Assembly (NCBI GenBank): GCA_900540885.1
Contig: UQHJ01000001.1
Location: 9,734 to 73,733 of the forward strand
Length of the DNA: 64,000 bases
DNA from: an uncultured Prevotella sp.
GTDB lineage: Bacteria; Bacteroidota; Bacteroidia; Bacteroidales; Bacteroidaceae
Direction: 5' to 3'
Shown here: positions 1 to 64,000 of the stretch, in pieces
How positions within the stretch are numbered: position 1 is the first letter of the stretch
Layout: the number at the start of each line of letters is the position of its first letter
The notes under the pieces: generated by a model
Told to the model about the DNA's origin: nothing
Databases searched by the model: none
What the model saw: the letters and a program-made list of their open reading frames with translations, nothing else
Position numbers and translations under genes: made by a program

Positions 1-1
1 A

Positions 2-107
2 AGACCTAAAGACAATGGACGAGCGTTTGCAAGTAGCTGGTGAAGCTGTGAAAACATTCTGTCTGGCAGGCATCAATATTGCCATGAATCAGTTTAATAA
101 TAAGTAA
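2..107 (+). CDS. 3' end of an upstream gene (partial; C-terminal ~35 aa ...[12 protein letters not shown])
   Basis: Open frame entering from the left window edge and ending at TAA 105-107. Too short to identify. Confidence 0.3.
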
Positions 108-121
108 AACGTAGTGAAGCA

Positions 122-538
122 ATGGAAGCCCGTTTAGATAAATGGTTGTGGGCTGCACGTATATACAAAACGCGCACTTTAGCGGCCGATGCTTGTAAAA
201 ACGGACGTGTAACTATTAATGGTGCACAGGCGAAACCTGCACGAACTGTAAAAGAAGGCGACAAAGTCGGCGTTAAAAAGTCCCCTGTTACCTATACCTT
301 TCGTGTAAAACAAGCCATAGAAAAGCGTGTAGGAGCAAAGTTGCTGCCCGATGTGCTTGAAAATATCACCTCGCCCGACCAATATGAATTGCTTGAAATG
401 AGCAAAATTAGTGGTTTCGTCAATCGTGCGCGTGGCACTGGACGTCCTACTAAAAAGGACCGTCGTGCTTTAGATGAGTTTGCAGAGGACACGCCTATGT
501 TCTTAGACGATGACTTTGACTTTGATGACGAAGATTAA
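122..538 (+). CDS. S4-domain RNA-binding protein (Hsp15/HslR-like)
   Basis: 138-aa ORF. The N-terminus MEARLDKWLWAARIYKTRTLA..NGRVTINGAQAKP is the S4 / heat-shock protein 15 signature. Acidic C-terminal tail. Confidence 0.75.
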   Translation: MEARLDKWLWAARIYKTRTLAADACKNGRVTINGAQAKPARTVKEGDKVGVKKSPVTYTFRVKQAIEKRVGAKLLPDVLENITSPDQYELLEMSKISGFVNRARGTGRPTKKDRRALDEFAEDTPMFLDDDFDFDDED

Positions 539-565
539 TTACTTCATTTTTTTACAACTTCAGTT

Positions 566-1141
566 ATGCAAGAAACGAAGTGGGCACCTACGGTAGTTCT
601 CGTAGATGCTGATTATTTAGATACGTTAGCGCTCGACCTTATAGAGAATTTTGGGCGAATGTTGAATCGTCGCATACCGTCGGCCGATCTTTGTCATTGG
701 GTGGACTGTGTGCTGCTTGACGGGGGCTTGCGTCCTGGTAAGAATGAGGTGCAAGTACATTTTTTACACTCCAAAGAAAAGGATACACTACAATACTTTC
801 AGCCATCGCGCTTTGCTGACGATATTAATGGCTTATCGTTTGACGACAATTTAGGACATATCAGTCTCTTTGCTTTTCCCGTAGAGGAGGTGGTCAATGC
901 TGATGAGTTCTTTTTGCAGTCGCTCACGATGTTGGCTGATGTCAAAGAAGTAGAAAGGCTTATGGTAGTGGGCGATATGCGTGCTTATGGTCAGGCTGTA
1001 AAGGATATTTGTAGTCAAACGGACGGCAAGCAAATCACCCTATTCACCATGGAACCTCAGACGGGACAAGGCTTCTCACAAGAGATATTAGGCTATTCGC
1101 TCATGTCGGCATTAGGTATCAGCAGTGATGAACTGAAGTAG
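566..1141 (+). CDS. hypothetical protein
   Basis: 191-aa ORF with coding-like composition, in the conserved position between the S4 protein and the sigma-54 activator. No family recognised. Confidence 0.5.
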   Translation: MQETKWAPTVVLVDADYLDTLALDLIENFGRMLNRRIPSADLCHWVDCVLLDGGLRPGKNEVQVHFLHSKEKDTLQYFQPSRFADDINGLSFDDNLGHISLFAFPVEEVVNADEFFLQSLTMLADVKEVERLMVVGDMRAYGQAVKDICSQTDGKQITLFTMEPQTGQGFSQEILGYSLMSALGISSDELK

Positions 1142-1174
1142 AAAAGAGAGCAATCATTCTACTTTTCGCATAAA

Positions 1175-2515
1175 ATGCCTAACTTTGTAGGCAAACAACC
1201 AAATGGTATGGATAATTCAGCGGTTTTGCGCGTCAAGCAGCGTTATGGAATAGTGGGGAATTGCGAAGCACTGAACCGTGCTATCGAGATAGCCCTTAAA
1301 ATAGCGCCTGTTGACCTCTCAGTATTGGTCGTAGGTGAGAATGGTGTGGGTAAGGAATCTTTCCCACGCATTATTCATGACCATAGTTTACGCAAGAATA
1401 AGAAATATTTTGCCGTCAACTGTGGAGCTATTCCTGAAGGAACAATCGACTCTGAACTCTTTGGACACGAGAAGGGAGCTTTTACGGGTGCTGTTGAACA
1501 GCGTGAGGGTTACTTTGCAGCGGCTAATGGTGGCACGCTCTTCCTCGATGAAGTAGGAGAGTTGCCCTTACAAACGCAAGCTCGACTCCTACGTGTGCTC
1601 GAAACGGGTGAATACATTCGTGTAGGTTCGAGCGAAGTGCGTAAAACCGATGTACGCATCGTAGCTGCTACCAACGTAAACATGGAAAAGGCCATAGCCG
1701 AAGGTAAGTTTCGTGAGGACCTTTACTACCGACTCAACACCGTGTCTATATCCGTGCCAGCCTTGCGCGAGCGTGGTGATGATGCCGCCTTACTCTTTCG
1801 CAAGTTTGCGCTTGATATGAGCGAAAGGTATAAGATGCCGCCAGTGCGCTTAAATGACGATGCACAACGTATGCTCTTAGCTTATTCGTGGCCAGGTAAT
1901 GTGCGCCAATTAAAGAATTTAGCTGAGAATATGAGTGTAACGGCCGAGCAACGCGACATAACTCCTGATATCTTGAGCCATTATTTGCCCACAGAATCAC
2001 ATAGTAAACAACTAGTAACAGTGGGCAATCCAGCCCAGGAAACGCATAGTTTTGAGTCAGAACGCGAATTGTTGTATCAAATATTGTTCGACCTTCGTCG
2101 CGAAGTGGCCGACTTAAAACGTTATGTCTATCAGCAAAGAGGCGGTAGTGGTTCAGAAATAGAACATCTGCCACAACCCTCAGTCTCACCACGACATGAT
2201 GCTGTACTTTATGACGATCATAATCCTTCGGTGAAGTTTGAGCAGCGCTCTTCAGTCGATGCCAACGTGCCTTATTGGGAAGCCGAAGAAGTGAAGGAGG
2301 ACGAACAACCAACTTTAGATGGCTCCGTGCTTTCTATGAATGCTTCACTTGAAGGTCGTGAAGGTAAAATGCCTCAGTCGCTCGACGATTTGGAGCGCGA
2401 CATGATTCGCCGTGCACTTGATGTTAACAATGGTCGACGCAAAGCTGCGGCTGAACAATTAGGCATATCAGAGCGCACCCTTTATCGTAAAATTAAAGAA
2501 TACGGATTAGAATGA
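1175..2515 (+). CDS. sigma-54-dependent Fis-family transcriptional activator (AAA+ domain starts at the N-terminus, no receiver/sensor domain)
   Basis: Walker A GENGVGKE, GAFTGA sigma-54 contact motif, Walker B LFLDEVGEL, C-terminal Fis-type HTH (AAEQLGISERTLYRKIKEYG). Confidence 0.85.
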   Translation: MPNFVGKQPNGMDNSAVLRVKQRYGIVGNCEALNRAIEIALKIAPVDLSVLVVGENGVGKESFPRIIHDHSLRKNKKYFAVNCGAIPEGTIDSELFGHEKGAFTGAVEQREGYFAAANGGTLFLDEVGELPLQTQARLLRVLETGEYIRVGSSEVRKTDVRIVAATNVNMEKAIAEGKFREDLYYRLNTVSISVPALRERGDDAALLFRKFALDMSERYKMPPVRLNDDAQRMLLAYSWPGNVRQLKNLAENMSVTAEQRDITPDILSHYLPTESHSKQLVTVGNPAQETHSFESERELLYQILFDLRREVADLKRYVYQQRGGSGSEIEHLPQPSVSPRHDAVLYDDHNPSVKFEQRSSVDANVPYWEAEEVKEDEQPTLDGSVLSMNASLEGREGKMPQSLDDLERDMIRRALDVNNGRRKAAAEQLGISERTLYRKIKEYGLE

Positions 2516-3024
2516 TGCGCAAAGTATTATATCTCTTAATTCCCATCGCACTATTCGCCTTGTTGACGGCTTGCACCGTGCAATACAAGTTTACGGGTAC
2601 TAGCATCAATTACGATTTGATTAAAACCATTCAAATCGATAAGATAGTCAATCGCGCCCCTTATGGTTGGGCTCCCATGGAGGCCATGCTTAATAATAAG
2701 TTGCAGGACGTTTATGCCAACCAGACGCGTCTTCGACTTGTAAAGCGTAATGGCGACATACATTTGGCGGGCGAGATTGTTAGTTACGATCAGTTTAACA
2801 AAGGCATTTCAGCCGATGGGTATGCCTCACAAGTGCAATTGCGTATAACGGTCAATATACGTTTTGTCAATTCTAAAACCAATCAGCAGTGGGAGAAGCA
2901 ATTCTCAGCTACGAGTCAATACGACTCAACTCAACAGTTAACAGCTGTACAAGAAAGTCTCGTTACCGAAATGATTAACGACCTTTGCGACCAAATATTC
3001 AATGCCACTGTGGCCGATTGGTAA
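2512..3024 (+). CDS. LptE-like LPS-assembly lipoprotein
   Basis: 170-aa lipoprotein (signal + LTAC lipobox). Overlaps the activator stop (ATGA). The sigma54-activator / LptE / hypothetical / secG synteny is typical of Bacteroidetes. Confidence 0.5.
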   Translation: MMRKVLYLLIPIALFALLTACTVQYKFTGTSINYDLIKTIQIDKIVNRAPYGWAPMEAMLNNKLQDVYANQTRLRLVKRNGDIHLAGEIVSYDQFNKGISADGYASQVQLRITVNIRFVNSKTNQQWEKQFSATSQYDSTQQLTAVQESLVTEMINDLCDQIFNATVADW

Positions 3025-3039
3025 TTTCTCTTATACCTT

Positions 3040-3300
3040 ATAAGTAGGTATTCAAAATTAGTTTATATAATCATGTTCAGAATTAGTCGATATGCCTTGG
3101 CGCATTCTTTCGCCCAGAAACATAGGTTTCATCGGTCACGTAGCCCGCTACGCTCCCTCTTCAACCTATGTTTCTGAACCTTTTCGTTAAGCCAGATGAG
3201 CAAAAGAAAGCTTGCTTTCATTTTGCCATGGCGAGAAAAGGTGCGCGAAAGCGAACGAAATACTGCACCAATTCATATCAACTAATTTTGAACACCTACT
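3040..3300. repeat. MITE-like element bounded by 23-bp terminal inverted repeats (TAAGTAGGTRTTCAAAATTAGTT); internal nested hairpins; possible small structured RNA
   Basis: 3042-3064 and 3276-3298 are inverted copies. The interior contains cagaaacatagg...cctatgtttctg and cgtagcccgctacg hairpins. A solo copy of the TIR is at 61593-61610. Confidence 0.4.
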
Positions 3301-3323
3301 TAACGTAAAATAACTATACATTA

Positions 3324-4082
3324 ATGGATACAATAGCCGAGCTAATTAATCATCCTGAACGCTTAAATAAGGATACGCTCTACGGGTTGCGCGAACTCGT
3401 AGCCAAATATCCGTACTATCAGGTGGCCCGACTCTTGTTTCTGAAGAATCTCTTCTTATTGCACGATCCTTCATTTGGTGAGGAATTGCGACGCGCAGCA
3501 CTCTATTTACCCGACCGCCGTGTGTTATTTAAAATGGTAGAAGGGGCTAACTACGAAATTCAGCCCACTCCCTTGCATAAGGAAGAGGAACGTGCACCAG
3601 AGGGTGACCGAACGCAGTCACTCATTGACGACTTTTTACGCACCACTGCTTCAGACGATGCACCTCAGTCGCCACACCGCAAACCTACGGCGGCCGATGC
3701 GCATGGCGACTATGCCGCTTTTCTCTTGGACTTGGACGATGCAGAATCCACTCAAGAAAAAAACAAAGAAGCAGCTTCTGACCGCAGTGCTGAACTCATC
3801 GACGACTTTATCGAAAACAAGCCTGATCGCATTCAATTACAGGAACAACCTGAGTATACGCCTGAGGTGACAGACTATAGCGACGAGACTGATGATGGTG
3901 CAGAAGATGGTTATTTAACCATGACATTGGCCAAAATCTATATCAAACAGCAGCGATATGAGAAGGCGCTCGAAATTATACGCAAGGTAAACTTGAATAA
4001 TCCGAAAAAAAGTAGTTACTTTGCAGACCAAATACGATTCTTACAAAAACTTATTGTTAATAAGAATCACAGCAAAGAGTAA
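3324..4082 (+). CDS. hypothetical acidic protein with C-terminal TPR-like helix pair
   Basis: 252-aa ORF. Asp/Glu-rich middle, C-terminal LAKIYIKQQRYEKALEIIRK. Confidence 0.5.
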   Translation: MDTIAELINHPERLNKDTLYGLRELVAKYPYYQVARLLFLKNLFLLHDPSFGEELRRAALYLPDRRVLFKMVEGANYEIQPTPLHKEEERAPEGDRTQSLIDDFLRTTASDDAPQSPHRKPTAADAHGDYAAFLLDLDDAESTQEKNKEAASDRSAELIDDFIENKPDRIQLQEQPEYTPEVTDYSDETDDGAEDGYLTMTLAKIYIKQQRYEKALEIIRKVNLNNPKKSSYFADQIRFLQKLIVNKNHSKE

Positions 4083-4284
4083 ACAACGATAAACACCTTA
4101 CGCCTATGTACGTAGTATTTGTTATGATTTGTAGCGTTTTGGCCGCTTTCTTACAAAAGTTGTTCTAAAGCGAACCAACGTGATGTGTTGAGGCACTGCG
4201 AGGCAACGGCTTTCAGCATAAGGTGTGTAGATTTACTATCGGTTAAAGCAAATAATAAAAACAAAAAATAAAAGATAAAAGAAA

Positions 4285-4614
4285 ATGTATTCAGTACTCG
4301 TTATTTTGGCTGTAATCGTTGCTATCTTGTTGGTGTTCATTGTGAGCATTCAAGAGTCAAAGGGTGGCGGTTTAGCTTCTAACTTCTCTGCTTCAAACCA
4401 AATTATGGGTGTGCGCAAGACAACTGACGTTGTTGAAAAGGCCACTTGGACACTTGCAGGTGTATTAGTAGTAATCTCTGTTGCTACTATCTTCTTCGCT
4501 CCTCGTCAGTCAGCAATTGACTCTGTCGTAATGGGCACAAAGGCTGCGCCTACAGCACCTGCAGCTCCTGCTACTCCTGCAGCTCCCGCTGCTCCTGCAG
4601 CTCCTGCTAAGTAA
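4285..4614 (+). CDS. secG: preprotein translocase subunit SecG
   Basis: Two TM segments and the SecG core (SIQESKGGGLASNFSASNQIMGVRKTTDVVEKATW). C-terminal Pro/Ala low-complexity tail. Confidence 0.85.
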   Translation: MYSVLVILAVIVAILLVFIVSIQESKGGGLASNFSASNQIMGVRKTTDVVEKATWTLAGVLVVISVATIFFAPRQSAIDSVVMGTKAAPTAPAAPATPAAPAAPAAPAK

Positions 4615-4730
4615 GCAGATTTTAGTTACACACAAAAAAAGAAATAATGAGGTTATAAATGTTGCCACCCGTAAGGGGTAGGGTAGCTTTGTAGCCTCAT
4701 TTCTCTTTTCGTATTTTAAGCAAAAGTAAA

Positions 4731-5828
4731 ATGTTTCGTTACGTATTTGCACTCTTTCTCTTGCTCTTCTTTCGCTATGCGCAGTACGACGTATTAGCTT
4801 ATATCATGAGTAGCATGGTAGGCCATTATATGAAACCTTGGCCGTGGACGGTAGCTATTGTTCTTACCTTATTATTAGTGTTGGTTGGGCATGGTACTGA
4901 GTTGGTATTAAAAAAGCGTACTATTCATCATCGCTTACCCTATGTCGTAGTGGGGTGGGGGGCGGCAGCTATTACGAGTGCTCCCTTCGTAAGTATCTAT
5001 TATCAGATTGGGTTGTTAATTGCTGCCGTTGCAGTAGCAGGCGTAATGATGTGGACGGATAAGTTTTCACAACGTTCTTTTAGCCAGAAGACGTATGTCG
5101 CTTTGCTGCAACTCATTTTATTGTGTCTATTTGTTGGTGTGGGCAATGGAGTTACCGATTTAACTCACTATGAGTTACGTACAGCACAAGCCTTGCAATC
5201 CGATCACCCCAAAGGGGCTTATAAGGTAGGTGAAAAGTCATACACTACGTCACCCCGTTTGTTTGCCATGCGCTGCTATTTAATGGCTACTACTCATAAG
5301 CATGGTCTTGGCAATAAAGTCTTTGAACAAATGGTGCCTGCTGGGGGTGGAGCTTCTTGTTTGCTTTTACCTAATGACGAGGAGCAAAGGCTCTTGTTTC
5401 CAATTAGTAATCAAGAACACCTATTGGGCAGTGCACGTCATGTGAACGAGACTCCATTACAATATTTTAAACGTTGCGCTTGGTTAGCAGCATTCAAGGG
5501 GCATAGAGCTAACAATGTAGCTATAGATTATTATCTCTCAGCCTTATTGTTAGAGCGCAGACTCGATCTCTTTGCACAAGAGATAGATCGTTTCTATTCG
5601 CGTGAGGTTCAGCAAGGCAAGTTGCCTACTTATTTCGCTCAAGCTTTAGTGCTCTACCAGCGTAGCCGTACACAGCCTATAGTGCGTTATCAAGATAGTG
5701 GTATAGAAGCAAACTTTGAGGACTTTAGCGATATGGGTGATACCATCTCTAATCGCACCATACGTTGCAACACGCTTCGCAACTCTTATGGGGAGACCTA
5801 TTGGTGGTGGTATACCTATGGAATATAA
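4731..5828 (+). CDS. hypothetical integral membrane protein
   Basis: 365-aa ORF. Several N-terminal hydrophobic helices. No family recognised. Confidence 0.45.
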   Translation: MFRYVFALFLLLFFRYAQYDVLAYIMSSMVGHYMKPWPWTVAIVLTLLLVLVGHGTELVLKKRTIHHRLPYVVVGWGAAAITSAPFVSIYYQIGLLIAAVAVAGVMMWTDKFSQRSFSQKTYVALLQLILLCLFVGVGNGVTDLTHYELRTAQALQSDHPKGAYKVGEKSYTTSPRLFAMRCYLMATTHKHGLGNKVFEQMVPAGGGASCLLLPNDEEQRLLFPISNQEHLLGSARHVNETPLQYFKRCAWLAAFKGHRANNVAIDYYLSALLLERRLDLFAQEIDRFYSREVQQGKLPTYFAQALVLYQRSRTQPIVRYQDSGIEANFEDFSDMGDTISNRTIRCNTLRNSYGETYWWWYTYGI

Positions 5829-5940
5829 GGGAATGTGCGAATGCAGGGAAAATGTGCAAATGATTTATAATGTATTGTATCTTCGAATGTGGCAAACTGA
5901 GGCGACCATTTGCACATTCTCACATTTGCACATCAAACCT
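5826..5940. repeat. inverted array of AATGTGC octamer repeats (foldback); same family as 55425-55535
   Basis: gaatgtgcgaatgcagggaaaatgtgcaaatg ... catttgcacattctcacatttgcacatc. Left and right arms are reverse complements. Confidence 0.6.
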
Positions 5941-5970
5941 CATATTAATATAATCAAGAGCAGTTAGTCT

Positions 5971-6888
5971 ATGTATAGTCTTCGTCGTAGTGAGCTACAG
6001 TTAGCAGCCGTATGTCTATCGTTGTTGCTTATAGTTGCAGCGATAGCGATTGGTGTGACCCAATGTCAGCGAGATGAGGAACGCGCTGATGTGTTGACGA
6101 CGGAGGAACGCAAAGCATTATCAGAGGCTGCTAAATCCATCGAGCGAACAGAAAAGTCGGAATATGTATCCTATGCACCCACTCGTTTAGCAACACAGTT
6201 ATTTCCTTTCGACCCTAATCATGCCGACTCTGCCACTTTGTTACGCATAGGCTTCAGTAGGTGGCAAGTGAATAATATGATGAAGTATCGTCAGCGTAGA
6301 GGCCGTTGGCGTTCGCCTGATGACCTCCGTCGGCTTTATGGACTTTCTGAAGACGATTTTCAGCGTTTGCGCCCTTATATTCGTATCGCTAAAGCTGACC
6401 AAAGAGGGAGGTATGTACCTTTTCCTCGTGAACCCTATTATGGTGTGCCAAAGGGTGAAGAAGTAACCTACGAAAAGCAAGTCAAATTGTCAGAAGGTAC
6501 TACCTTGCCTCTCAATAGCTCTGACACCACAGCTTTAAAGCAACTACCTGGTGTGGGTAGTTATTACGCACAAAAGATAGTAAAGTATCGCGAGCGTTTA
6601 GGAGGCTTTGTCAACACCGCCCAATTGGCTGATGTCGAAGGACTGCCTGCAGGACTTTCGCGGTGGTTTACCCTTGAGCCGAATTCGCGAGTGAGACAGT
6701 TGCGTATCAATCATGCCACGTTCAAAGAATTGGTACGTCACCCTTACCTCAGTTACGAGCAAACAAAAGTCATCGTCAACCATGTGCGACAGTATGGTCC
6801 CATTCTTTCTTGGCGCGACCTTCGATTGTATAAAGAATTTAGTGAAAGAGACTTTGAACGTCTTACCCCCTATATTCGATTTGATTAA
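5971..6888 (+). CDS. ComEA-like helix-hairpin-helix DNA-binding protein (membrane anchored)
   Basis: N-terminal TM anchor. Two HhH motifs (LPGVGSYYAQKIVKYRERLGGF; second near the C-terminus). Confidence 0.7.
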   Translation: MYSLRRSELQLAAVCLSLLLIVAAIAIGVTQCQRDEERADVLTTEERKALSEAAKSIERTEKSEYVSYAPTRLATQLFPFDPNHADSATLLRIGFSRWQVNNMMKYRQRRGRWRSPDDLRRLYGLSEDDFQRLRPYIRIAKADQRGRYVPFPREPYYGVPKGEEVTYEKQVKLSEGTTLPLNSSDTTALKQLPGVGSYYAQKIVKYRERLGGFVNTAQLADVEGLPAGLSRWFTLEPNSRVRQLRINHATFKELVRHPYLSYEQTKVIVNHVRQYGPILSWRDLRLYKEFSERDFERLTPYIRFD

Positions 6889-6978
6889 AGGAAACTTTTT
6901 GATCTCTCGTAACGAAATGTGTGGGTGCAATAATTTATAAGGAATAAATATAACTTGCAGTTTTATCCACACGATTCA

Positions 6979-7143
6979 TAAGATAGGCTGCGGCTCAGCA
7001 ATGAAAATGAAAGTTTTCTGACTTTCATTTTGCATTGCGCTCGCCTTGCACTATCTTTAGATAAGATATGCTGCGGCTCGGCAATGAAAATGAAAGTTTT
7101 TTGACTTTCATTTTGCATTGCGCTCGCCTTGCACTATCTTTGC
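6979..7143 (+). repeat. two tandem ~82-bp hairpin units ending in a Bacteroidetes -7 box (…TTTGCATTGCGCTCGCCTTGCACTATCTTTG); promoter-bearing repeat family
   Basis: The unit AAGATAGGCTGCGGCTCRGCAATG-[palindromic core]-TTGCATTGCGCTCGCCTTGCACTATCTTT occurs twice here. It recurs at 9310-9506, 24318-24463 and 49395-49525 (inverted), always abutting a gene start. Confidence 0.7.
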
Positions 7144-7175
7144 ACACTGAAAATGAGTTGTCCGAATAAGGATAA

Positions 7176-7211
7176 CCCCGAGTGCTTGGTAAACCTCGTA
7201 AAAAACAAGAT
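7176..7211 (+). promoter_or_regulatory. candidate preQ1-I riboswitch aptamer in the leader of yhhQ-queC-queF
   Basis: CGAG(7179-82)/CTCG(7195-98) P1 stem with a 12-nt loop UGCUUGGUAAAC, then tail UAAAAAACAAGA. The tail CAAG (7206-09) can pair with loop CUUG (7185-88) as an H-type pseudoknot. Resembles the Tte (CUGGGUCGCAGUAACCCCAGUUAACAAAACAAGG) and Bsu queC aptamers. Lies 3 nt before the ATG of a queuosine-precursor transporter. Confidence 0.55.
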
Positions 7212-7213
7212 AT

Positions 7214-7939
7214 ATGATAAATAATAATATATGTTCTTCAGCCACAGGGGCGAAGCGTCGACCTGTGGTGAGTGTCACCTACATGATGTTGGGTGTACTC
7301 TTTTGTGTATGTTTAATAGCGGCCAATTTGCTCGAAACGAAGCAAATCTGTATCGGTCCGCTTGAGTTAACCGCAGGACTCATTGTCTTTCCCGTCTCTT
7401 ATATCATCAACGACTGTATGGTCGAGGTGTGGGGGTATCGCCGTGCGCGCTTAATCATTTGGTTGGGCTTTTTTATGAACTTCCTGTTCGTTATCTTCGG
7501 TTTTGTAGCTGATATATTGCCAGGAGCTTCTTATTGGAAAGGGCAAGAAGGCTTCCACGCTATCTTTGGGTTAGCACCGCGCATTTGTGCTGCTTCGTTT
7601 TTAGCCTTCTTAGTAGGTTCATTCTTAAATGCCTATGTGATGAGTGTGATGAAACTCAAGTCAAATGGAGGACGTCACTTCTCGTATCGAGCCATTATGT
7701 CAACTTTGGTAGGTGAAACGAGTGATTCTCTCATTTTCTTTCCCTTAGCATTGGGTGGGGTAGTGCCTTGGTCAGTTATGCCCTTGTTGATGATTAACCA
7801 AGTGGTGCTAAAGACATTGTACGAAATCATAGTACTCCCCATTACCATTCGCGTTGTACGCCGTCTAAAAAGCTATGAAGGGGAGGACGTATATGACGAA
7901 AAAATCTCCTATAACGTTTTGAAAATCTTTGATATTTAA
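7214..7939 (+). CDS. yhhQ: queuosine precursor (preQ0/preQ1) transporter, YhhQ/VUT family
   Basis: 241-aa polytopic membrane protein. YhhQ-like N-terminus (…ANLLETKQI..GPLELTAGLIVFPVSYIINDCMVEVWGYRRARLIIWLGF). Immediately upstream of queC-queF. Confidence 0.75.
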   Translation: MINNNICSSATGAKRRPVVSVTYMMLGVLFCVCLIAANLLETKQICIGPLELTAGLIVFPVSYIINDCMVEVWGYRRARLIIWLGFFMNFLFVIFGFVADILPGASYWKGQEGFHAIFGLAPRICAASFLAFLVGSFLNAYVMSVMKLKSNGGRHFSYRAIMSTLVGETSDSLIFFPLALGGVVPWSVMPLLMINQVVLKTLYEIIVLPITIRVVRRLKSYEGEDVYDEKISYNVLKIFDI

Positions 7940-7954
7940 TTATTCATATACAAC

Positions 7955-8659
7955 ATGAACGCATCACATCAACATAACCTGCCTATTGATACAGGTCTTA
8001 TTCACGAAAAGGCCTTGGTAGTATTTAGTGGTGGACAGGACTCTACCACCTGCTTGTTTTGGGCTAAAAAGCACTTTAAGGAGGTTTACGCACTGAGTTT
8101 TGTGTATGGTCAAAAACATGTACACGAAGTCGAGATCGCCCAACAAATAGCACAGGAGGCTGGTGTACACTTCGACCAAATGGACGTAAGCTTTATTAGT
8201 TCGTTGGCACACAACTCACTCACCGACTCCAGTATCGTTATGGATCAAGTAAAGCCCGCCGATGGCCCTCCTAACACGTTTGTGCCTGGACGCAACCTTT
8301 TCTTCTTGAGCATCGCTGCCGTTTATGCGCGTGAGCGTGGCATTCGTCATATCGTAACGGGCGTTTCGCAAACAGACTTCTCAGGCTATCCCGACTGTCG
8401 CGACTCTTTTATACGTTCGCTTAACGTGACGCTCAACCTCGCTATGGAAGAGCAATTCGTAATTCACACTCCCTTGATGTGGATTGATAAGTGCGAGACT
8501 TGGGCTTTGGCCGATGAATTGGGAGTGCTCGACTTAGTGCGCTATCGCACCCTCACTTGTTATAATGGCGTAGTGGGCGATGGTTGTGGCCACTGTCCAG
8601 CTTGCAAGCTGCGTCGTGAAGGCTTAGAAGAATATTTAAAAATTAAAAACGAGAAATAA
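7955..8659 (+). CDS. queC: 7-cyano-7-deazaguanine synthase QueC
   Basis: PP-loop [12 protein letters not shown]-terminal Zn motif [10 protein letters not shown]. Confidence 0.9.
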
Positions 8660-8668
8660 AGGATATAT

Positions 8669-9124
8669 ATGCGTGACGACTTACATTTAAACGCTTTAGG
8701 TAGCAAGACAGAATACAAAAGCGACTATGCTCCAGAGGTGCTTGAAACCTTTGTCAACAAACACCCTGGCAACGATTATTGGGTTCGTTTCAACTGTCCT
8801 GAGTTTACCAGTCTCTGTCCCATTACAGGCCAGCCCGACTTCGCAGAAATTCGTATAGCCTACTTACCCGATACCTTAATGGTAGAGAGTAAAAGTCTCA
8901 AACTCTATCTTTTCAGTTTTCGCAATCACGGCGACTTCCATGAAGACTGTGTCAACATCATTATGAAAGACCTCATCAAGCTCATGAACCCAAAGTATAT
9001 AGAAGTGACAGGTCTCTTTACTCCACGTGGTGGCATCAGCATTTATCCCTATGCCAACTACGGCCGTCCTGGCACGAAGTATGAAAAGTTAGCCGAATAT
9101 CGTTTGCAACAGCACGATCTTTAA
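8669..9124 (+). CDS. queF: NADPH-dependent 7-cyano-7-deazaguanine reductase QueF (unimodular type)
   Basis: [18 protein letters not shown] thioimide Cys motif and [16 protein letters not shown] QueF motif. Confidence 0.9.
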
Positions 9125-9214
9125 GCGAAGCCTAACATGGATGCTCATTAACGAAAAAATAACGAAATAATTAATGGCTCCATAACGCATCGTGTGGGTA
9201 AACTCGGTTTAATA

Positions 9215-9290
9215 AACTGGAATTTGTCGGCCAAAACACCCCATTCCTTAATGGGAGGGGGTGTTCTGGCCGACAAATTCTATTTTATCA
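9215..9290. terminator. long hairpin (23-bp stem) after queF; diverged member of the AAACTGCAAT-terminus foldback family
   Basis: gaatttgtcggccaaaacacccc-[loop]-gggggtgttctggccgacaaattc. Preceded by cgtgtgggtaaact, which matches the outer TIR of the 23974-24241 element. Confidence 0.5.
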
Positions 9291-9309
9291 AAATCTGAAA
9301 TAATGCATT

Positions 9310-9506
9310 TTCCTTTTCATTGCGCTCGCCTTGCACTATCTTTAGATAAGATAGGTTGCGGCTCGGCAATGAAAATAAAAAACGCGTTTTTTCTTTTCAT
9401 TGCGCTCGCCTTGCACTATCTTTAGATAAGATAGGCGGCGGCTCGGCAATAAAAATAAAAAACGCGTTTTTTCTTTTCATTGCGCTCGCCTTGCACTATC
9501 TTTGCA
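9310..9506 (+). repeat. 2.5 tandem ~90-bp units of the promoter-bearing repeat family, ending 24 bp before yicC
   Basis: …cattgcgctcgccttgcactatcttt agataagataggYYgcggctcggcaatRaaaataaaaaacgcgttttttcttttcattgcgctcgccttgcactatcttt ×2. Core palindrome aaaaaacgcgtttttt. Confidence 0.7.
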
Positions 9507-9529
9507 AAAAGAATTAAAAAACGTAGAAA

Positions 9530-10408
9530 ATGATACAGTCAATGACGGGCTACGGCAAGGCCGATGTCCACTATAATGGTAAGAAGATACATGTAGAAGT
9601 TAAGTCGCTCAATAGCAAGAGCATGGACTTGAGTACGCGTATTGCACCGCTTTATCGCGAAAAAGAAATGGAACTTCGACAACTCCTATCAAAGTCGTTA
9701 GAGCGTGGTAAGGTAGACTTTACGCTTTGGGTAGAGAAAGATGAGACTTCTGCTGCTGGTACGATTAATGCTGAAGTAGTGGCTAATTATGTTGGCCAAA
9801 TTCGTCAGATTTGCAAAGCACAGTCATTGCCCGAACCTGAAAACGTTTGGGAAGTTGTATTGCGTATGCCTGAAGCTGTACAAGTAAATACGGCCGAGGA
9901 ACTGACTGATGAAGAGTGGCAGGTCGTACTCAGTGCTGTAAATGAAGCTATCGCAGGTCTGGTGGCTTTCCGTAAGCAAGAGGGAGAAGCCCTTTATAAG
10001 AAGTTTACTGAAAAGGTAGACAATATAGAACGTTTGTTGGGCGAGATTGAACCTTATGAAACGGGACGCGTGGATAAGATTCGTCAGCGCTTGCTCGAAC
10101 GCTTGCAAGAACTAAAAGGCGTAGACTATGATAAGAATCGTTTAGAGCAAGAATTGATCTATTACATCGAGAAACTTGACATTAGCGAAGAGAAGCAGCG
10201 CTTGACCAATCACTTACGCTACTTCCGTGAGACGATGCAAGAGAGCGAACGTGGATTGGGCAAGAAACTTGGCTTTATAGCCCAAGAAATGGGACGCGAG
10301 ATTAATACCACGGGTTCGAAGAGTAATCAGGCAGAGATGCAAAACATTGTGGTGAAGATGAAGGATGAGTTGGAGCAGATAAAGGAACAAGTGCTTAACG
10401 TAATGTAA
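9530..10408 (+). CDS. yicC: YicC/YloC-family stress-induced protein (endoribonuclease)
   Basis: N-terminal MIQSMTGYGKA and YicC-like length/composition. Confidence 0.85.
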   Translation: MIQSMTGYGKADVHYNGKKIHVEVKSLNSKSMDLSTRIAPLYREKEMELRQLLSKSLERGKVDFTLWVEKDETSAAGTINAEVVANYVGQIRQICKAQSLPEPENVWEVVLRMPEAVQVNTAEELTDEEWQVVLSAVNEAIAGLVAFRKQEGEALYKKFTEKVDNIERLLGEIEPYETGRVDKIRQRLLERLQELKGVDYDKNRLEQELIYYIEKLDISEEKQRLTNHLRYFRETMQESERGLGKKLGFIAQEMGREINTTGSKSNQAEMQNIVVKMKDELEQIKEQVLNVM

Positions 10409-10419
10409 CGTAACGAATT

Positions 10420-10986
10420 ATGTCGAAGATTATTATATTTTCAGCTCCTTCGGGGAGTGGAAAGAGTACTATTATAAACTATTTGATGCAGCAGGGGTTG
10501 AACTTGCACTTCTCTGTATCGGCCACCAGTCGTCCCCCGCGTGGTGCAGAACAGAATGGCGTGGAGTATTACTTCCTTACGCCAGAAGACTTTAAGCAAC
10601 GTATCGCGCAAGGTGAGTTTTTGGAATACGAAGAGGTATACAAAGACCGCTTTTACGGAACGTTGAAGTCGCAAGTAGACGCGCAACTCGCAAAGGGAGA
10701 AAACGTAGTGTGCGATGTAGACGTGTTAGGCGGGCAGAATATAAAGAAACATTACGGCCAACGAGCCTTGAGCATCTTTATTCAGCCACCTTCAATCGAA
10801 GCCTTGCGCCAACGCTTAGAAGGACGCGGTACGGATTCGCCAGAGGTGATTAACGACCGCATTGCTCGTGCGGAGTTTGAACTCTCGTTTGCCGATAAGT
10901 TTGACCACGCAGTAGTGAATGATGACTTGCAACAGGCACAAGCAGAAGCGTTAGCACTCATTCAAAACTTCTTAAAGGACGAATGA
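10420..10986 (+). CDS. gmk: guanylate kinase
   Basis: P-loop FSAPSGSGKST. TSRPPR(G)E..GVEYYF motif. Confidence 0.9.
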   Translation: MSKIIIFSAPSGSGKSTIINYLMQQGLNLHFSVSATSRPPRGAEQNGVEYYFLTPEDFKQRIAQGEFLEYEEVYKDRFYGTLKSQVDAQLAKGENVVCDVDVLGGQNIKKHYGQRALSIFIQPPSIEALRQRLEGRGTDSPEVINDRIARAEFELSFADKFDHAVVNDDLQQAQAEALALIQNFLKDE

Positions 10987-11570
10987 ATAAAAGGGTAGCT
11001 CTATTTGGTGGCTCGTTCAATCCGATTCATAACGGACATATCGCTTTAGCTGAAGCCGTGCTCGCTGCGCGATTGGCCGATGAGGTGTGGCTGATGGTTT
11101 CACCGCAAAATCCACTGAAGCAACAAGCAGACTTGCTTGCAGAAACCACTCGCTTGCAGTTGGCTCGAAAGGCCTTGGCGGGAAGAGACCAGATAAAGGT
11201 GAGCGACTTTGAATTTCACCTGCCGCGTCCGTCGTATACTTGGAATACGCTGCAAGCACTGCATGAGGCATACCCCGATGTGACGTTTAGCTTATTAATA
11301 GGAGGCGATAATTGGCGATGCTTTCATAAGTGGGCACACTATGCAGAGATTTTAGCCCACTATTCTATTATAGTCTATCCGCGTGCAGAGAGTGAAGTAG
11401 ATGAGCAACAGTTGCCAGCTAACGTGACGTTGCTGCATGTGCCGCTTTTCCCTTTTAGTTCGACCGACGTTCGCAATAAAGTTAGATGTGGTGAGAGCAT
11501 TAAATCATACGTGCCAAAGATTGTGTGTGATGATATAAATAAGGCTTATACGTGCAACGAAAGCGTGTGA
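10983..11570 (+). CDS. nadD: nicotinate-nucleotide adenylyltransferase
   Basis: GGSFNPIHNGH nucleotidyltransferase motif. Overlaps the gmk stop. Confidence 0.9.
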   Translation: MNKRVALFGGSFNPIHNGHIALAEAVLAARLADEVWLMVSPQNPLKQQADLLAETTRLQLARKALAGRDQIKVSDFEFHLPRPSYTWNTLQALHEAYPDVTFSLLIGGDNWRCFHKWAHYAEILAHYSIIVYPRAESEVDEQQLPANVTLLHVPLFPFSSTDVRNKVRCGESIKSYVPKIVCDDINKAYTCNESV

Positions 11571-11605
11571 GTTTTACGCTTCAAAATGAAATAAATTGCG
11601 CAAAA

Positions 11606-11645
11606 CTTTTGTATTTCAATAAATTGTAGTACTTTTGCACCGCAA
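11606..11645 (+). promoter_or_regulatory. candidate Bacteroidetes sigma-A promoter for rpsF-rpsR-rplI
   Basis: -33 TTTG (11608-11611), 18-nt spacer, -7 TACTTTTG (11630-11637). About 45 bp upstream of the rpsF ATG. Confidence 0.45.
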
Positions 11646-11683
11646 TTTTGCAAAGAAAACCCTATTAATTCATTAAAATCATT

Positions 11684-12028
11684 ATGATGAATCAGTACGA
11701 GACCGTTTTCATTATGACTCCCGTTTTGTCTGACCAACAGATGAAGGAAACGGTCGAAAAGTTCAAAGGTATTCTCACCGACGCTGGCGCTGAGATTATC
11801 AATGAAGAGGAGTGGGGCCTCAAGACGATGGCTTATCCCATTCAGAAAAAGTCCACTGGCTTCTACGAATTCATCGAGTTCAACGCTGCTCCTGAAGTAG
11901 TAGCTAAGCTCGAAGTTGCTTATCGTCGCGATGAGCGCGTAATTCGCTACCTTACAGTGAAGAACGAAAAGTACGCAGCTGAATATGCAGCAAAGCGTCG
12001 TAACAAGTTTAACAAGAAGGAGGACTAA
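11684..12028 (+). CDS. rpsF: 30S ribosomal protein S6
   Basis: [17 protein letters not shown]… typical S6. Confidence 0.9.
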
Positions 12029-12032
12029 TAAA

Positions 12033-12302
12033 ATGGCACAAGCACAATCTGAAATTCGTTATTTGACTCCCCCCACAGTGGACGTCAAGAAGAAAAAGTA
12101 TTGCCGTTTCAAGAAGAGCGGTATTAAGTATATTGACTACAAGGATCCTGAATTCTTGAAGAAGTTCTTGAACGAACAAGGTAAGATCCTTCCTCGTCGC
12201 ATCACCGGTACTTCATTGAAGTATCAGCGTCGTGTAGCTCAAGCCGTTAAGCGTGCTCGCCACTTGGCTCTTCTTCCTTTCGTAACCGATTTGATGAAAT
12301 AA
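12033..12302 (+). CDS. rpsR: 30S ribosomal protein S18
   Basis: [14 protein letters not shown]…[15 protein letters not shown]…. The ORF-track start at 11985 is an upstream in-frame extension. Confidence 0.9.
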
Positions 12303-12323
12303 TAACAGAGGAGGTAATAAGAT

Positions 12324-12773
12324 ATGGAAATCATTTTGAAAGAAAACGTTATTGGTCTGGGTTATAAGGACGATATCGTAACTGTAAAGGACGGCTACGG
12401 CCGCAACTACCTTATTCCTACTGGCAAGGCTGTTATTGCATCAGAATCTGCTAAGAAGGTACTCGCTGAAAACATGAAGCAACGTGCTCACAAGTTGGCT
12501 AAGATTAAGGCTGACGCTGAAGCACTTGGCCAGAAGCTTTCTGCTATCGAACCTATTAAGATCGCTACTAAGGTTAGCTCAACTGGTGCTATCTATGGTT
12601 CTGTTAACGCTCTTCACATCGCTGAAGCTCTCTCTAAGCTTGGCTTCGATGTAGATCGTAAGATCATCACTGTAAAGGACGTTAAGGAAGTTGGCACTTA
12701 TACTGCTACTGTTCACCTCCACAAGGAAGTTTCAGTTGAAATTCCTTTCGAGGTTGTAGCTGAAGAAGCTTAA
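12324..12773 (+). CDS. rplI: 50S ribosomal protein L9
   Basis: MEIILKENVIGLGYKDDIVTVKDGYGRNYLIP…. Confidence 0.9.
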   Translation: MEIILKENVIGLGYKDDIVTVKDGYGRNYLIPTGKAVIASESAKKVLAENMKQRAHKLAKIKADAEALGQKLSAIEPIKIATKVSSTGAIYGSVNALHIAEALSKLGFDVDRKIITVKDVKEVGTYTATVHLHKEVSVEIPFEVVAEEA

Positions 12774-12807
12774 TCTATTCTTCACTTTAGGTGAATTAAT
12801 CAACCCT

Positions 12808-12867
12808 ATAACAAGTAACACTTTTTGCTTACATATATAAGTAAAGGTGTTACTTGTTATTTTTTTG
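12808..12867 (+). terminator. rho-independent terminator after rplI
   Basis: 14-bp stem ataacaagtaacac / gtgttacttgttat followed by T7. Confidence 0.7.
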
Positions 12868-12881
12868 TATTGTAAGAGCTT

Positions 12882-13637
12882 ATGCGTTATTTTATATATC
12901 TTTCGTATGACGGCACGGCCTATCATGGTTGGCAGGTGCAACCCAATGCGGTGAGCGTTCAGCAAAAGTTGAATGAAAGTTTGGCAAAACTGCTTCGGGG
13001 ACGAAACTCTGATGTGACCGGAGCAGGACGTACTGATGCGGGCGTGCATGCGCATATGATGGTGGCACATTTTGATATTGACGAATTGATAGACGGAACT
13101 TGGCTGACTGATAAACTTAATCGTATACTTCCTCCTGACATAGCAGTAAGTCGGGTGGTAAGGGTAAAGGACGAAGCTCATGCACGCTTTGATGCTCAAT
13201 CGCGCACGTATCATTATTGGATATATACGCGTAAGGATCCCTTTAATCGTCAGTATGCTACGCGTATCACGTTCCCACTCGATTTTGAAAAAATGAATGA
13301 GGCGGCTCATTATCTCACCACCGTGAGCGACTTTACCAGTTTCTCGAAGTTGCATACCGATGTGAAAACGAACATTTGCAGCGTAAAGCATGCTGAATGG
13401 ACCAGAGTGGGAGATGATTTGTGGCAGTTTGAGATTACGGCCGATCGCTTCTTGCGCAATATGGTGCGAGCCGTTGTGGGCACTTTGATAGAAGTAGGAA
13501 GAGGACGCTTGTCGTTGGCCGACTTTAAGCGTGTTGTTGAACTGAAAGATCGTTGTGCGGCAGGTGACTCTATGCCCGGTAATGCGCTGTCGTTGGTTGA
13601 TATTCAGTACAGTAATGACTTATTCGAAGTAGAGTAG
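12882..13637 (+). CDS. truA: tRNA pseudouridine(38-40) synthase TruA
   Basis: [14 protein letters not shown]…[11 protein letters not shown] catalytic Asp motif. Confidence 0.9.
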
Positions 13638-13640
13638 CGT

Positions 13641-14543
13641 ATGTGGGTAATCTTAGCTTTCCTTTCAGCTTGTCTATTGGGCTTTTATGATGTCTTTAAG
13701 AAGAAGTCGTTAGCCGATAATGCGGTGCTACCAGTCTTGATGATAAATACAGTGGTATGTGCGCTCTTCTTTCTTCCCTTAATTGTTGCTTCCGTTTGTG
13801 GTTGGAGTGGGGTAGTACCTGTAGGAGGGTGGCATGAACATTCTTTGGTATTAATCAAAGCTATTATCGTTCTTTCATCATGGGTGTGTGGCTACTATGC
13901 GATGAAGCATTTGCCTTTAACAATAGTTGGCCCGATTAATGCTACGCGTCCTGTAATGACATTGGTCGGTGCACTGCTTATTTATGGAGAACAACTAAAT
14001 CCGTGGCAGTGGGCAGGTGTACTTTTAGCGATATTTTCTTTCTTCTTACTAAGTCGTAGTGGAAAGAAAGAGGGTATACGATTTGCGCACAATCGTTGGA
14101 TTATACTTTTGGTCGTGGCTGCAGTGTTAGGTGCTGCGAGCGGACTCTATGATAAGTTCTTAATGGCGCCGCTTTCAGAGGGTGGCGCAGGGCTTAATCG
14201 CTACTTCGTACAAGGCTGGTATAATCTTTACCAAGCCATTATGATGACTATTGTTATGCTATTCATTTGGTTGCCTCGTCGCAAGGAGGGTACACCATTC
14301 CGGTGGCGTTGGAGTATATTGTTCATCTCCATTTTCTTAACTGCAGCAGACATGGCCTACTTCTATGCTTTGTCATGTCCGGGTGCAATGATTGCCGTCG
14401 TATCAATGGTACGCCGCGGTAGTGTTATCGTTTCATTTCTCTTTGGTGCAATGGTGTTTCATGAAAAGAACCTACGTTCTAAAGCTATTGACTTGTTATT
14501 CGTATTATTAGGTATGCTCTGCTTGTTTATTGGTAGTAAGTAG
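13641..14543 (+). CDS. EamA/DMT-family transporter
   Basis: 300-aa protein with ~10 TM helices, two EamA-like halves. Confidence 0.7.
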   Translation: MWVILAFLSACLLGFYDVFKKKSLADNAVLPVLMINTVVCALFFLPLIVASVCGWSGVVPVGGWHEHSLVLIKAIIVLSSWVCGYYAMKHLPLTIVGPINATRPVMTLVGALLIYGEQLNPWQWAGVLLAIFSFFLLSRSGKKEGIRFAHNRWIILLVVAAVLGAASGLYDKFLMAPLSEGGAGLNRYFVQGWYNLYQAIMMTIVMLFIWLPRRKEGTPFRWRWSILFISIFLTAADMAYFYALSCPGAMIAVVSMVRRGSVIVSFLFGAMVFHEKNLRSKAIDLLFVLLGMLCLFIGSK

Positions 14544-14728
14544 GTATGGCGGAATCCTTAAGACTTATGAGGCGACAAGATGCTGCATAACATTATTAAA
14601 ACAACCTGTTAAATCAATTGATTATCAACTGTATACACAGAGAATATCACCCCACTATGGCTCTTTATAGCATAGGATGGGAAACTTTAGATATAAAGTA
14701 ATACCAAACATTATATTCGAAGACAATA

Positions 14729-14763
14729 ATGGGGTATTCTAATTTATTCTTAGAATACCCCAT
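14729..14763. terminator. bidirectional hairpin between convergent genes
   Basis: atggggtattcta…tagaataccccat 13-bp stem. Confidence 0.5.
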
Positions 14764-14809
14764 ATATAATGTGTTAATGTATTATCGTATAATACCCAAA
14801 AACATTTTG

Positions 14810-15277
14810 TTATACGCCTTTTCCATTTCTTAATTGAGTTAATAGTATTGTTGAAGTTTTATAAGCTCCACCAAAAGTTAGTTCGTAATTTATGCTATTA
14901 CTCGTCTTGTTTTCTTTAAGCGTTATTCGCAGAGAATGGGGAGTTGTCGATAGTATTTCGATCTTACCCCAATTCTCTTCACAAATTGTATAAGGTGTAG
15001 GACGTTTCAAGTCATTATCAGTAACGCTATAATAGTAATTCCCTACCTTTATTTGTGACAAGAATCCATTCTTTGCATTTTTCCCAATAGATGTAATGGT
15101 TACAATACCTCCTGCAGAACCAATTTCTGCATAATAAGATGTACCACTTGGCTTTGATAGAGTAATGCCAGTAGTTTTAAACTTAATGTTTTCAAACTTC
15201 TCTTCTTCATTGCTACAAGCTACAAAACTTAAGCAACATAGAATGGTTGTTACCACGAGATATGCACAGTACTTCAT
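14810..15277 (-). CDS. hypothetical lipoprotein
   Basis: Signal plus lipobox (SFVACSNE). 155 aa. Confidence 0.55.
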   Translation of the reverse strand: MKYCAYLVVTTILCCLSFVACSNEEEKFENIKFKTTGITLSKPSGTSYYAEIGSAGGIVTITSIGKNAKNGFLSQIKVGNYYYSVTDNDLKRPTPYTICEENWGKIEILSTTPHSLRITLKENKTSNSINYELTFGGAYKTSTILLTQLRNGKGV

Positions 15278-15411
15278 TTTGTAATTATTGAGTATTCAAG
15301 ATTATATTTAAAATTAGGTGAAGATCCTATTTGTGAAACAGAGCGTGTTTGTGCTCTATTTCGAATAGAAAGCACTTCTGCCATTTTTATAGATTTTGCT
15401 GCACATCAGTA

Positions 15412-15837
15412 TTACTGCATGCGCCATTGTTTTCCGTCGAATATCATGGGGAGCATGACTTCTTCTTTGCTACCGTCCTTATAATTTACGTTGAGAAAGA
15501 CGTTGGCCATGCGGCCATTGTTGTGCAATTCGGTGCGTAGCACTTGTACGTTACTAACACCTTGCTTCTCGTCATTTATTTGCTTTTGATGTTGGCGCAA
15601 CATTACGATAATGCGCTCCTTATAGGCATCTGTTGTCCCGTCACATGAGTGCATGGCTTTGACGTAGTCGTCAAACAGTCCGTTGGCTTGCATCTTGTAG
15701 CAAGCGATAGCCATTGTGTCAGCTTCTTCGCTGGTAGGAAGTTGGGCGGCATTGTTCGTGCGATTGCTGCAACTTGTTGTAAAGCAGAGGGCTATGAAGA
15801 GTGATAGGAAGGGTGCAAATAAATGATTGTTTTGCAT
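15412..15837 (-). CDS. hypothetical lipoprotein
   Basis: Signal plus lipobox (CFTTSCSN). 141 aa. Immediately downstream of der. Confidence 0.55.
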   Translation of the reverse strand: MQNNHLFAPFLSLFIALCFTTSCSNRTNNAAQLPTSEEADTMAIACYKMQANGLFDDYVKAMHSCDGTTDAYKERIIVMLRQHQKQINDEKQGVSNVQVLRTELHNNGRMANVFLNVNYKDGSKEEVMLPMIFDGKQWRMQ

Positions 15838-15841
15838 GTGA

Positions 15842-17158
15842 TTACTTCTGTCTGATAAAGATGTTAATTGGTGTACCAGTAAAGTTCCAACGCTCGCGAA
15901 TCTTGTTCTCCAAGAATCGGCGGTAGGGCTCCTTTACGTATTGTGGTAGGTTGGCATAGAACACGAATGAGGGAACTTGCGTGTTGGGCAACTGTGCACA
16001 ATATTTGATTTTGATGTACTTACCCTTGATTGAGGGTGGTGGATATGCTTCAATGAGTGGCAACATCTCTTCGTTGAGTTTAGAGGTAGAGATGCGACGC
16101 TTGCGAGCTACGTACACTTCTTTGGCCGTTTCGAGCACCTTGAATATGCGTTGCTTGGTAAGTGCAGAAGCAAAGATAATGGGGAAGTCTACGAATGGCG
16201 CCATGCGGTTGCGAATGGCTTCCTCGAAGTGGCGGATGGCCGTGTTTGACTTGTCTTCAACTAAGTCCCACTTATTCACGACAACAACGATGCTCTTGCA
16301 GTTCTTCTGAATGATTTGAACGATGTTGAGGTCTTGACTCTCAATACCGCGTGTGGCATCAATCATCAAGATACAAACGTCAGAGTTTTCGATAGAGCGA
16401 ATGGCACGCATAACAGAGTAGAACTCTAAGTCTTCTGTTACCTTATTCTTACGGCGAATACCTGCGGTATCAACCAAATAGAAGTCAAAGCCAAATTTGG
16501 TGTAACGCGTAAGAATGCTATCGCGTGTGGTACCAGCAATATTGGTCACAATGTTGCGGTCTTCACCAAGGAAAGCATTGATGATGCTGCTCTTACCTGC
16601 ATTAGGACGGCCTACTACGCTGAAGCGTGGAATGTCGTCTTCAGCTTCATTGCCGTTATCGTCCTTACCCAACTTCTCGATGATGAGGTCGAGGAGGTCG
16701 CCCGTTCCGCTACCTGTGATAGCAGAAATGCAGAAGGGATCGCCAAGGCCTAATTTGTAAAATTCGGCAGCGGTATAACGATCTTCGTTGTTGTCGGTTT
16801 TGTTGGCGCACAAGATAACGGGCATATTGGTGCGACGCAGAATTGATGCTACTTCAGCGTCTAAGTCGGTGATTCCGTTCTTTATGTCAACGACGAATAG
16901 GATAACGTCGGCTTCTTCGGTGGCAAGGGTTACTTGCTTACGGATTTCACCTTCGAATACGTCGTCAGAGTTTACTACCCAACCGCCTGTATCAACGATT
17001 GAAAATTCTTGTTTACCCCATTCGCATTTGCCATATTGACGGTCGCGTGTGGTGCCGGCTTCATCGCTGACAATGGCCTGGCGTGTTCCCGTAAGGCGGT
17101 TGAACAGGGTTGATTTGCCGACATTGGGTCGGCCAACTATGGCTACTAATTTTGACAC
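15842..17158 (-). CDS. der: ribosome-biogenesis GTPase Der (EngA)
   Basis: Two tandem GTPase domains (GRPNVGKST / GRPNAGKSS) plus a KH-like C-terminus. Confidence 0.9.
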
Positions 17159-17245
17159 TTTGTAATTCGGTATTATGTGTTATGAAATGGGTTCTTATTG
17201 GTAGGTTAGAACTACACGTCTTATTGTCAGTTATGCGGTGAAGCT

Positions 17246-18127
17246 TTAATCTAACTTATAGCCGTAAGCTTCAAGGCGTTTGGTGTTGCTGCGCCAGTCT
17301 TTGTCGACTTTGACAAAAATTTCAAGGTAGATACTTTTGCCAAAGAACTTTTCAAGTGTCTTGCGAGCTTCAGATGAAACCTTTTTAAGTGCAATACCAC
17401 GGTGACCAATAATGATGCCCTTTTGGCTATCGCGCTCAACGTAGATGACTGCGTTGATGTGAATGTGTTTGTCGTCTTCTTTAAACTGTTCAACGACCAC
17501 TTCTACGGCGTAGGGTATCTCTTTGTCGTAGTAGAGAAGTATCTTTTCGCGGATAATCTCTGTCACAAAGAAGCGTGCAGGCTTATCGGTCCATTGGTCT
17601 TTGTCGAAGTAGGGGGGAGAGTCGGGGAGTAACTCCTTGATGCGGCTCAGCACGTTGTCAACGTTAAACTTTACCTTTGCAGAGATAGGGAAAATCTCCG
17701 CTTTGGGAAGGCTCTCGTGCCACAACTGCACTAATTTCTCTAAGTCCTTTTGGTTAGAAATGTCGATTTTGTTGATCAACACCAAAACGGGAACATTCAT
17801 CTTTTTTACCTTTTCAAGAAAGTCGCTATTCTTGTCTGGTGTCTCAACGACGTCGGTGACATAGAGTAGTACATCAGCGTCTTGAAGGGCTGATACTGAA
17901 AAGGCTAACATCTCTTCTTGTAACTTATAGTTTGGCTTGAGCACTCCTGGGGTGTCAGAGAACACGATTTGAGCATCGTCAGAGTTGATAATGCCCATAA
18001 TGCGGTGACGAGTAGTCTGTGCCTTAAAGGTGGCAATAGAAATGCGTTCGCCCATAAGTAGGTTCATGAGGGTTGATTTACCAACGTTGGGATTGCCTAC
18101 TATGTTTACAAAGCCTGCTTTATGCAT
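17246..18127 (-). CDS. era: GTPase Era
   Basis: [17 protein letters not shown]1, DTPG, NKID. C-terminal KH domain. Start chosen at MHKAGF…; the ORF-track start at 18184 is an upstream extension. Confidence 0.85.
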   Translation of the reverse strand: MHKAGFVNIVGNPNVGKSTLMNLLMGERISIATFKAQTTRHRIMGIINSDDAQIVFSDTPGVLKPNYKLQEEMLAFSVSALQDADVLLYVTDVVETPDKNSDFLEKVKKMNVPVLVLINKIDISNQKDLEKLVQLWHESLPKAEIFPISAKVKFNVDNVLSRIKELLPDSPPYFDKDQWTDKPARFFVTEIIREKILLYYDKEIPYAVEVVVEQFKEDDKHIHINAVIYVERDSQKGIIIGHRGIALKKVSSEARKTLEKFFGKSIYLEIFVKVDKDWRSNTKRLEAYGYKLD

Positions 18128-18268
18128 ATATGATGTATGATAGTTTGTTACAAGAGCAACTTTGCGTAGTGGAGTATTGCTCAAGAAAAGATTTTAAAGG
18201 TTTATAACCTAAGGCATGCCTCGGTTATAAACCTTCAAAAGTTGATGATGAATGTGTTCTTTCTTATT

Positions 18269-19273
18269 TTATTTCTTAGGATCGTATGCCCACTTTAAGT
18301 AGGCTGCGCCCCAAGTAAAGCCTGCACCGAAGGCACAAAGTATAAGGTTGTCGCCCTTCTTAAGTTGCTTCTCGTAGTCCCACAATGCTAAGGGGAGTGT
18401 GCCTGCTGAGGTGTTGCCATAGCGCTGAATGTTGAGCATTACTTTATCCATAGGCAACTCTAAGCGATGAGCCACGGCTTCGATAATGCGTACGTTGGCT
18501 TGATGAGGTACAACCCAAGCAATGTTGTCGTGTGTAAGGTTGTTACGCTCGGCTATTTGTGCGCAAGCGTCACTCATATTGGTTACGGCAAACTTAAACA
18601 CGGTGCGTCCCTCTTGGTGGAGGTAGTGCATGCGGTGGTCGATGGTGAAGTAAGAAGGACTGCAAACGCTACCGCCAGCTTTCATGCAGAGGAAGGGAAG
18701 TCCCTTACCGTCAGTGCGCAAGTAGCTGTCTTGCCAGCCTAATCCTTCTTCTGTAGAAGGTTCAACCAAAACGGCTGCTGCACCGTCACCAAAAATGGGG
18801 CATGTAGCACGGTCGGTGTAGTCAACAATTGACGACATTTTATCAGCACCGCATACAACAATCTTCTTGTAACGTCCGCTTTGAATCATTCCAGACGCTG
18901 CGTCCATGGCGAAAAGGAAGCCACAGCATGCAGCTTGCATGTCGATGGCAAAGGCATTCTTCATACCTAAACGGCCAATAACAATGCTTGAGGTTGAGGG
19001 AAAATGGTAGTCGGGGGTAGTAGTGGCAACGATTACGCAGTCTACTTCTTGAGGGTCGGTGCCTGTCTTTTCAAGCAATTGCTTTACGGCTTTTCTTGCC
19101 ATGTAGCTTGTGCCGAGTCCTTCTTCATTTAAGATGCGGCGTTCTTTAATGCCGATACGTGTCATGATCCACTCATCGTTCGTGTCGACCATGCGTGATA
19201 GCTCGTCGTTATTAAGTACGTATTCAGGAACGTATCCACCTACGCCCGTAATGACTGCATTTATCTTTTCCAT
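18269..19273 (-). CDS. fabH: 3-oxoacyl-ACP synthase III (FabH)
   Basis: [16 protein letters not shown]…. Active-site Cys in AACCGF. C-terminal GAGFTWGA. Confidence 0.9.
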
Positions 19274-19574
19274 AGGAATGTGTATTAACAGAAAGGCCTT
19301 TTCTTCTTTTTTATGCAACGATAATGGTACTATAATTTTTTGAAAAGTGATGACACAATAGTCCGCTTATTAGTTGTTTGCCTACGTTTAGTGGCTTTTT
19401 CAAGAAAGACCCTTGTTTTTATGATAAAAGAAATAGCTTAAGAGTTGTATAGCGTTACGCTTATCAAGCGCCTGAATAATAAGGCAGGCGGTCGAGTAAA
19501 CGCAAAGTGCTTTAATTTACAACTCTTAAGCTACAGAATTTTTGTCAAAGCTTACGAGAAAGCTTTGGTTGTGC

Positions 19575-19760
19575 TTACTCAGCCACTTCTTTTACGATGG
19601 CGAGTTTACCACGATAGTAGCCACAAGTGGGGCATACTGTGTGGTAGATGTGCCAACCACCACAATTAGGGCATACTGCTAATGTAGGAGCAACTGCCTT
19701 GTCGTGAGTTCTACGCTTAAGAGTTCTCGTCTTTGATTGTCTTCTTTTAGGATGTGCCAT
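19575..19760 (-). CDS. rpmF: 50S ribosomal protein L32
   Basis: MAHPKRRQSKTRTLKRRTH…. CxxC…CxxC zinc ribbon. Confidence 0.9.
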   Translation of the reverse strand: MAHPKRRQSKTRTLKRRTHDKAVAPTLAVCPNCGGWHIYHTVCPTCGYYRGKLAIVKEVAE

Positions 19761-19812
19761 TTTCTTTTTTTATTTTTAGAATGTTTTTACTTGTTTTCTT
19801 TGACCGCAGTGA

Positions 19813-20301
19813 TTATTCGTCTTCTTCGTCATCGAAGCTATTATCTTCATCGTCAGCAGTCATGATGTAGCTAACCATATCTTTGTTGCACTCACCTTCA
19901 GCGTGAACACGTTGCATGGGCAATGCCGTTTCAATTATTTCATAAAGTTGCCATGACAAGTCATAGCACGGATTGTTTGCTTCAAGATAAAGCATCTCAG
20001 GAGCATCGCAATCTTCTTGCTCAGCGTCTTTAATCTTTATATTGTCTGTGGCCTCTACTTCAATAGAAAGAGGGTCAAGACAACGATCGCAAGCTACGAT
20101 TACGTTACCTTTTACTTTAATTTGAACATTGAAAATGTTTCCAGCCGATGCGCGAACAAATATTTCGGCGTGAACATCTCCGCCACTTATTTCTTCTTGC
20201 TCCAGGTCAGCGAAGAAGCGATCAGTTAGCTCAACGTCGAGGCGTTTAGCTGCTTCGGCAGCATGCGCCAAATTGATATTTAGGAGGTTTTCACTTTGCA
20301 T
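19813..20301 (-). CDS. yceD: YceD/DUF177 family protein (23S rRNA accumulation protein)
   Basis: Acidic 162-aa protein with CDRC…C motifs, directly upstream of rpmF (conserved yceD-rpmF arrangement). Confidence 0.75.
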   Translation of the reverse strand: MQSENLLNINLAHAAEAAKRLDVELTDRFFADLEQEEISGGDVHAEIFVRASAGNIFNVQIKVKGNVIVACDRCLDPLSIEVEATDNIKIKDAEQEDCDAPEMLYLEANNPCYDLSWQLYEIIETALPMQRVHAEGECNKDMVSYIMTADDEDNSFDDEEDE

Positions 20302-20715
20302 AGCGGCTGCAAAGGTAGTAATTTTTTATCGTTTGCAATGTTTTGCCTGATGTTTTTTACTGATTTTCTTATTAAAAACGGCACTCGATGGCCTTGCTTT
20401 TGTCACTTTGTAGTTTTGTAGGGCCCTGAAGTAGAAAAGAGTATGATGTTAAGATATTGGTTGATAGTTGCATATTTTGTCAATAATTATCACCATAGTT
20501 TGAATTTTTCAATGAGCCGTGGTGTAGCGATTGTTATTTGAGCATTGAGTCCTGTAATTGGATTGCTCAATTGTAGCCCCATTTTTCCCTATTTTCTTTA
20601 TTAAGAGATACTTCCATGTAATGCTTGTGCGATTCGTTTAAATCATGCGCAAACATGCAGGACCACAATCCATCACTTCGTTTTGGTTATATAGAGGAAA
20701 TTTTTCCATGCTGAT

Positions 20716-23469
20716 TTATTCTTTTCTAGGTGATTTGCTAAAATGATAGACGAGGCTTAGCATAAAATAACGGGGTACTACATTGTGCCATGTTTCTGTA
20801 CGGCCTTGGGCATTGAGTGTTCGCACGATGCTACGACGTTGTGCCAATATGTCATGACCTGAAAGTTTGAGTGACAGGGCTTTGCTCTTCAACATTCGTT
20901 TTGCCACGGCCATGTTCCATATCCACTCATGGCTATTCATAGAATGATCGGCATAACCCGAACGAACATAGTAAGTCAAGTCGGTGTCTATTACCATGTT
21001 CCAAGGCAAACTCCATTGGTTGGTAAAGGTGTACAGATGGTTGATGCTGTTAATGGTTTGGAAACCTGTGAGCTTGCTCGTAGCGTGCTGCCAATCAACG
21101 GCACTTTTAAGAGTAGCATTAAATAGTTTGCAGTGGTAAGCCAAAGCCACGTTCCCTTGCATGAACCAATTCTTAACCTCGCTCTTCACACTCGTCTGCA
21201 TAAGACTGGTTTGCTGAAAGTCTACACTGTTTTGAAAAGTTTCAGTTGCCGACACGTCAAATGTCCACTTTTGCTTTTTGTCCAAGCTACAAGCATAACC
21301 TACTGTTACATGTGTTTGCCAATTACCATTGATGTTTTGCGCCATTGATGTTGTTACGCCCGTTTCCGCATCGTAGTATCGAGCTTGCCCAACGGCATTT
21401 TGCTGAGCTGAATAGCCCCATTCTGCATTCAGGTTTTGTGCATGCTTCGTTTTGTTTAGGGTGTAGCCCAAAGTGGCATTATAGATGTTGGTGGGCTTTA
21501 AGGTGGTGTTACCTTTGGTGATGAATAGCGGATTGCTATCGTCAGTAACATCAAGCAACAAATTCATTTGAGGGGCAGTATGAGCTATCGAACCGCTCAT
21601 TTTTATATTTTTGAAACTAAGCGAGAAGGAAGGTTGCAACCATTGATAATGTTTCACTATGTGTCGTTGCTGATCTTTCATGCGCAAATCATCAATAACG
21701 TTGCGCGTGAAGGCCATGGGGAGTGCGGCATAGAAGTTCAAGCCATCCTTCATCAACAAATAGCGAAGCTCCGCTGTGTGCATGGTCTGGGATGTCGTTG
21801 TTTTATAAGTATTTGCCCAATCTGTTGCCAAAGCAAGTGAATCTGTGGTTGAAGGCAACTGTCCCAAATGCTTTCTGTCGGGCAATGCCCAATCGCCACC
21901 TAAGCGGTCAAAGCGGTAGTATTTTCTGTTACCCTGTTGATGCCTATGGTCAATGTTGTAGGTAGCATATAATTTATGAAACATGTTGCCATGCTCCTTT
22001 TCAATTAAGGCATAGCCTATGCTACCAAGCAATTGATAGTTCGACTGCTTATTGTGATCGTACCGATTGCGAAAGTCTGAAGTAGGGTCTGCACCTTGCG
22101 TTAGCAAACTATATAGTGAAGCCATCTTATCAGTAGCAGTATTGTAGTTGGCTGCAAAATTCACACCCAAATTTTTGTCATTCGGTAATTTCACTGTGGC
22201 ATTGAGCATAGCAGAATAGTTCAAACTATGGATCTTGTCGTGATTCAAATCTGTATAGTCGTTTACCATGCCTTCAACTACATTCGTCCATTCATTAGGA
22301 AGAGGTTGATTGCCTTGAACGGATTGTTGCGTGCCATTGCTTGATGTTGATGCATAAGTCAAATATTGGTCAAGGTGAATGTAAGCAAACGAGGTGGGAA
22401 TGCTCAACATACCATTCCAATTAAAGTTGTAATTATGGCTTTTATTTAATGACATACTTTTGCCGAATATGTTGCCAGACTCAAAGAAACTTACGAAATT
22501 ACCTCGACTTTCATTAATCTCTTTATCATGCGAAGCCTCTAAAGTAGTTGTAAAGCGAATGGGACGTTCGCTGTTCTTTCCTCCATAAAAAGAAGCAAAG
22601 ATTCCGCCTTTTTGCAGCGTGTTCTCTCCCATCATAGCATCTTCGTTCTCCCACTTGCCGTCAGTTCCAGCGCGTTGGTTGCTATTGGTATTGTTGGCAT
22701 TCCCATAAAAGCCCACACGTGCTCTGTCTGAAAAGTACGTTCCAAACACTCGGCCCAAGTATTTATTTTGCGTACCTCCACCAGCTTCAGCATTGGCTAT
22801 CCAGCCTTGGTGATATTCTTTCTTCAAAGTTACGTCAATCACCCATGGATCGTCAGCGTGTGGTTTGTTGTCCTTGCGCGTAAGGTAAGCATTGTCGGGC
22901 GCTTTCTGATAGGACTTTACGTTCTTCACCATATAGGCGGGCAGGTTTTCAAGGGCAACATTGGCGTCGCCATTGAAGAAGTCTTTGCCGTCAATCAGCA
23001 GGTTACTAACGCGGTTACCATTGACCGTAATGACACCACCTGCATTCAGCTTTACGCCAGGCAAACGTGATATGAGTTGGTCGAGCATAGAGCCTTCTGC
23101 CAACTCAAAAGCATCGGCATTGTACACTATGGTGTCGCCCTTCATCACCATCATCACCTTTGTGGCTGTTACGGTGGCTTCGTGCAGCGTGCGAGGGGCA
23201 CGTTTCAGCATGATGGGATCGGGGGCAATGTCATCTGCAGCATCCACTTTTACCAGTTGCGAAAGATAGCCTTTTTTTTCACACTGAATGTAATAGTAGG
23301 GACTGCTTCCCTCTATTTGAGAAGCATAGTAGTACTTCTTTCTATCACCCATATTGATTGTAATCATCTGACATGAATCGACAAAAGCTGAATCCTTGTC
23401 AAGAATGGTCACACTCGCTCCTTGAAGCGATATTTTGGTTGCTGCATCCTTCACCGTTATGGTGAACAT
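20716..23469 (-). CDS. outer-membrane beta-barrel protein, OMP_b-brl_3 / TonB-dependent-receptor-like with N-terminal carboxypeptidase-regulatory-like domain; reading frame lacks signal peptide because of upstream frameshift
   Basis: 917 aa. N-terminal ITVKDAATKISLQGASVTILD CarbopepD_reg-like. ATVTATKVMMVMKGDTIVYNADAF plug-like motif. C-terminal aromatic-rich barrel ending …PRYFMLSLVYHFSK. Paralog of 26708-29632. Confidence 0.75.
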   Translation of the reverse strand: MFTITVKDAATKISLQGASVTILDKDSAFVDSCQMITINMGDRKKYYYASQIEGSSPYYYIQCEKKGYLSQLVKVDAADDIAPDPIMLKRAPRTLHEATVTATKVMMVMKGDTIVYNADAFELAEGSMLDQLISRLPGVKLNAGGVITVNGNRVSNLLIDGKDFFNGDANVALENLPAYMVKNVKSYQKAPDNAYLTRKDNKPHADDPWVIDVTLKKEYHQGWIANAEAGGGTQNKYLGRVFGTYFSDRARVGFYGNANNTNSNQRAGTDGKWENEDAMMGENTLQKGGIFASFYGGKNSERPIRFTTTLEASHDKEINESRGNFVSFFESGNIFGKSMSLNKSHNYNFNWNGMLSIPTSFAYIHLDQYLTYASTSSNGTQQSVQGNQPLPNEWTNVVEGMVNDYTDLNHDKIHSLNYSAMLNATVKLPNDKNLGVNFAANYNTATDKMASLYSLLTQGADPTSDFRNRYDHNKQSNYQLLGSIGYALIEKEHGNMFHKLYATYNIDHRHQQGNRKYYRFDRLGGDWALPDRKHLGQLPSTTDSLALATDWANTYKTTTSQTMHTAELRYLLMKDGLNFYAALPMAFTRNVIDDLRMKDQQRHIVKHYQWLQPSFSLSFKNIKMSGSIAHTAPQMNLLLDVTDDSNPLFITKGNTTLKPTNIYNATLGYTLNKTKHAQNLNAEWGYSAQQNAVGQARYYDAETGVTTSMAQNINGNWQTHVTVGYACSLDKKQKWTFDVSATETFQNSVDFQQTSLMQTSVKSEVKNWFMQGNVALAYHCKLFNATLKSAVDWQHATSKLTGFQTINSINHLYTFTNQWSLPWNMVIDTDLTYYVRSGYADHSMNSHEWIWNMAVAKRMLKSKALSLKLSGHDILAQRRSIVRTLNAQGRTETWHNVVPRYFMLSLVYHFSKSPRKE

Positions 23470-23525
23470 TTGTCCGTAAGACGCGATGCTTTGAAGTGCG
23501 AATAAAAAAATATTAAGTGTCTCAT
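23470..23525 (-). other. detached signal-peptide exon of the OMP gene (frameshift in A7 tract 23504-23510)
   Basis: ATG at 23525 encodes MRHLIFF… and terminates out of frame. Adding one A to the A7 run gives MRHLIFFLFALQSIASYGQ fused in frame to MFTITVKD…. Confidence 0.6.
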
Positions 23526-23973
23526 TGCAAATTACTTATTTAAAGGAAAACTTGTTTTATCGGGATTTTTTTGCATTTGATAGCAAAGTTAAAAAAAAAG
23601 AACAAAACGTATTTGCTTACATTATTTTTTCAATGTTGTATACCATACAAAGTATAGCGATATGGATGCTCATAATATAGATTGTCAACATAATTAGTTG
23701 TATAAGGAATTTGAACTTCTATTGCTTTTTCTACTTTTGGTCTTGCAAATCAATAGGGGGGCAATTTTTATTTTAAACATCAGATGTACTAATTTGTATA
23801 CATCCAATGCATCGAATAGCGTTTGCAAAAATATAATAATGAATGCTCATGAACAAGTGATATTTTCCTATCTGTGACATTTTAATATAATGTAAACACT
23901 TGAAAATCAATGATTAATCAGTTATGTTGCATCTAAAAATACCCTTAAAATGTCACAAACTTTTTTAGATCTA

Positions 23974-24241
23974 TGTTGATTCGTGTGGGTAAACTGCAAT
24001 TTATCTGCCTAATTGGGGGACGCGCCCTCACCTGGGGGCGACGCGTCCCCGCGTCGGCATTGCCAACTTGGGGTTCGATGCCCCAAGTTGGCAATACTTA
24101 AAGTATGGATATTCATGTATTTGCATGTCAAGGCCTCGAGCCTTGACTTACAAATGCCGACGCGGGGACGCGTCGCCCCCAGGTTAGGACCCGCCCCCCA
24201 ATTAGGCAGATAAATTGCAGTTTACCCACACGAATCAACAT
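23974..24241. repeat. 268-bp compound foldback element with 46-bp perfect terminal inverted repeats (ATGTTGATTCGTGTGGGTAAACTGCAATTTATCTGCCTAATTGGGGG)
   Basis: Whole element is a near-perfect palindrome with nested inner inverted repeats and small hairpins. ORF 24013-24213 inside is spurious. Confidence 0.75.
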
Positions 24242-24317
24242 AGCCCAAACATTCTTTTAGAATTTTCCTATTTGTTATATTTTATTGTGAGTTATCACGG
24301 ATTATCTTATCTTTGCC

Positions 24318-24463
24318 TAAGATAGGCTGCGGCTCAGCAAAACGTTCAAGCAAGCTTGACGTTCTGCATTCGCCTTGCACTATCTTTGCACAAGATAGGC
24401 TGCGGCTCAGCAAAACGTTCAAGCAAGCTTGACATTTTGCATTCGCCTTGCACTATCTTTGCA
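24318..24463 (+). repeat. two tandem 73-bp units of the promoter-bearing repeat family, ending 32 bp before the TPR regulator ATG
   Basis: taagataggctgcggctcagcaaaacgttcaagcaagcttgacRtt(c/t)tgcattcgccttgcactatctttgca ×2. Core palindrome aacgttcaagcaagcttgacgtt. Confidence 0.7.
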
Positions 24464-24494
24464 TCATAAAGAAATCCGCAATCAGCATACCCCT

Positions 24495-26122
24495 ATGAAG
24501 TACAAGTTCTTTAATATTATTTTTGCTATTATCTCATTAAGTTTCCTATTATGTTGTCAATCACAAACACATAAGGAGTTGTGTAATGCTGACAATCTGC
24601 TTGAAACGAATATAGACTCTGCTCAAAGAATCGTACAGTCAATTCAACCGAGTTCATTGCATAGCTTGGCAGATAGTGCGTATTATGTGTTACTGAAAAG
24701 TATTATAATCTATAAGCGCTATGAAAAGCAACCTACTTCTACACTTGATTTCCCCGTTCAGTTTTATGAAAAGGAGGAGAACTATAGACTCTTACAAAAA
24801 GCATACTATTATCGGGGAGCTATAAATGTTGATAATAAAGGTAAAGCGGAGATTAGCGCGCTTGACTTTAAGAAAGCGGAAAACTTGAATGAAATCGTAA
24901 GAGATTCTTCTTTAATAAAGAAATTATATGGATCGATGACTAGTCTGTATTTTTCAAGCAAAAATTATCATGAACATTTAATTTACGAAAAGAAATCTTT
25001 AAAATTAGCACAACAACTGGATGACAAAGAATTGCAAGCTTGTTACTATAGTGGCATGGCTATATGCCTTAAGGCTTTAGGTTGGCTGCGCCATACGTTG
25101 ATTCATCATTGTCTTTTGTCAATTATATGCCTCAAAAGGAAAGCCAATCTGCCATCTATTGTAATAGTGGTAATTTTTTTGTCGATCATGATCTTAACAA
25201 GGCAAGTTCCTATTATCGTAAGGCATTATCTCTAAATCCCAACAATGAATTAGCAATGTTTGGAATGCTAAAAGTAGCAGTATATAAAGAAGATGAAAAG
25301 AACATTGACTACTGGGAAAGCAAGATATCTACTACCAACGATAATGAGCTAAAAGAAGAGATCTATCAGCTTTTAAAGAACGATGCGCAAAAGAAAGGCC
25401 AATTTAAAAAGGCCTATTTCTATTCAAAAAAAATAGATAGTCTCAATTTTAAACTGAAAGCAGCCATAACAACTTATAAGGTGGAGAGCGTTCAAAAATC
25501 ATATAAACATTCCGTAAACGATGAACTAATGACTAAACAAGCTCATCATAAACTCTATACAAGCCTTATAGGTTGTACCATATTGTTGATATTGACTTCA
25601 TTTATGATTGTAATGAATAAAAGAGGGAAAAATAACATTAACTCATTAGAAATAAATGTAAGCCAACTTGGTAATAAAAATAAAACAATGGAAACTTCCA
25701 TTAAGGAAAAGAATGACATCATCACTCAGCTACAACAACAAATAAAAGTGATAGAAGAATCTAACAAAGTTGAGAAAAAGGCATCAAAAAAATCTATAGA
25801 AGAAATAAAGCAGGGGTTAGCTATTTTGCTTCGTGTATTCCAAAACGAAAAAGGTGCTTTATACGACAATAAGAGCAGAAAATTATTCATTTTGTGTTAT
25901 AAAATCATAGATAAAGATTTTATATCAAAATTAGAAAATGAGGCAACACTGCAAGAACAGCTAATCTGTGTGCTTATACATAATAATTTTTCAAAAGAAC
26001 AGATTATTAATGTACTATCATTATCTGATGAAGCTTTTCGAAAACAAAAAAGTCGTACATTGAACAAGCTCAAAGATAAGGAAGGACTACAGGACGTTTG
26101 TGACATTTTAAGCATAATTTAA
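24495..26122 (+). pseudogene. frameshifted TPR-repeat sensor / LuxR-type HTH one-component regulator (lipoprotein signal, periplasmic TPR, single TM, cytoplasmic HTH)
   Basis: Two overlapping frames (24495-25235 and 25082-26122) carry one continuous TPR protein. Both frames are open over 25073-25235. Upstream frame MKYKFFNIIFAIISLSFLLCCQ… (lipobox). Downstream frame carries the TM segment LYTSLIGCTILLILTSFMIVM and C-terminal LQEQLICVLIHNNFSKEQIINVLSLSDEAFRKQKSRTLNKL (LuxR/sigma-r4-like HTH). Confidence 0.55.
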
Positions 26123-26237
26123 TGTGAAATTTGTACATATTACGTTGATAATCAGCAATATGCACATTCTATGAATGTCACAAGAGGTTGATGCAGCACA
26201 GTTATTACCTTTGCACTGACTTATTAAATTAGTAAAG

Positions 26238-26615
26238 ATGATAACAACTTCATTAACATTGGTTACTGCTGCATTTACAATTGCTCAGCCAGTTAACATA
26301 ACCAATATCCCGTTTAAGAAGGTAAATGTCTCATACGACATAAAGCCCAATATACAACGTTCCCCAAACAATTTTGCCGCAAACGTTCATGCAATGATTC
26401 AAAATGGTCGTTTAGTTGTATTGTTTGCAGATAATTCGTTTTCTAACATAGAAGTGACATTAAGCTGCAACAACACCGTTCTTTTTTTCAACCACTATTC
26501 ACACATGGTTGGCGAAGACATTACTCTGCCCGTTCAAGTTACGGAGGTCGGGGAATACACTATTGACATCCAAAAGGACGCTGTGCATTACGTTGCTACA
26601 TTCTGTGTAGAATAA
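26238..26615 (+). CDS. small secreted protein (DUF3244-like beta-sandwich candidate)
   Basis: 125 aa. N-terminal signal-like segment. Directly downstream of the TPR/HTH regulator. Confidence 0.45.
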   Translation: MITTSLTLVTAAFTIAQPVNITNIPFKKVNVSYDIKPNIQRSPNNFAANVHAMIQNGRLVVLFADNSFSNIEVTLSCNNTVLFFNHYSHMVGEDITLPVQVTEVGEYTIDIQKDAVHYVATFCVE

Positions 26616-26654
26616 CATGATTTTGTAAAGAAACGGTGGGGAAAGATAATCTCC

Positions 26655-26699
26655 TCAAGTTTCGGATTCAGCCCGCCCTTGCTAAATCCGAAACTTGAG
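26655..26699. repeat. REP-like hairpin TCAAGTTTCGGATT-[cagcccgcccttgct]-AAATCCGAAACTTGAG between convergent genes
   Basis: 14-bp stem. Same element with inverted loop at 39368-39412. Half copy at 31796-31818. Confidence 0.7.
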
Positions 26700-26707
26700 T
26701 AAAAATT

Positions 26708-29632
26708 TTATTCTCTTTTGTTTTTGTTCTTTTGTGTCCAATCCAAAGAATAGATAACACTCAGCATAAAGTAGCGCGGAAGAATGTCGGTGTAAGATTC
26801 TACGCGACTTATGGCATTGATGTTTGAATAAATATTGTTTTTGGGTGTAAGTATGCCATGAGCTATTAAGCGAACTGATAATTTGTCAGACAAAAAATGG
26901 CGTGCCAAAGAAGCGTTCCACTGACAATGCGCCTTGTTGACAGATGCATCGGCAAAGCCATTATAGATGTTGGCACAAAAGTCTGAAGCCAATTGGAATT
27001 TCCAAGGCAAATCCCAACTAAAGTCGGCTGCCAACCTCGTTTCGCGATAGTGTGTGTCCATACTACTTTGCTTAATAGTGCTAAACGCTGTATTCCAACG
27101 GCCTGAGAAGCGGAATTTATTGCCTACTGTTCCACGAAGTATGGCATTGGGGGTTACTCCGTATTGCTGCAATAAGCCACCTTTTTCGGTTGCTGCGTTA
27201 AGTTGTGACATATCTGCGTTCTGACGATAGTTGCCGCGCACCGAAAGGGTGATATAGAATCTTTGATTCTTATCGAGAGGCAAACTATACCCTACATCGC
27301 CATTGGCTGCATGCGTGCGGTTGGTGTTAACCATTTCGTAGATGCGTCCACCGTTTTCGGCATTGTAGATAGATGATGCTACAATGTCATTATGCGTGCG
27401 CGTGTATTGTATTGAAATATAAGTGCTATGCCCGCTTCTGCGCTGATTCATGCCATAGCGGAAAGCCAACTGGTGGTCATATATGCCTTGAAGTGAAGCA
27501 TTACCACGGAAGAGGTTGAGCGGGTCGGCATTGTCTTCAATCTGAAGCATGTTGAGTAGGTTGGGCAGTTGCTGCTTGCCTGTGTAGTTGAGTCGAAGCT
27601 CTGGCGACCACTTGTGTTTTCCATTCGACCGATACTCCATAGTGAGTGTGGGACGGAATGAATAGGCATGGCGATCTATATCGTAAGATTGCTCGTTACG
27701 CTGATAGTCCAAATGTTTGTATTGAAGCACGGCACCCAAGTCAGCATCAAATTGAATATTTCCACGCTTTAGTCCTGTCAGTTTGTGCGAAAGACGCATA
27801 CCGACACTACCCGTTTGCTTCTTTTCTTTGCTATAATAGCTGTTTTCATTGTCAAAACAAATGGCTTGCCATTCGCCATCGGGCAATATGCCTAACGAAC
27901 CTTTTGTCCACTCCAATGCATCTGACCACTCTTGCATGCGTTCCAAACGATAGTAAGGGTGTGATAAGTTGCCGTAGGTATGGTTAAAGGCTACGTAAGG
28001 GGTAAATACACCATCATATTTATCGTTTTTAAAGTACTTGTAGCCATAATCTATCGTGGCATCAACCGTCGTATTGTGCTTCGTATGATTATTATAGATG
28101 CGACGGTGGTCGTTGTCTTGCGTACTAAGATAGTCTAACTTATAATTATTGTACAAGTCGTTTTGTACATTGTTATGATTTACTTGCAAGTCTATATTAA
28201 AGGGGTTGCCACCTAAAACCAATGATGTTTTCCACTCGGGCTTGTAAGTAAACGTTTTTTGCTTTTGTAGTGTAGGATTGAGTAGCGTGTAAAGTATGTC
28301 GTCTGACGACAAGTGCGTTACATTATTCCAAATGCTATCTACCTCCCAAGTATGCCAATCCTGATCTCCCCTTTTCCAAAAGGCAAGTGTAAGGGCATCT
28401 TGTGCATTGCGCATATTATCAAAAGTAAAGTCAAACTTCAGTTCGCTCTGCCACTTCTTCGTTTGTCTGGCGCGAAGGGCGGCATAAGCGTTAATACGCG
28501 TGTCTTTGTCTGAAACGAAGGTTTTATTCTTCGCCATTAGGTTATCGGGTGTGAGGAATGTTTCCGTATTCGTCCACGTATGGGTCTTTTGCTCTTTTTG
28601 TTGTACGGAGGCGTTGCTGCTAAATCGCCACGTGCTATTAGGCTCAAAAAAATACTCAATATTCGCTACTTTATTTTTATGTCTTCCCGTTGGATAGCTA
28701 TTAACCATGTTGCATATATCTACCATTTTACGTTCTTCATTGAAGTTATTGACGTCTGCATCAATGCTAAGCATTTGTCTGTCATCCATACGCATCAAGA
28801 AGCCTTGTCCGCCCCACAACTTTTCGGTAGCAACGTCAGCTCCGAGTTTAGCCATCCAGGTGCCAAGGTATTCACGCTTCAAATGCACGTCCATCACATA
28901 TTGCTTATCGTGCATGTCTCGTCCCGTCAATTCGCTCAGTTCTCCTTGTTTGTCGTACACCTTTAGCTTGCTCACAATGTAGGCTGGCAGGCGGTCGAGT
29001 GCAGCATCTATGTTGCCATTGAAAAAGTCTTTTCCACTGAATAGCAAACTCTCAATGGCTTTACCGTTGACATAAATCACACCTTCTTCAATCTTGGTAT
29101 TAGGTAGTTGCAGCACCAATTTGCGAAGTGATTCATTCTTGAGTATATTAAAGGCATCAGCATTGTATACCAACGTATCCCCTTTATAATACATCTTAAT
29201 CTTCGTCGCTGTAACCGTAGCTTCGTTGAGATTACGTTGTTTCATAGCGGGAAGGAGGTTAATCGTTCCTACATCGATGCGTTTCTTCTCTGAATCTATA
29301 TGTATGTTTTTCTTTACGCTATCGTAGCCCGAAGCACTAACTATTAGCACTACGTCTTGAAAGTTTGAAGAGATTTTGAGATTAAAAACGGCACCACTAT
29401 TCTTGTCGAGATATCCCATTGAGTTGCCATTTCTTTCCTCCACAATCATGTTGAGTTTTGCTTTGGTTACTGCCAAAACGCTATTGTTGGCTACATTCAG
29501 CACCTTAATGGTTGCTTCATGCACTCCTTCGTTGGTAATTGGATTGATTACTTCGCCCGTCAACACTATATTCTGAGCAGAGGCTGCTGAGAAAAATGTA
29601 GACATTAGCAAAATAAAGAGTATTTTATACAT
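26708..29632 (-). CDS. outer-membrane beta-barrel protein (OMP_b-brl_3 / TonB-dependent-receptor-like, N-terminal carboxypeptidase-regulatory-like domain)
   Basis: 974 aa with intact signal peptide MYKILFILLMSTFFSAASAQ. ATVTATKIKMYYKGDTLVYNADAF motif. C-terminal …PRYFMLSVIYSLDW. Paralog of 20716-23469. Confidence 0.8.
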   Translation of the reverse strand: MYKILFILLMSTFFSAASAQNIVLTGEVINPITNEGVHEATIKVLNVANNSVLAVTKAKLNMIVEERNGNSMGYLDKNSGAVFNLKISSNFQDVVLIVSASGYDSVKKNIHIDSEKKRIDVGTINLLPAMKQRNLNEATVTATKIKMYYKGDTLVYNADAFNILKNESLRKLVLQLPNTKIEEGVIYVNGKAIESLLFSGKDFFNGNIDAALDRLPAYIVSKLKVYDKQGELSELTGRDMHDKQYVMDVHLKREYLGTWMAKLGADVATEKLWGGQGFLMRMDDRQMLSIDADVNNFNEERKMVDICNMVNSYPTGRHKNKVANIEYFFEPNSTWRFSSNASVQQKEQKTHTWTNTETFLTPDNLMAKNKTFVSDKDTRINAYAALRARQTKKWQSELKFDFTFDNMRNAQDALTLAFWKRGDQDWHTWEVDSIWNNVTHLSSDDILYTLLNPTLQKQKTFTYKPEWKTSLVLGGNPFNIDLQVNHNNVQNDLYNNYKLDYLSTQDNDHRRIYNNHTKHNTTVDATIDYGYKYFKNDKYDGVFTPYVAFNHTYGNLSHPYYRLERMQEWSDALEWTKGSLGILPDGEWQAICFDNENSYYSKEKKQTGSVGMRLSHKLTGLKRGNIQFDADLGAVLQYKHLDYQRNEQSYDIDRHAYSFRPTLTMEYRSNGKHKWSPELRLNYTGKQQLPNLLNMLQIEDNADPLNLFRGNASLQGIYDHQLAFRYGMNQRRSGHSTYISIQYTRTHNDIVASSIYNAENGGRIYEMVNTNRTHAANGDVGYSLPLDKNQRFYITLSVRGNYRQNADMSQLNAATEKGGLLQQYGVTPNAILRGTVGNKFRFSGRWNTAFSTIKQSSMDTHYRETRLAADFSWDLPWKFQLASDFCANIYNGFADASVNKAHCQWNASLARHFLSDKLSVRLIAHGILTPKNNIYSNINAISRVESYTDILPRYFMLSVIYSLDWTQKNKNKRE

Positions 29633-29740
29633 GGCAGAAAACGTTTTAAGAAGGCGAGTGTGTAACCTTATTGCAGCTGCACACTCGCATACGTAATCCC
29701 TTAATGGGATGAGATTATTAGATAAACGTGAAGTTCCTAT

Positions 29741-39529: not shown

Positions 39530-39850
39530 TCATGTTTCATTTTTATGTTTCAACTTATTGATTATCAATACTTTCGAAGGCTGAAACATACGACTTTTAT
39601 GTTTCATTTTTAGTTTCAATGTTTCATACTCTAAAAACACTGAGGGAGCGAAACAAAAACACTGTGGGAGCGATTTCAAAACCCAATGGGAGCGAAACAA
39701 AAACACTGAGGGAGCGTGAAAGCGCTCCCTCAGTGTTTTGAAGAATGAAACATGAAACTAAAAGTGAAACATTGAAGTCGTATGTTTCATATTTCTAAAT
39801 GACTGATATTCAATTATTTTATAACGAAAAATGAAACATGAAAGATAAAT
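39530..39850. repeat. composite foldback: flanking TGAAACAT/ATGTTTCA motif clusters in inverted orientation around four tandem 22-bp repeats (AAAACACTGAGGGAGCGAAACA) that end in a perfect 13-bp hairpin
   Basis: Tandem units at 39633-39718. Hairpin cactgagggagcg-tgaaa-gcgctccctcagtg at 39705-39739. At least 10 TGAAACA/TGTTTCA copies. Outer inverted pair gaaacatacgactt / aagtcgtatgtttc. Confidence 0.6.
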
Positions 39851-39898
39851 CAAAGGTACTGAAAACGTATGGATATATGTGAGCCAAATTGCAGTTTA

Positions 39899-40663
39899 CT
39901 ATTTCCCCTCCTGCTCCACCTTCTTCACCTTGCGGAACAAGTCTGAAGCAAATATAAAACTATTCAGGCGTTCATTATCTGACGACATAACATCGTCCTT
40001 TGTGCCCTCCCACTCGTTATGACCTTGATAGATATAAAGTATGTGTTCACCAATACCCATCACTGAATTCATATCGTGCGTATTAATAATTGTGGTCGTG
40101 TTGTACTCTGTGGTAATATCATGTATCAGTTCATCAATTACCAACGACGTTTTTGGGTCAAGACCTGAGTTTGGTTCGTCACAGAATAGATACTTAGGAT
40201 TGAGCGCAATAGCACGAGCTATAGCCACACGTTTCTGCATACCACCCGATATTTCGCCAGGAAACTTTGCCCCAGCGTCCGACAGGTTGACACGGTCTAA
40301 GCAGAATTGCGCACGACGTAAACGTTCCTTATAACTATCGTTAGAGAACATATCAAGCGGAAACATTACATTCTCCAACACTGACATCGAGTCGAACAAG
40401 GCCGCATTTTGAAATATCATCCCCATTTCTCTACGCAGCAAAGCACGCTCGCGCTTCGTCATTTGCATAAAACTACGTCCGTCGTAAAGCACATCTCCTT
40501 GCGTGGGTTCAAATAGGCCAACGATGTTCTTTATTAACACCGTCTTGCCCGAACCGCTCTGACCGATAATAAGGTTGGTCTTTCCACTCTCAAATGTTGA
40601 AGTGATTCCCTTCAAGACTTCTTTCCCATCAAACGATTTGTGTAAATTCTTTATTTCGATCAT
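39899..40663 (-). CDS. mlaF: ABC transporter ATP-binding protein, MlaF-like
   Basis: Walker A GQSGSGKT. Signature LSGGMQKRVAIARA. Walker B LFCDEP. Confidence 0.8.
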   Translation of the reverse strand: MIEIKNLHKSFDGKEVLKGITSTFESGKTNLIIGQSGSGKTVLIKNIVGLFEPTQGDVLYDGRSFMQMTKRERALLRREMGMIFQNAALFDSMSVLENVMFPLDMFSNDSYKERLRRAQFCLDRVNLSDAGAKFPGEISGGMQKRVAIARAIALNPKYLFCDEPNSGLDPKTSLVIDELIHDITTEYNTTTIINTHDMNSVMGIGEHILYIYQGHNEWEGTKDDVMSSDNERLNSFIFASDLFRKVKKVEQEGK

Positions 40664-41406
40664 GATAGCAACTGTGTAAGGAATAGGTCAAAGAATAAGA
40701 TTAACATAGAGCACGACACGACGGCATTGGTACTTGCTTTGCCCACTTCTATACTACCTCCTTCTACATTATAACCATAGAAGGACGAAACGCTTGAAAT
40801 GATAAAGGCAAAGAACAACGACTTGATTACGCCCATCCAGAAGAACCATTGCGTAAACGAGTGTTGAAGACCAGCCGTGAGGTCTGACGGTGTAATAATA
40901 TGTCCGATATAAGCCGTTGCATACGCACCGATTATACCAGTGAATGTACTAAAGATTACCAAGAATGGCATAATGGTTATCAATCCCACTATTTTAGGCA
41001 GGATGAGGAACGACGCAGGATTTACGCCCATAATCTCAAGCGCATCAATCTGTTGCGTTGTGCGCATCGTTCCTAACTCTGAAGCAATGTTTGAACCGAC
41101 CTTACCCGAAAGTATCAAACACATAATACTTGACGAGAACTCCAACAACATGATTTCACGCGTAACGTAGCCAGACACCCAAAGTGGCATCCACGGGCTC
41201 TGCACATTCAGCTTTATCTGAATACAGATTACGGCACCGATAAAGAAGGAGATAAGCAACACGATACCGATTGAGTCAACGCCCAGCTGTACCATTTCCT
41301 TTACGTATTGTTTCAAAAACATACGCATACGTTCGGGACGCGAGAAGGTGCGCCCCAACAACATTAAATAACGCCCGAAGGCATTTAAAAACTTTATAAT
41401 TATCAT
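40660..41406 (-). CDS. mlaE: ABC transporter permease, MlaE-like
   Basis: 248-aa polytopic permease translationally coupled to the ATPase. MlaE-like length and topology. Confidence 0.75.
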   Translation of the reverse strand: MIIIKFLNAFGRYLMLLGRTFSRPERMRMFLKQYVKEMVQLGVDSIGIVLLISFFIGAVICIQIKLNVQSPWMPLWVSGYVTREIMLLEFSSSIMCLILSGKVGSNIASELGTMRTTQQIDALEIMGVNPASFLILPKIVGLITIMPFLVIFSTFTGIIGAYATAYIGHIITPSDLTAGLQHSFTQWFFWMGVIKSLFFAFIISSVSSFYGYNVEGGSIEVGKASTNAVVSCSMLILFFDLFLTQLLS

Positions 41407-41433
41407 TTGATTTCTTCGTTTTACCCCACAACT

Positions 41434-43470
41434 CTACTCTTCAGGTTTACGCAGTGCTTCGGGCTTTAGATTTCCTTTTTCGTCAAACAATCCATAAGTG
41501 GTACGCAACACACGGAACTCAGTTCGGCGGTTTAAGGCATTGCACACCTCTTGTTGTTCCTTGGGCAATTTTAATATGTAAGCCACTGTTAGCGTGTCGT
41601 TCGTATGAAGGAACGGATACGTTTCGGTAAGCTTTTTATTTACCACTTTCGGCACTTCCTTTCCATATCCTCGTGCCGTAAGTCTATCTGCCGCAATACC
41701 ATGTTCTGTTAAGTAACGCACGACGCTCTCTGCTCTACGTTGCGAAAGTTTTAGGTTGTAATCAGCATTGCCACGATAGTCGCAATGGGCAGAAAGTTCT
41801 ATCGTCACGTTCGGATTTTCTTTCAGCATCTTTGTCAAGCGGTCTAAAGCTTCGCATGAGTTTTCGGTCAAATTAGCTTTATCAAACTCGTAGAACACAT
41901 TACGAACCAATACGGGAGAAGATATGCTGGGCAGCGCAAACTGCAACACGTGTTGCTTCTCTACCTCTGCCGTATCAGCGCGCAATTCGTTGCGTACGTT
42001 TAAGTAACCTTGACAGGTAGCCAAGAAGAGATAGCTAACGCCTGGCTTTAATGGCTTTTCGAAAGAGCCGTCAGACAATACGCTCACCTTTTCATTCGTA
42101 CCGTCACTGCCTACCATGTAGACTACAGCCTTGGGTAATTCATAACCATCTTGCTCATACACCCACCCCTTCACGCTTTGTAGCACTTCTGGGTAGGAGA
42201 ACTCGTATATCTTATCCCAGCCTCGTCCTCCTGTAGCACGATTGGAGGAGAAGAAACCGCGATTATGTAAGCCCTCAAACGTGATACCAAAATCATCACC
42301 ATTAGAGTTCATAGGCGACGGCAGGTGTACGACCGTCCACTGCTTTGTAACGCTATCTTCGCGTGCTCGATAGAGATCCAAACCGCCCATATTGTTAGCA
42401 CCCGCATCGCTTGAGAAGTAGAGTTCACCATCGGGACGGAAAGCGGGAAAGCACTCATTCCCCTCAGTGTTTATCTGTGGTCCTAAATTTTCCAATCTCC
42501 CCACTCCATGTTTATCGCTCAACTCTGCTCGCCATAGATCAAGTCCACCTTGTCCGCCTGGCATGTCTGAGGTGAAATAAAGCCAACGGCCATCGGGCGA
42601 TACAGCGGGGTGGGCATAAGATGATAGCGTATCGGCCGATATCGTCAACTGAGTGGGCTTGCCCCACTTTGCATCTGTGCGCTGCGATGTCCATATCTCT
42701 GCCATGCGCGGATAAGATGGGTCGGTACGACATACCGTAAAGTACATGGTCTTTCCGTCTTGCGTAAAGGAGCAAGCGCCCTCGTCGAAGTCGGTATTCA
42801 CCTCTCCCTCTACGGCCTCTATTAGTTTCCACTTTCCTTTTTCATCTTTCTTGCTAAAGAAGATGTCGCCATTCTTCGTTGCCGTAATGCCACTCACATC
42901 GCCCTTTGCCTGTTGGCGCGTTGAAGTGAAATACAATTGTTGCGCATCAATGCCCATATAAGCCGGACTATAATCTGCACGCGAACCATTAAATTGGTTA
43001 AACAACTTTACCGTATAGGCCGAGCCTTTCTTTTTCTCCGCTGGCGCACTCAGACAGCTGGCAATTGCTTGCTCAGCGTGCTTATCGCCAGGAAACGAGT
43101 CGAGATAGGCTTGATAGGCCGTCTGTGCAGCTTTATAGTTACCTTGTATGCGCAAGGCATCACCTAACTTGAGGTACGTCAGTGTATCAGTATAACGATA
43201 GCGCACGGCATTTTGGTAAGCGCCAACAGCGCGCGCTATGTTGCCATACCGACTATAAGCATCGGCCATCTTATAAGCTATTGCACCGCGCTTCGTTCGC
43301 TCCTTGGTCGGCGTTTGACTATAAGCTCGCTTATACTGCCCCGCAGCCTCGGCATACTCACCGAGTGCCAAAGCAGCATCGCCTTTTTTTATAGATTTAT
43401 CAGCACTCCCGCAACTTGCCAACAATAGCAAAAGCAAGAGGACGCTAATCGTATAGTTTATTCGAAACAT
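41434..43470 (-). CDS. OmpA-family lipoprotein with N-terminal TPR repeats and TolB-like beta-propeller repeats
   Basis: Lipoprotein signal (LLLASCGS). TPR helices. Repeated DG..LYF(T/S)S propeller motifs. C-terminal OmpA_C (…NLKLSQRRAESVVRYL…). Confidence 0.75.
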   Translation of the reverse strand: MFRINYTISVLLLLLLLASCGSADKSIKKGDAALALGEYAEAAGQYKRAYSQTPTKERTKRGAIAYKMADAYSRYGNIARAVGAYQNAVRYRYTDTLTYLKLGDALRIQGNYKAAQTAYQAYLDSFPGDKHAEQAIASCLSAPAEKKKGSAYTVKLFNQFNGSRADYSPAYMGIDAQQLYFTSTRQQAKGDVSGITATKNGDIFFSKKDEKGKWKLIEAVEGEVNTDFDEGACSFTQDGKTMYFTVCRTDPSYPRMAEIWTSQRTDAKWGKPTQLTISADTLSSYAHPAVSPDGRWLYFTSDMPGGQGGLDLWRAELSDKHGVGRLENLGPQINTEGNECFPAFRPDGELYFSSDAGANNMGGLDLYRAREDSVTKQWTVVHLPSPMNSNGDDFGITFEGLHNRGFFSSNRATGGRGWDKIYEFSYPEVLQSVKGWVYEQDGYELPKAVVYMVGSDGTNEKVSVLSDGSFEKPLKPGVSYLFLATCQGYLNVRNELRADTAEVEKQHVLQFALPSISSPVLVRNVFYEFDKANLTENSCEALDRLTKMLKENPNVTIELSAHCDYRGNADYNLKLSQRRAESVVRYLTEHGIAADRLTARGYGKEVPKVVNKKLTETYPFLHTNDTLTVAYILKLPKEQQEVCNALNRRTEFRVLRTTYGLFDEKGNLKPEALRKPEE

Positions 43471-43682
43471 TCAAGATGATTTGTACGTCAATACTCTTTT
43501 ATTGTCTTTATTCACTACAACGTGAACGTTCTTATCACAAATTTATTGTTCTAATCGCCACAAAGTTACGACTTCAAAATCAGAAGGCAACGCTTTCACT
43601 TTTGTTTTTTCACTTCATAAAGGAGTAGCTACTATTTTTGAAGATAAATAGAACACAAATAAGGAAAGGAAAAATAATGGAT

Positions 43683-43737
43683 TAAGCAGCAATTTATCTG
43701 CCCAATTAGGCCGATAGATTGCAGTTTATCTCTCAGT
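43683..43737. repeat. minimal/degenerate member of the AAACTGCAAT-terminus foldback family
   Basis: gcagcaatttatctgcccaattagg ccgatagattgcagtttatc. Confidence 0.45.
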
Positions 43738-43738
43738 A

Positions 43739-45964
43739 TTAAGGACTCTTGAGTATCACCTTGCAACCAAAGTTGAGGGACTTGTCGTGCGAGATGCCTG
43801 TGAAGAGACCGAGGTCGAGAAGGTGAGTGCTTATGCCGTAACCTAATTCCGCATACAATCCTAAGGCTTTGACAGAAAGTAGGTTGAGATAAATGCGCTC
43901 CTTTTGCACAATGCGTGAGATGCCTGGTAGGCGTGATAGCAACATCATCGGACTCTCGTAGGCACTGGTACACTGAATGTAATAACGCGATTCGTTGTAC
44001 CAACGGGCACTCAATAGCTGAAACTCTCCCGTCAACTCGTCCGTCCAACCATGAGGCAAGTAGTTGAAACGAAAGAAGTCGTAGTCGATAAAGCAATCCT
44101 TGCCGCGCTTGGTGTAAACACCCGCGTTGGCTCTAAAGTAGAGCGTGCGTAAGGCATATAAGGGAAGTCGATAACGCACTTCGCCTTCCACCTTTTCAAA
44201 TTGTGACGACTGTCCTTGAAGTCCTAATCCTCTCTCGTAGTTGACGATGAAGGTAGGGTAGCGTGAGTAGAGTGGTAGGCGTCTGCGCCCTTGTCGATAA
44301 TAATATTGGGCGGGTGTCCACTCCAGCTGAACGCTCGGTCCGATTGAGCTGATATAATGCTGAAGTTGAGCGTCAGCTGCTAATTTGTTCCAATTAATTA
44401 ATACGCGTCTGCTAAAGCACGCTCCAAAGGTAAGTGTAAGTCCAGGGTGGGGCGAAAGGCTTAATTGCGTAGAGGCGTAAGTGTCTAAGTAGTCGTTAAA
44501 GCCGTAACGATTGATGACGCTTTGAAGTGAGTCAAAGTTAGAATGCCCTTTCAGTTGGTTGCGCAGTTCGTTGGCTTGGTGGTTGTTATAATAATGTGAC
44601 CCTCCGCCAGCCTTAAATGATAGGAGACCATTATAATAGGGCAATATATGAAATAGTAACGGAAGGTTCCAATAGATTTGTTTCTGTTTAAAGCTATAAC
44701 CAATGCTTGGCGTGAAGTTGATAAGTTCCTGTTGCGCTTTACGTCGTGGACTGAAGCTAAAGTGAATGTTCGTCTTGATTGACACCCCCTTCGTCTTGCT
44801 CCATTGCACCATGGAAGGAGTGATGAGAGGTGGAAGTTTAACGCTCGTATTGCCATTGCTGGTTAGGTTGAAGCGATGAGAAGAAAGCAAAATGTTTTGC
44901 GTGTTCTTCTTATTAAAGAATGTCTTGCGCGGCGTAAATCCAGTTTGTGCCAAGTCAGCTGGCAAGGCAAAACGAGAGATCGTATCGTTCACTTCGTTAT
45001 AATGCTCTTTGAATTGTGCTTCTTCCGCCTTACGCAGTGCCATAGGACGTATTGAGTCAAAGTATTCGGCGGAGGTGTTGACTTGCGTTGTGTCAATGCG
45101 CAGCGCGCAAAGCGTCGTTAGGTCAAAGCGATTTTTCTTCTTATGATTAATACGAACAGGACACATAAAAGAGTGCTGCGCAAAGAGGTCGGTCGTTTCG
45201 AACACTCTGTTGCCCAATAACTTAAAGTCCGAAACGATACGCATTCGTTGAGGTACCAATTGGTCGTAACCTTGCTTGCCCATACGCGCGTTAATCGTAA
45301 TGTTTTGTAGCTGATAGTTGAAGTGGAGTAGAAAGTTCGTAACGGCTCCCGTCTTCACATCAACGTCGGCATAGCCATAGGCTAACTCTTCATTGTTAAA
45401 TCGACGGTGAATATTTACGCGCATAGTGGTGGGCAACGTATCATTACCTATGTGCGTAAACGCATATTCGTAGCGGTAAAACTTACGATTGCGTCGATTG
45501 AAAGGATTGAGCAGTTGGTCAATAAAGAGTTTGGACTGATAAATTTGGAAGTTAAAACGTCCCATAGCAGAGAACCTTTCAGGACGCAAGTAACGAGCTG
45601 TAGAGTGAAAGGCCACAACTTTGCAGTCCACCTCACCTGGCGGACGGAGTTGCAGCTGCAGTTGAGCCTCAGTGACGTATTCGTTTGTTCCGCGTTCCAA
45701 TCGAGGCATACGCGGAATAAAGCGTACAATGACCCCATTGCGGTGTGTGTACATATTGTGCCGCAAGTAGATCGAAAGGCTACACTCATCGTTGCTAATC
45801 TGATTGGTGTTCTTCAATACTGTGTTGATGCTATCAACAAACGAAAAGATAAGTTCCTCGGGGTGGGCCTTTTGCGCGGAGGCATAAAAAAACATACCAA
45901 GCCATAGGCCGACTATAAGAATCGTCCTAACTGACTTGATATGTTTTAAAGGCCATGATAACAT
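43739..45964 (-). CDS. hypothetical outer-membrane protein (741 aa, signal peptide, aromatic-rich beta-strand composition)
   Basis: Signal MLSWPLKHIKSVRTILIVGLWLGMFFYASAQ. Y/F/W-rich alternating pattern typical of a large beta-barrel. Family not recognised. Confidence 0.5.
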   Translation of the reverse strand: MLSWPLKHIKSVRTILIVGLWLGMFFYASAQKAHPEELIFSFVDSINTVLKNTNQISNDECSLSIYLRHNMYTHRNGVIVRFIPRMPRLERGTNEYVTEAQLQLQLRPPGEVDCKVVAFHSTARYLRPERFSAMGRFNFQIYQSKLFIDQLLNPFNRRNRKFYRYEYAFTHIGNDTLPTTMRVNIHRRFNNEELAYGYADVDVKTGAVTNFLLHFNYQLQNITINARMGKQGYDQLVPQRMRIVSDFKLLGNRVFETTDLFAQHSFMCPVRINHKKKNRFDLTTLCALRIDTTQVNTSAEYFDSIRPMALRKAEEAQFKEHYNEVNDTISRFALPADLAQTGFTPRKTFFNKKNTQNILLSSHRFNLTSNGNTSVKLPPLITPSMVQWSKTKGVSIKTNIHFSFSPRRKAQQELINFTPSIGYSFKQKQIYWNLPLLFHILPYYNGLLSFKAGGGSHYYNNHQANELRNQLKGHSNFDSLQSVINRYGFNDYLDTYASTQLSLSPHPGLTLTFGACFSRRVLINWNKLAADAQLQHYISSIGPSVQLEWTPAQYYYRQGRRRLPLYSRYPTFIVNYERGLGLQGQSSQFEKVEGEVRYRLPLYALRTLYFRANAGVYTKRGKDCFIDYDFFRFNYLPHGWTDELTGEFQLLSARWYNESRYYIQCTSAYESPMMLLSRLPGISRIVQKERIYLNLLSVKALGLYAELGYGISTHLLDLGLFTGISHDKSLNFGCKVILKSP

Positions 45965-45979
45965 AGCGTGATTATGGGG

Positions 45980-48190
45980 TTAGCTTCGGCTGACGGCCTT
46001 TACCCCTTTGACAGTGCGAAGTTTCTTGATTAATCCCGTGAGGCGTTGCGTATCGTCAACAAGAATGGTCAATATGCCTGAGAAGAGACCGTCGTGCGAG
46101 TCGATATTGATACTGCGCAGCATGATGTGCTCCTCCTTCGAGATGATAGAGGTAATGTTGTTGACAATGCCCAAATCGTCTTGCCCCACCACGTGAAGCG
46201 TAATGGGGTAAGAGCCTTGTCCTTTGCCTGCCCAACGAGCTTTGACGATGCGATAGCCAAAGCGCTCGCGCAAGGCAGGAGCGTTGGGGCAACTCGTGCG
46301 GTGAATCTTGATACCGCCACTGACCGTAACGAACCCAAAGATGTCGTCACCATAGACGGGGTTGCAACAACGCGCCAATTGATAGTCTAATCCCTTCAAG
46401 TCGCGGCCAATCACCAATTCGTCCTGTTCGCCTTTCGCCTTTTGTGCGATTTCGCTGTCAAGACTAAACTCTTCGGCCGAACGCACGGCAGCCCTTTCGG
46501 CAATACCCTGTTCACGCTTTCCAAGCTCGATATAAGTATCGATTACACGGTTGATGTCCACCTTGTCATCGGCCAAGGCTTTGAAGAAGTCGAAACTCTC
46601 TTTGTAGCCTAACTTCTTAATCAATTGATTAACCAACGCCTCGTCCCAGTCAAGTTTTCGATTGCGCATCTTGCGCTCAAGCGTCTCCTTACCCAAGGCT
46701 GTTTCGCCAGCAGAGATTTCGCGCACAGCAGCGCGTATCTTTGAGCGAGCGTGGTTGCTCTGAGCAATGTTAATCCACTCCGATTTAGGCTTTTGCGTAT
46801 TAGAAGTCAAGATCTCGACTGTCTGTCCGCTCTCCAATTCCTGTCGTATCGGGTAGTTCTTGCCGTTAATGCGTCCGCCCACACAGCGATTGCCCACCCC
46901 CGTGTGAATCGTGTAAGCAAAGTCGAGCACAGTAGAGTGAGGCGGTAGGCGATAAAGGTCGCCCTTGGGTGAGAATACGTAGACGTCCTGTTCTTTTAAG
47001 TCCGAACTGAGGCTTTGCGTGAGCAATCCCTCATTGCCCGTTTCGAGTGCAGAACGAATGTCGGCCAACCAAGAGTCAACGCCTCCGCTGCTGCTCTTCA
47101 CGCCCTTATAACGCCAGTGAGCAGCTAAACCGTGTTCGGCTATCTCGTCCATGCGCTCGGTGCGTATTTGTACCTCCACCCATTTGTCTTCGGGGCCTTT
47201 AACGGTTATGTGCAAACTCTCGTAACCATTACTCTTCGGCACGGTAAGCCAGTCGCGCAGTCGCTTCAGATTGCTCTCGTACTTATTGGTAATGAGCGAG
47301 AAAACCTTCCAGCATTGCTCCTTTTCTTTAGCCAATGGCGAATCGAGGATAATGCGTATCGCAAACAAGTCATATACCCCGTGGAAGCCGCATTGCTGCT
47401 TCTTCATCTTCTGCCAAATAGAGTGAATACTCTTGGTGCGTCCCTTCATGTGATAACGCAACCCTTCTGCATCAAGCATTTGGCGAATAGGAGCGATGAA
47501 GCGTTCGATGTAGGCATCGCGTGAGCGCTTCGTAGCATTAAGGTTGTCCTTAATCATGTAGTAAGCGTCGTGCTCTAAGTATTTAAGGCTCAAGTCCTCC
47601 AACTCGCTCTTCAGTTTGTAAAGTCCCAGCTTGTGAGCTAAGGGAGCATACAGATAAGCCGCTTCCGTGCTTACCCGCTGTTGTGCACTGACATTCTCCG
47701 TGTCTTTGATGTGGCGCATGAGGTTGACGCTATCAGCGATGAGCATCAGTATAATACGCATATCGCCTGCTTGTGCTATCAAGAGGTTGCGGAAGTTGTC
47801 CGTTCGCATCGCCTCCGTCTTCACCTCAATTGATTCGACGCGCAAGAAGCCGCGAAGCGTATTGGCCACGTCTTTTCCAAAGAAGCGTTCCACGACGCTG
47901 CATTGCTCATTCGTTCGCACCACGGCGCGAAGCATATAAGCCGTCAAGGCGTGTCCGCGCAGACCAATTTCTTGGACGGCAAGACAAGTTGCCTTCATGG
48001 CCATGACCACTTTATTAAGTCCAAACTCGTTGCGTACTAACGTTTCGTCAGTGGCAATGGCGCTGGTAATAAAGTCGGCCAATTTGTGCGCCTCATTGTC
48101 AGTAGGGCGCACGTGTTCATTGTGATAGATAGCCAATAGCGCATGAATGAAGTCGTTGCGCTCAGCATTGTGATTGTTTAATTCGCCCAT
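45980..48190 (-). CDS. bifunctional (p)ppGpp synthetase/hydrolase RelA/SpoT family
   Basis: HD hydrolase domain, RelA_SpoT synthetase domain (…YESLHITV…), TGS and C-terminal ACT. Confidence 0.9.
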   Translation of the reverse strand: MGELNNHNAERNDFIHALLAIYHNEHVRPTDNEAHKLADFITSAIATDETLVRNEFGLNKVVMAMKATCLAVQEIGLRGHALTAYMLRAVVRTNEQCSVVERFFGKDVANTLRGFLRVESIEVKTEAMRTDNFRNLLIAQAGDMRIILMLIADSVNLMRHIKDTENVSAQQRVSTEAAYLYAPLAHKLGLYKLKSELEDLSLKYLEHDAYYMIKDNLNATKRSRDAYIERFIAPIRQMLDAEGLRYHMKGRTKSIHSIWQKMKKQQCGFHGVYDLFAIRIILDSPLAKEKEQCWKVFSLITNKYESNLKRLRDWLTVPKSNGYESLHITVKGPEDKWVEVQIRTERMDEIAEHGLAAHWRYKGVKSSSGGVDSWLADIRSALETGNEGLLTQSLSSDLKEQDVYVFSPKGDLYRLPPHSTVLDFAYTIHTGVGNRCVGGRINGKNYPIRQELESGQTVEILTSNTQKPKSEWINIAQSNHARSKIRAAVREISAGETALGKETLERKMRNRKLDWDEALVNQLIKKLGYKESFDFFKALADDKVDINRVIDTYIELGKREQGIAERAAVRSAEEFSLDSEIAQKAKGEQDELVIGRDLKGLDYQLARCCNPVYGDDIFGFVTVSGGIKIHRTSCPNAPALRERFGYRIVKARWAGKGQGSYPITLHVVGQDDLGIVNNITSIISKEEHIMLRSINIDSHDGLFSGILTILVDDTQRLTGLIKKLRTVKGVKAVSRS

Positions 48191-48220
48191 AAGAGTGTCA
48201 GTTTTAGAATAGTTTATGTG

Positions 48221-49387
48221 TTAGAAGCGTGCCGTCACCTGTACGTCAAACGTGTTGTAGTGTGCGTCTTTTGGTGTTGCAGCGTGTCGTGCTGAGCGGT
48301 CGTCAGTAAAGGTGTAGTTGAGTTGGAAAATGAGGTTCTTACCTAAAGTATAATTCCCCGACAGACCGTAGTTCGCACAAAGTGATTGCCAAGAGCGCTT
48401 ATCGTTTCGATAGCAATCGTAGCGACCGTATATCTTAAGTCCCTTAATAATAGGTACTCCCACCGTAGCATACCAAGCGTCAGAGTGGGTGGGGGCAGTA
48501 GCATCGGTCACTACACCACCATACGAACTCATATATTCACCGCGCACTGTCCAATCGCTTTCATATTTTAGGCCAGCTCCCCAGCGAACGCGCTTTACGT
48601 CTTTCAGACTTTTGGGATCAGCAGCGTTATACTTCTCGTTCGTATATTTGCCATTCCAACCAAAGCCACCGATGCAAAGGTTCTTTACGGGTGAGATCCA
48701 CATGCCGCCAATCACGTCTTTATGCTTGTTCTTGTCCGTATGGTTAATGCCTTGACCATTAAATACGCCCACTTGGTAGTGCACCCACTTGTGACCATCA
48801 GAGGCTGGCAACAAGTCGCCCTGCACTTGCAGACCCAAATCGCGTCCCGAACTCTTATTATAGCTGCCTTCGCCATTGCGGTCGTTGATAGAGGCCAACT
48901 TCATCGTAGCTTGCGAATAAGAACCCATACCAATGGCTAAGGGGCTCATCGGGTTCTCAAATCCAAACGAACGCTTAAACTGTCCTAACTTTACGCGGAA
49001 ACAGTCATACTTTTGCCATTCCATAAAGGCATCAAGCACGCGAGGCCCTTTGTTGTCACCTGGAGCATCATTCACCTCCATTTGGAGTTTGTAGTAGAAG
49101 TCGCGATAAACGTGACCATCGAGGTAAAGTCGGATAAAGCGAAGGTCGAACCCCCCGTTTGTATCTTTATGCTTTTGGTCGCTAATGCTATATTTGCCCA
49201 TGATGTAACCCCCAAACTTTATGCTGGGTTGCATCTTTTGTAGGAATTTGTTGTCCGAGTTTTTAGCTGTAAGCGTATAGCCTTCCGTCTCATAGTCAAG
49301 ATGGTTCGTATAATCATTAGGAGGCGTATCTTCAGCCCACGTACAAAGTGGCGAGAGTGCTAGAAGAAGGGGAAGTATTTGTTTCAT
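48221..49387 (-). CDS. phosphate-selective porin O/P family protein
   Basis: Signal MKQILPLLLALSPLCTWA. Porin_O_P-like repeated beta-strand pattern. C-terminal …VTARF. Start chosen at the second Met; the upstream extension lies inside the repeat elements. Confidence 0.75.
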   Translation of the reverse strand: MKQILPLLLALSPLCTWAEDTPPNDYTNHLDYETEGYTLTAKNSDNKFLQKMQPSIKFGGYIMGKYSISDQKHKDTNGGFDLRFIRLYLDGHVYRDFYYKLQMEVNDAPGDNKGPRVLDAFMEWQKYDCFRVKLGQFKRSFGFENPMSPLAIGMGSYSQATMKLASINDRNGEGSYNKSSGRDLGLQVQGDLLPASDGHKWVHYQVGVFNGQGINHTDKNKHKDVIGGMWISPVKNLCIGGFGWNGKYTNEKYNAADPKSLKDVKRVRWGAGLKYESDWTVRGEYMSSYGGVVTDATAPTHSDAWYATVGVPIIKGLKIYGRYDCYRNDKRSWQSLCANYGLSGNYTLGKNLIFQLNYTFTDDRSARHAATPKDAHYNTFDVQVTARF

Positions 49388-49394
49388 AATATTT

Positions 49395-49525
49395 TCTTTT
49401 GTTATTGCAAAGATAGTGCAAGGTGAGCGCAATGAAAAGGAAAATGCAATTTTTCTTTTCATTGCCGAGCCGCCGCCTATCTTATGTAAAGATAGTGCAA
49501 GGTGAGCGCAATGAAAAGGAAAAGT
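49395..49525 (-). repeat. two tandem units of the promoter-bearing repeat family (reverse orientation), abutting the porin start
   Basis: Reverse complement reads …ttttcattgcgctcaccttgcactatctttacataagataggcggcggctcggcaatgaaaag…ttgcgctcaccttgcactatctttgcaataac. Confidence 0.7.
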
Positions 49526-49542
49526 GTGAAACTCTTTAAGCT

Positions 49543-49710
49543 AAACTGCAATTTATCTGCCTAATTGGGGGGCGGGTTTTTAACCCGCGGCAGCAGCAGG
49601 CTTGAACATCTACTTATAGTTGCTAAGCGACCATAAGCTACATGCTGCTGCCGCGGGTTAAAAACCCGCCCCCCAATTAGCCCCCCAATTAGGCAGACAA
49701 ATTGCAGTTT
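49543..49710. repeat. 168-bp foldback with the same AAACTGCAATTTATCTGCCTAATTGGGGGG termini as 23974-24241 but an unrelated palindromic core
   Basis: Core ggcgggtttttaacccgcggcagcagca…tgctgctgccgcgggttaaaaacccgcc. Right end duplicated (ccccccaattag ×2). Confidence 0.75.
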
Positions 49711-49865
49711 ATTTTTGTCATAAAAATAATAAGTCCTGTACTGTTTGCGATTAACACGAAGAGTAAATGTCCCTGACGGTGTACCTAAGGGTTTTATCTT
49801 ATAAGCAAAACAAAAACTCCTCACAAAAGAAGTATTAAATCTTTTGTGAGGAGATTTGTTTGTAT

Positions 49866-50225
49866 TTATGCTCCAACGCATTGGCTGCGTTTGCAAAAGC
49901 GGACGCATTGGGCGGTAAGGTCGTAACCCAACATGGTGCCAAGCATAAAGTCCTCGGCTGGGGTGAGGGCATGCATGGGTTTGCTAATGAAGGTGCGCAC
50001 CACGTTAAGGCATACTTCGTTGCCAAAGTAAAGGTTGAGTTTGTTAGCCGAAACGGGTTGCTCAAGGTAGGCTATCTGCTGTTCGCTAAGGCGCTGGCGC
50101 ATAATGGCCGCACACTCACTCGACATGGTGCAAAGCACTAATTGTCGAACACCTTTGCGATATTCGTAAATTTGGTGCATGAATAGCTTGAGTGAGTCGA
50201 AACGAGAGAAGTCTTCAGCACACAT
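49866..50225 (-). CDS. DUF2023-like small protein (flavodoxin-associated)
   Basis: About 120 aa from MCAEDFSRFDSLKLFMHQIYEYRKG…, 16 bp downstream of the flavodoxin stop. Start chosen at M35 because the longer ORF would overlap the flavodoxin gene. Confidence 0.5.
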   Translation of the reverse strand: MCAEDFSRFDSLKLFMHQIYEYRKGVRQLVLCTMSSECAAIMRQRLSEQQIAYLEQPVSANKLNLYFGNEVCLNVVRTFISKPMHALTPAEDFMLGTMLGYDLTAQCVRFCKRSQCVGA

Positions 50226-50241
50226 GGTGATGTTCCTTTTT

Positions 50242-50742
50242 TTATGATAGTTCGCTTTTGATTGCTTCACACCAAGTGGCAATGCGTGCTTGGTTTTTAT
50301 CATCGCTATCACTCTCGTCAATAGCAAGGCCTACGAAAAGACCATCGCGACAAACGTCAGAATCGGTAACGTTGTAGTCGGTGGGGGCATAGGCGCCAAT
50401 AAAGGTGCAGTTTGTGTTTTGCAAAGCATCATAGATTTGGGCAATGGCTCCGCAGAAAGTGTCGGGATAAGAGTCGCTATCGCCACAACCAAAAAGCGCT
50501 ACCTTCTTGCCAGTTAAGTCGGTGGCTGAAAGGGCATCGATAAAGTCGTACCAATCGTCTTGCAAGTCGCCACATCCCCAAGTTGATGAACCTAACAAAA
50601 GGGTGTCGTATTGTGCAACTTCGGTGGCAGCTGTTGTGCCTACGTTGTGAATGTCGTTGGCCGCGATGCCTAAAGTCTGAGCCAAAGTGTTGGCCACTTG
50701 TTCGGTGCAGCCTGTTGTGCTGCCGTAAAATATTCCTGTCAT
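50242..50742 (-). CDS. fldA: long-chain flavodoxin
   Basis: MTGIFYGSTTGCTEQVA FMN-binding loop. 166 aa. Confidence 0.9.
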   Translation of the reverse strand: MTGIFYGSTTGCTEQVANTLAQTLGIAANDIHNVGTTAATEVAQYDTLLLGSSTWGCGDLQDDWYDFIDALSATDLTGKKVALFGCGDSDSYPDTFCGAIAQIYDALQNTNCTFIGAYAPTDYNVTDSDVCRDGLFVGLAIDESDSDDKNQARIATWCEAIKSELS

Positions 50743-50925
50743 AGTGGTTAAATCTTTTAGTTAAAACAGTGTCTTATTTACGGTTGCAAAGGAACGTATA
50801 AAAGCGGGGTAGGGCAATACCCAATTGGGGTGAAAAACGACAAATAGAAAGTCTCTCCCCCTAACCCTCTCTCCGGTCGGAGGGGGTAGGGGAAGAGACT
50901 TTCAAATTGCAGTTTGTCCTTAGTG

Positions 50926-52005
50926 TTAGAATCTAATCTCTCCACTACCAGCGCAGATCTTGCCGTCAGCGGTGTAGAGTACACCGAACTGACCAGGGGC
51001 AATGCCTTGAACGGGAGTGGGTGAGGTGATGAGGAAGCGACCATCGCTTTGGCGCGATAGGTGACCCGGACGTGGACGCTCTGTATGACGTATCTTGAAG
51101 AGTATGTCTACTTCGTTGGCACCCTTCCAAGGGTCGGCTGTGATGAAGTGGAAACCTGTAAGGTGAAACTCGTTGCCGTACAAACCGTGGCAAGCATCGG
51201 TGTGTGACACGTAGACGATGTTTTGCTCAATGTCTTTGTCGGTTACGAACCATGGGCCACCACCTAAGCCGAGTCCTTTGCGCTGGCCAACGGTGTGGAA
51301 CCAATAGCCTTTGTGCTGACCGATAATGCGACCCGTTTCGCGTTCAACGACGTTGCCCACACGCTCGCCAAGCAGCATACGTAGGTAGTCATTGTAGTTG
51401 ATTTTGCCTAAGAAGCAGATGCCTTGACTATCGCGACGGTGGGCAGGAGCTAAACGTTCGCGATCGGCTATCTCGCGTACTTCGTGCTTGAGTAAGTGAC
51501 CAATGGGGAAGCAGAGCTTTTCGGCCTGCATGTCAGTCAGTTGTGAAAGAAAGTCTGATTGATCTTTGACTGGGTCGGGAGCTGGAGCTAAATAGAGTTG
51601 GCCGTCAGTGGGGTCGTGATAGGTCTGTGCATAGTGGCCCGTAGCGATGTAGTCATAGTCATGACCCGCTTTCTCTTCGAAAGCGCCAAACTTGATAAGT
51701 CGGTTGCACATGACATCGGGGTTGGGCGTGAGGCCACGCTTTACGCGTTCGACTACATAAGCTGTTACGCGGTCGTGATACTCCTGCTGAAGGTCGATGA
51801 TGTCGAGGTGAAGTCCATACTTCTTAGCCGTAAGAGTAGAAAGTTCGATGTCTTCTTCGGCAGAGCATGAAGTGCCTTCGCCTTGCATACCAATCTTGAT
51901 GTAAAAGAGGTCGGGCTTGAGTCCTTGCTCACACATAAGGTGGCAAGCTACGGCACTATCAACGCCACCAGAGATTAAGAGACTGTATCTTTTGTTTTCT
52001 TGCAT
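50926..52005 (-). CDS. mnmA: tRNA 2-thiouridine(34) synthase MnmA
   Basis: PP-loop SGGVDSAVA. Catalytic Cys pairs. 359 aa. Confidence 0.9.
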
Positions 52006-52201
52006 ATTCTTGGTTCATCTTTAGTAGGGGCAAAGTTACGATTTTAGCATGAGAAAACAAAAAAACAGACAGTTAGCACTTCTCAAACTATGATGAATGA
52101 AAAGTAGCTGAACTGTCTGCTTACCTTAGAGGACTAAATAGAGATTTTGTCGTTTGTAACGAACTTACATGTTAACTCGTCAACTCGTCAACAAAAGGAC
52201 G

Positions 52202-53491
52202 TTATACTTGTGCGAGAGCCTGGTCGAGGTCGGCGATGATGTCGTCAATGTGTTCGATACCAATGCTCAAGCGAATGGTTGACGGCGTGATGTGCTGCTG
52301 AGCCAATTCTTCGGGCGTCATTTGTGAGTGAGTAGTAGTGTAGGGGTGGATAACCAAACTCTTCACGTCGGCTACGTTGGCAAGGAGAGAGAATATCTTC
52401 AAGCTATCGCAGAAGCGCCATGCAGCATCTTTGTCGCCATTCACCTCGAAGGTGAAAATGCTACCACCGCCATTGGGGAAGTACTTCTCGTAGAGAGCGT
52501 GGTCGGGGTGGTTGGGTAATGAGGGGTGGTTGACTTTTGCCACCTTGGGGTGGTTGGCCAAGAATTGAACTACCTTCAGTGCATTTTCGACGTGGCGTTC
52601 TACACGCAATGAAAGCGTTTCGAGACCTTGCAACAAGATAAAGGCATTGAAGGGAGAGATAGTGGCACCCGTGTCGCGAAGTACAACGGCGCGAATACGT
52701 GTAACAAAGGCAGCCTTACCAGCTACATCGGCAAATACGGCACCATGATAAGAGGGGTCGGGCTTTGCCAAAGTGGGGAACTTGTCGGCATTGGCTTTCC
52801 AATCGAATGTGCCACCGTCAACGATTACACCACCGAGGCTTGAACCGTGGCCACCGATGAACTTTGTAGCTGAGTGAACTACGATGTCGGCACCATGTTC
52901 GATAGGACGAATGAGGTAAGGAGTGCCAAAGGTATTGTCGACAATGAAAGGTATGTTGTGACGATGTGCCACCTCGGCTACGGCTTCGAGGTTGGTCACG
53001 TCAGAGTTGGGGTTGCCGAACGTCTCGGCATATATTACTTTTGTGTTGGGCTGAATAGCGGCTTCGAGGGCAGCGGTATCATTTACGTTAACAATGGTAT
53101 GTGTGATGCCCTGACTAGCCAAAGTGTGTGTAATGAGGTTGAACGAACCACCATACAAGTTGTCGGCAGCAACGATGTGGTCACCATTCAATACGATGTT
53201 TTGCAGTGCGTAAGTAACAGCAGCTGCGCCACTGGCTACAGCCAAACCTGCAACACCACCCTCAAGTGCAGCAACGCGGTCTTCAAAAACGCCTTGCGTA
53301 GAGTTGGTCAAACGGCCATAAATGTTGCCTGCATCACGAAGAGCGAAGCGGTCGGCAGCGTGTTGTGAGTTGCGGAACACGTAAGAGGTAGTCTGGTAAA
53401 TAGGCACAGCGCGTGCGTCGGTTGCGGGGTCGGGCTGTTCTTGGCCTACGTGTACTTGAAGTGTCTCGAAGTGGTATTTCTGTTCGCTCAT
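52202..53491 (-). CDS. metY: O-acetylhomoserine aminocarboxypropyltransferase (O-acetylhomoserine sulfhydrylase), PLP-dependent
   Basis: Cys/Met-metabolism PLP fold. Lys in [11 protein letters not shown]. 429 aa. Confidence 0.85.
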
Positions 53492-53688
53492 AGTTATTGT
53501 TTTTTAATTGTTTCTGGGGTGACGAGTTAACGAGTAGACAAGTAGGTTACTTTGTACTGCGTATCACTCTTTTGTCGTTATTTTTCGATTGCAAAGTTAC
53601 GGAGTTTGGAATAAACCACCAAATAATTTTGAAAGGTAGGAAAACGTTACTACTTTTGCGTTGTTAAATAGAAAAACTACTAACAAAT

Positions 53689-54177
53689 ATGGCACAAATC
53701 GTTTCCTCTACAGAAAAATATTCTATTGATGCTACAGACTTGCAAATATTGCGGGAGTTGCAGCGCAATGCACGCCTAACGACCAAAGAATTGGCGGCAC
53801 GAGTCAACCTAAGTACAACGCCTGTCTTTGAACGCGTGAAGCGTTTGGAGCGTGACGGCATTATAGATAGGTACGTAGCTGTGCTGAATGCTGAAAAGTT
53901 AAATCAGGGTTTTGTGGTGTTCTGTCAAGTAAAGATGAATCGTTTAGGGCGCGACATTGCGGCCGACTTTAACCGAATGGTAAAGGACATTCCCGAAGTG
54001 ACAGAGTGTTACAACATTTCGGGACAGTATGATTACTTATTAAAGATTCATGCGCCCAACATGAAGTACTATCAAGAGTTTGTGCTAAACGTGTTAGGCA
54101 CCATTCCCCACCTCGGTTCGCTTGAAAGCACTTTCGTTATGGACGAGATAAAGCATGAATATGGTATTAGTTTGTAA
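53689..54177 (+). CDS. Lrp/AsnC-family transcriptional regulator
   Basis: N-terminal HTH (LQILRELQRNARLTTKELAARVNLSTTPV) plus RAM domain. Confidence 0.85.
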   Translation: MAQIVSSTEKYSIDATDLQILRELQRNARLTTKELAARVNLSTTPVFERVKRLERDGIIDRYVAVLNAEKLNQGFVVFCQVKMNRLGRDIAADFNRMVKDIPEVTECYNISGQYDYLLKIHAPNMKYYQEFVLNVLGTIPHLGSLESTFVMDEIKHEYGISL

Positions 54178-54193
54178 GGAATTTGTAGTAAAC

Positions 54194-54270
54194 CAACTGC
54201 AATCAAGGCTGCCCCTACGTAACGTGTGTTGGAAAGCACGTGTTACGTAAGGGCAGACAGATTGCAGTTT
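54194..54270. repeat. 77-bp foldback of the AAACTGCAAT-terminus family between convergent genes
   Basis: caactgcaatcaaggctgccc-[ctacgtaacgtgtg…cacgtgttacgtaag]-gggcagacagattgcagttt. Confidence 0.65.
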
Positions 54271-54289
54271 GAGTTAAAGCATCATCTAT

Positions 54290-55030
54290 TCACTCCACCA
54301 ACGCTCCAGCTTTGAGTAGCGCATGCCAGAGGTTGTAGCGATAGTTGGGGGTGAGCGCTTCGAGCGCAGTGGTCACTTGTTGTATGTTAGTGCGGTTTGA
54401 CACACCGTCAAAGGGACATACCTTGTCAACGGGGTGGTAATCCTGTATTTCGGCCCAACGTTTGAGGTCGGCCTCGGCCATGTGTGCTAAAGGGCGAATA
54501 ATCGTCATGTCAAACTTACGCATACTGATGCGTACAGGCATGGTAGAGAACGTTCCGTTAAACGTAAGGTTCATCAGTGCCGTGCGCAAGATGTCGTCCT
54601 GATGATGTCCTAAGGCTATTTTGTTACAGCCCAAACGTTGCGCTTCGGTGAAGAGCACCTTTCGACGGTTCCACGAACATAAGAAGCAAGGCGTGCGCTT
54701 TTCGTTGCGGTCGGGTTCAAACCCCGTTTCAACGAGGTGAAATGGAATGCGCCACTTATCACATTGTGCTTGTAAGTAGCTGGCGTCAGAGGCATAGTGA
54801 ATGTTACGCATTCTGACGTGGAGGGCTTCAACGCTGAAGTAATGATTGCTGTGTGCCATACGCTCTCCTAAGAGGTCGAGCAAGGAGAGAGAGTCCTTGC
54901 CGCCTGACAGTCCGATAAGTATGCGATCGCCTTGTTGAATGAGAGAAAACTCTTTGATAACCTCTCTCATTTGCTTTTGTAGCCGACGGTGGAGTTGGTA
55001 TTCAGGGCATAACTTCTTTTGTTCAGTCAT
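54290..55030 (-). CDS. ttcA: tRNA 2-thiocytidine(32) synthetase TtcA-like PP-loop ATPase
   Basis: GDRILIGLSGGKDS PP-loop. CFLCSWNRRK and ALGHHQDD motifs. IRPLAHMAEADLKRWA. Closely parallels E. coli TtcA motifs. Confidence 0.75.
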   Translation of the reverse strand: MTEQKKLCPEYQLHRRLQKQMREVIKEFSLIQQGDRILIGLSGGKDSLSLLDLLGERMAHSNHYFSVEALHVRMRNIHYASDASYLQAQCDKWRIPFHLVETGFEPDRNEKRTPCFLCSWNRRKVLFTEAQRLGCNKIALGHHQDDILRTALMNLTFNGTFSTMPVRISMRKFDMTIIRPLAHMAEADLKRWAEIQDYHPVDKVCPFDGVSNRTNIQQVTTALEALTPNYRYNLWHALLKAGALVE

Positions 55031-55037
55031 AGCGTGC

Positions 55038-55439
55038 TTATTTCATAAATACGAAGTAGACAGCAGCCACTAAGCAGGCAAAGGCTGCAATGTGGTTCCA
55101 GTGAAAAGCTTCACCTTTAAACATAAACGTGGCGACGACGGTAAATACGATGAGTGATACCACCTCTTGTATTACTTTGAGTTGAATAAGACTAAAGGGT
55201 CCTCCGTTGTCAATAAAGCCAAGGCGGTTGGCGGGTACTTGACACATGTATTCGAAGAGAGCGATTCCCCATGAGAAGAGTATAACGGCAATGAGTGGCC
55301 AGTTGCGGCTAATGCCCGCCTCTTGTAGCTTTAGGTGGCCGTACCACGCGAAGGTCATGAAGATGTTAGAACAGATAAGAAGTAATATGGTGTAAAATCC
55401 TTGCATGCTTAGTAAATGTGTAAATGTGCGAATGTGCAA
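55038..55439 (-). CDS. DMT-family small membrane protein (DUF486-like)
   Basis: 133 aa, four TM helices. Confidence 0.6.
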   Translation of the reverse strand: MHIRTFTHLLSMQGFYTILLLICSNIFMTFAWYGHLKLQEAGISRNWPLIAVILFSWGIALFEYMCQVPANRLGFIDNGGPFSLIQLKVIQEVVSLIVFTVVATFMFKGEAFHWNHIAAFACLVAAVYFVFMK

Positions 55440-55535
55440 ATGTGCAAATGCGTTGTGAATGTGCAGTTAAAATTTTTAAGTCATTATTATATTTACACAT
55501 TCTCACATTCTCACATTTGCACATTTCCTACTCTC
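55425..55535. repeat. inverted array of AATGTGC octamer repeats (foldback)
   Basis: taaatgtgtaaatgtgcgaatgtgcaaatgtgcaaatgcg…gaatgtgcag / tacacattctcacattctcacatttgcacattt. Confidence 0.65.
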
Positions 55536-56280
55536 CAGCCTTTTTGATTTTGCCCTCTTTCATGAGTTTGGCAAATTCCTTTTTGGCTTTGGCCAATTGG
55601 GCGTTGAAGGCATCGTTGGCGTGAAGACGAGCTACGAGCGCACTGCCTACCACGCGACCTGCGTCAACGTCGCTCTGATAGTGTACACCACAGATAACGC
55701 GACTCTGACCGATTTCAAAACCACGCTTTAAGATTTCGTTTTGACGTTCAACATTAATCTCTGCCAAAACCAAGGCTTCAGCCCATGCCTTCGAAGTGTG
55801 GCCAGAGGGGTAAGAACCATTTGGGGCCAACCACTTCTCATCGTTGGGCGTGTGTGACGGTTCTTTAAAGAAGAGGAAGGGGCGCATACGTGTGTAGTAA
55901 CCCTTCGCCTCGCGCGTGGCGAGGTCGCCAGCGTCTTCCTGCATGTGTGTCATGAGTTTGTAGATCTCAGGCGTATTCTCTTTTGAAATAGTAATACCGA
56001 AGGCCTCAGAGAAGGCTCTTGATAGTCCCATCTCGTTGAGGTCAGCATCGTCGAAGGCCTGCTTGCCACGTGGCGTGATGCGTTGCATCTTGCCCCACTT
56101 ATATTGTGCTTCGTCATAGTTGAAGTAAGCACTGCCCGGTTGGGGTGGGGCAGGGAGCAGTTTGAGACTGCTTGCTACGTCGTTGTATTTCAGATAGTAG
56201 TGCTCGTTGTTTTGAGCTTTAGCCGCATTGCCCATAGTGATGCAGGCAAGGGCGAGCAGTAGAATGCTTTTCTTTTTCAT
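55528..56280 (-). CDS. class A bacterial acid phosphatase (PAP2 superfamily)
   Basis: Signal peptide. KX6RP (YYTRMRP), PSGH (SYPSGHTS), SRX5HX3D (QSRVICGVHYQSDVDAGR). Confidence 0.85.
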   Translation of the reverse strand: MKKKSILLLALACITMGNAAKAQNNEHYYLKYNDVASSLKLLPAPPQPGSAYFNYDEAQYKWGKMQRITPRGKQAFDDADLNEMGLSRAFSEAFGITISKENTPEIYKLMTHMQEDAGDLATREAKGYYTRMRPFLFFKEPSHTPNDEKWLAPNGSYPSGHTSKAWAEALVLAEINVERQNEILKRGFEIGQSRVICGVHYQSDVDAGRVVGSALVARLHANDAFNAQLAKAKKEFAKLMKEGKIKKAGE

Positions 56281-56291
56281 TGTATGTAGGT

Positions 56292-57011
56292 TTATTCAAT
56301 AGCAGTAATGGTGACGTTTTGGAATACGTCAGTAAATGATAGTAGAGATTGCGTGTTCGCTTTGCGTCGGCGCATTTTCAGTTCGAGCGCAACGTCAAAC
56401 ACGATTTCTTTATCCTTCTCAAATCGTTCTTTGAGTTCGTAAGAATAAATGTCCATGCCCTCCTTCTTGGCCAAAGAGATGAATTGGCGGATTTGTTCCT
56501 TTGACGTGGAGGTGAACGAGATGTCGACCGTCGTATTGCCAAAGCGTGGAATGAAGTAAACAATCACTTCAAGTCCAAGAATAACCATAATGGTAGTGAC
56601 AGCTGCTGCGGCAAACATGCCCGTGCCGCAAGCCAATCCAATGGCAGCTGTCACCCATAGGCCGGCTGCCGTGGTGAGTCCGCGTACTACGTTCTTTTGG
56701 AAGATAATCGTGCCAGCACCTAAGAAGCCAATGCCCGATACCACTTGTGCTGCCACACGTGAGGAGTCCTTCAAGTCGAAGCCAAAGCCGTATTGTGAAA
56801 CGATGCAAAACAGTGCGCTACCTAAGGCCACCAAGAAGTGCGTGCGAAAGCCCGCTTCCTTCGAACGGTAGTCGCGCTCAATGCCTATGCTACCACCTAG
56901 TAGCATGGCGATGAAAAGGCGAAGAGTGATGTCGAGTAACATGGGGTAATCTGTTCTTAGTCTTGAGGTTATGAGGTTATAAACTAATTTTGAAGACCTA
57001 CTTAACCTCAT
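56292..57011 (-). CDS. mgtC: MgtC/SapB-family membrane protein
   Basis: LLGGSIGIERDYRSKEAGFRTHFLVALGSALF MgtC motif. Confidence 0.85.
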   Translation of the reverse strand: MRLSRSSKLVYNLITSRLRTDYPMLLDITLRLFIAMLLGGSIGIERDYRSKEAGFRTHFLVALGSALFCIVSQYGFGFDLKDSSRVAAQVVSGIGFLGAGTIIFQKNVVRGLTTAAGLWVTAAIGLACGTGMFAAAAVTTIMVILGLEVIVYFIPRFGNTTVDISFTSTSKEQIRQFISLAKKEGMDIYSYELKERFEKDKEIVFDVALELKMRRRKANTQSLLSFTDVFQNVTITAIE

Positions 57012-57035
57012 TACATTAAAACGCGAAGTTCGCTA

Positions 57036-59501
57036 TTATAAGTCCAATGCCTTCCACCAAGCATCGTTGCCTTGTAGATACTTAGCAAACCAAGCGTAGA
57101 TGACATTGAGCCAAGCAAGGCGTTTGTTGTAGTCGGTGATGACGTGGTTCTCGCCTTCCACTTGAACGTAAGTTACGTCGCGGCCCAATATCTTCAGTGC
57201 ATTGTAAAGTTGTTGGCTCTCGTTGGTCGGCACGTTGGTGTCGGCCGTGCCATGTAGAAGTAACAAGGGGGTATGAATCTTGTCGGCATTAAACAAGGGC
57301 GATTGCTTCACATAAAGGTCGGGATTATTCCAAGGAAAACTGCCGTACTGAGCCGTTTCGCCGTAAGAGTACCCCCAATAGCCGCCGCCCCAATAGCTCG
57401 TAATGTTGCTAATGCCCGCGTGAGAGATAGCTGCCGCAAAGATGTCAGTCTTCGTTTGTAAGTATTCCGTCATAAAGCCACCGTAAGAGGCACCGATACA
57501 ACCAATGTGTTTACTATCAACAAAACTATGAGCCTTGCAGAACTCCTTTACACCTTGTATAATGTCGTCGCCCGACTCTTTTCCCCACGTGTTGACATGA
57601 CGAGCTGCAAACTCCTGTCCGTAGGCCGTTGTGCCGCTGGGGTTGAGCACGTAAACGACGTAGCCTTGACTGGCAAAAGTTTGGAACGGATACCACGATT
57701 CTAACAAGTTAGACGAGGGTGAGCAGCCACCATAGTAGTAAACAATCATTGGATACTTCTTGCTGCTATCGAAGTTGGGAGGCAACAAGTAGAAACCGTC
57801 AATAGAGTCGCCACGTGTAGCCTTGAATTGCCAACTGGTGCTGGGCGCAATGGCTACGTCTTTGTATATTTCGTCAAAGTTGATGCTGCCGATGCGTCGT
57901 GTGGTTGGTTTTGTCTTGTTCAGTTCACAGGTGTACATATCGCGTGCACGCTGTGGTGTTTGACCAAAGAATACCAGGCGAGGAGCAGACTTTGCGTTGG
58001 TGGCGAGAGAAAAGTCCTGCACGTAAGTGACGGGCAATTCATATTTAACGACTTGCAGCGTCTTGGGATTGAGACGGAAGAAGGAGCGTCCCATGCGATT
58101 GTCGGCAGTAAAATATATTTGACCATCGCCTGCGTTCCACATAAAGTCAGCCACCGAGGGTGTAAACTGACGTAGCGCGGGTGTAGTCTTCTTCGAAGCA
58201 ATGTCGTAGAGGTAAAGGCGGTAGTCAAAACCTTGTGGTATCTGTCCCTCTTTCACTTCGCTGCCAATGCCAGCAAAGGCGGCAGGAGAGGCCGAAATGA
58301 GCAGTTGCTGTCCGTTGGGTGAGAAACGCGCACTATTGATAAACGTCGTGTCGGCCATGAGCGTTTCAGCCTCGCCCGTGTAAGCGTTCATGCGCACAAA
58401 GGTGGTGCGATACATAGGCAATTTGCTCACGTCGCTGCGTTGATATTGTAATAATAGGTATTTCCCGTCGGCCGATATGTCTGCCATGCTGACACTGGCA
58501 GAACCGAAGGTGAGGCGCTGCATGAGTCCGGTTTTGAGATCGTAACGCCAAAGGCTATTGCGGTTGCGCCAACCCGGCATGCGGTCGTCGGGTTCTTCAA
58601 TGCGCTTCAATCCGTCTTTAGAAGGTTTGCCCTCCTCATTTCGATTGAAGATAATATAGTCCTCTTTAGGCGAAAGGCTAAATCCACCATCGGGCAGATG
58701 CTCCGCAATTACCTTCTCCTTGCCATTGGCAGGAGTGAAGAGTACCAATTCCTTTCCCGTACCGCTTTGGCGCGTATAGTAGAGTACATCGCGATTGTAG
58801 AGCCAATCGAGTGCTACATATTCATTGCGGTGGAGCAATTCACGACCCGTAGCCACTTCGGTAAGGGTAGTCGTGTATTGTGCTTTGCCGTCCTTCTTCG
58901 TGTAATAACTAATGGTGACTAAGTACTTGCCAGAGGGCGACAGAGCTACGCTGCGGTAGTGGTCGCCCCAAGTCTGCTGACCAATGGTAAAGGGGCGCTT
59001 GCCCATAGCGTTGACTTGTACGTCGGTTAAATTGTCGCCAATTACCCTTACGTCAAAAGAGTCTTTACTTTCCTTATTTGATAACAAGAGTAAAGCCAAC
59101 TCTGCACGGCCTGGCGCAAGTTTTAATTGCTTATCACCACACTCCTTACCGTCAACGTAGAGTTTGTAATGGCTAAGGCCATTCACCTCGACGCGAGCTT
59201 TGGTATAGTGAGCAGCTTGAACGTTAAAGCGTACAACGCGTAGGGTAGACAGACTATCAGCGCCCACAGTAAAGTGGAAACCTTGTTCAATCGGAGTAGC
59301 TGCCACGTGAGTAGCTTCGATAAGCGCAGCGTTTTTGTTGAGCGCTTCGTTGGGGTCGATGGCTTGTCCCTTCATGTTGAGCGAATCCGTGACGAAGGGA
59401 GTGTATAGTGTGTAGGGACCTTCCATTTGCGCGGTTTTAACCACCAGTGTGTCGCTCGTAGTGGCGGCAAGTGAAAGTGATAATAAGGTAGATAGTAACA
59501 T
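57036..59501 (-). CDS. S9-family serine peptidase (prolyl oligopeptidase/dipeptidyl-peptidase-like) with N-terminal beta-propeller
   Basis: 821 aa. Signal peptide. Catalytic Ser in GASYGGFM. Asp/His in the C-terminal alpha/beta-hydrolase domain. Confidence 0.85.
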   Translation of the reverse strand: MLLSTLLSLSLAATTSDTLVVKTAQMEGPYTLYTPFVTDSLNMKGQAIDPNEALNKNAALIEATHVAATPIEQGFHFTVGADSLSTLRVVRFNVQAAHYTKARVEVNGLSHYKLYVDGKECGDKQLKLAPGRAELALLLLSNKESKDSFDVRVIGDNLTDVQVNAMGKRPFTIGQQTWGDHYRSVALSPSGKYLVTISYYTKKDGKAQYTTTLTEVATGRELLHRNEYVALDWLYNRDVLYYTRQSGTGKELVLFTPANGKEKVIAEHLPDGGFSLSPKEDYIIFNRNEEGKPSKDGLKRIEEPDDRMPGWRNRNSLWRYDLKTGLMQRLTFGSASVSMADISADGKYLLLQYQRSDVSKLPMYRTTFVRMNAYTGEAETLMADTTFINSARFSPNGQQLLISASPAAFAGIGSEVKEGQIPQGFDYRLYLYDIASKKTTPALRQFTPSVADFMWNAGDGQIYFTADNRMGRSFFRLNPKTLQVVKYELPVTYVQDFSLATNAKSAPRLVFFGQTPQRARDMYTCELNKTKPTTRRIGSINFDEIYKDVAIAPSTSWQFKATRGDSIDGFYLLPPNFDSSKKYPMIVYYYGGCSPSSNLLESWYPFQTFASQGYVVYVLNPSGTTAYGQEFAARHVNTWGKESGDDIIQGVKEFCKAHSFVDSKHIGCIGASYGGFMTEYLQTKTDIFAAAISHAGISNITSYWGGGYWGYSYGETAQYGSFPWNNPDLYVKQSPLFNADKIHTPLLLLHGTADTNVPTNESQQLYNALKILGRDVTYVQVEGENHVITDYNKRLAWLNVIYAWFAKYLQGNDAWWKALDL

Positions 59502-59568
59502 ATAGATAGAATGTAATAAATCAAGAAAGTGAGGGGTGGAGAAAATATACTTTTATTGCCAAGTTGGA

Positions 59569-59632
59569 GCATTGAACCCCATCTTGGCAATGCCGACGCG
59601 AGGACGCGTCGCCCCCAATTAAGATGCTTCGT
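59569..59632. repeat. truncated internal fragment of the 23974-24241 foldback element
   Basis: cttggcaatgccgacgcgaggacgcgtcgcccccaattaag matches the inner arm of that element; lacks the terminal motif. Confidence 0.55.
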
Positions 59633-59773
59633 TCCCTTTTAAGGGGTGTCCTAATAAATCTGTTTTTAGTTTGTTGATTATGAGGTTATAAAGTCACATC
59701 ACGTTGATAATCAACAAGGCTAACTTTATAACCTTATAACTTTAAAACGTTAAACTTTAAGTCGTTTTGCAGT

Positions 59774-60532
59774 TTATTCCCTTTCGCGGCTCATCGTCTG
59801 AAAGTCCTTTTTGCGCAACTTAAAGCTATTGGTAAGATACTTATCGCGCACCACTTGGTTGGCGGCCAACTCTTCAGGCGTGCCTTGAAATAAGATGCGT
59901 CCTTCAAAGAGCAAGTAGGCACGGTCGGTAATGCAGAGCGTCTCTTCAACGTTGTGGTCGGTAATCAAGATTCCGATGTTGCGGTCTTTCAGTTTCCACA
60001 CGATGTACTGAATGTCTTCAACGGCGATAGGGTCGACACCTGCAAAGGGTTCGTCCAACATAATAAACTTAGGGTCGATGGCTAAGCAACGGGCTATTTC
60101 AGTACGGCGGCGTTCGCCACCTGAAAGTTGATCGCCCAAGTTCTTACGCACCTTTTGCAAGCGGAACTCACTGATAAGACTCTCCAATTTCTCGCGGCGA
60201 TATTCCTTCGAGCGACCTGTGAGCTCAAGCACAGAAGCAATGTTGTCCTCCACGCTCATCTTGCGGAATACGGAAGCCTCTTGTGCCAAGTAGCCAATGC
60301 CCTTTTGCGCACGTTTGTAGACAGGGTCTTTCGTGATTTCTTGATCGTCAATGAAGATGCGTCCGCCATTAGGTACGACCAAGCCCGTAGTCATATAGAA
60401 CGAGGTCGTCTTGCCCGCACCATTCGGCCCGAGCAATCCCACGATTTCGCCTTGTTTTACGTCAAACGAAACGCCATTTACCACCGTACGCTTGCCATAC
60501 TTCTTAATTAGGTTTTCAGAGCGTAGCACCAT
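59774..60532 (-). CDS. lptB: LPS export ABC transporter ATP-binding protein LptB
   Basis: Walker [18 protein letters not shown], Walker B IMLDEP. Start set at MVLRSENL; the 41-codon low-complexity extension to 60655 is probably not translated. Confidence 0.8.
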
Positions 60533-60882
60533 TGAAGTGGGCGTAGCACTTGGCGAACTTACGGCTTCTGTTTCAGGCGCAGGAGTGGTTTCATTAGCCT
60601 TATTCTTATGTATGTTGAAGAAAGGAATCATTCTCGTATATATTATAGTTTGCAACGATTGTATTGTGCAAATGTACGATTAAAGTGTAAATTAGCAAAA
60701 GGGCAAAAGAGCAAAATGGGCTTTTCTTGTGTTACGATGTACGTGATTAACTGTGATTTACTATGCGGAATATACGTGTTGAATGTCCAGAAATCTTTTC
60801 TTGTGTAAAAAATACGCAAAAAGGTTTGGTAGTTTTAGATTAAGTCTTTACTTTTGTGGCGTAAAAATAACACAACAAGAAA

Positions 60883-61596
60883 ATGGAAGAGAATAAACTT
60901 ACAAATGAAGAACTGAAATATTGCTATAAATATCCTCACCCAAGTGTGACGACAGACTGCGTAATATTTGGTTTTGACGGTACGAAACTGAGTGTGCTAT
61001 TAGTAAAGCGCGGTGTAGAACCTTATAAAGGACGTTGGGCTTTCCCAGGTGGCTTTATGAACATGGACGAGAGTGCAGAAGAGGGAGCTTTGCGCGAGTT
61101 GCAAGAAGAGACGGGGCTTAAGGGAGCGTATATTCGTCAGTTTCACACCTTCACCGCTCCTGAGCGTGACCCACGTGAGCGCGTCATCACGATTGCTTAT
61201 TATGCTTTGGTAAGAATGCAAGAAGTTGCCGGGGGTGACGATGCTGACGATGCTCGTTGGTTCACACTTGATGAGGTGCCTCAATTGGCTTTTGACCACG
61301 ACCAAATACTTCGTAAGGCGCAAAAGGCCTTGCGCCAGCAAATCCATTTCGAACCCATCGGTTTTGAACTATTGCCCGAAGCGTTTACAATCAAAGAGTT
61401 GCAAAACCTTTACGAGGCAATATTAGACGTTCACTTTGACCGCCGCAACTTTTACAATAAAATGAAACGGCTCGAAATGCTTGATGCAACGAACGAGAAG
61501 GTGAATCCTTCTAAAAAGAAAGAAGCCATCCTCTTCCGCTTCAACAAAGCCAAGTATAACGAATTGAAGCAAAAAGGGTTTAGATTAGAATTTTGA
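60883..61596 (+). CDS. NUDIX hydrolase with C-terminal winged-helix domain (NrtR/ADP-ribose-pyrophosphatase-like)
   Basis: Nudix box GGFMNMDESAEEGALRELQEETGL. About 90-aa C-terminal extension. Confidence 0.8.
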   Translation: MEENKLTNEELKYCYKYPHPSVTTDCVIFGFDGTKLSVLLVKRGVEPYKGRWAFPGGFMNMDESAEEGALRELQEETGLKGAYIRQFHTFTAPERDPRERVITIAYYALVRMQEVAGGDDADDARWFTLDEVPQLAFDHDQILRKAQKALRQQIHFEPIGFELLPEAFTIKELQNLYEAILDVHFDRRNFYNKMKRLEMLDATNEKVNPSKKKEAILFRFNKAKYNELKQKGFRLEF

Positions 61597-61621
61597 ACAC
61601 CTACTTAAAATCTTAAGTACC

Positions 61622-63676
61622 ATGTTAGGAGCAATTATTGGTGACATTGTGGGTAGCACCCGCGAATGGCACAACATTAAGACCACGAATTTTGAACTTG
61701 TGCCTTTAGACAGTCGCTTTACTGACGATACAGTGATGACACTTGCCGTGGCAGAATGGTTGATGCAAGATGCACTGCATCGCCCCGAAACCTTAGTCGC
61801 TTGTATGCAGCGTTTGGGTCGTCAATATCCGGACGCAGGTTACGGTCGCAGTTTTAAACAGTGGATATGGAGTGAAAATGCCCAAGCTTACCATAGCTAT
61901 GGCAATGGTTCGGGCATGAGAGTAAGTCCCGTAGGTTTATATGCTAGAACGCTCAAGGAAGCATTAGAGTTGGCTCGCATTACGGCCTCCGTTACGCACA
62001 ACCACCCCGAGGGCATCAAAGGAGCGCAGGCCATTGCCGCCTGTGTCTTTCTCAAAAAGTATGGTAAGAGCGATGTCATTATTCGTCGTTTCATATCAGA
62101 CTATATAAAATATAACTTACACTTCCGTTTGGCAGATCTTCGTTCGCAATACACGTTTGACGTGACTTGTCAGGGCAGTGTGCCTATTGCCATTCAAGCC
62201 TATTTAGAAGGTGAAGATTCTTCTGCGGAGTACGCTTTGCGTTTAGCGATATCGATGGGTGGTGATTCTGATACGATTGGTGCGATGACGGCGGCTATTG
62301 CTGATGCTGAACGATTTAATACTCTCTGCAGCAAAGAGACCTTCTCGTCAGAACTCGTAAGGAAATGTCGTGCTTTGCTTACTGCAGAGTTGCTCGATAT
62401 TAACGACCGATTTGAACATTTCTTGGTGCAAAGGCAGTCAGCCCTTTTACGAGAAAAGCGCACAGAACGTCATAGCTCGATACCGACTGAGACTATCAAG
62501 GCTCAAACGCGCGACCGCATTCGAGGTTCACTCATCGGAGGCGCGATAGGTGATGCCTTGGGCTATCCCATAGAGTTTATGAGTCGCAATAGCATCTTGT
62601 CGCAGTACGGTCGTCGCGGCATCACCACGTTTAGTCTTGATCGCCAAGGCAAGGCATTGATTAGTGATGATACGCAGATGACGCTCTTTACGGCCAACGG
62701 ACTTCTATTTGGTGTTACGCGCGGATACACGCATGGTGTTGCGGGTCCACCCGAGTCATACGTTCGTTTCGCTTATTTGGATTGGTATTACACACAAGGT
62801 GGTGGCGCAGACGTTAAATTCCAACCACACACGTGGCTTCACTCTCTGCCTGAATTGAATAGCCTTCGTGCGCCAGGTAATACCTGTCTGTCAGCTTGTG
62901 AAGCATTGCTTCATCATCGAGAGGTAAAGAACTATAGTAAGGGTTGTGGAGGTATTATGCGCGTTGCCCCGATGGCGCTATTGTGTGCCGGATATTGGAG
63001 TCGTAATAAGCGCTTTTATGGTGAGGCTGAAATGGACAAGGCTGGTGCTGAAATAGCAGCCATTACTCATAAGCACCCTTTAGGCTTCTTGCCTGCAGCC
63101 ATGCTAACTCACCTCCTTTTTCAAATAATTCAGAAGAATGAAAAAGTAGTAAGGGCTTCTATTGCAGACATGGTTCTTGATAGTACACATGCACTTCTCA
63201 ACTTTGGTAACTATCGTCGTGAAACGGCTTATCTATCCAAACTGACAAGAGAGGCCGTCGTGTTAGCCCTCAACGATGAAAGCGATGCTGAAAACATTCG
63301 TCGATTAGGTGAAGGTTGGACGGGTGAAGAGGCGTGGGCTATTGCCGTCTATTGTGTAGTTCGTCACGTTGACAACATAGAAGAGGCTATCCTTGCCGCC
63401 GTCAATCATGATGGTGATAGTGACTCTACAGGAGCCATTTGTGGCAACATCATGGGAGCTATTTATGGTTACGAGGTCATTAAGCGGCTCAACTTATGTT
63501 GTCCGCGCGGAATAGATTTAGAGCAAACGCTTGAGTTAGCTCCTATTATTCTTTCCATGGCTGATGACCTTTATACAAGTTGTATCATTGATGATTACGC
63601 TCCGATTGATATGCCCGAAAAGGAACAATGGTACGAGCGCTATTGTTGTTGTAAAGCCACATTTGGAAAGAGATAA
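61622..63676 (+). CDS. tandem-duplicated ADP-ribosylglycohydrolase (two ARH/DraG-like domains in one 684-aa protein)
   Basis: Domain 1: MLGAIIGDIVGSTREW…DDTVMTLAVAEWL. Domain 2: IRGSLIGGAIGDALGYPIEFMS…SDDTQMTLFTANGLL. Each half carries the ARH N-terminal GD..G and DDT motifs. Confidence 0.8.
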   Translation: MLGAIIGDIVGSTREWHNIKTTNFELVPLDSRFTDDTVMTLAVAEWLMQDALHRPETLVACMQRLGRQYPDAGYGRSFKQWIWSENAQAYHSYGNGSGMRVSPVGLYARTLKEALELARITASVTHNHPEGIKGAQAIAACVFLKKYGKSDVIIRRFISDYIKYNLHFRLADLRSQYTFDVTCQGSVPIAIQAYLEGEDSSAEYALRLAISMGGDSDTIGAMTAAIADAERFNTLCSKETFSSELVRKCRALLTAELLDINDRFEHFLVQRQSALLREKRTERHSSIPTETIKAQTRDRIRGSLIGGAIGDALGYPIEFMSRNSILSQYGRRGITTFSLDRQGKALISDDTQMTLFTANGLLFGVTRGYTHGVAGPPESYVRFAYLDWYYTQGGGADVKFQPHTWLHSLPELNSLRAPGNTCLSACEALLHHREVKNYSKGCGGIMRVAPMALLCAGYWSRNKRFYGEAEMDKAGAEIAAITHKHPLGFLPAAMLTHLLFQIIQKNEKVVRASIADMVLDSTHALLNFGNYRRETAYLSKLTREAVVLALNDESDAENIRRLGEGWTGEEAWAIAVYCVVRHVDNIEEAILAAVNHDGDSDSTGAICGNIMGAIYGYEVIKRLNLCCPRGIDLEQTLELAPIILSMADDLYTSCIIDDYAPIDMPEKEQWYERYCCCKATFGKR

Positions 63677-64000
63677 GCTGTAATTTATAGAACAGATGGG
63701 CGCACGAACGCGTTATGTACGACCGATAAATAGAACTAAATAGTTCTTTATTTGAGGAAGTTTCCATTCCTCTAAAATGTAATATTCTCATATTTATTTG
63801 TATTTTTGTCACGAACGTTGTTTGGTTATAGATCGGACATAAATATGAAATCTTTAATAATAAAAAAATGGATAGAAAAAATTAACTTTAAACGACTTGC
63901 CTCAAATACGCAAGAAACAAACATCTTCAAGAGCAGCGAATAGTGGCGTTAAAGGGACGAAAGATAATCCTTTCTCTGAGGACGAAGTACTCTCTTTAAT

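Follow-up and report, generated by a model that had tools for sequence, protein, structure and literature searches.

Tandem palindromic repeats with a putative promoter in one hairpin arm lie upstream of heterogeneous genes in gut Bacteroidales

The 64-kb stretch of Prevotella DNA analysed here, in the following referred to as the window, harbours four short arrays of a hairpin-forming unit, each of which is situated directly upstream of a gene. Tandem hairpin repeats at four sites had been noted in the preliminary description of this sequence and are confirmed by our analysis, the arrays comprising seven full and two truncated units. TRF delimits array 1 to 6978–7141 (period 83, 2.0 copies, 96% matches), array 2 to 9308–9503 (period 80, 2.5 copies) and array 3 to 24308–24463 (period 73, 2.1 copies); array 4, which is located on the minus strand, occupies 49395–49525 with 1.5 copies. 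The genes downstream of the arrays and the individual units, along with the scores of the covariance model R1 introduced below, are as follows.

7214–9124, plus strand: yhhQ(Vut_1)-queC-queF operon after array 1, assigned by Pfam; yhhQ ATG at 7214.
9530–10408, plus strand: yicC, the first gene after array 2, assigned by Pfam; ATG at 9530; followed by gmk and others.
24495–25235, plus strand: gene of a 246-aa protein after array 3, without Pfam match; ATG at 24495.
48221–49387, minus strand: Porin_O_P gene after array 4; ATG at 49387; followed by relA/spoT.
6980–7059, plus strand: array 1, unit 1, full; -7-like box TATCTTTA; R1 88.3 bits; hairpin z = -5.5.
7063–7142, plus strand: array 1, unit 2, gene-proximal; R1 89.2 bits; -33 TTTG at 7112–7115 and -7 box TATCTTTG at 7135–7142, 19 nt between them.
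9308–9344, plus strand: array 2, truncated unit, 3' half only; 41-nt left-arm deletion, from the comparison of strains L001–L010.
9348–9424, plus strand: array 2, internal full unit; junction TATCTTTAGAT; R1 88.3 bits.
9428–9504, plus strand: array 2, gene-proximal unit; -7 box at 9497–9504; R1 87.8 bits.
24308–24315, plus strand: -7-like box left of array 3, TATCTTTG followed by CCT; the pattern of a box before the first unit is that of many loci.
24319–24388, plus strand: array 3, unit 1, short-core type with loop GCAAGC; R1 63.9 bits.
24392–24461, plus strand: array 3, gene-proximal unit; -7 box at 24454–24461; R1 67.1 bits.
49408–49483, minus strand: array 4, gene-proximal full unit; -7 box at 49415–49408; R1 85.2 bits.
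49487–49525, minus strand: array 4, upstream truncated unit, 3' half only, from reading of the sequence and strain comparison.

The gene following array 3 had previously been taken for that of a TPR regulator, an assignment which is not supported as its 246-aa product lacks any match in Pfam. Within the window, 0.21 matches to the right end of the unit, GCCTTGCACTATCTTTG, are expected by chance, while nine true ones are found in addition to one unrelated match with three mismatches; for the left end, AAGATAGGCTGCGGCTCRGCAA, the expectation is 0.01 and seven are found. R1, which was trained on units from other genomes and then run on the window, retrieves exactly the seven full units (64 to 89 bits; E values from 1e-13 to 3e-20), and its scan of the 64 kb reveals no diverged extra copies.

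A unit measures 60 to 85 nt and is composed, in this order, of AAGATAGGCKGCGGYTCGG, a purine-rich arm, a loop of 3 to 6 nt, a pyrimidine-rich arm, CKCTCRCCTTGCAC and TATCTTTG. Throughout the family the architecture reads AAGATAGGCKGCGGYTCGG, variable hairpin, CKCTCRCCTTGCAC TATCTTTGCA, so that the modular design proposed earlier, in which conserved flanks surround a variable palindrome, is borne out. All units of the window fold end to end into an imperfect hairpin. The fold spans AAGATAG to CTATCTT as one single long imperfect hairpin, and it does so as RNA or as DNA and on both strands. The 5' arm is an imperfect mirror of the 3' arm with a conserved GC-rich box of its own, GGCKGCGGYTCGG; this left arm was outside the pattern used for searching, yet it is present and nearly invariant across families. 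The sequence of the central hairpin differs almost everywhere, and the hairpin form is always kept. As a consensus, two conserved helices, conserved internal loops, a bulged A and a variable stem-loop of 21 to 46 nt emerge. The units were also considered as intrinsic terminators and rejected as such, their stems being A/T-rich, 25–35 bp long and followed by TTT only, and the upstream neighbour showing no orientation bias (co-oriented in 51 and opposite in 57 cases among the matches listed).

The family is not specific to the organism of the window. Scanning species-representative genomes with the 18-mer CCTTGCACTATCTTTGCA yielded at least 117 stretches, and nearly all of those listed appear to belong to Bacteroidales (Prevotella, Prevotellamassilia, Alloprevotella, Muribaculaceae, Barnesiella, rumen MAGs and an Alistipes variant); from the listed loci, which are designated by L numbers below, at least 137 full units of 60–85 nt were extracted. 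The family thereby spans the order, with representatives in Prevotellaceae, Muribaculaceae, Barnesiella and Phocaeicola. A plasmid collection contains two matches, one of them in Phocaeicola massiliensis, both of which are probably pieces of chromosome. With one exact match in 2.9 million viral contigs the family is not phage-associated. The organism of the window itself is a very abundant Prevotellaceae member of the human gut; within the assembly collection its YicC turns up in 4,370 blocks, Hadza and Nepali samples among them. Exact strings of the unit sequence gave no match in the literature searched, nor did the MITE, REP and transcriptome literature searched contain a description of the family. 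We apparently deal with a widespread and previously undescribed palindromic family of gut Bacteroidales.

Covariation was assessed in an alignment of 47 diverged units by means of a structure of 19 pairs. Across these pairs 94.3% of the cells are paired, and 84 cells show two-sided changes compared to 26.9 ± 5 in shuffled alignments, none out of 500 shuffles reaching 84. In slid controls, in which the partners were moved by 1 to 3 columns, only 30–59% of the cells are paired. One-sided changes of the G-U type are rare (about 8 cells). The outer stem covaries as well although this alters the -7 box, as can be seen from the combinations AAGGTAG/CTACCTT, AAGTTAC/GTAACTT and AAGTTCG/CGAACTT. The folding energy of the variable core is without strand bias (35 versus 39 units); the strand asymmetry of the whole unit does not constitute independent evidence since it stems from the shared flanks. 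This covariation of Watson-Crick type favours pairing of DNA rather than an RNA structure. The units nevertheless possess polarity: particular loops occur to the exclusion of their complements (GCAAGC 15:0, ATAAAT 10:0, GCGAGC 6:0, CTTCG 6:0), A makes up 54% of the 5' arm and T 56% of the 3' arm, and the unpaired left-arm bases T16, C17 and C12 are invariant. As polarity and invariant unpaired bases are not explained by promoter function alone, they suggest that a protein reads a folded single strand of DNA. The conservation of the unit ends throughout an order by far exceeds that usual for selfish repeats and points to a host function beyond a plain promoter role.

In all four gene-proximal units of the window TATCTTTG represents a -7 box fitting TAnnTTTG. 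Start codons follow TATCTTTG at distances of 71, 25, 33 and 20 nt in arrays 1 to 4, for which the range of 24–70 bp given at the outset was about right. A layout with TTTG at -33 and TAnnTTTG at -7 has emerged from dRNA-seq of Segatella copri, where the -33 box is found at only about 15% of the promoters (10.1101/2024.04.05.588293). In array 1, TTTG is located 19 nt before TATCTTTG, arrays 2 and 4 contain TTTC instead, and the spacing in array 3 is 14 nt; among the matches listed, 61 of 127 distinct units have TTTG 17–21 nt ahead of TATCTTTG with a peak at 19. Because the spacing in array 1 equals the Bacteroidales -33/-7 layout, the 3' arm may be considered a complete promoter, in which the -33 TTTG within the T-rich arm, the spacer CKCTCRCCTTGCAC and the -7 box TATCTTTG would together form a promoter of the sigma-A type. 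The claim that the TATCTTTG end faces the gene holds for four out of four arrays in the window and also when the tally is run across other genomes, where 99 of the 120 listed arrays for which a downstream neighbour could be called precede a co-oriented ORF; TTTG and start codon are a median of 48 nt apart (interquartile range 25–121, matches listed). The remaining 21 of the listed arrays have no co-oriented ORF ahead, the ORF caller being crude and some units being nested in another palindrome. Where an array has exactly one consensus TATCTTTGCA, it is the gene-proximal unit that holds this box in 35 of 37 cases, compared to 15.6 expected without positional preference, and internal junctions show TTTAGAT, TTTTGAT, TTTACAT or CTACTTTGCTTCGCG in place of the consensus box. 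From these sequence features we infer that the gene-proximal unit provides promoter activity for the adjacent gene; it would drive this gene, while the upstream units would represent spare copies. The leader between array 1 and yhhQ is conserved across genera, and the orthologous yhhQ promoters of other genera exhibit a plain TATCTTTGCR or TACCTTTGCA at an equivalent distance from it. A preQ1-I riboswitch, which had been suspected between array 1 and yhhQ, is not detected by Rfam.

The genes located downstream of units are of very different kinds. Among the matches listed from other genomes, 84 downstream proteins carry 141 Pfam families, none of which is dominant; the products include SurE, IMPDH, PdxJ, BipA, DnaX, OmpH and members of the TetR family, and the housekeeping genes guaB, pdxJ, bipA and dnaX recur. 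At loci L112 and L121 the arrays apparently lie 5' of tRNA genes, as judged by eye rather than by a tRNA finder. A common operator of one regulator, as had been considered in the preliminary description, is disfavoured because the genes of such a dedicated regulon would hardly be so heterogeneous.

Strains with identical YicC differ in copy number, array 1 comprising 1–4 and array 2 1.5–4 units with SNPs between them, although these values were obtained from metagenomes assembled from short reads, in which part of the copies may have been collapsed. The leftmost copy at yicC is full in seven strains and reduced to a half in the window and three others, the half unit having arisen by loss of 41 nt between AATGCA and AATTGCA. 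In three strains the porin gene is preceded by the 3' half only, fused to a different neighbouring repeat. The check for presence or absence among strains reveals copy-number changes and deletions only and no insertion polymorphism. As the four arrays keep their positions in all of 10–20 strains, any mobility must be slow.

Beyond the species the presence of units is lineage-specific. About 45 metagenomic contigs of other genera with yhhQ-queC-queF (YhhQ 57–74% identical) contain no unit, and R1 finds none in 367 kb of loci from related genera compared to seven in the 64-kb window. Since the YhhQ proteins of the nearest unit-free relatives are only 57–74% identical, no empty site can be aligned at nucleotide resolution. 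The best 120 matches of YicC are all about 100% identical and include no diverged orthologue suited to an empty-site comparison. Orthologues of window genes are found at unit loci elsewhere in distant cases only; the DMT_6 gene, for instance, has a unit upstream in L116 and none upstream of its orthologue in the window (55038–55439).

Units are also shared between unlinked loci. For 19 of 88 units the same genome contains a second array, on a different contig and with different flanks, in which a core at least 90% identical recurs. Such near-identical cores are found in L026/L108 (an identical 39-nt core), L104/L127 and L038/L086/L098. The window provides a further case, in that the array 4 unit has the same 3' half as the leftmost unit of array 2 in strains which have kept the latter whole, and the core type of array 1 recurs 5' of different genes in L071 and L097. 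L106 and L126 harbour arrays of differing units, each with covarying pairs of its own. The notion of a portable promoter stands in part: it fits the absence of the unit from some 45 orthologous yhhQ loci, the near-identical units at unlinked loci and the mixed arrays, while among strains the arrays stay in place.

The left flanks indicate where units are sited, a first unit being very often preceded by a -7-like box. A TTTG ending exactly 3 nt ahead of AAGATAGG is found in 25 of the 62 first units, the variants TTTTAAT and TTTACAT being common. A 15-nt direct repeat, TTTCGCTATCTTTGC, flanks a unit in Phocaeicola, and L026 and L108 have sequence in common only from TTTGACCT onward. Taken together, the -7-like left flanks, the TTTCGCTATCTTTGC repeat and the boundary in L026 and L108 amount to a recurrent pattern of a native box followed by a unit which itself ends in a box. 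This pattern could originate from insertion 3' of TTTG(CA), from duplication of the box upon insertion, or from recombination within the box by which a unit excised as a circle is integrated. When 2,431 ORFs from 117 listed loci are clustered all against all, there is no recurrent transposase- or recombinase-like ORF near units, and in the listed loci neither a long element bounded by a left and a right arm nor a pair of arms enclosing an ORF was found.

On balance, we lean towards viewing the unit as a duplicative, probably mobile, if slowly so, palindromic promoter cassette which is sited at -7 boxes. Unit-length recombination would change the size of arrays in both directions, and microhomology deletions would remove left arms with the promoter half being retained. 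Units would reach new genes where a -7 box already exists, by being inserted or recombined there, which would create the succession of native -7 box and unit with a terminal -7 box; what is recognised at this step would probably be the folded hairpin of single-stranded DNA. Counting against this view are the unchanged array positions in 10–20 strains, the lack of a recurring transposase- or recombinase-like ORF at the listed loci and the order-wide conservation of the ends. A more far-reaching version, which we put forward as a speculation with rather little expectation of its being correct, holds that the units are folded single-stranded substrates for recombination or transposition by a conserved Bacteroidales enzyme which integrates them at the -7 box or transcription start and thereby rebuilds the promoter. 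If true, this would be a promoter-targeting and promoter-restoring element giving rise to strain-variable tandem promoter arrays.

Alternatively, the units may represent a fixed cis-regulatory architecture, in which the palindrome is acted on by a conserved host factor, be it a nucleoid protein or a global regulator, or by supercoiling-driven cruciform extrusion, so that the embedded promoter is tuned, the arrays resulting solely from local slippage. The near-invariance of GGCKGCGGYTCGG including its unpaired bases, despite its location outside the search pattern, is in line with such an architecture, as are the good folding of both DNA strands, the stable array positions among strains and the recurrence of guaB, pdxJ, bipA and dnaX downstream. 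It is, however, difficult to reconcile with the heterogeneity of the downstream genes (141 Pfam families in 84 proteins), the absence of the unit from the yhhQ promoter of other genera and from 367 kb of relatives, the existence of natural strains with deleted left arms, and the near-identical units at unlinked loci and mixed-unit arrays. Moreover, a symmetric double-stranded or cruciform site would not require strand-specific loops. We thus hold a fixed architecture to be rather unlikely.

A role at the RNA level would imply transcription from the left -7 box, starting at about AAGAUAGG, the 80-nt hairpin then serving as a stabilising 5' leader, a small RNA, or a terminator or insulator which halts read-through ahead of the following promoter. 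Indeed, a -7-like box precedes AAGATAGG by 3–7 nt in the majority of first units and at every internal junction, the left arm alone sometimes forms the 5' UTR after the terminal box (L019, L113), the loops are strand-specific with UNCG-like sequences on the sense strand (CTTCGG, CTACGG, CTGCGG), and a short T run is located at the end of the hairpin. Yet the covariation is almost purely of the Watson-Crick type (about 8 one-sided versus 84 two-sided cells), the core folds without strand bias (35 versus 39), and the balance of its 1x1 mismatches is in favour of the opposite strand (G:T 4, A:C 15). No Rfam family is matched, the whole window producing 0 matches at gathering score and array 1 only spurious ones (E above 2) when E values up to 10 are admitted. 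In the window, the internal boxes read TTTA and thus lack the key G, a separate terminator-like hairpin is already in place 5' of array 2, and upstream neighbours are divergent as often as co-oriented. An RNA role consequently appears quite improbable to us.

Should the units be purely selfish DNA, their TATCTTTG end would merely be an insertion target or target duplication, with a native box driving the gene and the unit contributing nothing. This would account for the boxes on both sides of units, for the GCA after the terminal TTTG, which looks native while internal junctions have lineage-specific linkers, and for the units of L016, L054, L105 and L118, which lie outside promoter contexts within a GC-rich palindrome. 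On the other hand, the spacer CCTTGCAC, which is conserved, and the -33 TTTG at 19 nt are parts of the unit rather than of the target, and strains which have lost the rest retain exactly the promoter half, making a purely selfish nature very unlikely. Chance resemblance or an assembly artefact is practically negligible: short-read assemblies do tend to collapse tandem repeats, but nine and seven end matches face 0.21 and 0.01 expected, the same arrays with unit-specific SNPs are found in more than 20 independent assemblies, and unrelated genomes hold hundreds of units.

The cassette reading calls for comparison with known small repeats. The preliminary description had seen a resemblance to MITEs, but the units are not classical ones. 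AAGATAG and CTATCTT are inverted at the termini, but complementarity runs through the whole unit, so that these 'inverted repeats' are the two arms of one hairpin. A -7-like box is often present on both sides, yet its length and identity vary, and tandem duplication or recombination at the box would account for the pattern equally well; neither a standard target duplication nor a transposase linked to the units was found at the listed loci.

The Correia elements (CREE/NEMIS) of Neisseria are non-coding repeats of about 100–150 bp with inverted ends close to gene starts; their outward promoter boxes alter the expression of neighbours, and their presence varies among strains. Their hallmarks are terminal inverted repeats of 26 bp, duplication of a TA target and a site for IHF, and they occur as single copies in one genus. 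Like these, the units are small promoter-carrying repeats near gene starts. Unlike these, however, the whole unit is one hairpin with the promoter as its 3' arm, units form head-to-tail arrays, their ends are conserved across an order while the core is hypervariable but compensated, and neither a TA duplication nor 26-bp inverted repeats are present.

Integron attC sites are marked by the core sites RYYYAAC and GTTRRRY. As the units end in AAGATAG/CTATCTT and are devoid of an RYYYAAC/GTTRRRY core, their identity with attC was rejected. Sites of the attC type are imperfect palindromes of 57–141 bp, conserved in structure over sequence, which are used strand-specifically as folded single-stranded DNA and form arrays of chimeric sites (PMC4889954). 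In terms of architecture only, the units resemble them in their paired end boxes, their conserved unpaired or extrahelical bases and their variable terminal stem-loop (PMC4889954). They differ in that they abut directly without gene cassettes, carry a putative promoter and are situated at gene 5' ends. No integron integrase or attI was seen near the units of the listed loci.

BrickBuilt of Porphyromonas gingivalis is described as a multicopy MITE/minisatellite of tandem intergenic repeats for which promoter elements were experimentally demonstrated (PMC4596501). It shares with the units its occurrence in Bacteroidales, its intergenic location, the tandem arrangement and the promoter elements; it differs by a 23-nt repeat with leader and tail subunits, bidirectional promoter activity and species specificity, and no sequence or architecture is common to the units and the element as portrayed there (PMC4596501).

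Like the units, REP, BIME and REPIN sequences are short, clustered, extragenic imperfect palindromes (PMC2817692, PMC3116915, PMC3733652). The same papers present REPs as non-autonomous and long-persisting sequences which are read as single-stranded hairpins by a single-copy host-encoded enzyme, the RAYT transposases (PMC2817692, PMC3116915, PMC3733652). In contrast to the units, REPs as depicted in these sources measure 20–40 bp, carry a GTAG/CGTC tag, reside mostly at gene 3' ends, have no promoter and differ in sequence between species (PMC2817692, PMC3116915, PMC3733652). An identity with REPs was rejected as the units measure 60–85 bp, end in AAGATAGG and CTATCTTTG and have no GTAG/CGTC tag. 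Among the matches listed, the 8-kb neighbourhoods of units contain no RAYT gene.

The ends of IS200/IS605 elements and of their miniature derivatives are recognised as hairpins; transposition proceeds via single-stranded DNA, with insertion 3' of a short specific target and without classical duplication (PMC6006769). An IS200-like insertion 3' of the target would explain both insertion right after TTTG(CA) and head-to-tail arrays. IS200/IS605 elements, as described there, have two different subterminal hairpins, one per end, whereas the units consist of one end-to-end hairpin (PMC6006769), and no TnpA gene was found near units in the listed loci. As the units lack what defines each of the named families, we class them as promoter-bearing miniature repeats. 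What is unusual about them is the promoter as one hairpin arm, the precise siting at -7 boxes and the order-wide conservation of their ends.

The gut of humans and animals is dominated by Bacteroidales, whose promoters depart from the Escherichia coli model. A promoter repeat multiplying before housekeeping genes would constitute a general source of variable expression and promoter turnover in these bacteria; in the present organism, the genes concerned are those of queuosine salvage and biosynthesis, yicC-gmk and the porin-relA pair, with 1–4 copies depending on the strain. As the units break short-read assemblies and mark synteny breakpoints, they are relevant to strain-resolved metagenomics. 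For genetic tools in Prevotellaceae and Muribaculaceae, they would also offer a promoter module which is natural, compact and portable. Ultimately, covariation and strand-specific loops point to a protein which reads DNA hairpins, and thus provide a lead to new recombination or regulatory machinery.

Apart from the promoter units (the palindromic hairpin repeats whose 3' arm is a predicted promoter), the window contains a second, MITE-like repeat family, whose terminal inverted repeats (TAAACTGCAATTTATCTGCCTAATTGGGGG) are roughly 30 bp long:

23990-24224, copy of the MITE-like repeat
43683-43728, copy of the MITE-like repeat
49542-49711, copy of the MITE-like repeat

Members of this family immediately precede arrays 3 and 4, i.e. 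the tandem promoter units in front of the gene of the 246-aa protein and the minus-strand Porin_O_P gene. Their inner sequence varies among strains, with versions of about 170 bp and about 300 bp, and in three strains the end of the repeat (AAATTGCA) is joined to the loop of a promoter unit (AAATTGCA). Strain comparison, including the porin-region contigs L209-L217, places a synteny breakpoint 5' of the porin gene (49390-49910), and several contigs terminate there. Depending on the strain, the upstream neighbours of the porin gene are DUF2023/flavodoxin/MnmA, RpoA-L17, a DUF2520 gene or a Fic gene. Another intergenic stretch, in the strain contigs L001-L010 at about 15750-16160 (about 15277-15412 in the window), varies in length by about 170 bp among strains: two minus-strand genes are separated by either 243 or 413 bp. 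Promoter units are not involved in this difference.

Two elements accompany the yhhQ-queC-queF genes:

7175-7206, leader between array 1 and yhhQ, CCCGAGTGCTTGGTAAACCTCGTAAAAAACAAG
9222-9282, long near-perfect, GC-containing hairpin 3' of queF and 5' of array 2, GAATTTGTCGGCCAAAACACCCC...GGGGTGTTCTGGCCGACAAATTC

The leader is kept 5' of yhhQ in other genera, reading GAGTGCTTG..AACCTCGT or CGTGTATTCTAGAACACCACGTAAAA, and it looks like a preQ1-I-type riboswitch; a search of this region against Rfam returned no family, even allowing E up to 10. The hairpin, whose loop differs among strains, resembles a terminator.

Downstream of array 3, and in a repeat-rich stretch of 1.9 kb (37975-39899) devoid of any ORF of at least 80 aa, we note:

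24495-26122, two genes 3' of array 3 (246 and 288 aa)
38140-38185 and 39413-39458, exact 46-nt duplicate
39633-39716, 22-nt tandem repeat AAAAACACTGAGGGAGCGAAAC, 3.8 copies

Neither of the two proteins yielded a significant Pfam family; the first carries an N-terminal lipoprotein-like signal (MKYKFFNIIFAIISLSFLLCC). Within the repeat-rich stretch, the 22-nt tandem repeat continues into an inverted copy (39700-39740), and short repeats of the TTTCATG type also occur.

In one group of Bacteroidales MAGs (loci L016, L054, L105 and L118) short-core units, the type found in array 3, are enclosed by a GC-rich palindrome. This composite, GGCGGGCGTTTTTAAT-[unit]-AAACGCCCC, is found repeatedly at several loci, some of them without a gene in the facing position. 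A different arrangement concerns the DMT_6 gene:

55038-55439, DMT_6 (DUF486) gene
55414-55526, two tandem repeats with 8-nt units, AAATGTGC and CACATTCT, upstream of it

In L116, a locus from another Bacteroidales genome, the DMT_6 orthologue has a promoter unit where the window gene has these 8-nt repeats.

What the first reader, a model, noticed from the sequence alone, without database searches (positions are those of the whole stretch)
7176..7211. Candidate preQ1-I riboswitch in front of a queuosine-precursor transporter-queC-queF operon
Between the promoter-bearing repeats and the yhhQ ATG lies CGAG-UGCUUGGUAAAC-CUCG-UAAAAAACAAGA. It has a 4-bp P1 stem, a 12-nt loop ending in AAAC before the 3' strand, an A-rich tail, and CAAG that can pair with loop CUUG to form the H-type pseudoknot. 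This is the preQ1-I layout (compare Tte CUGGG-UCGCAGUAAC-CCCAG-UUAACAAAACAAGG and Bsu AGAGG-UUCUAGCUACAC-CCUCU-AUAAAAAACUAA). It controls exactly the kind of genes (preQ0/preQ1 transporter, QueC, QueF) that preQ1 riboswitches regulate. preQ1-I is best known from Firmicutes and Proteobacteria, so a Bacteroidota example fused to a repeat-borne promoter would be noteworthy.
Basis: partly seen in the sequence, partly recalled or inferred. Interest (0 to 1): 0.6.

Follow-up and report, generated by a model that had tools for sequence, protein, structure and literature searches.

The report
Compact preQ1-type riboswitch before yhhQ
A 31-base RNA pseudoknot that ends four bases before the start codon of a queuosine-precursor uptake and conversion operon is a conserved, one-base-pair-shorter version of the known preQ1-I riboswitch; it most likely blocks translation when the precursor is plentiful, so it is a real regulator of a familiar kind.

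Summary
The sequence is exactly as described: CGAG-UGCUUGGUAAAC-CUCG-UAAAAAA-CAAG at 7179-7209, with the yhhQ AUG at 7214. It is not chance. The same element lies directly before yhhQ in 80/80 Prevotellaceae genomes and 78/80 more distant Bacteroidales metagenome loci. Inside Prevotellaceae both stems are invariant, so there is no covariation. Across the wider set, 4 of the 8 pairs change on both sides (P1: CGAG/CUCG, CGUG/CACG, AGUG/CACU, AGAG/CUCU, GGAG/CUCC; P2: CUUG/CAAG, CAG/CUG, CUAG/CUAG). The covariation score is 0.305 against 0.089 in shuffles (0/500). The U after P1, the AC before the P1 3' strand and the A-run never vary. This is the layout of preQ1-I type II. Rfam RF00522 does not detect the window copy (below about 9.5 bits; gathering 39). 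Orthologous leaders score 14-24.5 bits, and RF00522 is the only riboswitch family they match. The element is a compact form, with a 4-bp P1 and a 7-nt L3. There is no Shine-Dalgarno sequence and no terminator. The A-run and the P2 3' strand occupy -14 to -5, the A-rich initiation region of Bacteroidia, so translational repression is the likely mechanism. Ligand binding is untested. preQ1-I has already been reported from Bacteroidota, so novelty is modest.

The parts
7135..7142 (+). Bacteroidetes-type -7 promoter box TATCTTTG, at the end of the second 83-nt repeat
   Evidence: Read. A TAnnTT[TC]G box lies 20-119 nt upstream of the element in 76 of 80 loci. Transcription start is inferred, not measured.
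7157..7176 (+). Optional upstream hairpin (P0): GUUGUCC-GAAUAA-GGAUAAC
   Evidence: RNAfold gives -9.1 kcal/mol. A hairpin of unrelated sequence sits at the same place in most loci but is absent in the Segatella copri group, so it is not essential.
7179..7182 (+). P1 5' strand, CGAG
   Evidence: Pairs with 7195-7198. Pair 1 occurs as C-G, A-U or U-G, and pair 3 as A-U or U-A, across loci.
7183..7184 (+). L1: U7183 (invariant, counterpart of the ligand-contacting U6) and G7184
   Evidence: Column T7 is invariant in alignment A4. The equivalence to U6 of the Tte/Bsu structures is by position and is inferred.
7185..7188 (+). P2 5' strand, CUUG
   Evidence: Pairs with 7206-7209. Compensatory variants are CAG/CUG and CUAG/CUAG.
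7189..7194 (+). L2, GUAAAC: 0-4 hypervariable nucleotides followed by an invariant AC. C7194 is the presumed specificity base that pairs with preQ1.
   Evidence: The three nucleotides after CUUG are the only hypervariable core positions in Prevotellaceae. A17 and C18 are invariant in A3 and A4. AC before the P1 3' strand is the type II hallmark (PMC11625349).
7195..7198 (+). P1 3' strand, CUCG
7199..7205 (+). L3, UAAAAAA: 7-nt A-rich tail at -15 to -9 from the AUG
   Evidence: L3 is 7 nt in 149 of 156 parsed loci. The one 5-bp-P1 relative, L188, has a 9-nt L3.
7206..7209 (+). P2 3' strand, CAAG, at -8 to -5 from the AUG
   Evidence: Its first C lies at -7 to -9 in 135 of 156 loci.
7214..7939 (+). 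yhhQ (Vut_1 family, queuosine-precursor transporter); AUG at 7214-7216
   Evidence: Pfam E 1.3e-47. An ATG lies 0-12 nt after P2 and in frame with the YhhQ match in all loci.
7955..8659 (+). queC, presumably co-transcribed
   Evidence: Pfam QueC E 4.5e-82; 15-nt gap after yhhQ.
8669..9124 (+). queF, presumably co-transcribed
   Evidence: Pfam QueF E 1e-32; 9-nt gap after queC.

Best explanation
Bases 7179-7209 of the yhhQ-queC-queF mRNA leader form a compact H-type pseudoknot aptamer of the preQ1-I fold, with the type II 'AC' pocket. Without ligand, neither 4-bp helix is stable and the A-rich region before the AUG is single-stranded, so the operon is translated. When preQ1 (possibly also preQ0) binds, it pairs with C7194 and stacks between the G7182-C7195 pair of P1 and the G7188-C7206 pair of P2. 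The A-run 7199-7205 docks along P1, and CAAG 7206-7209 pairs with the loop. This locks positions -35 to -5 into a knot that abuts the start codon. It also removes the unpaired adenines that Bacteroidia ribosomes, which do not use Shine-Dalgarno pairing, rely on for initiation, so uptake and conversion of queuosine precursors are repressed. What is shown: the element exists, is conserved, has the pseudoknot topology with covariation, and is linked to queuosine genes. What is inferred: the ligand, the OFF direction, and action at the level of translation.
For: 1. Conservation. The element lies directly before yhhQ in 80/80 Prevotellaceae loci, counting the truncated copy at the edge of L076 and the four insertion variants, and in 78/80 loci retrieved by protein similarity from metagenomes.
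2. My own covariance model gives one hit of 44.8-54.4 bits in each of the 75 Prevotellaceae loci with an intact, uninterrupted copy. The next-best scores in 652 kb are 19 bits or less. The window has a single hit (52.2 bits; next best 10.8).
3. Covariation. On a MAFFT alignment, 4 of 8 pairs change on both sides and 97.6% of cells are paired. The score is 0.305 against 0.089 in shuffles (0/500), and 0.055 or less when the partners are slid (one search agrees).
4. On a YhhQ tree, the A-U/U-A swap in P1 needs at least 5 events, with no unpaired state seen in 128 sequences.
5. The pocket positions (U after P1, AC before the P1 3' strand, the closing G-C pairs, the A before P2) are invariant, while the adjacent L2 positions are hypervariable.
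6. RF00522 is the only riboswitch family matched by orthologous leaders: L188 24.5 bits, L137 24.0, L136 14.0.
7. L3 length tracks P1 length: 4 bp with 7 nt here, 5 bp with 9 nt in L188.
8. A published 30-mer type III aptamer with P1 shortened by one pair still binds preQ1 at 52 nM (PMC10622847).
9. Gene context. Same-strand queC and/or queF follow yhhQ in 136 of 169 loci.
10. Expression platform. The AUG lies 0-12 nt after P2 (3-5 nt in 135 of 156 loci), and the spacer leaves no room for a terminator.
11. In Bacteroidetes, adenines at -3, -6, -12 and -13 favour initiation and structure near the start inhibits it (PMC6847099). Their anti-SD sequence is sequestered (PMC7797042).
12. P1 alone is worth -2.2 kcal/mol and P2 alone -1.8 kcal/mol.
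Against: RF00522 does not report the window copy at any threshold tried, and no relative reaches the gathering score of 39 bits. Within Prevotellaceae, 7 of 8 pairs never vary, so all covariation comes from more distant loci. The outermost P1 pair is broken in Paraprevotella (U.U), in L011/L013 (A.G) and in the insertion variants (C.C, U.C). That leaves only 3 secure P1 pairs in those lineages. No binding, structure-probing or expression data exist. Pseudoknot energies could not be computed with the tools available.
Confidence: 0.82

Rival explanations
1. Same fold and mechanism, but the physiological ligand is preQ0 (7-cyano-7-deazaguanine) or both precursors, rather than preQ1 specifically.
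For: YhhQ imports preQ0 in preference to preQ1, and the Tte type II aptamer binds preQ0 at 35 nM (PMC10622847). The operon encodes QueC, which makes preQ0, and QueF, which consumes it. 64 loci pair the switch with yhhQ-queF only.
Against: QueF makes preQ1, the pathway's last free base, so end-product control is the simpler logic. Characterised class I aptamers prefer preQ1. Sequence alone cannot separate the two ligands.
Confidence: 0.12
2. The conserved block is not a ligand sensor. It would be a constitutive A-rich translation-initiation region, or a protein or sRNA binding site, that happens to contain short complementary words.
For: A-rich sequence at -9 to -14 is typical of Bacteroidetes start regions in general (PMC6847099). 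The stems are only 4 bp. RF00522 does not score the window copy.
Against: An initiation region would not need compensatory changes in two interleaved helices. It would not need an invariant U and AC next to hypervariable loop bases. It would not tolerate 30-40-nt hairpin insertions that keep both flanks intact. Sub-threshold RF00522 matches in orthologous leaders also point to the aptamer.
Confidence: 0.04
3. The aptamer is real but acts on transcription (Rho-dependent or intrinsic termination) or on mRNA decay, rather than on translation initiation.
For: The B. subtilis type II preQ1-I switch is transcriptional (PMC11625349). Loss of translation can secondarily expose Rho or RNase sites.
Against: There is no room for a terminator, since the AUG is 0-12 nt after P2 in 156 loci. 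The terminator scan finds none between 7143 and 7214.
Confidence: 0.02

Closest known systems
preQ1-I riboswitch, type II (Thermoanaerobacter tengcongensis and Bacillus subtilis queC aptamers; Rfam RF00522)
   Same: H-type pseudoknot in the order P1-L1-P2-L2-P1'-L3-P2'. U directly after the P1 5' strand. AC directly before the P1 3' strand. A-rich L3. A G-C pair on each side of the pocket. A tail ending in CAAG, as in Tte. Sits in the leader of queuosine genes. Orthologous leaders give the only sub-threshold Rfam match to this family.
   Different: P1 is 4 bp rather than 5 and L3 is 7 nt rather than 8-9, so the aptamer is 29-31 nt. The loop consensus UGCUUG is nearly fixed. Scores are far below the RF00522 gathering score (window below about 9.5 bits against 39). 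The tail is not part of a Shine-Dalgarno sequence. Instead it coincides with the A-rich -9 to -14 initiation region of an organism that does not use SD pairing.
preQ1-I riboswitch, type III (E. coli and other gamma-proteobacterial yhhQ leaders)
   Same: Controls yhhQ. Very small aptamer. AC at the specificity position. Translational control by burying the initiation signal inside P2 (PMC10622847; PMC11625349).
   Different: Type III has UU after the P1 5' strand, a pyrimidine-rich loop with a 3-nt L2, and an AAGG Shine-Dalgarno tail. Here L1 is UG, UA or UC, L2 is 4-8 nt, and the tail is CAAG(A) with no SD.
preQ1-I riboswitch, type I (Carnobacterium antarcticum; binds two ligands)
   Same: Same overall pseudoknot and gene class. 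Reported from Bacteroidota among other phyla.
   Different: Type I has UC before the P1 3' strand and UU after the 5' strand. Here AC is invariant, so a single-ligand pocket is expected.
preQ1-II (RF01054) and preQ1-III (RF02680) riboswitches
   Same: Same ligand and same pathway. The four insertion variants (L036, L038, L051, L058), with a hairpin embedded in L3, topologically resemble HLout pseudoknots.
   Different: No Rfam match at E<=10. Those classes are about twice as large and restricted to Bacillota.
tmRNA pseudoknot PK1 (RF00023)
   Same: An 11.5-bit partial match of 7178-7220 to model positions 50-90: CCGAG..CCUCGUAAA followed by A-rich sequence.
   Different: The gathering score is 47. 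ARAGORN finds no tmRNA. This is a chance resemblance between two small A-rich pseudoknots.

Membership tests
preQ1-I riboswitch (Rfam RF00522) | Score at or above the curated gathering threshold (39 bits) of the RF00522 covariance model | tested here: not met
   Window: no hit at the gathering threshold, nor at E<=10 on 201 nt or 56 nt, which implies below about 9.5 bits. Relatives: L188 24.5, L137 24.0, L136 14.0 bits. This is an operational criterion. The model encodes a 5-bp P1 and cannot encode P2.
preQ1-I riboswitch (Rfam RF00522) | H-type pseudoknot: hairpin P1 whose loop pairs with the 3' tail (P2) | tested here: met
   97.6% of cells are paired. 2 of 4 P1 pairs and 2 of 4 P2 pairs show compensatory changes. 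Covariation is 0.305 against 0.089 in shuffles (0/500), and 0.055 or less in slid controls. Parsimony on a YhhQ tree indicates multiple independent events.
preQ1-I riboswitch (Rfam RF00522) | Conserved cytosine immediately 5' of the P1 3' strand (Watson-Crick partner of preQ1) and conserved U immediately 3' of the P1 5' strand | tested here: met
   C7194 and U7183. Both columns are invariant in 37 distinct sequences and present in all 156 parsed loci. Their role in ligand contact is inferred from published structures.
preQ1-I riboswitch (Rfam RF00522) | A-rich L3 that runs along P1 and ends next to the P2 3' strand | tested here: met
   UAAAAAA at 7199-7205. Five A columns are invariant. L3 is 7 nt in 149 of 156 loci and longer where P1 is longer. 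The A-minor contacts themselves are not testable here.
preQ1-I riboswitch (Rfam RF00522) | Location in the 5' leader of queuosine synthesis or salvage genes | tested here: met
   Always directly before yhhQ. Same-strand queC and/or queF follow in 136 of 169 loci.
preQ1-I riboswitch (Rfam RF00522) | Selective binding of preQ1 with ligand-dependent folding | not testable with these tools
   Needs in-line probing, ITC or SPR.
preQ1-I type II | P1 3' strand preceded by AC | tested here: met
   AC is invariant. The definition is from PMC11625349.
preQ1-I type I | P1 3' strand preceded by UC, and UU after the P1 5' strand | tested here: not met
   AC is found, never UC. L1 is UG, UA or UC.
preQ1-I type III | UU after the P1 5' strand, pyrimidine-rich loop, AAGG Shine-Dalgarno tail | tested here: not met
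   L1 is UG. The tail is CAAGAU. No SD is present.
preQ1-II (RF01054) / preQ1-III (RF02680) | Match to the family covariance model | tested here: not met
   No match at E<=10 in the window or in 20 related loci.
tmRNA (RF00023) | Full tmRNA gene with tRNA-like domain and tag reading frame | tested here: not met
   Only an 11.5-bit partial match (gathering score 47). ARAGORN finds nothing.

The most novel reading that the evidence does not exclude
The Bacteroidales yhhQ element may be a distinct fourth subtype of preQ1-I. It would be the smallest natural form (29-31 nt; 4-bp P1, 7-nt L3) and invisible to the Rfam model. Its expression platform would not be a Shine-Dalgarno sequence but the A-rich -9 to -14 initiation region of Bacteroidia. 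That would give a natural, minimal system for studying how SD-blind ribosomes are switched off by a ligand-induced RNA knot. Lineage-specific elaborations exist: a hairpin or a ~170-nt domain inserted in L3, and tandem stem-loops.
Probability: 0.3. Interest if true: 0.5.

Novelty: new member of a known kind. Interest (0 to 1): 0.35.

Why it matters
It assigns a regulator to the queuosine-precursor salvage operon of abundant gut, oral and rumen Bacteroidales. It also shows that standard Rfam-based annotation misses this regulator: more than 150 copies were found here, none reaching the family threshold. Because these bacteria do not use Shine-Dalgarno pairing, the element is a compact natural test case. 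It could show how a riboswitch controls translation by hiding the A-rich initiation region itself. Cross-feeding of preQ0/preQ1 in the gut community could be read out through it. None of this overturns current understanding of preQ1 riboswitches.

Tried and rejected
1. Rfam at the gathering threshold on the whole window, and at E<=10 on 201 nt and 56 nt, gave no preQ1 family. The only hits were chance matches (HOTAIRM1_3, and a tmRNA PK1 fragment). ARAGORN confirmed there is no tmRNA.
2. Covariation within Prevotellaceae alone was uninformative, because 7 of 8 pairs are invariant.
3. A scan of viral contigs with a pattern that left P1 free gave 43 matches. All lacked P1 complementarity and scored 16.7 bits or less with my model, so they served as a negative control.
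4. The second descriptor hit in the window, at 60848, overlaps a -7 promoter box just before an ATG and scores nothing with the model. It was rejected.
5. MFE folding of the leader is unremarkable (z = -0.86). This is expected, because pseudoknots are not modelled.
6. McCown et al. 2014, the paper that defines types 1-3 and their taxa, is not held. I therefore could not check whether these exact sequences are in its type 2 set.
7. YhhQ homologues at 46-47% identity with Shine-Dalgarno sequences (L133-L135, not Bacteroidota) lack the element.
8. MAFFT put five leaders with a 2-nt longer loop out of register in alignment A3. The counts were repeated on a clean alignment (A4) and with a sequence-anchored parse.

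Full report
**Observation.** The window reads CCCC-CGAG-UGCUUGGUAAAC-CUCG-UAAAAAA-CAAG-AUAU-AUG from 7175 to 7216. The ORF starting at 7214 is a Vut_1/YhhQ transporter. It is followed after 15 and 9 nt by QueC and QueF. A Bacteroidetes -7 promoter box (TATCTTTG, 7135-7142) sits about 40 nt upstream, so the element lies in a short 5' leader. A structural descriptor of this layout occurs 0.035 times per dinucleotide-shuffled window. It occurs twice in the real window, and the second site (60848) is a false positive over a promoter box.

**Direct family test.** Rfam 15 gives no hit in the window at gathering thresholds. It gives no preQ1 family at E<=10 even when only 201 or 56 nt are searched. 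The only match there is an 11.5-bit fragment of the tmRNA PK1 region, and ARAGORN finds no tmRNA.

**Close relatives.** A protein-based scan of one genome per species returned 80 Prevotellaceae loci (Alloprevotella, Prevotellamassilia, Prevotella/Segatella, Paraprevotella) with YhhQ 65-97% identical to the window's.
- The element is present directly before the start codon in 79 of them. The 80th contig begins inside it.
- The flanking leader is unalignable, but 26 core positions are invariant. Only the three nucleotides after CUUG are hypervariable. That is the signature of strong selection on a structured site.
- Seven of the eight proposed pairs never vary in this set, so it says nothing about the pairings.
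- The outermost P1 pair is not always kept: U.U in Paraprevotella, A.G in L011/L013.

**Distant relatives.** YhhQ representatives at about 50% identity, and a metagenome scan seeded with an alignment of them, gave 80 further loci plus several single contigs. 78 of the 80 carry the element in the same place. The stems now vary.
- P1 occurs as CGAG/CUCG, CGUG/CACG, AGUG/CACU, AGAG/CUCU, GGAG/CUCC and AGGGG/CCCCU.
- P2 occurs as CUUG/CAAG, CAG/CUG, CUAG/CUAG and UCUAG/CAAGA or UCUAG/CAGGA. The last two have an internal A.A, as in the published Tte structure.
- On a MAFFT alignment of 37 distinct sequences, 97.6% of cells are paired and 4 of 8 pairs have changes on both sides. The covariation score is 0.305 against 0.089 +/- 0.018 in shuffles (0/500), and 0.055 or less when partners are slid by 1-3 columns. 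A less clean 47-sequence alignment gives the same answer.
- Mapped on a neighbour-joining tree of the YhhQ proteins, the A-U/U-A exchange in P1 needs at least five events and the outer pair at least eight. No unpaired state was seen at the three inner P1 pairs.
- The U after P1, the AC before the P1 3' strand, both pocket-flanking G-C pairs and the A-run are invariant throughout.

**Link to the known class.** In a search of 20 of these loci, RF00522 (PreQ1) is the only riboswitch family reported. L188 scores 24.5 bits and L137 24.0 bits, against a gathering score of 39. L136, searched alone, scores 14.0 bits. The window copy must be below about 9.5 bits.
- There is therefore a graded series from near-canonical to the window form. 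L188 has a 5-bp P1 and a 9-nt UUAACAAAA tail like the Tte aptamer. It scores best with Rfam and worst (17.4 bits) with my Bacteroidales model.
- According to the 2024 review (PMC11625349), type II preQ1-I is defined by AC before the P1 3' strand. Type I is defined by UC plus UU, and type III by UU plus a pyrimidine-rich loop and an AAGG tail. The present element fits type II only.
- It differs in having a 4-bp P1 and a 7-nt L3 (149 of 156 loci), which gives a 29-31-nt aptamer. A published 30-mer type III construct with P1 shortened by one pair still binds preQ1 at 52 nM (PMC10622847), so the shorter stem is plausible.

**Specificity.** A covariance model built from the clean alignment finds one site in the window (7177-7211, 52.2 bits; next best 10.8). 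It finds exactly one site of 44.8-54.4 bits in each of the 75 Prevotellaceae loci with an intact, uninterrupted copy, across 652 kb. Everything else scores 19 bits or less, including the 43 chance pattern matches from viral contigs.

**Mechanism.**
- The AUG follows P2 by 0-12 nt (3-5 nt in 135 of 156 loci). The first base of the P2 3' strand lies at -7 to -9 and the A-run at about -9 to -15. No terminator fits or is found.
- Bacteroidia ribosomes do not use Shine-Dalgarno pairing (PMC7797042). In Flavobacterium, adenines at -3, -6, -12 and -13 favour initiation, and structure near the start inhibits it (PMC6847099).
- P1 alone (-2.2 kcal/mol) and P2 alone (-1.8 kcal/mol) are marginal.
- I therefore infer the usual preQ1-I logic. 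The ligand nucleates the knot, the tail docks, and the initiation region is occluded. Here the occluded signal is the A-rich tract itself rather than an SD.
- The regulated genes fit this logic: yhhQ-queC-queF in 60 loci, yhhQ-queF in 64, yhhQ-queC in 12, and yhhQ alone in 32.
- Whether preQ1 or preQ0 is the physiological signal cannot be told from sequence.

**Comparison and novelty.** The element works like, and by every structural criterion I could test is, a preQ1-I riboswitch of the type II kind. It fails only the operational Rfam threshold. The review lists Bacteroidota among the phyla with preQ1-I, citing McCown et al. 2014, which I could not read. The taxon is therefore not new, and these leaders may already be in that data set. 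No held paper links a preQ1 riboswitch to Prevotella, Bacteroides or related genera. I file it as a new member of a known kind. There is a moderate chance that it deserves subtype status, mainly because of the SD-independent platform and its small size.

**Verdict.** It is biologically sensible but not surprising. Interest 0.35.

Noticed in passing
window 6978-7141 and 9308-9547: Tandem 80-83-nt repeats lie in front of yhhQ (2 copies, 96% identical) and in front of yicC (3 or more copies). Each contains a 28-38-nt palindrome. Only the last copy of each array ends in a proper -7 promoter box (TATCTTTG); the inner copies end TATCTTTA. The same repeat end precedes the yhhQ leader in L001, L002, L009 and L010. 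This looks like a mobile or expanding promoter-carrying repeat family.
   Followed up: partly
L036:270-340, L038:2914-2980, L051:2070-2140, L058:569-635: Four Prevotella-like loci carry a 30-40-nt hairpin of unrelated sequence (-5 to -15 kcal/mol). It is inserted between the P1 3' strand and a UAAACAAAACAAG tail, and the outer P1 pair is lost. The insertion turns the H-type knot into an HLout-like topology reminiscent of preQ1-II/III.
   Followed up: partly
L124:668-930 (same in L125): A YhhQ homologue at 53% identity, followed by a HAD hydrolase gene, has an unusual leader. There are two tandem stem-loops: CGUG-UGCUUUUAAC-CACG and CGUG-UGCUUGUAAC-CACG. They are followed by a ~170-nt strongly structured insert (z = -4.6) closed by ACCCGAA/UUCGGGU. 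Only then comes UAAAACUAAAGAAAAAUG. Which loop pairs with the tail is unresolved.
   Followed up: partly
L156-L168, L173, L175-L177, L187, L198, L209-L211, L215 (e.g. L158:1160-1200): A human-gut subgroup has the loop UAUUCUAG and the tail CAGGAG(A)AAUG. Its P2 3' strand therefore overlaps a perfect AGGAG Shine-Dalgarno-like word at about -9 to -5. This is unexpected in Bacteroidia, whose ribosomes are reported not to read SD sequences.
   Followed up: no
window 7178-7220: The Rfam tmRNA model matches its PK1 region at 11.5 bits (E 0.0015 in a 56-nt search). ARAGORN finds no tmRNA. This is a chance resemblance between two small A-rich pseudoknots.
   Followed up: yes
window 9208-9292: A 40-nt inverted repeat (85% complementary, 5-nt loop) lies about 85 nt after the queF stop. 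It may be the operon terminator or part of the adjacent repeat array.
   Followed up: no
L169:1100-1205: One Bacteroidales yhhQ has no riboswitch. Its -7 box (TTACCTTTG) lies only 5 nt before the ATG, which suggests a leaderless or near-leaderless, unregulated copy.
   Followed up: no
L013, L016, L024, L031, L034, L039, L042, L046, L061, L062, L080 (record titles): Several genome-collection contigs are titled as Clostridiales, Oscillibacter, Lachnospiraceae, Alistipes and the like. Yet they carry Prevotellaceae-type yhhQ, TAnnTTTG promoters and the element. These bins appear to be mislabelled or contaminated.
   Followed up: no

Follow-up and report, generated by a model that had tools for sequence, protein, structure and literature searches.

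Related systems of surface-protein variation

The gene inlA of Listeria monocytogenes carries a 5' poly(A) tract (A7) in its first codons, one of the tracts of this kind at which bacterial genes are inactivated at high frequency and, in the authors' interpretation, reversibly, with at least two independent origins; the mutation frequency of the tract was measured at about 1000 times that of point mutation (Orsi, Bowen and Wiedmann 2010; PMC2831843). The gene described here, which is contained in a stretch of 64,000 nucleotides from an uncultured Prevotella sp. (the window), has in common with inlA a short A/T homopolymer early in the coding sequence for a surface protein, a tiny truncated product when one base is lost, and natural ON and OFF alleles among strains. 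It differs in that inlA belongs to a Gram-positive pathogen, with another protein and another habitat, whereas the window gene is that of a gut Bacteroidota commensal, comprises two tracts in one gene, and is known here from metagenome assemblies.

Contingency loci for outer-membrane proteins and iron receptors in Neisseria, Haemophilus, Campylobacter and Helicobacter (PMC11868660) likewise contain intragenic 5' homopolymers at which slippage turns a surface protein ON or OFF, by expansions and contractions, as is seen here for tract 2. The classical loci usually have longer tracts that are conserved across strains, heterogeneity within cultures and measured rates; in contrast, tract 1 of the window gene is only 8 nt long and lineage-specific, and its OFF state looks clonally stable.

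In gut Bacteroidales, ON/OFF variation of TonB-dependent-type outer-membrane proteins is also brought about by promoter inversion; this depends on site-specific recombinases, whereas the window gene is affected by a frameshift in the coding sequence, with no invertible promoter evident. For Bacteroides, a recent review of phase variation covers invertase-driven systems only (PMC11868660). Our literature search on homopolymer phase variation in outer-membrane genes of Prevotella or Bacteroides returned nothing specific, and the Bacteroides phage papers name TonB-dependent transporters in general terms only.

Reading frames of the disrupted gene

The features of the outer-membrane protein (OMP) gene are summarized in Table 1; start codon, homopolymer and both open reading frames have the coordinates and frames that a preliminary description of this DNA had given them. 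Just after the native start of the gene, the minus-strand ATG at 23525-23523, stands a T7 run on the coding strand (A7 on the plus strand). The frame from this ATG reads MRHLIFFYSHFKASRLTDKCSP and then stops (22 aa plus stop), and the long ORF of 917 aa starts at an internal ATG (23469) with MFTITVKD and without a signal peptide. The two frames had been described as separated only by the A7 run, but they overlap, the short ORF reaching 10 nt beyond the internal ATG. Addition of one T to the T7 run yields a single frame for a 936-aa protein with the N-terminus MRHLIFFLFALQSIASYGQ-MFTITVKD. The length of this in-frame tract (tract 1) decides whether the gene reads through, and the predicted products are a 22-aa dead end for T7, the 936-aa protein for T8, and 42 aa for T9.

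Table 1. Features of the OMP gene and its upstream region (positions in the window)
Feature	Position	Strand	Remark
Putative promoter TAACTTTG, fits the Bacteroidota -7 consensus TAnnTTTG	23584..23591	-	59 nt upstream of ATG; adjoins T9 run 23591-23599
Native start codon ATG	23523..23525	-	Same frame as the entire gene in T8 contigs L023-L026; N-terminus as in orthologues
Tract 1, poly-T, codons 6-8, signal-peptide region	23504..23510	-	T7 here (OFF); T8 is the in-frame form (ON)
22-codon dead-end frame with TAA stop	23457..23525	-	Predicted reading from native ATG in T7 state
Tract 2, A8 on coding strand, codons for C-E-K-K-G (about residues 82-86 in the 936-aa protein)	23272..23279	-	In frame in the window
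Remaining 917 codons: predicted N-terminal beta-sandwich, plug-like region and large beta-barrel; PF14905	20716..23469	-	

Signal peptide in relatives

The repaired N-terminus is predicted to be a Sec-type signal peptide, with n (MRH), h (LIFFLFAL) and c (QSIASYGQ) regions, that is conserved in relatives. Orthologues of 936-938 aa carry the restored residues LFALQSIASYGQ unchanged at their N-termini, with residues 8-19 identical; at least 15 further N-terminal residues precede this point in 75 of the 78 family members that were aligned, and 71 of the 78 are signal-like in the same place by a crude test. After correction of start-codon miscalls, the N-terminus is missing in 16 of the 120 top homologue representatives. 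The match to relatives is far beyond chance and supports the detached signal peptide as real and ancestral. The detachment by a frameshift, as originally proposed, is borne out by the repaired 936-aa sequence itself, which is found residue for residue in the public protein collection (P0121). The intact paralogue with a signal that had been pointed out at 26708-29632 (974 aa) does start with MYKILFILLMSTFFSAASAQN; it shares 23% identity with the 917-aa ORF, and both match PF14905.

Three 919-aa homologues (P0099, P0100 and P0101) were considered as T7 frameshifts and rejected, as their DNA reads T8 and then G, in frame, and the gene callers had chosen an internal ATG; among such candidates, the only true T7 is that of P0103 (L004). 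Annotation errors at this locus run both ways: 'proteins' of 917, 833 or 91 aa are called for T7 and A7 alleles, and some intact T8 alleles are annotated from the internal ATG instead.

Slippage on A/T runs is an established phenomenon, and a T7 allele could be leaky if RNA polymerase slipped on A7/T7, or the ribosome by -1 on U7, to give a low level of full-length MRHLIFFLFALQ... protein; the product would be exactly that of T8 after a slip by -1 or the addition of a single U. We consider such leakage improbable, since the zero-frame AUA UUU UUU UAU does not place the run in the register of a canonical slippery heptamer (X XXY YYZ), folding of the 100 nt that follow is no stronger than that of shuffled sequences (z = -0.76; no stimulatory RNA structure), and seven bases are short for efficient transcriptional slippage. 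The intact relatives are all plainly in frame with T8, with no sign of a programmed event, and the site does not appear to be one for programmed -1 ribosomal frameshifting.

Protein family and predicted fold

The OMP was assigned to PF14905 (OMP_b-brl_3; 63.5 bits against a Pfam gathering cut-off of 27, E = 2.5e-17), and its homologues are precomputed as PF14905; a match of residues 132-207 to Plug (PF07715; E = 0.034, 15.1 bits) was under the 23.9-bit cut-off, and searches of NCBIfam and of PDB sequences with this protein gave no match. With the AlphaFold2 model (pLDDT 86.5, pTM 0.76), the top 50 Foldseek matches in the PDB were all TonB-dependent transporters (probability 1.00, E 8e-17 to 1e-13), including PhuR, FoxA, FhuA, FecA, Cir and BtuB (E about 1e-16 to 1e-14); the TM-scores are low (0.25-0.46) and speak to the fold class only. 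At this level, the model identifies a TonB-dependent-transporter-like protein with a predicted plug and a large beta-barrel. Both parts are shared with the phage and colicin receptors FhuA, BtuB and Cir, which are among the best PDB matches; the window protein differs from these by a sequence identity of 9-12% and, as a PF14905 protein, by an extra N-terminal beta-sandwich. Loss of receptors of the FhuA, BtuB and Cir type is a standard route to resistance against phages and bacteriocins.

The protein also contains a mosaic, hypervariable central block, with 58-76% identity within alleles that are otherwise 94-100% identical, which suggests that an exposed region is under diversifying selection.

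Length alleles of tract 1

Tract 1 differs in length between genomes that are otherwise identical or nearly so. The contigs of P0121 (L023-L026) all carry T8, with a called product of 936 aa; the lone difference between L026 and the window over 4267 bp is one T, and so is the lone difference between L024 and the window over 13.4 kb (positions 10716-24123). The comparison with close relatives that the preliminary description had proposed as its own test has thus yielded both the 7- and the 8-base allele. With no other difference from its ON partner in 13.4 kb, the change of the T run appears to be very recent relative to point mutation.

Homopolymers are a classic site of error, and the preliminary description had named a sequencing error as an alternative. 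T7 is repeated, however, in at least three other assemblies, ERZ27272161 (assembled with MEGAHIT) and SRR28454792 and SRR28455223 (separate runs, Logan), each of which matches the window at 100% identity; the contigs show no change at their other 8-mers, and only two indels were found in 18 kb of comparison with L023; an error of sequencing or assembly is therefore regarded as ruled out for practical purposes.

The four T7 copies of the window allele (window, L030, L031 and L002) belong to a single clonal haplotype and show 0 SNPs in 11.9-13.4 kb. Such uniformity of T7 across samples, on one haplotype, points to slow switching or sustained selection, if anything, and the OFF state looks stable. 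A second, divergent allele, which differs from the window allele directly 3' of tract 1, has an independent T7 in L004 versus T8 in L015, L018 and L020; for tract 1, T7 is seen on two different alleles. The L004 allele in its exactly repaired form was absent from the protein collection, as were the exact 42-aa peptides expected from T9 for three alleles, short overlapping ORFs of a kind that is rarely called; a metagenome DNA-pattern scan yielded 12 OMP-gene loci, none of them with T7.

Tract 1 is confined to alleles that begin MRHLIFF..., and T8 is lineage-specific and absent from most alleles; the commonest of these read MKRLLFILFALQ (L005: TTA CTC TTT ATA TTA TTC) or T5-A-TT-A (L012, L013), and the tract does not appear to have been retained across the lineage. 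T8 is also short for a classical contingency tract.

Second tract and other inactivating mutations

In contrast to tract 1, tract 2 was A8 or A7 throughout the 24 sequences with this tract that were compared, whose OMP genes share about 87% identity or more with that of the window: 22 of them, among them the window, have A8, and the two others, L027 and L029, have A7. Truncated products of the A7 and A9 type occur on many alleles (A7 on at least five N-terminal allele types), and A7 and A9 are seen on the same allele (P0316 vs P0317). The A7 fragment P0152 is identical to WP_337363625.1 (Prevotellamassilia timonensis) and is present on 210 contigs; for the window allele, the protein collection contained neither an A7 nor an A9 version. 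Length changes at tract 2 thus appear to be recurrent and bidirectional, and these -1 and +1 variants, together with T7 on the second allele, indicate that homopolymer slippage in the OMP gene is clearly recurrent.

The OMP gene has also been knocked out outside the repeats, by a nonsense codon in L028 (K44*) and by an A5 to A4 frameshift in L015, which suggests selection for loss in general and not solely a dedicated switch. The neighbouring divergent lipoprotein/TPR gene of the window strain carries a 10-bp deletion that is also found in SRR28455316, and this deletion and the non-repeat knock-outs are equally compatible with plain gene decay and with selection for loss. Together with the absence of tract 1 from most alleles, these mutations would fit a one-off and effectively permanent pseudogenisation, in which T8 changed to T7 once in one clone and the tract was an incidental weak spot; for the single haplotype of the T7 copies, one persisting mutation would suffice. 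We nevertheless hold this to be the less likely reading, as T7 is also present on the divergent allele, tract 2 varies in both directions on many alleles, and the lack of any further difference from an ON partner in 13.4 kb implies a very recent change.

Proposed mechanism and implications

The reading that we favour, at a probability of roughly 0.6, is that the window carries a slipped-strand OFF allele, and that the locus is a low-grade contingency locus with two 5' homopolymers as preferred routes of reversible inactivation. The gene (20716-23525, minus strand) would encode a TonB-dependent-transporter-like OMP of a human-gut Prevotellaceae bacterium (Prevotellamassilia-like), with the probable ancestral codons 5-8 ATA TTT TTT TTA (T8), from which replication slippage would have dropped one T, the direction T8 to T7 being the presumed one. 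In the T7 state, ribosomes from the native ATG would stop after 22 codons, and a start at the internal ATG would give a protein without Sec signal that is presumably barred from the outer membrane, so that the gene would be OFF. T8 to T7 is a single step, in principle reversible, and the T8 form on otherwise identical DNA was found in gut metagenomes of other people. Knock-out of the gene has occurred repeatedly, most commonly through tract 1 and through the A8 tract 230 nt downstream (A7, A9), and the exposed receptor would be removed by selection, most plausibly exerted by a phage, a bacteriocin or an antibody.

The slipped-strand on/off switch of the preliminary description therefore stands in part: the T7/T8 pair, T7 in L004 and the variation of tract 2 in both directions agree with it, while the confinement of the T7 copies of the window allele to one haplotype and the lineage-specific nature of the tract do not. 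A stronger version, in which T8 and A8 act as two switches that flip by slippage at appreciable rates in hosts under pressure from phages, bacteriocins or antibodies, is put forward tentatively, at clearly less than even odds.

If the tracts do switch in hosts, the locus would be a clear case of repeat-slippage phase variation of an OMP receptor in gut Bacteroidales, which would then use classical repeat slippage alongside the known invertase systems. Such variation would be readable straight from public metagenomes, as for the OFF fragment on 210 contigs, and the PF14905 protein would be strongly selected upon in the human gut, which would make it a candidate antigen or a candidate receptor for phages or bacteriocins; the hypervariable block fits with this.

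Upstream region

Bacteroidota promoters differ from those of sigma-70. For the motif TAnnTTTG, 81 matches were found in the window versus 60 expected, a modest enrichment that makes the match upstream of the OMP gene weak evidence for a promoter. An invertible promoter was considered for the inverted repeat at 23948-24266 and rejected, as this is a long imperfect MITE-like palindrome and not a pair of short repeats flanking a promoter; a related copy is located at 49561-49711 in the window, and a search of Rfam gave sub-threshold plant miRNA hairpin families only. Length variation is also seen in the homopolymers ahead of the start codon: L013 has T8 in place of the upstream T9 run, and L012 has A8 in place of an A7 run in the 5'-UTR (23566-23572).

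Reading frames and restored N-terminus

The outer-membrane beta-barrel (OMP) gene starts on the minus strand at 23525 with ATG AGA CAC TTA ATA TTT TTT TAT TCG, and the addition of one T to its poly-T run (tract 1; T7 in the window) yields a 936-aa product starting MRHLIFFLFALQSIASYGQ-MFTITVKD. A frameshift at this run, seen as A7 on the plus strand, was proposed in the preliminary description, and its coordinates, both reading frames and the fusion by one inserted T proved to be exact.

Coordinates and properties of sequence features in the window
Feature	Position	Strand or location	Properties
T7 run (tract 1)	23510-23504	Coding strand minus	A7 on plus strand; read from the sequence
Short frame from native ATG	23457..23525	Minus	22 codons, then TAA
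917-codon ORF	20716..23469	Minus	Starts MFTITVKD; frame other than that of the ATG at 23525
A8 run (tract 2)	23272-23279	Minus (A8 on coding strand)	TGT GAA AAA AAA GGC, codons C-E-K-K-G; in frame in the window
Imperfect palindrome	23948-24266	OMP/lipoprotein intergenic region	155-nt arms, 79% complementary; 9-nt loop
Tandem repeat	24308-24471	Just upstream of lipoprotein gene	2.5 copies, unit length 73 nt, identity 95%
A8 run	31229-31236	Minus-strand gene 30682-31245	Codons 4-6 (MKNKKN)

The nearest homologues are 936-938 aa long, 77-94% identical to the window protein, and have N-termini of the form MKRLLFILFALQSIASYGQMF(S/T)ITVKD; one of them is named 'outer membrane beta-barrel protein [Prevotellamassilia timonensis]'. 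When 79 family members were aligned (identity down to 23%), at least 15 additional residues preceded the 'M1' of the window protein in 75 of 78, and 71 of these 75 are signal-peptide-like by a crude test; judged from these sequences, the restored N-terminus is the genuine one. The protein matches PF14905 (a Plug match was below threshold), and its AlphaFold2 model is good (pLDDT 86.5), with PDB structural matches to TonB-dependent transporters only, including PhuR, FoxA, FhuA, FecA, Cir and BtuB (E 1e-16 to 1e-14). The signal-peptide norm in the family, the PF14905 match and the structural matches together argue for an exported plug-and-barrel outer-membrane protein, which would require its signal peptide. 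Leaky rescue of T7 by transcriptional or ribosomal slippage would yield an identical full-length protein; this is very improbable, as tract 1 is without an in-register slippery heptamer and without downstream RNA structure (z = -0.76).

T7 and T8 alleles

The repaired 936-aa sequence is present exactly in the public protein collection (P0121), and all four public contigs that encode it (L023, ERZ27272183; L024, ERZ1744026; L025, ERZ28595237; L026, SRR3993041) carry T8. One T of tract 1 is the sole difference from the window in L026 (4267 bp) and, across 10716-24123, in L024; the flanking haplotype of L023 and L025 is unlike that of the window. The exact 917-aa product was found on at least six contigs, and T7 was reproduced on contigs 100% identical to the window (L030, ERZ27272161, 13.4 kb; L031, SRR28455223, 11.9 kb; L002, SRR28454792, 4.3 kb); a sequencing error is therefore excluded. 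The comparison of tract length in related strains, as suggested in the preliminary description, thus returned both T7 and T8 on the same DNA. They are a genuine allele pair, whose split postdates every point mutation across 13 kb.

All T7 copies of the window allele are one clone, for which a single event suffices, and the OFF (T7) state persists across several samples. This clonal stability speaks for one mutation that became fixed and turned the gene into a pseudogene, with no meaningful switching, an explanation that we consider rather unlikely. We favour, with a probability of about 0.6, T7 as a slippage-driven, selection-favoured and potentially reversible, contingency-like OFF allele.

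T7 was also found in a divergent allele of ~91% identity (L004, SRR22034731; signal sequence ...LFAIQYIASYGQ), of which three further contigs (L015, L018, L020) share the 5' sequence but with T8. The window and L004 alleles diverge immediately 3' of tract 1, so that a shared origin of T7 would require a crossover within 3 nt. Tract 1 is interrupted in L012 and L013 (T5-A-TT-A) and absent in L005 and UMGS499, and is thus a lineage-specific acquisition, not a conserved feature. The T9 (+1) state was not found as exact short peptides in the protein collection; such peptides are rarely called as genes.

Tract 2 and other knock-outs

Tract 2 was traced via shortened homologues of 833-845 aa; it is in frame (A8) in the window, and of the 23 fetched loci with this tract 21 are likewise in frame, while L027 and L029 have A7. 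A search with the 91-aa fragment from the A7 state recovered many variants, with A7-type ends (...CEKKAIFRNW) on five or more distinct N-terminal alleles, A9-type ends (...CEKKRLSFATGKSGCSR) on further alleles, and both on one allele (proteins P0316 vs P0317); 210 contigs carry the A7 N-terminal fragment P0152 (WP_337363625.1, Prevotellamassilia timonensis). Non-repeat knock-outs are a stop codon in L028 (K44*, at about 1170) and an A5 to A4 frameshift in L015 (13380-13401) at 'TLQKGG', about residue 284; these are independent events from other samples. Among the best 120 homologue representatives the N-terminus is missing in 19, three of which are start-codon miscalls on in-frame T8 alleles. 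The OMP gene is a frequent inactivation target in natural gut populations, with its two 5' homopolymers as the dominant, potentially reversible routes.

Switching by homopolymer slippage is a textbook mechanism, and inactivation of the OMP gene via its 5' homopolymers matches the workings of a contingency locus. The closest documented analogue is found in Listeria inlA, whose 5' end carries an A7 tract (PMC2831843). The systems cited for Bacteroides in a recent phase-variation review are all invertase-driven (PMC11868660), and literature searches turned up no outer-membrane receptor reported to be switched by a homopolymer in either Prevotella or Bacteroides. Population-level support for tract variation in this candidate switch, from public assemblies, is unusually good.

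Phages and colicins classically use TonB-dependent transporters as receptors, and the structural matches include three of these, FhuA, BtuB and Cir; by analogy, such a role might favour the OFF state. Bacteroides phage papers found in the literature search tie in these transporters in only general terms. The OMP alleles are mosaics (P0121 vs P0003): identity is 94-100% over the N-terminal and C-terminal thirds but only 58-76% in a central block (residues ~350-600), which suggests recombination or diversifying selection on an exposed portion of the barrel.

Genomic neighbourhood

The window is ordinary Bacteroidota chromosome (ribosomal protein genes, era/der, fabH, relA/spoT, glycogen genes), and the related contigs derive from human-gut metagenomes. 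The ECF sigma factor, outer-membrane protein and lipoprotein genes at 20.7-31.3 kb form a cluster of somewhat lower GC content (0.36-0.42), which holds all coding-region homopolymers of at least 8 bases in the 64-kb window (23272, 25426, 31229 and the former T8 at 23504).

Divergent from the OMP gene is a plus-strand gene (24495-26122; ~545 aa when intact) for a TPR-repeat protein with a signal peptide of the lipoprotein type; the gene is cut into two ORFs by a 10-bp deletion at 25079/25080 relative to L023, where GGCAAGAGAG stands. The deletion is confirmed by the identical shortened 246-aa product, which occurs independently on Logan contigs of SRR28455316, and hints at a broader decay of the surface-protein cluster or at selection against it.

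The intergenic palindrome looks like a MITE and has a related copy at 49561-49711, 25 kb away; its Rfam search gave sub-threshold matches only, to plant miRNA hairpin families. Several contigs terminate at the palindrome, and the L024 neighbourhood switches there (GH97 gene upstream). Each 73-nt copy of the tandem repeat starts with TATCTTTG, matching the Bacteroidota -7 promoter motif. Upstream of the OMP gene, non-coding homopolymers differ in length among lineages too: a 5'-UTR A7 run (23566-23572) is A8 in L012, and a T9 run (23591-23599) adjoining the promoter-like TAACTTTG is T8 in L013.

In L003, L033 and L034 (also L009, L010, L014, L016, L017, L021 and L022), a gene that shares the 5' coding sequence (MRHLIFFLFAIQ... 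N-terminus, T8 then G, in frame) lies in a different neighbourhood: upstream of it are glycosyltransferases and a gene for 91 aa, and downstream is a peptidase-C39 ABC exporter. The homology breakpoint is exactly at the start codon; gene callers picked an internal ATG (919 aa) despite the in-frame signal peptide.

A region of ~1.9 kb at 37976-39898 has low GC content (~0.36), a longest ORF of at most 79 aa and no Rfam match at the gathering threshold. The ECF sigma factor gene (31235-31729) is followed immediately by a gene for 187 aa, whose A8 run is a further 5' homopolymer of the same cluster and is unchanged between the window and L023.
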